From assembly GCF_001194135.2 (NCBI RefSeq), contig NC_068988.1, positions 40,766,087 to 40,798,988 of the forward strand: a stretch of 32,902 nucleotides of DNA, written 5' to 3'. Position numbers and translations under genes: made by a program. Positions 1 to 32,902 of this stretch are shown here, piece by piece; positions within the stretch are counted from its first letter, which is position 1, and each line of letters starts with the position of its first letter. Origin of the DNA: Octopus bimaculoides. Taxonomy: Eukaryota. Below the pieces are notes generated by a model. That model ran no database searches and was not told the DNA's origin. It saw nothing but the letters and a program-made list of their open reading frames with translations.

Positions 1-298
1 ACAAAGACCTGGAAATAGAGATAACTCGAATGTGGAATCTAAAAACAGAAACAATTCCTATCATAGTAGGTGCCTTAGGTATAATAAAAACATATTCAGA
101 CAAATACATAACAAAAACACCAGGACTTACAAATATATATATAACATACAGAAAATTGCACTACTGGGTACTGCACACATTCTACGCAAAACACTTTCAA
201 TACAGTAAACATAAGAGCACCACAGCACATACCCAAGGCGCACAGAGCTGCGCTCGGTAGTGAAGTGAAAGCACGTTATAAAAATAAAACTACTGAAC
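1..298 (+). mobile_element. 3' end of R4/Dong-type non-LTR retrotransposon (REL C-terminus + 3' UTR), ending in (AAT)n
   Basis: Translation DLEIEITRMWNLKTETIPIIVGALG...(frameshift)QKIALLGTAHILRKTLS is the typical C-terminus of REL-endonuclease retroelements; highly similar to 16322-16622; followed by (AAT)n at 299-340. Confidence 0.85.
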
Positions 299-340
299 AA
301 TAATAATAATAATAATAATAATCATAATAATAATAATAAT
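299..340. repeat. (AAT)n microsatellite between two Dong-like copies
   Basis: Direct reading of the sequence. Confidence 0.95.
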
Positions 341-2488
341 GAAAGGAGCAGGTGGAGTCTCCCCATGTCTTGATTAATGATATTTCTAGTGATGGTGTCA
401 ATAAAAACACTGGTAATTGTGCAACCTGATAATCGCTGCCTCATATGAGTGACAATAAATAAGCTAAATATTGAGAATAACGGTGGTAATGAAACTGGAA
501 CCATTGATGGTGACAGTGTTACACCCGGTAGGCTCAGAGATTCTGGTCCGACTCCAGCCTGTCGATATCCAGAAAGGGACCACCATGCACGGCGTAGATG
601 GAGCAAGCAAATCAATGCTGTGGTCATGCTGTGTTACTACCTGAGCAACCCGGTAGATGAAAATGGTGATCAAATTAGGGGTTACCGACAACATTTTTGG
701 AGTATGGAATGTATGAACCTATTTGGTATTGCATCGAATGTTGAGCGAATGCTTGGAAAAAATATGGTGAAGTGTGATTCGGAAGTGACAGCATATGGAA
801 GAAGTTTAGGGACAATAAAAATCTGGAGAGACATCTTCCAAGGAGACTGCCTGTCGCCACTGATCTTTGTGCATGATACCACTAACACTCATTCTGAAGA
901 AAGCAAAGGCTAGGTATGTACTCAAGAGTCACCAACAAAATGTCGACCATTTGTTATTCATGGATGACTTCAAACTTTCTGGTAAAGATGAATCCAAAGT
1001 CAGTTCCTTCGTTGATACGGTGTATAATTTCAGTGCTGATATCAGAATGGAGTTCGGACTGAGAAAATGTGCTTTGTTAGTCTTGAAGAGAGGCAAAATC
1101 AAATGTATGGATGAGTATCGATACCGTCGGGGGAGGTTGTGAAGCAGATAGAAGAGACAAGCTATAAGTACTTGGGAATATTGTAAATGCATAAATTCAT
1201 AGAGAAAGAAATGAGAGAAAAATTTGAGATGGAGTACTTGCGCAAAATGAGATTGATCCGTAAGTAGAAATTAAACGGGCGGAATAAGATTGAAGCTATC
1301 AACATCTGGGCGGTTTTGCTCCTTAGATATGGAGCAGGGGCAATCGCATGGACAGTAGATGAGCTAAACAACTTAGACAGAAAGAAGGAAGTTACTGACA
1401 AGATATGAGATACTCCACCCAAAAAGTGACACAGACTGACTGTATGTACCAAGAAAAAGAGAGGAAGAGGACTGACTGGATGAGAACACAGCATTAGAGC
1501 AGAAGAAAACAACATAGCATGGTATGTAAAAAAATGTCACAGAACCGCTATTATTAGAAGTAAGATGGTCAGGCTTGTGTAGGATGGAAGATTGCAAAGA
1601 TAAAGCACTGTACAAGGAATTGAGAATGAATGAAACTGAAAAGATATGGATAAAGAAAATAATGCATGGACAATTTTATAGGGATGTTGAAGATAAGACA
1701 AACAGAGAAAAAATATGTCTATGGATGACTAAAAGTGATTTAAAAACCAGAAACGGAAGCTCTAATCTGTGCTACCCAAGAGCAAGCATTAAGAACCAAT
1801 TACATCAAATACAGAATAGACAACACATCAAAAAGTGGTAAGTGAAGAATTTATGGTCAAAATGGTGAAACCGTATGACATCTTACTAGTCAATGTACGT
1901 CACTAGCGCAGAAGGAATATAAGAGACGTTATGACAACATAGCAAGCATTGTCCAGTGGACACTTTGCAACAAGTATGGACTTGACAGAGCAAAAATGTG
2001 GTGCGAACATAAACCCGAAGGCCTCATCGAAAATGATAATGGAAAGATCGTATGGGATTTCATGATTCAGTGCGACCATGAGGTAGAAAATAGGAAACCA
2101 TACATAGTGTTAATTGAGAAAGGAAGCAAATGATTCTGTATCATAGATATAGCACCCCAGCTGACAACAAGGTATGCGATAAGAAAGAAAGAAAAGCCGA
2201 TATATATGACAGGTTAGCATGGCAGGTTAAGCAGTTGTGGTCGCTGAAAAAGGTGGTAGTAGTACCAATAATTGTCGGAACCCTGGGAACAGTGAGTGAA
2301 AATCTTGAGAAGCACATGGAACAAATAGGAGCTGCAATAAAGGTGGAGCACTTGCAGAAAACAGCACTGCTTGGAACCGCTCGAATACTCCGGATGATAC
2401 TCGAAAATTAAGGGGTGTTACCTTAATTCACTGATAGTGAACAGCTGACACCGTAATACATCTCCAGCGTTAGTAGCTGTGCAAAAAC
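341..2488 (+). mobile_element. Degenerate, internally deleted R4/Dong-type non-LTR retrotransposon (N-terminal region, RT, CCHC, REL endonuclease, 3' UTR)
   Basis: N-terminal RRRWSKQINAVVMLCYYLSNP...GYRQ; RT motifs IFQGDCLSPLIF (~835-870) and HLLFMDDFKL (~948-977); KIMHGQFYRDV; GETV*HLTSQC...YKRRYDNIASIVQWTLC; IVWDFMIQCDHEVENRKPYIV (PD motif decayed); LWSLKKVVVVPIIVGTLG...LLGTARILRMILEN* at 2411. Many stops and frameshifts. (AAT)n on both sides. Confidence 0.9.
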
Positions 2489-2493
2489 AATAA

Positions 2494-2559
<66 letters not shown>

Positions 2560-2565
2560 TAATAA
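2489..2565. repeat. (AAT)n microsatellite (tail/target of the Dong-like element)
   Basis: Direct reading of the sequence. Confidence 0.95.
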
Positions 2566-3309
2566 GGAATACCTGCATTGTCATAAGATTTGTTTCAATG
2601 TACACACGTGGCTTGGGGAAAAACAAAACACATGGAAACAACATTTCAGTGAAGACAAAACAATTGAACACCATAGATTAGATATCATTATACACGACAA
2701 TACCTTGTAACAGATGCTGTTATTAATTCATACACATGCTGTTGTTGAAAAAGAAATAGAAGAGATCTCAAAATATGCTGAATGAAAAGTAGAAATAACA
2801 GCAGCAGAAGTGAAAATTGTACCATCAAAAACAGGTGAACATCATTGCAAACATGCATGTGCTCCAAAATTTTTTCTTACAACAGAATATATTCCTCGAA
2901 ACTTTCGGTGTAAGGCATTTTATTAAGGCTTGGTAGCTTGGAGAAAAAATTGAATATAGGTCTTTCTATTCATACTATGCAATGAAAATATAAATCTGAT
3001 ATTTTTCATTTCAAGTCTTGTTCCTTAATATTAGACAAAGGAACATGACTTGAAATTTAAGAAATTGTAAATCCCAAATTTGACTGATAGTTTACTTTAC
3101 CGACTCTTGAAGAATGAATACAAGTGGGTGATGAGTGCTGACGTAACTTTTTATGATATATAGTCGAGTGTGGCTACTATAGACATGCAAGTACTCATAA
3201 TTCTGTAAGATCACAAACCATTACAGATACATGTTATGTAGAGATGACATTGTGTATACGTACACAGACACATGCATACATGGTCGTACATACACACACG
3301 CGTCTGTGT

Positions 3310-3613
3310 GTTATGGACTTTCCCGTCGAAGACGACAACGTATGAATATTCAGCTTTTACCGAACCACCTGCGCAAATGATTCGTCTAGAGTGATCAAAT
3401 GTATGTGCTGGACACTAGCTCACTCTCTCAATCAATTCGATGTTATCTGAACAGGTGCAAGGTGTACCACACGTCAGATTTGAAAGTGATCGTATAGCAA
3501 CGCGAGACGAAGTATTTTGCTCAAGAACACAACACACCACTCGGTCAAGAAATTGAAACCACGATCTTGCGATCACGAGTGAAACGCCCTAACCACTATG
3601 ACATGCGTCCTCC
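3310..3613 (-). mobile_element. tRNA-derived SINE with CORE-like central segment
   Basis: Minus strand: GGAGGACGCATGTCATAGTGGTTAGGGCG (A-box-like)...GGTTTCAATTTC (B-box-like)...TGTGTTCTTGAGCAAAATACTT; head similar to 26744-27064. Confidence 0.7.
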
Positions 3614-4140
3614 CTATATATATATATATATATATATAGTATTTGAGTATGTTAGATGTTTTAGATTATTGACCACGCTGTAGTTATTACGTAAAGCCAT
3701 AAGCAAGGGTGTATTGAAATATGTGTGTGTATGCGTCAGTAAGAGAGAGACGAGAGAAGGAAGGAGGTAGGGAAAGAGAGAAGCAACTCTAACACAGACC
3801 CAAACAAACATACACAAACGTACACACTCATACACTCATATATATGTGTGTGTGTGTATGTGTGTCCATGTGTGTGTGTATGTGTGTGTGTGTGTGTGTG
3901 TCTATGTGTGTGTGTGTGCGTATACATACATCCATAATATATAATATGCAATTTAACACACAACATGCACACAATGAATAACAAATAAACACATAATCAC
4001 GCATTCCTACATACATAATATATAAAACAAAAACGGCACGAGCCTTCAGATATATAATTCATAAACAACAACCACACACACATACGCAGAAATACGCACG
4101 CACGTACGCGCTCGCACTCAGGTGCAGTTATATACGCAGC
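3614..4140. repeat. Mixed (TA)n/(TG)n/(CA)n microsatellite region
   Basis: Direct reading; explains the spurious THTHTH/CVCV ORFs. Confidence 0.85.
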
Positions 4141-5059
4141 CACATTTGTTCATTAATATAATGTTCGAAGCATGACGGTTATGATCATGTTTCATGTCGT
4201 GACTGTTCGATTTTGTTTGCCTTTTAGACTTAGTCTTGTCAAACTGTATGTTTAACACACCTAATGCTTACTCTATCTGTTATCTGTTGTTGCTGCAGTT
4301 GTTTTTGTTATTGTCTCATTTCTCTTATCATCCCACTTAATCATTGTTTCCATATGCCTTTCCCATTCAGTAAGTTGATGTTGCTTGTATGTCGTTTAAC
4401 CTCACGTCACCCTTAATCTAACAAACTTGTAAGCTGTTGTTTAACTGTAGGTCGGTCCTAATCCAACAAATCTATGATCAATTGTGCTCATTTCTGTTTT
4501 ATTATTATTATTTTATTTTTTGTCTTACTAGTTTCAGTTTAGACTGATANNNNNNNNNNGAACAAAAACGCAATAGAGGGCATTAAAACGTTCGGACAGA
4601 TAGACGATAGAAAGGCGGACAAGAGAAATAACAAGATGGTTCGATCTATTACCCCCAAAAATGTCTAAGCTAAGAGCATTAAACCCCTTCGTTAGAAAGC
4701 TACCGAATGTGTACGGCAACAAAGACAAAAACAAACAAACAAAAGCACGGAGAACATGGTACACAATTACGAATACATACAAGAAATAACAGGCGTCTTT
4801 CGATTGAGAACGAATGAAATTGAGCTGGCGTATATGAAGTGAAAGCCTTAAGGCAGGAACATGGGCGATAGACACAAGAGGTATTGGCTGTGCGATTCAG
4901 GTCAAGAAAGAGAGATCATGGTTGGCCGGACACCGATCATGTGGAAGGAGGAGAGATGGGTGGGGGACAGCGTGATTGAAGGATTAGAAAAAAAAATCAG
5001 AGACAAAGAGAAAGGTACAAGGGAGATAAACGAGTAGGAAATAATGGGAGTTATATCTA

Positions 5060-5398
5060 TATCTTTTATCTTGTATCTTTTACTTGTTTCAGTCATTAGA
5101 CTCTGACCATGCTGGGGCATCGCCTTGAATCGACCAGAGCACTTATTTTTTGTTAAGCCGAACCACCAAGTCACGGGCACGCAAACACCTCAATACCAGC
5201 TGTCAAGCAGTACTAGGCGACAAACACGCGCGCGCGCATGATAGACTTCTTTCAGTTTCCGCCGACCAAATCCCACATGCAAAGTTTTGGTCGACCCGAG
5301 GCTGTAGCAGAAGACACCTGCCCAAGTTGCTACTCCGTGGGACCGAACCCGGAACCATATACTTGGGAAGCAAGTTTCTTGCTACACAGCCATTCCTG
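5060..5398 (-). mobile_element. Two-part tRNA-derived SINE (head 5398-5240, internal dinucleotide tract, 3' half 5226-5060, (TAAAAGA)n-like tail)
   Basis: Head CAGGAATGGCTGTGTAGCAAGAAACTTGCTTCCC...GGTTCCGGGTTCGGTCCCAC; 3' half ...CCAGCATGGTCAGAGTCTAATGACTGAAACAAGTAAAAGA; related halves at 12620-12810, 20770-20945, 21235-21390 and 32400-32640. Confidence 0.75.
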
Positions 5399-6356
5399 TT
5401 TAATTTGTTTTAATTTATTCAGACATGGTGTGTTTTGGGTTATATTACCTAACGCGTCTTCTCGTTTTTTTCCTACAAACTTTAGGGTATGATTTTTAAA
5501 ATATTTGGCTACTTTTTCTAGCAGGTCGAAACACGGAATAAGGATTCCATCGTTGGCTGCACATTGCAACTGTTGCTGCTGTTATTTATCACTCATGTCA
5601 CACTCTGATCCATCATGCCTATAATCAAAGACGTTTCTAATCGGAGGTAATTTCTATATTTGATTTGTTTTTTGTTTTTTTTGATATTTTCATTTTCTTC
5701 AGACTATCTAGGACTAGATTATTTTAAACGTTTGGAGAAGGTTTGGCTGTTATTTTTAGCATGCTGAGCCACTTTGTAAAGCAGGCATACGTAACCTTCT
5801 ACGAGAAGCGAGCTGGAATGGACTATGTCTCTTTTCAGGTGAGCCGCGCTTCTAAAAATCATTCATAGTATTTTTTCATTATAGACGTGCCATTCAGAAA
5901 GTACCACGGATCGCAGTTTGCCCATAACTGGTGTAAACGGTTCTACGTTGACTTGAAATTATTATTGCTGATTGCATCACATTGATCAGGCAGTGATCCT
6001 TTCGTTACCTGGTGCCAATTAGTGGTTTCATATCTAAATTTAGTCATAAAGACAATTCTTAATGTAATTAATTTCTGATATAGTTTCGTGTCGTGTAGCT
6101 ACATGCTATTCCCTATCAAGTAGATCTATGATCAAATTTTTTCTCTTCCTAACCATTCTGACATTTTGTGAAACTGGGTCGATACTGTTCAAATTGGGCT
6201 TTCTTTAATTAAGATAGAATAGACTTGTTTTGCTACTATTTCTTGGTGGTTGGACCATCTGGTCGAATAGGAGCCCCAACTAACGGACCGTGCATCATTT
6301 AGTATTGGGCCGCATAGAAAGAGTAAATCTTTAAATTTTATTCTATTTTAGTGGGC

Positions 6357-6868
6357 AGAGCCTGACGATTGCGTGAAGACACTAAACGTGTTATGAAATG
6401 CTGTCTAAGTTGTTTTTCATAGCATGAAACTATTAGCAGCTCATAAAATAAATAGAAAAATATCAAAATACCCATTGATGAACCTCTGTAAGAGAACAAA
6501 TTTTGTATATAAATGTACCGTACATACAAGAGAAGGACCGTATGTTTACATTGGAGCAACGGCTGATACAGTCAAGAATCTTTATCGCAGCCATGTCACC
6601 AGCTTTAAGAAAATCAATAAGAGACATTTAACAGCTTCAGCCGATTTTGTGTGGCAACTTGAAGATTAAATAAAGTGTAACATAATTTGGTCCATAGTAA
6701 GGCACACAAAAACCATATAATATCATTTCCAAGAGATGCCGACTCTGAGCTGAGAAATTCCCGTCTATTTTGTGAACCAATGTGAAAATCATTAGTAGAA
6801 AAACTCTCAAAATGCTAACATGCATATAAATGCACTTTCACTCAATGCAGTGGGAATGAATTTGAGTA
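6357..6868 (+). mobile_element. Penelope-like element fragment: GIY-YIG endonuclease pseudogene
   Basis: YPLMNLCKRTNFVYKCTV...YVYIGATADTVKNLYRSHVTSFKK...HLTASADFVWQLE, then (frameshift) CNIIWSIVRHTKPYNIISKRCRL*AEK, matching the PLE GIY-YIG pattern VY...YIG...H..SF...T.LS..VW.L...W.I...PY....C.LC..EK. Confidence 0.8.
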
Positions 6869-7372
6869 CCGTAGATACTCGACTATAAAACACCCTCGCC
6901 TATAAGACGCACCCCCGACTTACAAGGCTCAAATCGGGAATTTTATCATTGACCCGACTTTTTTGCAGCTCGATTCGAATGCGACTTCACGTATTCAACA
7001 ACTTCCGACTTGAAAGTGATATACGAATTTCTCTTTCTCTTCATGTAAACAAATAATTAACGAAAGACAGGTACGGTACAAAAACAAACAAGCATTAAAC
7101 TCACTATTTTAAAATTAATTGTTTATTTCATACTAACAGAAGTAAAGAAATATACAAAGGAATATATTAAGATCGTCATCCATGTACTTCTCGGCTCTAG
7201 AATTAGGGATTCAGGCTTTTTTCGGTTATTCTAAGTGTCGAAACTTCAGACGTGGCTGGTACCTAGAAAATATATGAAGATTTTTTTTTATAGGATGCGC
7301 TTATAAGTCGCACCCACAACTTTAGCAGAAAATCTCAACGAAAAAGTGGGACATATAGCCGAGTATATACAG
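6869..7372. mobile_element. Non-autonomous pogo-type DNA transposon (MITE) with TIRs and TA target duplication
   Basis: Left TA|CCGTAGATACTCGACTATA; reverse complement of right end TA|CTGTATATACTCGGCTATA; subterminal TATAAGACGCACCC and TATAAGTCGCACCC; TA at 6867-68 and 7373-74. Sits at the end of the PLE fragment. Confidence 0.8.
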
Positions 7373-7909
7373 TAACTGTTAACATAATCCACCTTAAGGT
7401 ATGGACGAAGTCAATTTAGCTCTAACCTCCCTAATCTTATAAAAACCAAGTAGCTATTTAATTCGCTATTTGCGCCAAACCACAGGCGTGCCTATGCTTA
7501 CATCTTCGTGAATGCGTGTATGAGCGAGTGTACATGCACCGTACAACCTATGCGAAGCTGATTATACATCCATATCCGTTAAGGGTTATAGTCAATATTT
7601 TATTCGCTGTAATGCATTTTCATTTCTTTTATGCATCTGTAACTTATTATTGATCTTCTATATAAATGGAACTATGTCTTTTAATTTGCTGCCTCTCTTT
7701 ACAGGAACTGAGAATATACATTGCGGAACTGTTATTTTAATGTGTTATATCTATGTATCACGCGAAGAGACATACCTGTGCTGTCGGATGCACCTGAACC
7801 AGTAGTTAAGTATCCTACCCGTGAGGGATTGATGCTAGATGGGTCGAAACAATTGTAGCGATATATTAAAATTCTCGTATCGTCCATCTTCCGTCTCTCA
7901 TTACCGAAA

Positions 7910-7984
<75 letters not shown>

Positions 7985-8111
7985 TTATCTGTGTGTGTAT
8001 ATNNNNNNNNNNNNNNNNNNNNNNNNNNNNNNNNNNNNNNNNNNNNNNNNNNNNNNNNNNNNNNNNNNNNNNNNNNNNNNNNNNNNNNNNNNNNNNNNNN
8101 NNNNNNNNNNN

Positions 8112-8142
<31 letters not shown>

Positions 8143-8150
8143 CACATTAC
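7910..8150. repeat. (TATC)n followed by (TG)/(TA)n spanning an assembly gap
   Basis: Direct reading of the sequence. Confidence 0.9.
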
Positions 8151-8384
8151 ATACACATGCGCACATATATAGAGAGAAAGGGATACATATAAACATACGT
8201 ACATAAATCTATCCATACATCTATATAGATATAGATGTTAATTGGTGTCAAGGGCATTAATAGTTAATATGTACGTAGTAGTTGCCAGGAATGTGTTTAA
8301 TATGCAAATTGGTTTAATCAATTGTGTTACATCGCTAAACTTAGTGGTTATTTAAGTAATGTGATAGTGGTAATTGATGGGTTG

Positions 8385-8440
8385 GATGTGGCGCTGATGA
8401 AAGAGCAATTACTCTTGAAATATGTATATACACTCATTAT
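8385..8440 (+). ncRNA. Minimal type I hammerhead-ribozyme-like motif (stem I degenerate)
   Basis: CTGATGA (8394-8400), stem II AAGAG-CAATTA-CTCTT, GAAA (8417-8420), near-palindromic stem III ATATGTATAT, AUA cleavage triplet at ~8430. Confidence 0.5.
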
Positions 8441-8653
8441 CTTCTTTCCTTCGATCGCTTTGTTTACATAGACGTATTCGTTTATGAAACGCCGTAACTC
8501 GCAGAGCTAGCTCTCAATTGTATAGCAAATTTATAGAGATATAATTGGTTTGTCAAGACTGACGTGTCAGTTTTCTATTGCCCTTCCTCTCCCTCAAAGC
8601 GTTCCAATAAATAGTAAATAAATGAAAAATATGACGCTGATTGTATGTTGGTA

Positions 8654-8692
<39 letters not shown>

Positions 8693-9036
8693 GCGCATAA
8701 CTTTATGAGACTGTGTGTGTTGCGCGCGTAACTGTGTGAGACTCTGTGTGTGCGAACCCGCGCGTAACTGTATGAGACTGTGTGTATGTGTGTAAAACAA
8801 TAACTAAATGTATGCTGGTGTCTGTATGTGTAACACTATATGACTATAATTGCCTGCTGATATCTGTGCATATGTGTGTGTGTTTATATATGTATACATG
8901 GGTGTGTGTATAAAGCGAATAGGCTGTGTGTATGTGTACGTAACAATATGTGACTGTGTTTGAGTGTGTATGTGCGTATGTCGTAATATCTATGTATGTT
9001 TGTGTAACAATAAGAGGGAATCGTCAGCTGGTATCC

Positions 9037-9180
9037 GCTGGCGGTGATTTAGAAGTCAGGATATTCGGCTCACGATCGTGAGTTCGAAAACCAGCAGCGC
9101 GTTGTTACACGGTACTCCTCCAACCCACTCAGCTGACAAAAGTGAGTTGTACCTGTAATTCACAAGGACCAGCCTTGTAT
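9037..9180 (+). mobile_element. Degenerate tRNA-derived SINE (same family as 26744-27064)
   Basis: ATTCGGCTCACGATCGTGAGTTCGA...CCACTCAGCTGACAAAAGTGAG...CAAGGACCAGCCTTGT is shared with 26744-26920. Confidence 0.65.
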
Positions 9181-9247
9181 ATAAATGAATATGTCTGTTG
9201 GGTAGTGTATGTGTGTATAATTACACACATACACACACATATATATA

Positions 9248-9282
<35 letters not shown>

Positions 9283-9761
9283 TTGTATGCATGTATGTAT
9301 GTATGTAATATATATATGTATGTATGTAATATATATATGTACATATGATTGACGCCGAGTGACACACGGGTTCAATATTAGGATTATTTGAAGAAACAAC
9401 AGCAAACTCATCGTCGGAACTGACGAAAATCCATTTACTTTTTGCTATCTATATCAGTAAATATACACACACATAAATATATGTACATACATCTCTACGC
9501 AAATGCCATGTGTATCCATATATATATATATCCATATATATNNNNNNNNNNNNNNNNNNNNNNNNNNNNNNNNNNNNNNNNNNNNNNNNNNNNNNNNNNN
9601 NNNNNNNNNNNNNNNNNNNNNNNNNNNATATATATGCGTATATGTGTGCGCGTGTATGTGTGTGTGAATGCATATACGTATGTATTTTGTATGTACGTAC
9701 GCGTATATGAATTTACCTCTTAGTTCTTTTCCTGTATTTGTAAATGTTAAAAATGTGTCTG

Positions 9762-9800
<39 letters not shown>

Positions 9801-10399
9801 CTGCGTGTGTCTGTGTATGCGCGTGTGACCGATGTAGTTGAAGTGTGAATCAAGACTCAAACCTGTTCAGTGCACGATACAGATGACTGATAACTTAACA
9901 CGTACAACACAGGTACGAGTTAGAAACGAGCAGGGCGTGGTACACATGAAAGGCGTATGATGCGTTACATTGAGAAAGCAGTCTGCACTTTATTGATCCA
10001 TCGTAACTAATCGCTACTTTGCGTCAGTCGATCTCCTTTTAATCTTTCCTTTCTACACATGCACGCGGCTATATTCGAATGTACGTGTGTGTGTGTGTGT
10101 GTGCGTGTGTGCGTGTTGTTATTGGGTTAATGCTTTTCTTTTATTACATAGTATGCACTTGGATTCACCGTCCCACATTTACTCATATTTATACATACAC
10201 AAACTCTTACTCTATCCTTTGTATTGAACTCTTTCTTAATATTACCTACCCGATAGGTAAACTGTCACCTTTTGGGTAAATTGTCATCTTTTCGTATTTT
10301 TAATTTCGCGCAAGCGCATTCTTTGCTTTTGATTTTGTTGACTAAACAGTATAGTAGGTTCAGTTGGGCACCATCTGTGAGAAAAAGAACACCACACAC

Positions 10400-11030
10400 A
10401 ATTCACTCTGCCAGAAATTTGGAAACGACATGCAGTATTACTTGGTATTCACGCCGGACGCTCCAGTGCGAACATATCAGAGTGTTTGTGTGTCAATCTG
10501 AGGACAGTGTAATCTGAGGACATGTACTGTACCGAGAGTGATAAAAATCAAACATCCAGTCAACGTCATGGTGTTTGGAGTGATCACTAGTGATGGCGAC
10601 GTTATGCCTCCATTCATCTTCCCACAGAGCCTCAGAATCTACACGGAGGCCTACATCAACGAGGTAGTACTGCCCTGAGTGACGAGGGTGGCTGCGGGAA
10701 GACCCCATGTCTGGCAGCAAGACTCTGCACCATGCCACACAGGAAAGAGAACCTACACATGTCTGACAGACAATTTCTGCGACCACATCACCCGTAACAT
10801 CTAGACACCTAACTCCCCAGACTGCAACCCCCTTGATTATTATGTGTGGGGTGCAGTTGAGTGAGAGACCAACAAAACTCCTTGTAACACCAAAGATATC
10901 TGGAGTCTGCAGTTGAAGCCAATGGCGATTTTATTGAATAAATTTACTCTTTAGTATTTCAAGATATTTTAATGTAATTTAGTAAATATATCTGTTAAAA
11001 TGAGATATCAGAGTTGTTTTCATTTTCGCG

Positions 11031-11033
<3 letters not shown>
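10400..11033 (+). mobile_element. Internally deleted Tc1/mariner transposon, maT (DD37D) type
   Basis: N-terminal FTLPEIWKRHAVLLGIHAGRSSANISECLCVNLRTV; catalytic part KHPVNVMVFGVITSDG...WQQDSAPCH...PNSPDCNPLDYYVWG. D at 10721 and D at 10835 are separated by 37 codons. Duplicated AATCTGAGGACA near the deletion junction (~10495-10522). Confidence 0.85.
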
Positions 11034-11063
<30 letters not shown>

Positions 11064-11419
11064 NNNNNNNNNNNNNNNNNNNNNNNNNNNNNNNNNNNNN
11101 NNNNNNNNNNNNNNNNNNNNNNNNNNNNNNNNNNNNNNNNNNNNNNNNNNNNNNNNNNNNNNNNNNNNNNNNNNNNNNNNNNNNNNNNNNNNNNNNNNNN
11201 NNNNNNNNNNNNNNNNNNNNNNNNNNNNNNNNNNNNNNNNNNNNNNNNNNNNNNNNNNNNNNNNNNNNNNNNNNNNNNNNNNNNNNNNNTAAGATAATGA
11301 GAGTGAAAAAACTACAGAAGGCTTGTGTTACATGGTTAAAATATATATTTAAATTATGTCAGAAAAATGTTATAAAATATTTTTGGTATATAAACATTGT
11401 ATTTTGAGAAATAACCGGT

Positions 11420-11695
11420 TTCGTGTTGTCTTTTCAAATTTCTCTACTTCATTGTAACGTGTTCGCTCCATAATAGACTGCTTTGACGATCAATGTCATG
11501 CTCATTTCGAAGCATTCTACTAGCATATCCATGCATAGTCTTCTGCATATATAAGCTCATCCTTTCATCTGATTATACGTTGCAGCAGAGTTGTGCAACT
11601 TCTTTGAGCATGTATTCTAGGTTATTAGACAAGGAATGTTGCTCAAGGAGCTGCCTTCCAGCTCTTATGATGTTATCAGCCTCATATATGCAAAC
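11420..11695 (-). mobile_element. Possible post-RT fragment of another R4/Dong-like retroelement
   Basis: Minus-strand translation ...QKTMHGYASRMLRNEHDIDRQSSLLWS resembles the K.LHGQF...ID...S..W region of the 341-2488 element; weak match. Confidence 0.35.
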
Positions 11696-11755
11696 TTGTA
11701 TGTATGTATGTATGTATGTATGTATGTATGTATGCATGTATGTATGTATGTATGT

Positions 11756-12095
11756 CTCATTAAAGGTCTGTGATATGCAGGACACTGACTGGGAGAACAA
11801 TGCCTGTCATCGTCACAGATGGAGGAAGCAGTTTAAGGAGGGGATCGACATTTTTAAGAGAGCACGTATCCAGCATGAAGAACTTAAGCAAGCTGCGCGA
11901 AAGCGCACGACTCGTATAGTGAATGGGGAAAGCTTGGTCTGCAATGTTTGCAGTCGTGTATGCTTGTTAAGAGCAGGGCTCATTAGTCACCAACGGAGCC
12001 GCAAATGCAAAATATAAGCTAGTCCTAGAGCACACAATGTTCCTGAAGGTCGGCAATGGTCTTCTTCGGTCACGAGTGGACGGCCATCATGTATG
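11756..12095 (+). mobile_element. 3' end of an RTE (BovB-like) LINE between (TATG)n tracts
   Basis: LKVCDMQDTDWENNACHRHRWRKQFKEG...VCNVCSRVCLLRAGLISHQR is the RTE C-terminal pattern (W...A.DR..WR...C..C.R.C.SRIGL.SH.R); short 3' UTR ending GGACGGCCATC then (ATGT)n; (TATG)n also at 11697-11755. Confidence 0.8.
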
Positions 12096-12619
12096 TATGT
12101 ATGCATGTATTGAAATTTCATTTTGTTTATTTCGAATTTGTCTTTGCCTCAACCACCCAAAATTTCTGTCTCTTTGTCCTCCGATTCTCTCGATACACGC
12201 AACTATTGCCTATCCCTTATAGCTCTATCGCTCTTACTCTCTCTCATCTCCTTCTCTCTGTTCCTCTTCTCCTTCTCCCCCTCCATCTCTTGCTCCATAG
12301 TGAAGTACTCACGCACGAGTCAAAGTCAACAATTCATGAAAACATGAAATGAGCGTCTGTTTGCATGTTTGTGTATCTGTGGTTATATTGACAGAAAGGG
12401 GATGAAGACAACAATCTACGGAGTCAAAATAAGCTCTACTTCCAAAACAGAAAATATAGTAACTGCCACATGAAGGACAACATAGATAAGATCGACCGAA
12501 AAGGAAACCATTTAAAAAGAAAATACTTGTCACAAAGGAAATAAAAAGAAAAAGATAAATCGTTAATAGACTATAAAGTTATTAGATTAGGTAGATATTA
12601 ATGACTTAAAATTCCTTGA

Positions 12620-12810
12620 GGTGCAGACGTAGGTGTGTGGTAAGAAGTTTGCGTCTCGGCTACATGGTTCCAGCTTCAGTTCTATTACAATTGTCTTGAT
12701 CTGGGTGCTGACCAAAGCCCCGGGTCGACCAAAGCTTCTGTGTTTGTCCTGCACCACAGATTCACAACCGGTATTGGTTTGTTTATATCCTCTGTAAATT
12801 AACTGTTCGG
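12620..12810 (+). mobile_element. Degenerate copy of the two-part tRNA-derived SINE (internal deletion)
   Basis: GGTGCAGACGTAGGTGTGTGGTAAGAAG...GGGTCGACCAAAGC joined to GTGTTTGTCC...CACAACCGGTATTGG. Confidence 0.55.
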
Positions 12811-12964
12811 GGGAAAAAGAGACGGATGTAGCTATAGTTACTATTTTTGTAGGTCGAACTACATATATACATGTTCACACACACACACACACACACATAC
12901 ACATTAAGTAATTCTTTCTAGTATAAGCACAAGACCTGAAATTTGGAGGGAGAGGGATAAACGA

Positions 12965-13178
12965 TTCTTTTCTACTCTAGGCATAAGGCCTGAAATTTTG
13001 GGGGAGGAGGCTAGTCGATTATATCGACCCAGTACGCAACAGGTACTTAATTTATCGACTCGGAAAGGATAAAAGGCAAAGTAGACCTCGGCGGAATTTG
13101 AACTCAGAACATAAAGACAGACGAAATACCGCTAAGCATTTCGCCCGGCGTGCTAACGTTTCTGCCAGCCCGCCGCCT
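12965..13178 (-). mobile_element. tRNA-derived SINE, head + conserved central domain + GCCTTGTGCCTAGAGTAGAAAAGAAT-type tail
   Basis: Minus strand: GGCGGCGGGCTGGCAGAAACGTTAGCACGCC (A box)...GAGTTCAAATTCC (B box)...TTTGCCTTTTATCCTTTCCGAGTCGATAAATTAAGTACC. From memory the central segment resembles the Meta/Sauria-type SINE domain. Extra tail fragment at ~12910-12960; partial copy at 13215-13330. Confidence 0.85.
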
Positions 13179-13523
13179 TGTGGGATAGACGATTACAGTG
13201 ACGCAAGTGTTCAACTGGCCCTTATTTTGTCGATTCCAAAAGGATGCAAGACAAGGTCGGCCTCGACAGAATTTAAACTCAGAGCATAAAGACGGGCGAA
13301 ATACTGCTAAACGCATTCTTCCAGCGTGTTGTTTACATTCTACAGCAGTAATTGTTTTCACATCAATAGACGTCAGTAATTGGTTGAAATCACCGAAATA
13401 CGACAACTTTTAACATGAAATAACTTCGAATGTAAAATTCTTTCTGTTTTATAAGACAAAGTATTTCCCAATCACACGGTTCCGGATACAATCCCACTGC
13501 ATGGCACGTTGGGCAAACACTGG

Positions 13524-14068
13524 AATTTAAAGGTCATGTTGTTGTACACCTATTACACAATTTTTTTTTTTGCTCGGGTCAAACACGAGTTTAAAGGTCA
13601 TGGTCTGACGACGTGAACTTTCCGAGTCCTCTCCCCTACCCACCGTTCGCGAGTGTGCATTTTTTTTTTCATATTCATTTACAGCAAGTTGTTTTACACC
13701 TATTACACTATTTTTCTTTTATGTTAGCTGTGGTGAGACGACTCGGAACATTCTCGATGTGAACTTTCCGTGTCCTCTCCCCAAACCCCGTTGCGAGCGC
13801 GCATTGTTTTTATCATTTTCGTTTTACACCTATAACACTATTTATTATTATTATTATTATTATAATTATTATTATTATTATTATTATTATTTTTACTCGG
13901 GTCAAACACTAGAGTTTAAAGGCCATGGTCTGACGATGTGAATTTTCTGAGTCCTCTCCCCCACTCCCCGTTTGCGAGCGCGCATTATTTATTCATATTC
14001 GTTTACAGCAAGTTGTTTTACACCTATTATGGTATTTTTTTTTTTTTTTTTTTGCTCGAGCCAAACCC
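13524..14068. repeat. Tandem array of a ~160-180 bp unit (about three copies plus partials) separated by T-rich or (TAT)n tracts
   Basis: Unit GCTCGGGTCAAACAC..GAGTTTAAAGG(T/C)CATGGTCTGACGA(C/T)GTGAACTTTCCGAGTCCTCTCCCC...GCGAGCGCGCATT...TTTTACACCTATTAC at 13572, 13757 (partial), 13896 and 14054 (start only). Confidence 0.85.
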
Positions 14069-14552
14069 TTTAGTTTGACCGCATTTTCATAAATTTGTCC
14101 TGAACGTCCATGCTCGTTTACAGGCTTTTAGTTAGACATTGTTCCATATATTCTAAGTTATATAAAGCTTTCTCTTCATCAGTCCCAATCTACTCTGGTA
14201 GTAACAAAACAGTGGGAATATGTTTCATATATAATGCCTAGATGTCATAGAAACATGTCGTGTGTGTCACATGAAGTGCACAGGACATGCAAAGTTTTAA
14301 GTAACCTTAAGGAAATCATATTCACAGAGAATTTATCACAATAAAGGAAATTGTTTTCCCTTTAGAAAGGATGGTAATTGATAACAAACGATAATACATT
14401 ATTTTGATATACACCAACTGTCGTTTTCATTTATCTGTTGTTAGGTTTAAACGAAATTTTATATTTTCTTTTACATTAGATTGTTGCTTCTTTTTCCTCG
14501 TTGCTAATGTTATCATCAGCATATCTACCAGTTCTTTATTTATACATATGCA

Positions 14553-14602
<50 letters not shown>

Positions 14603-14825
14603 TGTGTTTCTATGTATCTATCTGTATATCTTTATTATTTATTATCTGTTATATATATCTACAGTAATATACATCTGTACATGCAGAAATATATATATAC
14701 GTATGTACACACAAAATATACACGATTTGGCAGATAGTCAATAATGTTTATTGATCTTAAATTGCTAATAGGAAAAGAAGAGTTTCAAACTTCTTGTTAA
14801 TATGCTATTTTAAAGTTAAAACATC

Positions 14826-14843
14826 AACAACAACAACAATAAC

Positions 14844-14878
<35 letters not shown>

Positions 14879-14891
14879 TAATAACAATAAT
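14826..14891. repeat. (AAC)/(AAT)n microsatellite
   Basis: Direct reading of the sequence. Confidence 0.9.
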
Positions 14892-15879
14892 GATTTCTTT
14901 TATTTGCCATAAGGGAGAAGGATGAGGAGGACAATACAAAGACAGACATAAAGGGTGGGGTTTACATATAATGAAATGATTAAAAAAAGACAAAAGAAAG
15001 AATACACGGTATACACTGAAAGAGATGGGACATGTGCACAGCATATAAAGGTTTAACCCCCCCCCCCCAAAAAAAAAGTAGCAGGGAGGATGTTAGAGAT
15101 GTGGCCCTCTTGATACAGGAAGGCCTCTAGGGATAATTGAGGAGCCCCACTGTCCGAGATTTCCCTGAAACCCCAGGAGCAAGTGCCCTCTCCAATTCCT
15201 TCTCGCCGTCTCACAAGTCTACACTTAGAGAAACACCATCCACTTTTGCTATTTTCACAACTTCACCCACCTTTCAATAAACTCGCTCGAGGACAACACT
15301 TCCCTCTCCACACTCAGTTTCCTTATCAACTGAAACAAGAAGTCAATGAGAGCTCTACCAAAGAGGAATGTATCTGTCCTCATGCCTTTCAGCTTTGTCC
15401 ACCGAGCAACCTCTTTCGCCACTGCCACCAGGCAAAGGAAAACTGCCTTGCCTACCCGACTGAAGGGCGACGGTGTGGTCATCACTACAGACTCGGCCGA
15501 CAGACGGATCCGTCCCACACGTGACAGTAGCTGTTCGACATAAACTCACAAGTCAGTAATGCCCGGACACTGAACAAGAGCGTGCAGAACGGTTTCGTCA
15601 CTCTGAGCGCACCTCGTGCAAGCTCGTCTGACAGCACATCTGTGCCTGTAGAGTTTATATCGAACCGGTAGCACCCACCGGTAGCACCCACCGGTAGCAC
15701 TGCCAGGCCAAGAACATCTGGAAATTATCCATGATAGTTCTGACTGGAAAGTCCTCCGGAACAGACTAGCCAGTTCGCTCACGTCGGCACCCAGATTCTC
15801 CTCGAGAGTGACGTCACACTTCCCCGCCACTAATCCTCTATAAATTTCTAAGCGGAACATCCGTAATCCTATTGCCCGA
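14892..15879 (-). mobile_element. 5'-truncated Tx1/L1-clade LINE: ORF2 C-terminus with zf-RVT-like Cys/His motif and 3' UTR
   Basis: LPVRYKLYRH...RACTRCAQSDETVLHALVQCP...FLCLVAVAKEVARWTKLKG...FIERWV; 3' end CCCTTATGGCAAATAAAAGAAATCA followed by (TTA)n; (TAA)n also at the 5' junction (15880-15892). Confidence 0.8.
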
Positions 15880-15892
15880 CTAATAATAATAA

Positions 15893-16184
15893 CAGTCCCA
15901 AATGATGAAAAAAAATCAAAGGACCTAGCCAATGAATTACAGAGACTATGGAAAGTGCGGGTAAAATGCATCCCAGCAGTAATAGGTGCACTGGGAATTA
16001 TCCCTAAAGATCTGAACAGATGGATGGAGGAAATAGGCGTAAAACCCAGTTTAGTACAACTCAAGGAAACAGTATTATTAGGGATATTTAGGATACTTAG
16101 GAGGGTTCTTAGCATCTAAGGTTACTTGCTGCAGCCTGATGTTATGTTTTTTTCTAACATTCTAATCTGTTGTGTATACATGAA
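15893..16184 (+). mobile_element. R4/Dong-type 3' fragment (distinct subfamily)
   Basis: KSKDLANELQRLWKVRVKCIPAVIGALGIIPKDL...VLLGIFRILRRVLSI* (stop 16117-16119), 3' UTR, then (AAT)n at 16185-16236. Confidence 0.8.
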
Positions 16185-16236
<52 letters not shown>

Positions 16237-16622
16237 GAAAAAATGCTTTCTAATTGATGTATCAATACCAGCAGATGGCAACGTTTCCCTAAAAGAAATG
16301 GAAAAACTTTTAAAATACAATGACCTGGAAATAGAGGTAACTCGAATGTGGAATCTAAAAACAGAAACAATTCCTATCATAGTAGGTGCCTGAGGTATAA
16401 TAAAAAAATATTCAGACAAATACATAACAAAACCACCAGGACTTACAAATATATATAACATACAGAAAATTGCACTACTGGGCACTGCATACATCCTACA
16501 CAAAACACTTTCAATACAGTAACCATAAGAGCATCAAAGCAAACCACAGCACATACCCAAGGCACACAGAGCTGCGCTCGGTAGTGAAGTCAAAGCACGT
16601 TATAAAAATAAAACTACTGAAC
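16237..16622 (+). mobile_element. R4/Dong-type 3' fragment (same subfamily as 1-298)
   Basis: IDVSIPADGNVSLKEMEKLLKYNDLEIEVTRMWNLKTETIPIIVGA*...QKIALLGTAYILHKTLSIQ*; followed by (AAT)n at 16623-16691. Confidence 0.85.
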
Positions 16623-16687
<65 letters not shown>

Positions 16688-16689
16688 TA

Positions 16690-16899
16690 ATCCTTTCTGC
16701 TATAGACACAAGGCTTGAAATTTTGCGGGAGGCGAGTAGTCGATTACATCCACCCCCAGTGTTTCACTGGTACTTAATTTATCGACCAAGAAAGGATGAA
16801 AGGTAAAGTCGACCTCGGTGGAATTTGAACTGAGAACGTAAAGACGGACGATATGCCGTTAAGCGTTTTTCCGGTGTGCAAATGATTCTGCCAGCTCGC
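16690..16899 (-). mobile_element. tRNA-derived SINE (family of 12965-13178) whose tail runs into (TTA)n
   Basis: Same head, central domain and tail motifs as 12965-13178. Confidence 0.8.
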
Positions 16900-17205
16900 A
16901 GAATCGATGTTGCAGTACCAGGAGATCGACATATGAAAGAAAGAGAAAATATGGTAAATATGGAGACCTGAGAATTGAGATCGCCAAGATATAGCAGCTA
17001 CGAGAATCAAACAAAGGTTGTCCCTATTGTCATCGGAGCATTGGGCTCAATACCACCCAACCTGAAAAAACATCTGAAAACTTTAGAAATACCCGAAGAA
17101 ATTGGCATTACTTGGAACTGCACGTATATTGCGTAGAGTACTGTCTGTCTGAGGTCGTTGTTATGACTTGACAGACAGTACAAACCTCCCGGTAGACACA
17201 ATATC

Positions 17206-17206
<1 letters not shown>
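16900..17206 (+). mobile_element. R4/Dong-type 3' fragment (another subfamily)
   Basis: IDVAVPGDRH...YGDLRIEIAKI...KVVPIVIGALGSIPPNLKKHLKTLEIP...LLGTARILRRVLSV*; followed by (AAT)n at 17207-17284. Confidence 0.8.
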
Positions 17207-17239
<33 letters not shown>

Positions 17240-17640
17240 TATTAATAATAATAATAATAATAGTAATAATATTAATAATAATAACTTTTGTTCATCTTCA
17301 TAAAAATATACGCAATTAATTTCTGTTAATTTTGCGAGATTATTATTACCATTTGATACTTTGTTGACCACACCCCTTATGAAGAACCGTGTGCAAAGCA
17401 CACTTCGAAGAGTCCTTAAAACATAAGGCCAATCTTTTTACAGCAATCAGTGTGGACTCGGGGATGCACTGTTTCTCAGTGATCTGTACAATGGCTGATC
17501 AAGAGAAATTAGTTGAAATAACCTTTAACCTTTATAAATCAATACTTATCAGGAGATACTGCCCGTAGAAAACGATTATAATCAAAGCTGTTCTCTCTCA
17601 GACATTTTTCAAATTCTTTTTGGCACATAGAAATTCATAG

Positions 17641-17677
<37 letters not shown>

Positions 17678-18799
17678 ATGAGACATTTGTCGGGCCAGAC
17701 CCGTCACAACGCGTTCCAGAACCCTTATTGCCATTTACGGTCTTACTTTTACAAGCAATGCCTGTACATGACAATTTTTATAGTAGTGAAATGATCTGCA
17801 CAAATCCAATCCCATTCTCTGAACAGGGACAACATAAACTCGAAAACAAAAACCAGTCTACATCATAGAATATTGTTAGTGCTGCAGGTTTTCTCTCAGA
17901 GCTTCCTTCTCCTACAGAGATGTGACAACAGAGGAACCTCACACACCCAATGGGACAACAGCACGCCTGGACATCAATCTCGGTATTTCCACGTCCCCAC
18001 GCATACATACATATATATATATACATATGTACACATATATTGTTGGATGGTCGTTGACTGCTCAAGGGTTCTTCCGCCCTTTGACAGGTCTTATTTTACG
18101 TCCTGCAGGGTGTCCAACAATCACCTTTCCCATGAAGCAAGCTTGATGGAGTTGCCAATTTAGTCGCCAACGACCCGACCATGCAACAGGTTGTACTTGG
18201 TTGTATGTTACCAGTAGCATTCAAGAGCGACCTGACATAACATACCCATCTACCGACCTACCTACCTAACTACATACTTACATGCATACATACATATCTA
18301 TCAATCTACTTATCTAGGCATCAGTTTGTTTGTCTCTCTGTTTGTCTGTCTGGTTTGCTGGCTTTCTGGTTGGCTGGCTGGCTGGCTGGCTAGCTTGCCA
18401 ATATAATATCATCTAACTGCAATTAGACCAATTTAATAGTTAAGAAAATGTTAGATTATCGCTGTATTATCGGTCCATTATTTTCTTTACACTATCATTG
18501 AATTGTTTTGCAATTTGTTCATACAGTTATATTTTCCTTCATCAATTCCTATATGTACCCCATCTGCTGTCTTTCAGTTACCATATCAAGCGTCATTGTC
18601 TTTCAGCACCAACCCCACAATAAACCCTGTTGATTTCTACATACATATCCTCTGTTTCTCATCACTACTATCATCACCATCAACATCATTATCACAACCA
18701 GGATTTTCTTCACTAGCACCACCTTTGCCACCTCTACTATCACCAACACTATCATCAGCACATGTAGCAGTACCGCCACCACCGCCATTGTCATCATTC

Positions 18800-19020
18800 C
18801 GGGGATTCTCTACTTGGTTGCTCGACCTGTTAGAAGTAGTAACCAAATCGCCTTCCAGTCAAAACCTGCTTTCTTAAAAAAAGGGAAGGGGATTGGATAA
18901 TGTAGTCTGGGCTATAACATACAAACAGGAAAGGCAGTATAGTCACGGCTGGAAAGCTGCTGGAAATAGTTATGTTGAATCAGGGCCGAATCGGGGCTAA
19001 AAAACAACAACACAATCGAC
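18800..19020 (+). mobile_element. 3' part of a SINE-like repeat ending in (AAC)n; related copies at ~19850-20150
   Basis: GGTTGCTCGACCTGTTAGAAGTAG...GGATAATGTAGTC...GTCACGGCTGGAA...GGGGCTAAAAAACAACAAC resembles GGTTGCTCGACATGTTGAAAATA...GATGATGTAGTC...GTCGTGGCTGGAA at 19977-20105. Confidence 0.55.
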
Positions 19021-19124
19021 TTCACCACCAACACCTGCACCTGCATTATTATTACCACCGTCCCAGACGATAATACCAATTGAGTTTCTATGTAGCCGTT
19101 AATCTGGCTAGAAATAGCAGCCAA

Positions 19125-19790
19125 ATCGGATCTTTTCTGTTTGGCTACACTTTTAGGAATTTTAAAATTAAGTGAAAATTTAAAAATTTGGTATATTGAT
19201 GTAGTTTTTCACGCTGAATCTTGGAGTTTAACTCGCTTGTTCCAGAAATTTTTTTTACAGAAGTGATAAATTTGATAATTTTTATCCAGTCAGAAAACAG
19301 GATTTGGAAGCTGTCATTTTGTGCGTAACTTCAATCATAAGACAACAGAAAATTGCGACGATAGCACGTGTTTTAAGCATTTAACAAGAGAAAATGACCA
19401 AAACGGCGAGTCAGCAAACATAAATTTTGTAGTTTTAAGCATCCAATATGCATTTAATATGAAAAAAGAGTAAACAAGACATTTTGTAGTTTTAAGAACA
19501 GATAAAAACTGTAAACAAATGAAATATTTCATAAACACACGTGGCTTATACAAGAAAGTTCCCAACACCTCACTTGTTACTATGGAAACAGGCACCTATA
19601 TGTCTGTGACTTTCGATAGGCTAAAATTACCCAAAATTTGCAAACTTTAAAAGCTATCAACTCATTGTTTATTGAATTGCGTGTCAATATTTACCATGCT
19701 AAACTACATCGGCTCACCAAATTTAAAATCAATCGGGACAGAATTGAAGAACAAAAAATATCCGCCAAATCATTTTCAGATCACACGCAA
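19125..19790. mobile_element. Probable non-autonomous DNA transposon (inverted subterminal motifs, family unresolved)
   Basis: AAATTTGGTATATTGATGTAGTTT (19184-19207) is mirrored by AAACTACATCGGCTCACCAAATTT (19701-19724); true termini not identified. Confidence 0.3.
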
Positions 19791-20769
19791 CAGATTTAAG
19801 AAAAGGGAAGAATGCTTTAGATGAAGTAGTTTATTCCAACCGTGAGCAATAACACGGGATGGTTGCGGCTGGAACGTCTTTGATGTAATCTTCCAAATCA
19901 AGGCTGACCTCAGGTTAAGCAACAGCATCGTCAATAGTACAACCGTCACCAACGAACCAGCGAATGAGTCTCTAAGTGGTTGCTCGACATGTTGAAAATA
20001 ACTCCCAAATGATACCCTATTGTCATAAGGAAGAAGGAAGACACATTTGATGATGTAGTCTTGTATACATTGCATGAATGAAAATGCGATGGTCGTGGCT
20101 GGAACGGCTTTCATTATAGAACTCATCAATGAGTGCTAACCTGAGGCCAAATTATAAGACATCTCACACCTATCCCTTCGCCAACACCATCAAACCGCCA
20201 CCGACTTTTATCCCTCTTTTCAATGTATTTATTATTGAAAGTGAACACTCTCAACAAACAGCACTCCAGTAGCAGAATACAATAAAGATTCCGTAGACGA
20301 CACACGACACTCCCTACCGCACACATGCACGCAGGCACACACACGCACACACACACATACTCACACACACACACATACTCACACACAATTTGAACACACC
20401 GTGACCAGCCATTAACAAACCGACTGGCTGCAGGGCATTGCTGTAATCTACGAAGCCAGAACAAATTTTAGATTTCACAAACTCATAAAGAAATAACAAT
20501 TCAATACTTAAAGTAAAATGTAAAGCATCACTCTCACTCCCTCCCTCTCTCCCCTTCTCTCTCTCTCTCTCTCTCTCTACCTCTTTCTTTTGCTTTCACC
20601 TTTCATAGACACATGAAGAGGGACACACTCACACCTTGACATTCATGTACACACTGCATGGTGTACAGTTTATAGACTTTATATTTATGAGGAATCAGTT
20701 AAGGATTCATTCACTCCATTACTTCACGAAGTTTCATGCACATAGGACACGTAATTCATTATTCAACAG

Positions 20770-20945
20770 TTTCTTCTAACTTTCACATGCTTCAGTTATT
20801 GGGTTACAATCATGCTGGAGCATCGCATTGAAGGGTTTATCCAAACTAATGAACTCCAGTACTTATTTGTTTTTTAATGATACTTATTGTATCGGTCTCT
20901 TTTGCAAAACCGCTAGGTTACAGGGACGTAAGCACACCAACACCA
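20770..20945 (-). mobile_element. 3' half of the two-part SINE
   Basis: CATGCTGGAGCATCGCATTGAAGGG...TATCGGTCTCTTTTGCAAAACCGCTAGGTTACAGGGACGTAAGCACACCAACACC. Confidence 0.65.
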
Positions 20946-21234
20946 TCAGACTACCAGAAAATCATGGTTACACCAATGCTTCAACTCTTTATTTGTACTG
21001 ATTTGTAAATATTCAATTGTATTGTATAATGTTCAGCATGCATATTAGTGCAGACGAACATTATTCTACATTGAATTTATTATTACACGAGGAAGGCGGA
21101 CAAGTGGTTAATAAAGGATGACAAGTGGTTAAATAAATATATTCACCCCTCATACCTCCTGACTTTTTATGGTATATACATACATATATACATATACATA
21201 TGTGTGTGTGTGCGTGTGTGTGTGTGCATGTGTG

Positions 21235-21390
21235 GGTTTGTCCACCACTGCCGCTTGACAATTGATATTGGTGCGCATATGTCACCCTAAGATAGCGGTT
21301 GGCAAATGAGACTGAAAAAATAAGTACCAGGCTTTAAAAAACAATAAGTCCTGGGGTCGATTTGTTCGACTAAAACCCTTCAAGGTAGCT
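21235..21390 (+). mobile_element. 3' half of the two-part SINE, preceded by a (TG)n tract
   Basis: GTTTGTCCACCACTGCCGCTTGACAA...AATAAGTACCAGGC...CTGGGGTCGATTTGTTCGACTAAAACCCTTCAAGG. Confidence 0.7.
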
Positions 21391-22540
21391 ACGCTTGTGC
21401 CACTTTTAAGATTAAAGTGTATGAGTTGAGTGAGATTTAGCTGCTGTTTCTCGCAGGTCCAGTAACTCCATAGTATCTCTCTCATTGACTCATTTCGGTT
21501 TTCAGTACAGATAAGGTCTTGCAAATTGACTGATCGATGGCTTGAGTAACTTATCTAATGAGTGACGTTCTTGCTATGTAGGAAAACGAAAATCCTTTTT
21601 GATTCAAATACTAATTTTAATTGCTTGAGCCATAAAGCTAACAAAACGCGTGAAACATTTTACTGTTGTTTTAATGGTGCAGAATATTAAAATATGCTGT
21701 AAGGGGTCCATGCAAACCTCTGCTGTTACTTTTTAAAGAATACAATCAGTTCATATGCCTTGTAAAACATCAGAAGTTTTTTTTTTTTTCTTTTTTTTTT
21801 AACCTAGGCACATTATATGAAAATCCGTCGTTTCATGAAAATATATCAAATACATTATAGAAAATAAATCACTGAAGTTACTTACTCAGAGAGGCCACCT
21901 GTAAAAGAAAAGGAACAAGAGCTAATCTAATGTTAGCATTAGTGTATTGTGCATCAAAAGTTCAGTTATAAATATTTATGCTATGAGAAAACGACATTAG
22001 CTGATAGATTACTATTACTTAAAATAGTTAAGTATGAGAAACAATTTCGAAACATTGCGGTTTTATTAGAACTCCTCAGTGAAAATGTTGACTTTATGAT
22101 GCTTGTCACAAAAGATATCCTAAAAGTAGTTATCAAATCCATTAGCACTAATTTCTGAGCTCAAAATCTGTAGGATTTTTTGTTGTTGTTAGTTTGTTAT
22201 TAAAGGATGTTATTTAAAAAAAAATAGTTATAAAAAATAAGTAGGAATATATACAAGTTAATTTCATCACTACAGCATATCATTTGAATAATTAAAGAAA
22301 AAAAGAATTATGAAAGTGGCAAAATTATTAGGAAAATACACTAACAGAAAAAGTAAATTGACTGACAAAATAATTAGTGACTTTGAATTCAAACGCCATC
22401 GAAGTCAACTTCAATTTTCTTCCTTCTGGTGTTGATAAAACAAGCAACAATCAGGAATTATGTTTGATGTAATCAACTGTTCTCTACATACAAAGCATGT
22501 GACTATTTGAGCATACTAGAAATCAACATTAGTGACTTAA

Positions 22541-22738
22541 TGCTTCTCATTTTGGCACAAGGCCAACAATTTCGGGAGAGTGGGTAAATCGATTACATCG
22601 ACTACAGTGCTCAAGTGGTACTTATTTTATCGACCCCGAAACGATGAAAGGCAAAGTCGATCTTGGCAGAATTTGAATTCATAACGTATAGACAAACGAA
22701 ATGCCGCTAAGCATTTTGCCTGGCATGCTAACGATTCT
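22541..22738 (-). mobile_element. tRNA-derived SINE interrupted in its A-box by the 22739-24454 element
   Basis: Tail, central domain and B box present; the head starts at AGAATCGTTAGCATGCC, and the first ~14 nt (GGCGGCGAGCTGGC) are not adjacent. Confidence 0.85.
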
Positions 22739-24454
22739 AATTTTTTTTATTACCCATTACGGGGCGAACATAGAGGGCAAAATACACATGTGGGGACATA
22801 CAAACAGAGAAAAAAATAGAACCAACGTATGAAAAAATGACAGGAAAAGTGAAATGAAAAATAGAATGAAGCCACTCCCCCCACTTCATAGCAGCTTCAT
22901 TTATACCTTTTAAACTTCGTTCCCGCTAGAATATCGATTCCAAATTCTTCCACCACTTCCTCATATGTCATATACTGTGGTAATACGTCCCAATCCATTT
23001 TACCCCACAACATCTATAGCCGCTTTTAAATCTGTTACTTTTTCTCTGTTTATCCGAGCAAAACGTGCAACAGTGCTATCCCTTTATGTTGTCAAAACTC
23101 ATTGTTCCAACTGTTTCAAAGTGTTTCCAAGATAACACTTCTTTACACAGTTTTTCATAGAGTCATCATACATTACTGCGTGGCATATTTTCTTTTTTCG
23201 TTTTTCTTTTTTTGTCTGGTGGAGGGAGTTTAGGAGTTCTTGTCTGTTTGTACATTTTTCTGTGTCAGACAGGTGATGATCAGGTTTGGTGTCTGTAGGG
23301 GGAGGGTGGGTCGATGAGGGTGTGGGTGGGTGTTGGGTGGTTATGGGGTTTAATATTTTTCTTTTTCACTTGTCCCTTTTTCCTATTGTTTCCCATTCGC
23401 TGTCTGTTTCTTTCTTCTCTACTTCTGTTGATGTTTTTTCTTCCTCTTTATTTTCTTGCTCTCTCTGGCGCTTTCCCTCTTGTATCTCCTCCGTCTTTTT
23501 GGTCGGTGAAGGACAGACCGCCCTGATGTGGCCCTTTAGGCCACATCTAAAGCATCGACGGATTTTGCCCTCCACCCTGATCCTCATTATCACGTTGTCC
23601 ATAATTATCGTTTCAGTAATGTTTTCTAGGGTTTCGGTTGAACCTTGAATAATCATGTCCAGTATCTGTCCCTTCCATATAGCACTTTGCGTTTTTTAAT
23701 CCAGGAGAACCGCTATGTTGTCCTCATTTCCCAGAAGGACAGCCACATCTATTTCTGGCGGAATTCCTTCCACCCTAACTCTGGTCGCACGTTATCCGCG
23801 GTAAGTGGGCAAAAGCACCACTTCCTCACTCTTAATGGAAGTTGCTGCGTGCTTTTTTGCTGTTGCCGCGTCCTTGAATCTCACCTCCACTACTCCGACC
23901 TTAGTACCTCTCGCAAGGTATACAACTTCATGCCACATTGGTCTTAACGCTTTCTCTATTTAACCCGTGGTCATGACGTCAATTTTTCCTTCAATTATTG
24001 AAAATGTTTTGTACAAAATTGTTCTATCTTTCGTATTATTAAGCGTCTCTTGCGGTAGTTGGATTGGGTGACAATTTAACGTCAGATCTATCCCGACTTG
24101 ATAAATTTTTGTAATTTTCAAATTCACCAATATCAATATCATTTTCCTGGCACTTTGCCTTGTCCGCAAAGTTTCTCTTTTCTTCATTTAATTTTTCGTC
24201 CATTTTCTTGGCCGTTTTCAAAAATTCTTCCTCTGAAGACGACATATCTGAAAAGCTGAAGTCTTCTTCAGACATTCTTTTCACTAAGCCGACCCTCTTC
24301 TATGAGGAGGGGAAGAACAAACAAACTGCTGCAAAGCAGTGCAAAAACAATTAACGAAGCGTCTCAAACACTGATGCAAAAACAAACAAAATAATGATAA
24401 CACTCTGAAAATACCGTCCAAAATTAATCAAGTACACCGTGAATAACACAGGAA
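22739..24454 (-). mobile_element. ORF1-only (HAL1-like) non-LTR retroposon, ~1.7 kb, poly(A)-tailed, with 16-bp TSD
   Basis: TSD GCATGCTAACGATTCT (22723-22738) / GCGTGCTAACGATTCT (24455-24470); AATAAAAAAAA at the 3' end; ~180-nt 5' UTR; disrupted ORF1 from 24275 to ~22897; no EN or RT motifs seen. Confidence 0.8.
22897..24275 (-). pseudogene. Gag/ORF1p-like protein (acidic N-terminus, RRM-like region, CCHC zinc knuckle, P/T-rich linker, C-terminal domain), broken by stops and frameshifts
   Basis: MSEEDFSFSD...; RTILYKTFS...RGTKVGVVEVRFKDAATAKKH...TRVRVEGIPPEID...RIRVEGKIRRCFRCGLKGHIRAVCP (C-X2-C-X4-H-X4-C); ends ...DWDVLPQYMTYEEVVEEFGIDILAGTKFKRYK*. Confidence 0.75.
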
Positions 24455-24470
24455 GCGTGCTAACGATTCT

Positions 24471-24702
24471 TATTTCTTTATTGCCCACAAGGGGCTAAAC
24501 ACAGAGGGGACAAACGAGGACAGACAAAGAGATTAAGTCGATTACATCGACCCCAGTGCGTAACTGGTACTTAATTTATCGACCCCGAAAGGATGAAAGG
24601 CAAAATTGACCTCGACGGAATTTGAACTCAGAACGTAACGGCAGACGAAATACCGCTAAGTATTTCAGCCAGCGTGCTAACGTTTCTGCCAGCTCGCCGC
24701 CT
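24471..24702 (-). mobile_element. Full-length tRNA-derived SINE with an alternative, Tx1-like 3' tail
   Basis: Head GGCGGCGAGCTGGCAGAAACGTTAGCACGC, B box GAGTTCAAATTCC, central domain, then tail CTTTGTCTGTCCTCGTTTGTCCCCTCTGTGTTTAGCCCCTTGTGGGCAATAAAGAAATA. Confidence 0.9.
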
Positions 24703-25054
24703 CAAACAATGACTTTATATTATATGACATAGGTAGTACAGATTTTTTTAATAACAATCAAATGTTGCGAAAGGGTTTCAATTTTCAGTGTAAATAATTA
24801 TATTTTATCTATGCAGCTAGTACTCCTCATAAAACTGGTCAGTCATGAAAATAACTTATTCAGCTTTATAGATTTGAATTGTTCAGCAGAATTGTTAGAA
24901 CCTTGCGATGTTTAGCTACAAGCCTTTATATTCTAGCTTCAAGTTCCACTGAGGTCAACTTTGCATTTCATAAAATAATGTAGATACCTAATACAGAGAT
25001 TGGTTTATATTCCTAGAATGCATCTACGATATAATACAAGAGATAAGTTTTCAA

Positions 25055-25200
25055 GCTTTGACACAATGTCAGCAGTTTTTGAAGGAAGAAGTCAATTACA
25101 TCGACCCCGTACTTAACTGGTACTTTATTGTGTCGTCCCCGAAATGATGGCAGAAAAGTTGACCTCAGTAGTATTTGAACTCAGAACGTAACGACGAACA
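25055..25200 (-). mobile_element. Degenerate partial copy of the tRNA SINE
   Basis: ATTACATCGACCCCGTACTTAACTGGTAC...TTGACCTCAGTAGTATTTGAACTCAGAACGTAACG. Confidence 0.7.
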
Positions 25201-25872
25201 AAATTAACCTCGATTTCTTCGAAAATCTCATTGCCACCAACTCTTTTCGCGACACACCTCAACAGCTGCTAAATCTACGCCAGATCTCACTCTACCGTTT
25301 TAAAAGTGAAAACTCATTGAATAATGTTGACTTGAGTACATTATTAGCTGAAAAAAAAAAAAAACAGGTTGATCATAGTTGTAAAATATTCTCTCATAGA
25401 CATGCTGAATCACAGCGGATCTGGAGCTAAGTAACAGCAACAAAAACATTCTCAGTTTTCGTAGCAACACCAAGCATGCACCCCCACCCTATGTGTGCGT
25501 GTGTGTGTGTATGCATGCATATATCGTGTTTCTATACTTTATTGTTTTCCAGACGGTTAAGCACATTTTGACAGAAATCTAGATGCAAATTTACACGAGT
25601 GCAGAGTTTGTAAAGAAATTCATCGGCTGACTAGTGTTTCTCTGTCGTATTGTGCTGGTATGTGCAAGTTTTCCTGTGTTACGGATCGTCGTATTTTTTT
25701 AAGAGTGTTACAGTCAATTATTATTTTGTGCAACATTGGTGGCATCCTAGTTACGTGATTAATGTTCTTTTGTGTAGAATATGCTTTGAAGGAACGTGTG
25801 CCTTGAATGAATTTGCAACTTGCGCATTGAGTGAGGTTATCAGCTGTTGCTGTTATTCTTTGGATGCAGGAA

Positions 25873-26290
25873 GGCGGCGTCTTGACAGAATCTTTACTAC
25901 ACCGGTCAAAATGCTTAGTGATATTTCGTTCGTTTTTATGTTCTGAATTCAAATTCCACCGAAGCTGACCTTTCGAGGTCGTTAAAATAAGTACCAGTTA
26001 CTTACCCCTCACCCGGAATTGCTGACCTCAAGCCAAAATTTGAAATCATTATTTGGTTGCAGGAGAGTGGAGAATTGGCAGAATCGTTAGCGCATCGGAC
26101 AAAAATCCTTAGCGGCAAGTCTTCCGACTCTTTAAGTTTTCATTTCAATTTCTCCTGTCGAAGTTAACTTTGCCTTTCATTCCACTAGAGCTGATAAAAT
26201 AAAATGCATGTCAAGCACTGGGGGTTGGGGTGATTGACTTGTCTCGCGCCTCAAAATTCCTAACCTAGTGCCAAAATTAGAACCATTTGG
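25873..26290 (+). mobile_element. Two tandem degenerate tRNA SINE copies (25873-26047 and ~26065-26285)
   Basis: Heads GGCGGCGTCTTGACAGAATC and TTGGCAGAATCGTTAGCGCATCGGAC; tails GCCAAAATTTGAAATC and GTGCCAAAATTAGAACC. Confidence 0.7.
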
Positions 26291-26524
26291 TTCTATGTCT
26301 GCCGTGATATAACAGACTTTTGATTAAAGGTATACCAGACTTGATCAACTTGTTCTTTGCCACTCACCCACCCCTTGGCATGGAGTAACGTTGTACAACG
26401 TTATTCGATGTGACCTTCTTTTCTAAGCCGGGAGGACGTGATTTTATGAAAATATAGCAAACCGAACAACTACGTATATCTTCCCTCACTAGCTCTAACT
26501 CAACATCAGTTCAGGGTTTATATA

Positions 26525-26700
26525 GTTCTTTTCTACTCTAGGCACTAGGCCCGAAATTTCGGGGAGGGGGCCAGTCGATTAGATCAACTCCAGTACGCAA
26601 CTGGTACTTAATTTATCGACCCCGAAAGGATGAAAGGCAAAGTCGATCTCGGCGGAATAAATAATCTTTTCTATTCTAGGCACAAGGCTCGAAATTCCAA
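26525..26700 (-). mobile_element. 5'-truncated tRNA SINE plus an adjacent second tail fragment
   Basis: CTACTCTAGGCACTAGGCCCGAAATT...ATCGACCCCGAAAGGATGAAAGGCAAAGTCGATCTCGGCGGAAT, then CTATTCTAGGCACAAGGCTCGAAATT. Confidence 0.8.
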
Positions 26701-26743
26701 GTGAAGGTAATTTAACTTTTAAGACATTGTTTTATATGGATGT

Positions 26744-27064
26744 GAAGGCGCATTGCTTAGTGGTTAGGGCATTCGGCTCACGATCGCAAGGACGTGAGTT
26801 CAATTCCCGGCGAAGCGTTGTGACCTTGAGCAAGACACTTTATTTCACGATGCTCCAGTCCACTCAGCTGGCAAAAATGAATAGTATCTGTATTTCAAAG
26901 GGCCAGCCTTGTCACACCCTGTGTCACGTTGAATCTCCCTGAGAACTACGTTAAAGGTACATGTGTCTGTGGAGTGGCTCAGTCACTTGTACGTTAATTT
27001 CACGAGCAAGCTGTTCCGTTGAACGTATCAGCTGGGACCCTCGTCGTCGTAACGAACGGAGTGC
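26744..27064 (+). mobile_element. Full-length tRNA-derived CORE-like SINE
   Basis: A box TTGCTTAGTGGTTAG, B box GAGTTCAATTCC, CORE-like TGTGACCTTGAGCAAGACACTT, tail ...GACCCTCGTCGTCGTAACGAACGGAGTGC. Confidence 0.75.
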
Positions 27065-27613
27065 TCCTTGCATATGGGTACTAAGGCTTTGCACGTATAG
27101 TGATTTTTCAAGGAATTTTCGAGTTTCGCTCGAAAATCATCCATGGGTGCTGTTGTGCTTATGTGACATACGAAATTAGCTTCATTACTTATTTTAGGGT
27201 TTAATCCTGCTGTGCATTTCTTTGAGTTGTTATTTTCAATCCAAACCTCGTTAAGCATTGCGAATTAAATTTGGCTGTAGCGAAGTTTGATAAAATTGGT
27301 TCCAGTCTTTTGTGAGGTCGGCTTAATCTATTGTCTAATTTTAAACTACTGCACGAACCTCGTTTGCTTCAAGCGGTTTGTAGTCTGTTGCAAGTGCTGA
27401 GGCCAGACCTCCGTCCTGAGAATAAACACCTGTCTTTTTCTCACCAGTTTCGGAGGTCATAAAAATAGTCACGGGTGCCGCCCTTCCACCTTTTATTAAG
27501 TCATGAGAACAAGCAAGCGTATTTAATTGATGCGCAGTGAATATATTTTGGTCTGGTTTAGTATTCGTAAGTATATAAGTACATATGTGTGAATATATGG
27601 ATGCGTATCTATA

Positions 27614-28780
27614 CAGAAATGTCTTAACTTACGACGGTAATTGGTACTAAGACATGAGACTTAACTCAAAAACACACGTAACAGGTAAAAACATTTAAAA
27701 ATCCATTGCGATTCAGTAAAAAAAAAATTTCCGGTTACTATAAACATTTAAATAGGAATATAAAATTATAAAAGATAATGTTAAGAAAAATGCATAAAAG
27801 AACCAAAAATAAAAGAAAATATATAATGAATATAACAAACAAACATTTACTTAATTGGTGAAATCGATATGCTTAAATGGGTAGAAATGGAGACTGAATG
27901 AGAAGCTGAGATTACGATGTTTTCATTGGAGTGGAAGAAATCGATTTGTCATCAGCCATTTCCAATTCAACTTTCAGTGTGCAGCGATAACTTGTTTATA
28001 GTGCTTTGAACGGTTTTAATTTTCTTGTTATCCACAGTAAAATAAGGAACATAAGATAAGCATTGTAAACAACCTCTATTTTTCAAGTAAAGCGTTCAGC
28101 ATTAAAATCTTTCTCCTCGAAAAGGGCTAGTGATTTCTTCCTATACACAAAAACTTGTTGGTTTTGTTGATGGTGAAGCGTCTCGGTTCTGGTTCCATTT
28201 TCTGTGCCTCCTCTTGTTGTTGCTCTTCATGAAGCTCTGTCAACTCTTGTGAGCGGTTGCATATCATCATCAGTCAATGCGTCCAAATCCTCCTCCTCTA
28301 AATCTCTGTTCATTTCTTTTAACAACGCCACCAATTTTTAGTTTACATCAGAAATGAGGGAAGCCTTGAAATCGTTCACAAATTGGGGGCACAGTTTCTT
28401 CCAAACGGCATTCACACACGTTTCTTATTCATCCTTATATGCCAAATTGATATCAAGAATTGTCTTGCAAATATCATAATTCTTCCCAAGATCACGGAGT
28501 CTAATATTTTCCTCCATTTCTGTTGCTGCTACACCCTGCTTGAGTACACACTTTTCTTTTTTTGTCTTTGGTAACATTTGGTAGTAATATTTGAAGTTAG
28601 AAATGATAGCCTGGTCCAAATATTACAATAGAGAAGTGGTGCTAGAAGATAGGCATACCTCGACGATGTAAGGATAAATGTGAACGACGTTTTGCAGATG
28701 GCTTGGGGCGTTATCTAAAATAAAATAGCTCTTGAACGGAATTTGCTTTGTGGTACCCGACTGATGACTGCAGGAACAAA
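27614..28780 (-). mobile_element. pogo/Tigger transposon remnant (DDE C-terminal half + one TIR)
   Basis: Minus strand: FVPAV...(fs)LDNAPSHLQ...STTSLL*YLDQAIISNFKYYY...*CVNAVWKKLCPQFVNDF; TIR-like TA|CAGAAATGTCTTAACTTACGAC at 27612-27635. Confidence 0.75.
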
Positions 28781-29240
28781 GTTGGCGGCTAGTTCAACCA
28801 ATGTACATGGATTTGCAGAGGAAATGCTTGAGACCGTCCACGAGGTTAGCGGAGGTGGAGTTGAAGGAATCCCTGATAAAGAAAGTTCAATTGTAGGGAC
28901 AGGTAATAATGGTGGTATCAGTAATGAAAAAGCAGTATACCATCAGAGACAGGAGAAAGGGAGGGATCAATCTTAAAGACGGTGTTGGAAGAAGAGTTAC
29001 ATAGGAGGAGGTTACGGACATAACAAGGATGGTTAAAGCGGTGGGTGCAAGAGACTGTTGACCCGACTGGATTGCAGGCGATGGTTGAAACGAATTACGG
29101 ACTGCTGAATAGATAAGGTGGTAAAATAGCCGATGAGTGAAGAGGAAAGATGGTTACTTTGAGAGCTGCGCATGTTGTAATGCTGTATTGCAGTTGATTT
29201 TCTGGATGAAGGTTATTTTGACTTTGGGGACGAGCGTCAG
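28781..29240 (-). mobile_element. Second Penelope-like fragment (linker + start of GIY-YIG), a different lineage from 6357-6868
   Basis: Minus strand: ...RNLLLCNSS...FFIRDSFNSTSANLVDGLKHFLCKSMYIG*TSRQL matches the PLE pattern F.IRDSF.C.S.NL.Y...C..C...YIGET.R.L. Confidence 0.55.
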
Positions 29241-29366
29241 CGCATATGTTGATATTACTAATATTTATAAGTTTATAGTTTACAAGTGATCGCCGTCTAA
29301 TGACCAAAGAAAATAGTCTAATACTGCGGAATGTAAGCCCTCGACGGAGAAAAGTAGGGTTTTCTT

Positions 29367-29432
29367 ACGCATGAGACTCGAACCCACAACTCTTTGTTTT
29401 CACAAGTGTGTAACCATTAGACCAACGTATCC
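29367..29432 (-). pseudogene. tRNA-like pseudogene, copy 1 (anticodon loop deleted)
   Basis: GATACGTTGGTCTAATGGTTACACACTTGTGAAAACAAAGAGTTGTGGGTTCGAGTCTCATGCGT: A box, B box and T arm present. Confidence 0.6.
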
Positions 29433-29667
29433 CTAGCTTCTTTCGTCAGGTTTAAGAACTGTAATTGGCTCATAGTGTTATTTTGTAAACAAACATCATA
29501 TGCGTTTCTGGCGTTAGGTTTTTTTTCGTAAGCAGTGTCGATTTTCACAATTCTGTAAATATCATTAATAAGCTTAAAGATTATAAGCAATCACCGAGTA
29601 ATGAGCAAAGAAAATAGCCTAATATTTGAGCATATAAGCCCTCCAAGGAAAAAAAAAACGAAGGGCA

Positions 29668-29742
29668 TCGATACGCATGAGACTCGAACCCACAACTCTA
29701 TGTTTTCGCGACAGGTGCGTTACCGTTACACCAACAGCATCC
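29668..29742 (-). pseudogene. tRNA-like pseudogene, copy 2 (tentatively Thr-derived)
   Basis: GATGCTGTTGGTGTAACGGTAACGCACCTGTCGCGAAAACATAGAGTTGTGGGTTCGAGTCTCATGCGTATC; D stem GTGT/ACGC, T stem GTGGG/CTCAT; T-run about 10 nt downstream. Confidence 0.6.
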
Positions 29743-29984
29743 TTGGTTTCTTGCTGCCAGATTTAAGAACTATAATTTGTTCATAGTGTTGTTTTGTAAC
29801 CAAATAGCATGTGCGTTTCCTGCTTTTTTCTGTCGAGTACTTATATGCCTAAATATTGGACTATTTTCTTTAGTCATTAAACGGTAGTCGCTTATAAATA
29901 CTATTAACATTATTTACAGAATTGCAAAAATCGATACTGCTTACCAAAAAGTCATCGCAGGAAACGCACATAATGCTTCTATAT

Positions 29985-30033
<49 letters not shown>

Positions 30034-30112
30034 TGTGTGTGTGTCTTTGTGCGTGTGTGTATCTACGTATGTATGCATGCATGCGCGTGTGTGTGTGCGT
30101 GTCTGTGTGTGT
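29985..30112. repeat. (GT)n microsatellite
   Basis: Direct reading of the sequence. Confidence 0.9.
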
Positions 30113-31204
30113 GAAACCAGTTTTTAGCCAGTATTGTTCCCGGGTCCACTCTGATTCGGAATAGTAGCATCTGTCAGAGCCCAAGCTATGTGTTAACTAG
30201 TGTCTGTGATGACTTTCCATTTGAGTGCAATGCTAAGAAATGCACTTGGTTGATGTCAGGATGCACAATAAAACCACTGAGTGTGAGGAACCCTTGGCTT
30301 TTATCACAGTATCCTTCAAGGAGAGGGACACTCTGATGAAAAACCTGCGGTTTCACGTGATCACTAGCCATCTAACTTCGCTCTGGCACTAGGTATTAAT
30401 CACGGAGACTCAGAGAGTGTACTCGTGTTGTACAACAGTTTATCACTATAATCCGGTGATTTACAAATGTCTCTTTATGGTGACTTCATTTGTCATCCCA
30501 TCAGCTGAAAGTTCTGTAGCGATAGAACAGGGTGACATGAGCAAACCTATCCAGTTGGAAGCGCGCAGTAAGTTACAACTTGCGTCTGTCCCTTATGCTC
30601 CAAACCGTAAAGATGTGCAACGGGACAGAATAGTCATCTAAAGGGTGATGGGTGGAAAATCAGAAACGCCAGCGAGGAAGCGAAAGGAGACAGCTATCAT
30701 CTGAAATGGAACAATCACCATATNNNNNNNNNNNNNNNNNNNNNNNNNNNNNNNNNNNNNNNNNNNNNNNNNNNNNNNNNNNNNNNNNNNNNNNNNNNNN
30801 NNNNNNNNNNNNNNNNNNNNNTATATATATATAATATGATATAATATAATATAATATTAATATAATATAATATAATATAATATGCATGTATGTATATATG
30901 TGTGTATGTATAGTGGAAAAATACGTCTTTCTTTTTTTTTTATATAAATATCGATTGACTATACATTGGAAGTGTAAAAGGAAACAGCATGCATGAGTGA
31001 ATAAAACTGAATATTATGCATTGGTCTATTTCATTTGAAGAAGCTGTTGCGCATTATCATGGAACTTTGATCCAGTCAGTATTCCTGTATAAGATTTGAC
31101 ACTCAAATAGAGGATATGATTAAGAAGTATCATCATATAATTTAATTTGTTTTACTAGCACGCCTCCCAAAACTCTTCTTTATGTTTTTTTTTATATATA
31201 TTTA

Positions 31205-32037
31205 CTAGCTGAATACCCAGTATTGCCCGGTTTATTGTTGTTCATATTCAGATTAGTAAACAATAAATGTGAAGATAGATATTTTTCTTATAATTATTTT
31301 TAAATATTTATATTTTATTTTTAAAAATTCAAATCGTAATGATAATAGAATTTAGAACAGAAAATCAGTCAATTTGAAGTACCTCGGGGTAAACAATATT
31401 CAATGTGTAACTTTTTGTTGGTGTTCAAATGAAAAAACTGTTGCTACTTCCAACTCGTGAACAAGACACATAGAGCTGGCCGTGGGAGAAGCATATAGCA
31501 GAGAGATCAAATCCAACTACATTGAGAGATTGACCCTGAGATTTGTTGATTGAAATAGCAAAACTTATTTTGACGGGAAACTGAAGCCTCTTAAATTCAA
31601 ATGGAACATCTGTAGGTATGAGAGGAAGTTTTGGAATGAAAACATTTTCCCCTTTGTGACAATCTGTAATGATTGTTGCCTGTAGGACACAGGGCTTCAT
31701 GGAAGTAACAATTAAGCGTGTTCCATTGCACAGGTGTTGTGGGTCAAGATTCTCAAGCGACATAATGGGAGCACCCAGCTTTAGTGTAGATGTGTGTGTG
31801 TGTGTTTAATAACGTGCCTAACAAACATGCAAACACACACACATACACACTTGCCAAAATTTGAAATCGATATGCATAGCACTGCACAATGCTAAGATAA
31901 ATACATGAAAGTCACTTATTAGTCCCAAACAAACATAGGTACATAAATGAGGCGGTGTAAATCTGTCAAAATTTATTTTCTGGTGGTAAAATTCACTCAT
32001 ATCTGACTAATGCAAACCACTATAAAGAGAACGTAGA
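31205..32037 (-). mobile_element. Non-autonomous Helitron (~830 bp) retaining the PIF1-like helicase C-terminus
   Basis: 3' end CCGGGCAATACTGGGTATTCAG-CTAG|T (hairpin-like + CTAG) at 31205; putative 5' end A|TCTACGTTCTCTTTATA at 32037 (less certain); helicase ORF inside. Confidence 0.7.
31425..31763 (-). pseudogene. Helitron Rep/Hel PIF1-family helicase C-terminal fragment
   Basis: NLDPQHLCNGTRLIV...FIPKLPLIPTDVPFEFKRLQFPVKISFAISINKSQGQSLNVVG...FSHGQLYVSCSRV: helicase motifs V and VI. Confidence 0.92.
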
Positions 32038-32399
32038 TTATCCCAACATTATTTGATCTACAAAGAAAACTATGAACACAAAGAAAAAGTGAGGTTTAGA
32101 TATTTTACTCTCCCAAACAAACGACCAGCTGCATGCGAAAGCGTCGTTGTGAATTAAACAAACTTTTAGAACTATACAAATGTTTGTGACATATTTGGTA
32201 AGTAAAAGGTTCCATTTTCTCTGAGGTTTGCAGAGGAAAAAATTCTAGCTTTATGCAACAGAATTAAAACACGAATAGTCATCTCAGGACCTCGCTATAA
32301 ACTGATGAAGGAATTTCTAGCAAAAGGGCTATCATCAGCTATTATCATTTAAGTGTATGAATGCGCGCGCACGTAGGTGTTTGTGGTCGTATACGTAAA

Positions 32400-32640
32400 T
32401 CATTTTATCTTTTCCTTGTTTCAGTTAATGAACTGTGGCCAAGCTGTGGCAGTACCTTCAACTATTTCAGGCGAACAAATAGGCCCCAGGACTTCTTTCA
32501 TTCTTTTTACTTTTTTAAAACTTTATTTCTTCTTCAATAGGGCCCTTTTACCTGACATGTATGTCACGGATGCTTAATCAAAGAATTAAAACCGCACCTG
32601 TTGTCAAACGGCAGTGGAGGTAGTGGAATATGACAAACAC
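32400..32640 (-). mobile_element. Degenerate 3' half of the two-part SINE, followed by a (CA)n tract at 32640-32752
   Basis: TTTTATCTTTTCCTTGTTTCAGTTAATGAACTGTGGCCAAGCTG...GTTGTCAAACGGCAGTGG...GACAAACAC. Confidence 0.55.
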
Positions 32641-32682
32641 TGATACAAATACATACACACATACACACCTATACATACATAA

Positions 32683-32753
<71 letters not shown>

Positions 32754-32902
32754 AAGATTCAGGTGAGTACCAAGAGTGGCTCAGAACCACTGGGAGAAGG
32801 ATATTCAGGTTATGTATGCTGCGACAAGCGTCGATCGTAGAATCACCAAATATGCACATGCGGAGGATGTTAAATTTATTTTAAATGTCCATAATTGTAA
32901 AG

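What the first reader, a model, noticed from the sequence alone, without database searches (positions are those of the whole stretch)
22723..24470. ORF1-only (half-LINE) retroposon inserted with a 16-bp TSD inside a SINE A-box
Seen in sequence: a 1716-bp minus-strand element with a 5' UTR, one gag-like ORF (RRM-like region + CCHC knuckle, ~460 codons, decayed), a ~160-nt 3' UTR and AATAAAAAAAA. It is bounded by GC(A/G)TGCTAACGATTCT on both sides, and no EN or RT motif is visible. Established: ORF1-only HAL1 elements arise from L1-clade LINEs, and several Tx1 families are target-specific (Keno/U2, Mutsu/5S, Dewa/tRNA arrays, Kibi and Koshi/microsatellites). Inference: this is a complete non-autonomous family supplying only ORF1p and inserted into the Pol III promoter of an abundant tRNA SINE. 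I do not recall such an element described for cephalopods.
Basis: partly seen in the sequence, partly recalled or inferred. Interest (0 to 1): 0.85.

Follow-up and report, generated by a model that had tools for sequence, protein, structure and literature searches.

The report
Half-LINE targeting an octopus SINE
A dead copy of a jumping gene that has lost its copying enzyme and kept only its RNA-binding protein gene sits at one precise spot inside a very abundant octopus repeat. A second, very divergent copy in another octopus genome sits at exactly the same spot, which points to an undescribed site-specific "half-LINE" lineage.

Summary
Window 24454-22739 (minus strand) is a 1716-nt retroposon with a 179-nt 5'UTR, a decayed ~459-codon ORF1 and a 158-nt 3'UTR ending AATAAAAAAAA. 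ORF1 has two RRM-like domains, a CCHC knuckle, a linker and a C-terminal domain. There is no EN/RT. The element is flanked by a 15/16-identical 16-mer.

Its ORF1 and 3' tail are homologous to those of an autonomous two-ORF L1/Tx1-type LINE found in Octopus vulgaris, so it is an ORF2-less derivative.

The decisive result is a second, very divergent ORF2-less element in Octopus sinensis (about 37-40% amino-acid identity). It is colinear with the window element end to end. It splits the same SINE at the same nucleotide with the same 16-bp duplication. This argues for a propagating, site-specific ORF1-only lineage rather than a one-off deletion.

Upstream of the element lies the LINE-type tail of another SINE, not a SINE head. 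The site seems to have been used twice, giving a tandem array.

Not verified: the tRNA/A-box identity of the site, copy number, and the autonomous partner. I rate it a new variant of known kinds (HAL1, HeT-A, target-specific Tx1).

The parts
24688..24701 (-). SINE head (GCGGCGAGCTGGC...), probably the head of the original target SINE
   Evidence: The same head precedes the 16-mer in 12 uninterrupted SINE copies.
24672..24687 (-). 16-mer copy A (AGAAACGTTAGCACGC on the minus strand)
24471..24671 (-). SINE1: SINE body plus a ~60-nt LINE-type 3' tail (...GTCCCCTCTGTGTTTAGCCCCTTGTGGGCAATAAAGAAATA). This is a SINE subfamily mobilised through the L1/Tx1 tail.
   Evidence: the tail aligns to the element tail with score 64, against 29 +/- 5.5 (maximum 51) in shuffles; same tail as the L001 LINE. 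SINE1-type copies are also present in L005.
24455..24470 (-). 16-mer copy B, the 5' target-site duplication of the ORF1-only element (AGAATCGTTAGCACGC)
24276..24454 (-). 5'UTR of the ORF1-only element (179 nt)
22897..24275 (-). Decayed ORF1, about 459 codons with at least 5 stops and at least 3 frameshifts. It comprises an acidic N-terminus, two RRM-like domains (about 24025-23564), a CCHC knuckle, a K/E- and P/T-rich linker and a C-terminal domain (23185-22900).
   Evidence: Searches give the AF2 model of homolog P0036 and its tandem-RRM fold matches.
23513..23554 (-). CCHC zinc knuckle CFRCGLKGHIRAVC
   Evidence: zf-CCHC, E=0.05 in this decayed copy; homolog P0002 scores 23.7 bits, above the cut-off; nucleocapsid knuckles in the PDB.
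22739..22896 (-). 3'UTR module (158 nt). It starts right after a retained ATG that aligns with the ORF2 start of the autonomous relative. It ends with the conserved tail ...GCCCTCTATGTTCGCCCCGTAATGGGTAATAAAAAAAATT.
   Evidence: aligns to the last ~145 nt of the L001 3'UTR; colinear with L005..
22723..22738 (-). 16-mer copy C, the 3' target-site duplication (AGAATCGTTAGCATGC)
22535..22722 (-). Remainder of the target SINE: body with the B-box-like GAATTCAAATTCT and the common, different 3' tail ...GGCCTTGTGCCAAAATGAGAAGCATT
   Evidence: (repeat D1).

Best explanation
The element is a dead copy of an ORF2-less (ORF1-only) non-LTR retrotransposon derived from an octopus L1/Tx1-type LINE.

What it keeps: the 5'UTR; ORF1, a type-I ORF1p with two RRM-like domains and a CCHC knuckle plus a linker and a C-terminal domain; the inter-ORF junction with what looks like the ORF2 start codon; and the ~150-nt 3' module with the conserved LINE tail. 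It lacks the whole endonuclease/reverse-transcriptase ORF.

How it moves (inferred): its RNA is copied in trans by the ORF2 protein of an autonomous relative that recognises the shared 3' tail, by target-primed reverse transcription.

Where it lands (shown at n=2): in sense orientation at one defined position in the 5' head of the abundant octopus SINE. The bottom-strand nick falls between GGC and AGAA. The top-strand nick falls 16 bp downstream and gives the duplication AGAAWCGTTAGCACGC.

In the window the same site was used twice, once by a SINE subfamily carrying the same LINE-type tail (SINE1) and once by the ORF1-only element. The 5' junction of SINE1 was resolved by homology with the target's own head. 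The result is head-16mer-SINE1-16mer-element-16mer-rest of SINE. The insertion separates the head of that SINE copy from its B-box region.
For: Shown:
1. The anatomy, the 16-mers and the absence of EN/RT.
2. The ORF1 profile finds 593 relatives. One of them, P0005, lies in O. vulgaris locus L001. There ORF1 is followed 5 nt later by a 1132-aa ORF2 with Exo_endo_phos + RVT_1 + zf-RVT. Its best solved relative is human L1 ORF2p, E=2e-71.
3. The element's last ~145 nt align with that LINE's 3'UTR end. The SINE1 tail is homologous as well.
4. O. sinensis locus L005, positions 9456-11056, is a second ORF2-less element, with ORF1 open for 384 codons. It is colinear with the window element across 5'UTR, ORF1, the post-ORF1 junction and 3'UTR, at 55-68% nucleotide identity in its best-conserved stretches. 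It splits an otherwise normal SINE between ...GAGCTGGC and AGAAACGTTAGCACGC, with the 16-mer repeated as AGAAATGTTAGCACGC.
5. In about 95 kb of octopus DNA, 12 of 16 occurrences of the 16-mer lie in uninterrupted SINEs, which serve as empty sites. The other 4 are the junctions of these two elements.
6. The SINE halves flanking the two elements are about 78% identical, like any random SINE pair. The elements themselves are far more diverged. The insertions are therefore independent.
7. In the ORF1 core, pN=0.34 against pS=0.69 between the two elements, giving dN/dS of about 0.2 with dS saturated. ORF1 was under purifying selection while the lineages diverged.
8. The AF2 model of homolog P0036 has two beta-alpha-beta-beta-alpha-beta domains plus a knuckle. 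Its top fold matches are almost all tandem-RRM proteins.

Literature:
- L1-Tx1 is a recently active LINE group in O. vulgaris (PMC13282606).
- Tx1-clade LINEs and their SINEs share specific targets, including other transposons, and pile up in tandem there (PMC4494074).
- Type-I ORF1p (RRM+CCHC) is typical of Tx1 (PMC5203782).
Against: - Only two full ORF2-less copies, plus the P0001 fragment, could be retrieved. Copy number is unknown.
- No autonomous LINE was seen at the SINE site. The autonomous relatives found sit in a self-tandem array (L001) or next to (ATT)n (window 14897-15880).
- Other carriers of the tail insert elsewhere: SINE1-type copies in L005, and a tail-only fragment in L002 with an 11-bp TSD at another SINE position. 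The shared tail alone therefore does not enforce the site.
- The two ORF1-only elements are almost as far from each other (dN 0.44) as from the autonomous L001 ORF1 (dN 0.55-0.59). Independent ORF2 losses cannot be excluded.
- The double-use model for the window is an inference. An outer TSD of the original SINE could not be demonstrated.
Confidence: 0.7

Rival explanations
1. One-off internal deletion. A full-length two-ORF LINE lost ORF2 once, either during reverse transcription or after insertion. The match with L005 is a coincidence of two unrelated deletion derivatives.
For: - Internal-deletion derivatives with other breakpoints exist. L002 9740-10668 joins 5'UTR plus 2/3 of ORF1 directly to the 3' module.
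- The window and L005 elements are very divergent.
- HAL1s and Drosophila ORF1-only elements arise repeatedly (PMC5753468, PMC13534243).
Against: - Window and L005 share the same end points: ORF1 stop, retained ATG, then the same TGGGGNG... start of the 3' module.
- They share the same insertion site and the same TSD.
- A random deletion would rarely remove just ORF2 twice and also land in the same nucleotide of a SINE twice.
Confidence: 0.12
2. Homing is directed by RNA homology, not by a sequence-specific endonuclease. Read-through transcripts of a copy already sitting in a SINE carry downstream SINE sequence. That sequence anneals to nicked SINE DNA and guides priming to the same position, and a co-transcribed upstream head helps the 5' junction.
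For: - Other elements with the same tail insert at other sites, which suggests a relaxed endonuclease.
- SINEs make up about 11.6% of the O. vulgaris genome (PMC13282606), so homologous targets are everywhere.
- The 5' junction of SINE1 in the window looks homology-resolved.
- Co-transcription with the target is known to strengthen targeting in R2 and R1 (discussed in PMC4494074).
Against: - There is no direct evidence of read-through RNAs.
- The element has its own AATAAA signal right at its end.
- A fixed 16-bp TSD implies reproducible nicks on both strands, which is more typical of endonuclease specificity.
Confidence: 0.2
3. Composite unit. The SINE with the element inside it is what gets copied, as a long SINE mobilised through the SINE's own tail or by segmental duplication. 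The 16-mers would then be inherited, not made anew.
For: In both loci the element is followed by the SINE body with the common tail. A SINE-type leader (ATTGTTTCACA) recurs at the L005 boundaries.
Against: - The flanking SINE parts are about 78% identical, no closer than random SINE pairs, while the elements are much more diverged.
- The window copy lacks a simple head on its 5' side and has SINE1 instead.
- T-runs in the 5'UTR would stop Pol III.
Confidence: 0.05
4. Processed pseudogene of a host (domesticated) gag-like gene, retroposed by a LINE.
For: NCBI and UniProt list relatives as uncharacterised proteins or genes. There is an AATAAA plus an A-run at the 3' end.
Against: - The 3' end is the specific LINE tail, not a plain poly(A).
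- ORF1 is directly followed by ORF2 in L001.
- There are hundreds of decayed fragments.
- There is a TSD in a repeat.
Confidence: 0.03

Closest known systems
HAL1 (half-L1) of mammals
   Same: It is a non-autonomous LINE derivative that keeps 5'UTR, ORF1 and the 3' end and lacks ORF2. It depends on ORF2p in trans. HAL1s arose several times (PMC5753468).
   Different: HAL1 ORF1p is type II (Transposase_22: coiled coil, RRM, CTD). Here ORF1p is type I (two RRM-like domains plus a CCHC knuckle), and Pfam finds no Transposase_22. HAL1 is not known to be site-specific and uses a poly(A) tail. This element has a specific 3' tail and a specific target. The host phylum is also different.
Target-specific Tx1-clade LINEs and their SINEs (Tx1L in Tx1D; Keno in U2; Tx1-Mar with SINEU in Mariner-N4_AMi)
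   Same: It belongs to the L1-group and has a type-I ORF1p. Insertion is at a fixed position of a repeated sequence, including other transposons. SINEs share the target, and several elements stack in tandem at one target (PMC4494074). The window shows exactly such a stack.
   Different: The known cases are autonomous LINEs plus short SINEs. Here the targeted element is an ORF1-only derivative and the target is a SINE head. Tx1 membership by RT phylogeny could not be tested, and the element has no RT.
Drosophila HeT-A and other ORF1-only telomeric Jockey-clade elements
   Same: They are ORF1(gag)-only, target-specialised and dependent on ORF2 of relatives. ORF2 loss is repeated, and ORF1-only lineages give rise to further ORF1-only lineages (PMC13534243).
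   Different: They belong to a different clade (Jockey versus L1/Tx1). Their target is chromosome ends, not an interspersed repeat. They have a host-beneficial role in flies, and nothing of that kind is indicated here.
Annotated LINE/L1-Tx1 families of Octopus vulgaris
   Same: L001 is a 5.28-kb two-ORF LINE with EN+RT+zf-RVT. This fits the 13 recently active L1-Tx1 families, which have 421 insertions over 2.29 Mb, or about 5.4 kb each (PMC13282606). These are the likely source of ORF2p.
   Different: Those papers do not describe ORF1-only derivatives, SINE-head targeting, or the SINE subfamily with this LINE tail, in the texts I could search.

Membership tests
ORF1-only LINE derivative (HAL1-like architecture) | ORF1 present, ORF2 (EN/RT) absent, with both LINE ends retained | tested here: met
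   The same holds in L005.
ORF1-only LINE derivative (HAL1-like architecture) | ORF1 and 3' end homologous to an autonomous two-ORF LINE | tested here: met
   L001 has ORF1 followed by a 1132-aa ORF2. The tail alignment supports the 3' homology.
ORF1-only LINE derivative (HAL1-like architecture) | Propagates as a family: many copies with the same ORF2-less junction | tested here: inconclusive
   There are two colinear copies, one in the window (source species not identified) and one in O. sinensis, plus the P0001 fragment at 75% identity. The source genome could not be searched.
Mammalian HAL1/L1 proper | Type-II ORF1p (Pfam Transposase_22) | tested here: not met
   Pfam reports only zf-CCHC. 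The fold is tandem RRM.
Tx1 clade (L1 group) | ORF2p with APE endonuclease, RT and a C-terminal zinc-binding motif | tested here: met
   This was tested for the autonomous relative only: Exo_endo_phos + RVT_1 + zf-RVT. The best PDB relative is L1 ORF2p.
Tx1 clade (L1 group) | RT-domain phylogeny places it in Tx1 (RTclass1/Repbase) | not testable with these tools
   No Repbase or Dfam reference set was available. The only support is indirect, from the literature annotation of L1-Tx1 in octopus (PMC13282606, PMC8967140).
Tx1 clade (L1 group) | Type-I ORF1p (RRM plus CCHC knuckle) | tested here: met
   See also PMC5203782.
Target-specific non-LTR retrotransposon | Independent copies at the same nucleotide of the same target, with the same TSD | tested here: met
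   Window and L005 both insert at GGC|AGAAWCGTTAGCACGC with a 16-bp TSD. SINE1 used the same site in the window. This rests on n=2 elements only.
Target-specific non-LTR retrotransposon | An autonomous member occupies the same target | tested here: not met
   None was found in the roughly 95 kb examined. The L001 LINEs and the window LINE fragment lie elsewhere.
tRNA-derived SINE with a Pol III A box at the insertion point | tRNA-like head detectable, with an A box at the site | tested here: inconclusive
   ARAGORN and Rfam find no tRNA. TGGCAGAAACG matches 6 of 9 specified positions of TRGCNNAGTGG. A B-box-like GAGTTCAAATTCC lies about 50 nt downstream.
Processed pseudogene | Plain poly(A) end, and a parent intron-containing host gene | tested here: not met
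   The element has a specific LINE tail. Its relatives are LINE ORF1s.

The most novel reading that the evidence does not exclude
An ancient, self-perpetuating ORF1-only lineage of L1/Tx1 origin has specialised on one nucleotide position in the head of the octopus SINE. Its homing is encoded outside the endonuclease, either by its own ORF1p or by SINE sequence carried on its RNA. It would then be a parasite of a LINE's enzyme that nests in that genome's most abundant SINE. It would mirror, in a mollusc and in a different LINE clade, the link between ORF2 loss and target specialisation seen at Drosophila telomeres.
Probability: 0.15. Interest if true: 0.8.

Novelty: new variant of a known kind. 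Interest (0 to 1): 0.6.

Why it matters
ORF1-only LINE derivatives are well documented only in mammals (HAL1) and at Drosophila telomeres. In the fly case, ORF2 loss goes together with target specialisation. If this octopus lineage is confirmed, it would be a third, independent case. It lies in another LINE clade (L1/Tx1) and another phylum, and it again combines ORF2 loss with a precise target.

It would also identify three things:
- the first sequence-specific insertion site described for a cephalopod retrotransposon;
- a SINE subfamily that borrows the L1/Tx1 tail;
- a source of spurious "genes" in octopus annotations.

SINEs make up about a tenth of octopus genomes, so a retroposon that homes into them affects how repeat landscapes and nested insertions are read there.

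Tried and rejected
- Exact-protein look-ups for P0001, P0002, P0036, P0075, P0145 and the window's own 96-aa ORF found no DNA. The window's own subfamily and source genome therefore could not be sampled.
- Logan contigs L003, L006-L008 and L009 hold decayed ORF1 fragments on contigs too short, or too nested in other repeats, to show ends.
- A metagenome scan for tail+16-mer gave one chance bacterial match.
- The third homolog search was swamped by low-complexity words, with 2 hits.
- tRNA and Rfam searches of the SINE head were negative.
- A conserved hairpin in the shared tail is not supported: 2 predicted pairs and no covariation.
- An outer TSD around the whole SINE in the window is not significant.
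- A profile search of ORF1 against PDB sequences finds only zinc knuckles.
- I considered template-switch chimeras (SINE1 RNA plus element RNA) and 5' transduction. I rejected both because neither explains a 16-mer between SINE1 and the element that equals the one at the 3' flank.
Full report
**1. The observation**

On the minus strand the region reads as follows:
- SINE head (24701-24688)
- 16-mer A, AGAAACGTTAGCACGC (24687-24672)
- SINE body with an unusual tail ...CCCCTTGTGGGCAATAAAGAAATA (24671-24471; I call this unit 'SINE1')
- 16-mer B, AGAATCGTTAGCACGC (24470-24455)
- a 1716-nt element (24454-22739)
- 16-mer C, AGAATCGTTAGCATGC (22738-22723)
- SINE body with the common octopus SINE tail (22722 to about 22535)

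B and C are 15/16 identical, and the difference is a CpG>TpG change. No such match occurs in 100 shuffles.

The element has these parts:
- a 179-nt 5'UTR;
- an ORF from the ATG at 24275 to the stop at 22899-22897, about 459 codons, broken by at least 5 stops and at least 3 frameshifts;
- a CX2CX4HX4C knuckle at 23554-23513;
- a 158-nt 3'UTR ending GGGTAATAAAAAAAATT.

No other copy lies in the window. tblastn with a LINE ORF2 finds nothing inside the element. It missed 16-mer A, and it missed that the 5' neighbour of the element is the tail of another SINE.

**2. What the ORF is**

- Pfam sees only a weak zf-CCHC in the decayed copy. The intact O. bimaculoides relative P0002 passes the zf-CCHC threshold.
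- A profile search found 593 relatives. The intact ones are 330-620 aa. They share an N-terminal region, a conserved core, the knuckle, a K/E/P/T-rich linker and a C-terminal domain of about 70 aa.
- An AlphaFold model of P0036 has mean pLDDT 71, and above 85 across the core. It shows two beta-alpha-beta-beta-alpha-beta domains followed by the knuckle.
- Its best PDB fold matches are almost all tandem-RRM proteins: Prp24, raver1, Sxl, nucleolin RBD12 and hnRNP A1 UP1. The E-values are modest, 2e-3 to 3e-2.
- This is the type-I ORF1p architecture (RRM plus CCHC), which the literature associates with Tx1-type elements (PMC5203782). It is not the Transposase_22 type of mammalian L1 and HAL1.

**3. 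It belongs to a two-ORF LINE group**

- P0005 maps to Octopus vulgaris chromosome OX597840.1 (locus L001).
- There ORF1 is followed after 5 nt by a 1132-aa ORF2 carrying Exo_endo_phos, RVT_1 and zf-RVT.
- The closest solved relative of that ORF2 is human L1 ORF2p over EN plus RT, E=2e-71. R2 proteins are far weaker.
- The unit is 5.28 kb and ends ...GTCCCCTCTTTGTTGGCCCCTTGTGGGTAAATAAAATAAAA.
- The last ~145 nt of the window element align with the end of this 3'UTR.
- The last ~65 nt of SINE1 align with the element's tail. The score is 64, against 29 +/- 5.5 and a maximum of 51 in shuffles.
- The same tail motif recurs on every LINE, SINE1-type copy and derivative I recovered.
- L1-Tx1 is an annotated and recently active LINE group in O. 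vulgaris, with 13 families and 421 insertions over 2.29 Mb, or about 5.4 kb each (PMC13282606; see also PMC8967140).

The window element is therefore an ORF2-less derivative of an L1/Tx1-type LINE. SINE1 is a SINE subfamily that carries that LINE's tail.

**4. One-off or lineage? The second copy**

- P0006 maps to Octopus sinensis CM016880.1 (locus L005).
- L005 9456-11056 is a 1601-nt element. It has a 5'UTR, an ORF1 open for 384 codons (9575-10726), a frameshifted C-terminal part, about 200 nt of 3'UTR and the tail ...CAACCCTTTATGGATAAATAAAGAAATC.
- There is no ORF2 anywhere in the 20.7-kb locus.
- A global alignment with the window element is colinear from 5'UTR to tail, at 55-68% nucleotide identity in its best-conserved stretches.
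- The colinearity includes the stretch after the ORF1 stop. L005 reads AGGTAAGCGATG... and the window reads AGGTATAAATG.... In the autonomous L001 the same motif, TAAGGTAAGTGATGAAC, is the ORF1-stop/ORF2-start junction.
- Both derivatives then continue with the same 3' module, TGGGGNG...TTCAT....
- They therefore share one ORF2-less architecture.
- ORF1 cores differ at pN=0.34 and pS=0.69, giving dN/dS of about 0.2 with dS saturated. The two are old relatives whose ORF1 was under purifying selection while they diverged.
- Caveat: they are only slightly closer to each other (dN 0.44) than to the autonomous L001 ORF1 (dN 0.55-0.59). Two parallel losses of ORF2 cannot be excluded.
- Another kind of derivative exists in O. 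bimaculoides (L002 9740-10668). It joins 5'UTR plus two thirds of ORF1 to the same 3' module. Internal deletions therefore do arise repeatedly in this LINE group.

**5. The insertion site**

- In L005 the element splits an otherwise ordinary SINE. The order is...GGCGGCGTTGAGCTGGC, AGAAACGTTAGCACGC, the element, AGAAATGTTAGCACGC, then CGGGCGAAATGCTTAGC... and the common tail.
- This is the same nucleotide position, the same orientation and the same 16-bp duplication as in the window. Again the only difference between the two repeat copies is a CpG>TpG change.
- Across window, L001, L002 and L005 (about 95 kb) the 16-mer occurs 16 times. Twelve occurrences lie in uninterrupted SINEs, which serve as empty sites. 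Four are the junctions of these two elements.
- The two loci are neither orthologous nor duplicates. Their outer flanks differ. The SINE halves are about 78% identical, no closer than random SINE pairs, while the elements are much more diverged.
- Two independent hits on the same base of a ~200-nt repeat, with the same TSD length, would be very unlikely without site preference. I did not compute a formal probability.
- The preference is not a property of the tail alone. SINE1-type copies in L005 and a 75-nt tail-only insert in L002 (11-bp TSD GGTATTTAACC) sit at other positions.

**6. Reading the window locus**

- The simplest history (inference) starts from one SINE: head, 16-mer, body.
- That SINE received two insertions at the same nick site, in either order: the ORF1-only element and a SINE1 RNA.
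- For SINE1, the cDNA end (complement of its own head plus 16-mer) would anneal to the identical head plus 16-mer of the target. Second-strand synthesis would then start from there. This leaves a single head and gives head-16A-body1-tail1-16B.
- Tandem stacking of a LINE derivative and its SINE at one target, separated by the repeated target sequence, is what Kojima described for Tx1-Mar and SINEU in Mariner-N4_AMi (PMC4494074).
- I could not confirm an outer TSD of the original SINE.

**7. Mechanism, shown versus inferred**

Shown:
- the architecture;
- homology to a two-ORF L1/Tx1-type LINE;
- the shared 3' tail with a SINE subfamily;
- two independent ORF2-less copies at one SINE position with a 16-bp TSD;
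- purifying selection on ORF1.

Inferred:
- trans-mobilisation by ORF2p of an autonomous relative through recognition of the tail;
- a bottom-strand nick at GGC|AGAA and a top-strand nick 16 bp downstream;
- site choice by a sequence-specific endonuclease, as in Tx1 elements. As a rival, site choice could come from SINE sequence carried on read-through RNA.

No autonomous element was seen at this site, so the partner is unidentified. Whether the site is a Pol III A box is unresolved. No tRNA is detected by ARAGORN or Rfam. TGGCAGAAACG matches 6 of 9 specified A-box positions. A B-box-like GAGTTCAAATTCC lies about 50 nt downstream.

**8. Comparison and novelty**

- The element works like HAL1, being ORF1-only and dependent on ORF2p (PMC5753468). 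It is not a HAL1 member, because its ORF1p is type I, its tail is specific and it has a specific target.
- It behaves like target-specific Tx1 elements (PMC4494074), but it is the non-autonomous ORF1-only form and its target is a SINE head.
- The closest conceptual parallel is Drosophila HeT-A and other ORF1-only telomeric elements. There ORF2 loss is recurrent, and it is confined to target-specialised lineages (PMC13534243).
- In the papers I could search, no ORF1-only or SINE-targeting LINE is described for cephalopods.
- I rate it a new variant of known kinds, of moderate to high interest to transposon biologists.
- The main weakness is the sample: two full copies, because the source genome could not be searched.

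Noticed in passing
window 14897-15880 (minus strand): This is the 5'-truncated 3' end of another L1/Tx1-like LINE. The ORF2 C-terminus (15842-15267) is 43% identical to L001 ORF2 residues 931-1119. A ~330-nt 3'UTR and the tail ...CCCTTATGGCAAATAAAAGAAA abut an (ATT/GTT)n microsatellite at about 14840-14895.
   Followed up: partly
L001 4438-19184 (O. vulgaris OX597840.1): At least three full-length 5.28-kb LINE units lie head to tail at 99.1-99.6% identity. Each junction reads tail|CACYSGATA(A)GGACGTTAC. The right end of the array is lost in an assembly gap. The cause, repeated self-targeted insertion or tandem duplication, is undetermined.
   Followed up: partly
L002 9740-10668 and about 9520-9600 (O. 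bimaculoides CM046605.1): An internal-deletion derivative (5'UTR plus the N-terminal 2/3 of ORF1, fused to the ~95-nt 3' module) is followed directly by the 5' end of another LINE. Nearby, a 75-nt tail-only insert with an 11-bp TSD (GGTATTTAACC) sits inside a SINE at a different position.
   Followed up: partly
L001 11325-11345 and 9457-9500; L005 10895-10925; window 22880-22905: The ORF1-stop/ORF2-start junction reads like a consensus 5' splice site: AAG|GTAAGT in L001 and CAG|GTAAGC in L005. The 3' module of three different deletion derivatives starts at TGGGGNG.... In L001 that position follows ...TATCAG, 36 nt after the ORF2 stop. The deletion end points may therefore be non-random, through splicing or template switching.
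   Followed up: no
Proteins P0075, P0149, P0030, P0140: Public gene models fuse fragments of this ORF1 to unrelated genes: a Helitron Rep/helicase, a C2H2 zinc-finger protein, an LDL-receptor class A protein and an astacin protease. This is annotation contamination by the repeat. NCBI lists the L005 ORF1 as LOC118767527.
   Followed up: partly
window 13013-13178, 16707-16899, 25089-25204, 25872-26001, 26076-26223, 26541-26658: There are six further copies or fragments of the same SINE family, most with the common tail ...CAAAATTTCAGGCCTTGTGCCTATAGTAGAAAGGATT. Some tails run into (ATT)n arrays. SINE1-type copies with the LINE tail also occur at L005 6001-6164 and 18012-18216.
   Followed up: partly
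L003 1440-2600 (Logan SRR11869391): A decayed ORF1 fragment lies next to an LTR-retrotransposon gag-pol, with the knuckle CFGCGKIGHKNSHC and the RT motif YLDD. It is a nested-repeat context and was uninformative for the question.
   Followed up: no
window 4550-4559, 8003-8111, 9542-9627, 11064-11289, 30724-30821: The window contains five runs of N, which are assembly gaps. None is near the finding.
   Followed up: no

What the first reader, a model, noticed from the sequence alone, without database searches (positions are those of the whole stretch)
24455..24702. A second retroposon (SINE) ends at the same A-box nucleotide: possible self-targeting of the SINE family
Seen in sequence: on the minus strand, the SINE tail (...GGGCAATAAAGAAATA) is directly followed by AGAATCGTTAGCACGC, and so is the poly(A) of the ORF1-only element. 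A lone insertion of the ORF1 element would leave GGCGGCGAGCTGGC upstream of the TSD; a SINE tail is there instead. Inference: two independent TPRT events share one 3' junction, implying an endonuclease that nicks the tRNA-derived A-box. Because the SINE carries that site itself, the family would create its own safe landing sites and nested SINE dimers.
Basis: partly seen in the sequence, partly recalled or inferred. Interest (0 to 1): 0.75.

Follow-up and report, generated by a model that had tools for sequence, protein, structure and literature searches.

The report
Octopus SINE that inserts into SINE heads
In this octopus genome, a young short retroposon family and a related LINE-like element repeatedly land at one exact nucleotide inside the head of older copies of the same SINE superfamily, so the repeat family serves as its own preferred landing site and builds tandem SINE dimers.

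Summary
On the minus strand a full SINE (24701..24471) ends ...GGGCAATAAAGAAATA and abuts AGAATCGTTAGCACGC (24470..24455). A decayed ORF1-bearing LINE derivative follows (24454..22739). Its A-rich end abuts AGAATCGTTAGCATGC (22738..22723, 15/16 identical), and the rest of an older SINE comes after that. The 16-mer is nt 15-30 of the SINE head.

- About 26-35% of roughly 20,000-30,000 copies of this tail continue into the 16-mer and then SINE core.
- Seen from the target side, about 11% of SINE heads carry this tail exactly between nt 14 and 15.
- About a fifth to two-fifths of roughly 14 copies of the homologous LINE-like tail also abut the 16-mer.
- The other common SINE tail ends in random AT-rich flanks.
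- The junction is present in four octopus species labels.

Best explanation (about 0.6): site-preferential target-primed reverse transcription into SINE heads, using a 4-nt AGAA overlap and homology-assisted 5' joining.

Not shown: the endonuclease specificity, the LINE clade, and what share of dimers amplified as whole units.

Novelty: a new variant of known target-specific LINE/SINE systems.

The parts
24702..24718 (-). 5' flank ATAAAGTCATTGTTTGA. Candidate target-site duplication of the original (outer) SINE insertion.
   Evidence: It aligns with ATTAAGTCACTAATGTTGA immediately after the SINE-B tail. Local score is 17 against a null of 12.1 +/- 3.3, P = 0.09 without the positional constraint. 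Suggestive only.
24688..24701 (-). SINE head nt 1-14 (H, GGCGGCGAGCTGGC). Under the nested model this is the head of the older target SINE, or a hybrid with SINE-A.
   Evidence: In about 22,700 loose-end reads H is what normally precedes the 16-mer.
24672..24687 (-). T1: first copy of the 16-mer (AGAAACGTTAGCACGC), SINE nt 15-30.
   Evidence: It carries the A variant at its nt 5, found in 78% of SINE heads genome-wide.
24536..24671 (-). SINE-A core (shared SINE body).
   Evidence: 82-89% identical to other SINE copies in the window. Depth about 3,600 at >=95% identity in about 0.7x of reads.
24471..24535 (-). tail_A: LINE-derived 3' tail ...TCTCTTTGTCTGTCC...GCCCCTTGTGGGCAATAAAGAAATA. Its canonical end runs 4 nt further (AGAA, 24470..24467).
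   Evidence: Homologous to the ORF1 element's last ~67 nt (score 33 against a null of 14.2 +/- 2.5, 0/2000 shuffles), and not to the other SINE tail. About 19,000 read depth. Copies with non-SINE flanks mostly end after 24467 (148-163 unitigs) or 24470 (84-86 unitigs).
24455..24470 (-). T2: second copy of the 16-mer (AGAATCGTTAGCACGC). It is both the 3' junction of SINE-A and the 5' target-site duplication of the ORF1 element.
   Evidence: The junction is spanned by a unique-depth contig. Depth falls from about 3,300 to about 110 at 24455/24454.
22739..24454 (-). Decayed ORF1-bearing non-LTR element with no RT. It has ORF1 pieces with a CCHC knuckle (CFRCGLKGHIRAVC), about 630 nt of 3' region, and an AATAAA + A-rich end.
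   Evidence: zf-CCHC is below the Pfam cut-off here (14.7 bits) but is matched by 7 of 16 relatives. 84% identical to an Octopus bimaculoides model, A0A0L8H3A6. About 2-9 copies of the body and about 14 of the tail.
22723..22738 (-). T3: third copy of the 16-mer (AGAATCGTTAGCATGC). It is the 3' target-site duplication of the ORF1 element and continues into SINE-B.
   Evidence: Unique-depth contigs span 22712-22908.
22542..22722 (-). SINE-B: nt 31 to the end of an older SINE with the other (B-type) tail (...GGCCTTGTGCCAAAATGAGAAGC).
   Evidence: 80-81% identical to other copies. It has more CpG decay than SINE-A. Depth is about 240 against about 3,600 for SINE-A at >=95% identity.
22523..22541 (-). 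3' flank ATTAAGTCACTAATGTTGA. Candidate partner of the 5' flank duplication.

Best explanation
An older SINE (H + 16-mer + SINE-B) was hit twice at the same phosphodiester bond, between SINE nt 14 and 15. Both hits used one non-LTR retrotransposition machinery.

That machinery belongs to a low-copy LINE family whose 3' tail (...GCCCC.T..TGGG.AATAAA + A-rich) is shared by two elements:
- the ORF1 element in this window;
- the very abundant SINE-A subfamily, which is therefore its non-autonomous passenger.

Proposed steps:
1. The bottom strand of the target is nicked opposite GGC|AGAA.
2. The exposed ...TTCT-3' end anneals to the terminal AGAA of the tail RNA and primes reverse transcription.
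3. The top strand is cut 16-17 nt downstream, at nt 30|31. The 16-mer therefore becomes the target-site duplication, and the site is regenerated on both sides of the insert.
4. When the incoming RNA is itself a SINE, the 3' end of its cDNA is complementary to the target's own nt 1-30. Second-strand synthesis is then primed by homology and no extra head is left.

The product is a full SINE-A followed by a SINE that lacks its first 14 nt, which is the structure at 24701..24455.

Shown:
- the recurrent exact junction genome-wide;
- the tail homology;
- the TSD of the ORF1 element;
- the specificity for this tail.

Inferred:
- the nick position within AGAA;
- sequence recognition by the endonuclease;
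- the homology-assisted 5' joining;
- the order of the two hits.
For: 1.. Summed X21 depth is 14,258 at the last tail bases, 9,803 on AGAA, 5,050 on the next 4 nt of the 16-mer, 3,278 at its end and 112 beyond. About 26-35% of tail_A copies therefore continue into the 16-mer. X22 gives the same picture. Loose ends beyond 24455 have the SINE-core consensus CGGGCGAAATGCTTAGCGGTATTTCGTCTG (98-121 unitigs, agreement 0.74). Other flanks are random AT-rich.

2. One search, target side. 2,867 reads carry tail_A (TATTTCTTTATTGCCCACAAGGGGCTAAAC, agreement 0.76) immediately upstream of nt 15 of a consensus-like SINE head. About 22,700 carry the normal head, so about 11% of heads are occupied. Almost all occupants are this tail, although it makes up at most about 40% of SINE tails by depth.

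3.. The best-supported joint (30 reads) is 16-mer + 1 nt followed by a new head. This is the structure of a full-length SINE flanked by a 17-nt duplication of the site.

4. This locus. The ORF1 element is flanked by T2 and T3, a DNA-level 16-bp TSD starting at nt 15.

5.. By contig depth, about 15-40% of roughly 14 copies of the LINE-like tail continue into the 16-mer, a range that overlaps the 26-35% seen for SINE-A. At least 2-3 other loci show this with different downstream SINE sequence (17-27% different over 30 nt, against about 14% in the tail).

6.. The A/T variant at nt 5 of the 16-mer is 75/25 in tail-preceded copies and 78/22 in SINE heads in general. Targets therefore look like a random sample of heads.

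7.. The B-type tail ends in random AT-rich flanks (104 unitigs, agreement 0.40).

8.. tail_A is homologous to the ORF1 element's tail. The B tail is not.

9.. The same junction is present in runs of three other species labels (122-204 unitigs each).

10. Precedent: Tx1-clade LINEs and their SINE (SINEU-3) insert preferentially into one site of another transposon (PMC4494074).
Against: - Only about 1% as many reads show the classical TSD-flanked full-length structure (30 against 2,867). For nearly all dimers the 5' side gives no independent proof of a separate insertion.
- No autonomous LINE, ORF2 or endonuclease was found. Specificity of the nick is therefore unproven.
- The AGAA overlap means annealing could account for part of the preference. 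However, the B tail also ends in AGAA and is not found there.
- The age difference between SINE-A and SINE-B is modest on the crude window consensus (8.6% against 12.5%).
- An orthologous empty site could not be recovered.
- In other species a 13-nt SINE-derived extension (nt 49-61) travels with a tail variant. Flanking SINE sequence can therefore be co-amplified with the tail.
Confidence: 0.6

Rival explanations
1. Dimer as a unit. One or a few founder dimers (SINE-A joined to a head-less SINE) arose once. Pol III transcribed them from the left monomer and they were retrotransposed as whole dimers. The thousands of identical junctions are then inherited, not independent hits.
For: The junction is invariant in position. 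A second head-plus-16-mer is almost always absent. The whole composite here may be flanked by one TSD. In other species a tail variant carries 13 nt of SINE-derived sequence with it.
Against: The A/T variant in the 16-mer of the right monomers matches the background frequency of all heads, 75/25 against 78/22. It is not fixed. This model does not explain why about 15-40% of the unrelated-body LINE-like tails also abut the 16-mer. It also does not explain the ORF1 element's TSD at the same bond or the TSD-type joints. Here the right monomer is more decayed than the left.
Confidence: 0.2
2. RNA-level template jump. SINE RNAs are cleaved in loops of the tRNA-like head. A reverse transcriptase copying the 3' fragment reaches its 5' end at nt 15, then jumps to the 3' end of a tail_A RNA using AGAA microhomology. 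A dimer is made in a single integration event, with no DNA target specificity.
For: A second recurrent junction lies at nt 48|49, next to the loop of a predicted 13-bp hairpin spanning nt 31-60. Nt 14|15 lies in the D-loop-like segment. The model explains the missing head and a single outer TSD. Template jumping by non-LTR RTs is established biochemistry (own knowledge: R2).
Against: It cannot produce the 16-bp duplication flanking the ORF1 element without three jumps, one of them onto a 16-nt fragment. The upstream partner is almost only tail_A, although other SINE RNAs ending in AGAA are at least as abundant. The right monomer here has the B tail, so a different RT would have had to start the reaction.
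Confidence: 0.1
3. Ordinary tail targeting at this locus. The SINE-A|SINE-B dimer existed first. The ORF1 element then inserted at the 3' edge of SINE-A's A-rich tail (AAATAAGAA), as L1 and Alu do with older Alu tails. The shared junction would reflect an AT-rich nick preference, not recognition of the head sequence.
For: The junction sequence GAAATA|AGAA is A-rich. Non-SINE flanks of tail_A are AT-rich. Upstream of the ORF1 element's TSD is a tail, not a head.
Against: It leaves the genome-wide tail_A|16-mer junction itself unexplained. About 26-35% of copies sit at one exact nucleotide of a GC-containing 16-mer. The opposite order of events (ORF1 element first, SINE-A second) fits the sequence equally well.
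Confidence: 0.07
4. Local duplication, unequal recombination between neighbouring SINEs, or mis-assembly produced the three 16-mers.
For: Three SINE-derived 16-mers lie within 2 kb. The window contains assembly gaps elsewhere.
Against: Both junctions are covered by unique-depth contigs of independent runs. The same junction occurs thousands of times and in several species. Crossing-over between the 16-mers would not give the observed order.
Confidence: 0.03

Closest known systems
Target-preferring Tx1-clade LINEs with a passenger SINE. Examples: Tx1L into the Tx1D transposon in Xenopus; Tx1-Mar LINEs and SINEU-3 into one site of Mariner-N4_AMi in crocodilians (PMC4494074).
   Same: A LINE family and the SINE that shares its 3' tail both insert, in one orientation, at a defined position of another interspersed repeat. 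The preference is strong but not absolute. The LINE has an A-rich or polyadenylated end and makes TSDs.
   Different: Here the target is the head of the SINE's own superfamily, so each insertion brings a new target and also duplicates the old one. Clade membership is unknown because no RT or endonuclease was recovered.
Alu/L1 insertion into the A-rich tails and linkers of older Alus (own knowledge: Jurka 1997; Levy et al. 2010).
   Same: A SINE family supplies preferred target sites for further copies of itself and forms tandem arrays.
   Different: In Alu this follows from the loose TTTT/AA preference of the L1 endonuclease and falls in poly(A). Here the site is one bond inside a GC-containing 16-mer in the Pol III promoter region of the head.
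Small-RNA-gene-specific non-LTR elements. Examples: Keno in U2 snRNA genes, Mutsu in 5S rDNA, R2 in 28S rDNA and its SINE passengers (PMC4494074, PMC3706591, PMC5035012).
   Same: Integration at a fixed nucleotide of a multicopy Pol III- or Pol I-type sequence.
   Different: Those targets are functional host gene arrays and specificity is near-absolute. Here the target is a dispersed retroposon and about two thirds of insertions go elsewhere.
Dimeric SINEs such as Alu, Twin, or the shrew-mole dimeric SINE (PMC13023118).
   Same: Two Pol III-type monomers joined head to tail.
   Different: Those dimers are fixed fusions that amplify as units. Here the right monomers appear to be a sample of pre-existing heads, and the left monomer also exists abundantly on its own.

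Membership tests
tRNA-derived SINE (SINE2) | Head recognisably derived from a tRNA, with Pol III A and B boxes | tested here: inconclusive
   ARAGORN finds no tRNA in the window. Rfam gives no match at E<=1 in 22400-24800. By eye only: an A-box-like TGGCAGAAACG at nt 11-21 and a B-box-like GAGTTCAAATTCC. The MFE fold is not a cloverleaf.
tRNA-derived SINE (SINE2) | 3' tail shared with a partner LINE | tested here: met
   tail_A aligns with the last ~67 nt of the ORF1 element (score 33 against 14.2 +/- 2.5, 0/2000 shuffles).
tRNA-derived SINE (SINE2) | Short, non-coding, very high copy number, dispersed with variable flanks | tested here: met
   231 nt. Depth about 19,000 in about 0.7x of reads. 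Hundreds of unitigs have unrelated AT-rich flanks.
Target-specific or target-preferring non-LTR retrotransposon system | Independent copies joined at the same nucleotide and in the same orientation of a defined target sequence, far above chance | tested here: met
   26-35% of tail_A copies, and 2,867 target-side reads at one position. About 15-40% of LINE-like tails. The control tail is negative.
Target-specific or target-preferring non-LTR retrotransposon system | Target-site duplication made of target sequence | tested here: met
   T2/T3 flank the ORF1 element, 15/16 identical. 30 reads show a 17-nt duplication around full-length SINEs.
Target-specific or target-preferring non-LTR retrotransposon system | Element-encoded endonuclease that cleaves the target sequence specifically | not testable with these tools
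   No ORF2 or endonuclease of this family was recovered. Relatives of ORF1 carry no RT or EN domain.
Tx1 / L1-type LINE clade | RT/APE phylogenetic placement in the clade | not testable with these tools
   Only ORF1 remnants with one CCHC knuckle and an AATAAA + A-rich end are present. L1-Tx1 families are reported active in Octopus vulgaris (PMC13282606), but no link to this element was shown.
Dimeric SINE amplifying as a unit | Fixed right monomer and junction inherited from a master copy | tested here: inconclusive
   The junction position is fixed. However, the variant in the right monomer's 16-mer is 75/25, like the background 78/22. The identity of right-monomer tails genome-wide could not be read.

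The most novel reading that the evidence does not exclude
A LINE/SINE pair in octopuses integrates site-specifically into the promoter-region head of its own SINE superfamily. The 16-bp target is duplicated at every insertion, and each new SINE brings a further copy. This would be a self-renewing 'safe harbour' strategy that also silences or decapitates the targeted copy. It would be maintained across several Octopus species and would account for thousands of SINE dimers.
Probability: 0.5. Interest if true: 0.75.

Novelty: new variant of a known kind. Interest (0 to 1): 0.62.

Why it matters
Octopus genomes are rich in SINEs, which have been credited with roles in genome restructuring. How these elements choose sites is essentially undescribed.

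A SINE subfamily that sends about a third of its insertions into one nucleotide of other SINE heads would have several consequences:
- It would explain a large class of SINE dimers that repeat annotators merge or mis-split.
- It would show a retroposon lineage limiting damage to the host by parasitising its own relatives.
- It would show how insertion removes the first 14 nt (part of the Pol III promoter region) from the targeted copy. That is a form of competition between SINE subfamilies.
- It would point to an uncharacterised sequence-preferring LINE integration machinery, which could be isolated and tested.

I found no description of this in the octopus repeat papers I searched.

Tried and rejected
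- **ARAGORN and Rfam on the SINE**. No tRNA match, so the tRNA origin is not confirmed here.
- **Pfam on ORF1 pieces and the 3' region**. Only a sub-threshold CCHC knuckle.
- **Word-indexed protein search**. One hit, an O. bimaculoides model that is itself frameshifted. Its encoding contig is not on record, so no extra genomic loci could be fetched.
- **Exhaustive HMMER search with ORF1**. 288 relatives. The long ones are chimeric gene models (Helitron, VWA, astacin, LDLa) with no RT or EN. A profile search against the PDB and a Pfam scan of the relatives gave only zinc knuckles. The LINE clade stays unresolved.
- **Age comparison of SINE-A and SINE-B from the nine window copies**. The consensus is too noisy to be decisive.
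- **TSD of the whole composite**. Suggestive, P about 0.09.
- **Search for an orthologous empty site in other species**. The unique flank is not recovered at >=85% identity, so there is no answer.
- **Fetching SINE copies through SINE-encoded pseudo-ORFs.** Considered and dropped. Copies followed by the 16-mer have an in-frame stop and no start codon, so the sample would be biased, and the search is expensive.
- **Palindromic 30-mer AGGTTCGTCCATCGATCGATGGACGAACCT in X21/X22 loose ends.** I read this as a proximity-ligation bridge and ignored it.

Full report
**What is in the sequence.**
Read on the minus strand, the region has this order:
- flank ...ATAAAGTCATTGTTTGA;
- a complete 231-nt SINE (SINE-A, 24701..24471);
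- a 16-mer, AGAATCGTTAGCACGC (T2, 24470..24455);
- a 1,716-nt decayed non-LTR element carrying only ORF1 remnants (24454..22739);
- the 16-mer again with one CpG transition, AGAATCGTTAGCATGC (T3, 22738..22723);
- the remainder of a second SINE with a different 3' tail (SINE-B, to about 22542).

SINE-A starts with GGCGGCGAGCTGGC (H), followed by AGAAACGTTAGCACGC (T1). The 16-mer is therefore nt 15-30 of the SINE head. SINE-B has the 16-mer and everything after it but lacks H.

The 16-mer with up to 3 mismatches occurs six times in the window against 0.11 expected, always in SINE heads. The SINE-A tail occurs once.

The finding is accurate apart from three details. T3 has a single mismatch to T2. 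The element's A-run ends in TT. The SINE starts at 24701.

Both junctions are covered by unique-depth contigs of independent public runs (X6, 24405-24478; X1 and X2, 22712-22908), so this is not an assembly artefact.

**What the parts are.**
The window holds about nine copies of one SINE superfamily. Most carry a 'B-type' tail (...GGCCTTGTGCCTAGAGTAGAAAAGAA). SINE-A has another tail (tail_A, about 65 nt).

Tail_A is homologous to the last ~67 nt of the ORF1 element (score 33 against 14.2 +/- 2.5 in shuffles). It is unrelated to the B tail. SINE-A is therefore the passenger of the LINE family to which the ORF1 element belongs.

The element's ORF1 is broken by stops and a frameshift and carries one CCHC knuckle. 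Its closest relative is an Octopus bimaculoides protein model (84% identity), which places the window in an Octopus genome. No RT or endonuclease could be linked to it, so the LINE clade is unknown.

The 'tRNA-derived A-box' label is not confirmed by tRNA models. It rests on A- and B-box-like motifs. Nt 14|15 lies inside the A-box-like TGGC|AGAAACG.

**The genome-wide test: tail side.**
I approximated it by laying raw reads and unitigs of public runs on short stretches of the locus.

On 24431-24530 at >=90% identity, summed X21 depth is:

| Position | Depth |
|---|---|
| Inside tail_A | about 19,000 |
| Last 4 tail bases | 14,258 |
| AGAA | 9,803 |
| Next 4 bases of the 16-mer | 5,050 |
| Last 4 bases of the 16-mer | 3,278 |
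| Immediately beyond | 112 |

X22 gives the same picture. Thus 26-35% of tail_A copies continue through the 16-mer.

Beyond it the reads go on as SINE core (consensus CGGGCGAAATGCTTAGCGGTATTTCGTCTG, 98-121 unitigs, agreement 0.74).

The remaining copies have unrelated AT-rich flanks that begin after 24467 (148-163 unitigs) or 24470 (84-86 unitigs). The canonical tail therefore ends ...AAATAAGAA, and its last four bases coincide with the first four of the 16-mer.

**The genome-wide test: target side.**
I laid reads on a consensus-like head, 13105-13200. 2,867 reads have tail_A (agreement 0.76) starting exactly upstream of nt 15. About 22,700 have the normal head. So about 11% of heads are occupied.

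With about 0.7x of the genome sampled, this corresponds to several thousand dimers among roughly 20,000-30,000 SINE-A copies. The genome size comes from the literature and the coverage is my estimate.

**Control.**
B-type tails end at one place and are followed by random AT-rich sequence (104 unitigs, agreement 0.40). The partner seen at nt 14|15 is almost purely tail_A, although other tails make up most SINEs.

**Independent insertions or inherited junctions?**
Five results favour independent, DNA-level hits.
1. The ORF1 element here is flanked by T2 and T3. This is a 16-bp target-site duplication whose left edge is the same bond, so at least this event was a nick at nt 14|15 in DNA.
2. The best-supported joint at SINE heads (30 reads) is 16-mer + 1 nt followed by a fresh head. 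This is a full-length SINE bracketed by a 17-nt duplication of the site.
3. Of about 14 copies of the LINE-like tail, roughly a fifth to two-fifths by contig depth continue into the 16-mer. At least 2-3 such loci have downstream SINE sequence that differs from this locus by more than their tails do. The proportion is similar to SINE-A's, as expected if one machinery serves both.
4. The A/T polymorphism at nt 5 of the 16-mer is 75/25 in tail-preceded copies and 78/22 in heads generally. This is what sampling of pre-existing heads predicts and not what a single master dimer predicts.
5. At this locus SINE-B looks older than SINE-A. It has more CpG decay and 15-fold fewer reads at >=95% identity. 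This evidence is weak.

Against: the classical TSD-flanked structure is about 100 times rarer than the tail|16-mer junction.

I explain that rarity by homology-assisted second-strand priming. The 3' end of a SINE cDNA is complementary to the target's own nt 1-30, so the top-strand end cut at nt 30|31 can anneal and prime. That leaves H-16mer-core_A-tail_A-16mer-core_B, exactly as seen. This step is inferred, not shown.

The outer flanks of the composite resemble each other at the right places (ATAAAGTCATTGTTTGA and ATTAAGTCACTAATGTTGA). That fits H and SINE-B being one original insertion, but the match is only suggestive.

**Rivals.**
- **Dimers amplifying as units (0.2).** This probably contributes something. 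Pol III should read through tail_A, which has no T4 run. In other species a tail variant carries 13 nt of SINE-derived sequence with it.
- **An RNA template jump at cleaved SINE RNAs (0.1).** The second junction at nt 48|49, beside the loop of a predicted hairpin, makes this attractive. It cannot make the ORF1 element's TSD, and it does not explain the exclusivity for tail_A.
- **Simple tail targeting (0.07).** This could explain why the ORF1 element sits next to tail_A here. It does not explain the genome-wide junction.
- **Local recombination or mis-assembly.** Excluded.

**Other species.**
Runs under three further species labels contain tail_A and the same junction. There are 122-204 unitigs with the SINE-core continuation, and 10-27% of tail depth continues into the 16-mer. 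The phenomenon is therefore not peculiar to one assembly or individual.

An orthologous empty site for this locus could not be recovered.

**Comparison with what is known.**
The closest parallel is the Tx1 clade. Tx1L inserts into the Tx1D transposon. In crocodilians, Tx1-Mar LINEs and their passenger SINEU-3 insert preferentially into one site of Mariner-N4_AMi (PMC4494074).

Alu-into-Alu-tail insertion is a looser analogue. Elements specific for small-RNA genes (Keno, Mutsu, R2) share the fixed-nucleotide integration.

What differs here is that the preferred target is the head of the SINE's own superfamily. Every insertion both imports a new target and duplicates the old one.

The octopus repeat literature I could search says nothing on this. 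L1-Tx1, CR1, RTE and Dong-R4 LINEs are reported as recently active in O. vulgaris (PMC13282606), but I could not assign this element to any of them.

**Verdict.**
The mechanism is partly shown (recurrent exact junction, TSD, tail specificity) and partly inferred (endonuclease recognition, AGAA annealing, homology-assisted 5' joining).

It is a new variant of a known kind, of solid interest to transposon biologists, and directly testable on a complete assembly.

Noticed in passing
window 24641-24654 (SINE nt 49-61), seen in runs X15, X17, X20 and weakly in X1/X3/X14: There is a second recurrent junction. A tail_A variant (...GGGTAGTAAAGAAATA) is directly followed by GGTATTTCGTCTG, which is SINE nt 49-61 and the 3' arm of a predicted hairpin. 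It is seen in 331-1,187 unitigs in three other species labels and is rare in organism A. After the 13 nt the flank is often AT-rich, as if the 13 nt had become part of the tail.
   Followed up: partly
SINE consensus nt 31-60 (window 24671-24642 in SINE-A): A 13-bp RNA hairpin with G-U pairs is predicted (CGGGCGAAAUGCU / GGUAUUUCGUCUG). Its base coincides with the right edge (nt 30|31) of the 16-bp target-site duplication. The whole-head fold is not significant (z = -1.0).
   Followed up: no
window 12915-13345, minus strand: A B-tail SINE (13177..~12960) sits inside the tail of another SINE (13328..13187), with a short TATCCC-type duplication. The interrupted tail resumes at about 12958. B-type SINEs therefore nest too, but at a different place and not at nt 14|15.
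   Followed up: partly
reads of runs X21/X22 (not the window): The perfect 30-nt palindrome AGGTTCGTCCATCGATCGATGGACGAACCT recurs as a loose end at many unrelated positions. It is most likely the bridge or ligation junction of a proximity-ligation library. Chimeric reads are therefore expected in these runs.
   Followed up: no
window 4534-4875, 7839-8192, 11000-11407: ORF translations contain long runs of X, meaning N-gaps in the assembly, next to simple repeats.
   Followed up: no
window 31425-31763 (-), 449-913 (+), 15546-16115 (-), 11493-12017 (+): Other transposon debris is present: a PIF1/Helitron-type helicase C-terminus (SINKSQGQSL...), a reverse-transcriptase fragment (...FQGDCLSPLIF...), a LINE ORF2 C-terminal Cys-rich fragment, and a C2H2-like tail. 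None shares the tail studied here.
   Followed up: no
protein P0001 (UniProt A0A0L8H3A6, Octopus bimaculoides): This predicted 'uncharacterized protein' is a gene model built on another copy of the same ORF1 element. It runs out of frame after ...RVEGIRPE relative to the intact ORF1 reading.
   Followed up: partly
run X14 versus X17 (both labelled organism B): At this locus X14 has a depth profile nearly identical to organism A's X1 (52.4 against 52.3 on the ORF1-element 5' end; 27% against 29% tail-to-16-mer ratio). X17 differs (12%). The species label of X14 may not match its content.
   Followed up: no
window 16640-16700, minus strand: A long (ATT)n microsatellite starts directly at the 3' end of the SINE at 16899..16707. 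It may have grown from the SINE's A/T-rich end.
   Followed up: no
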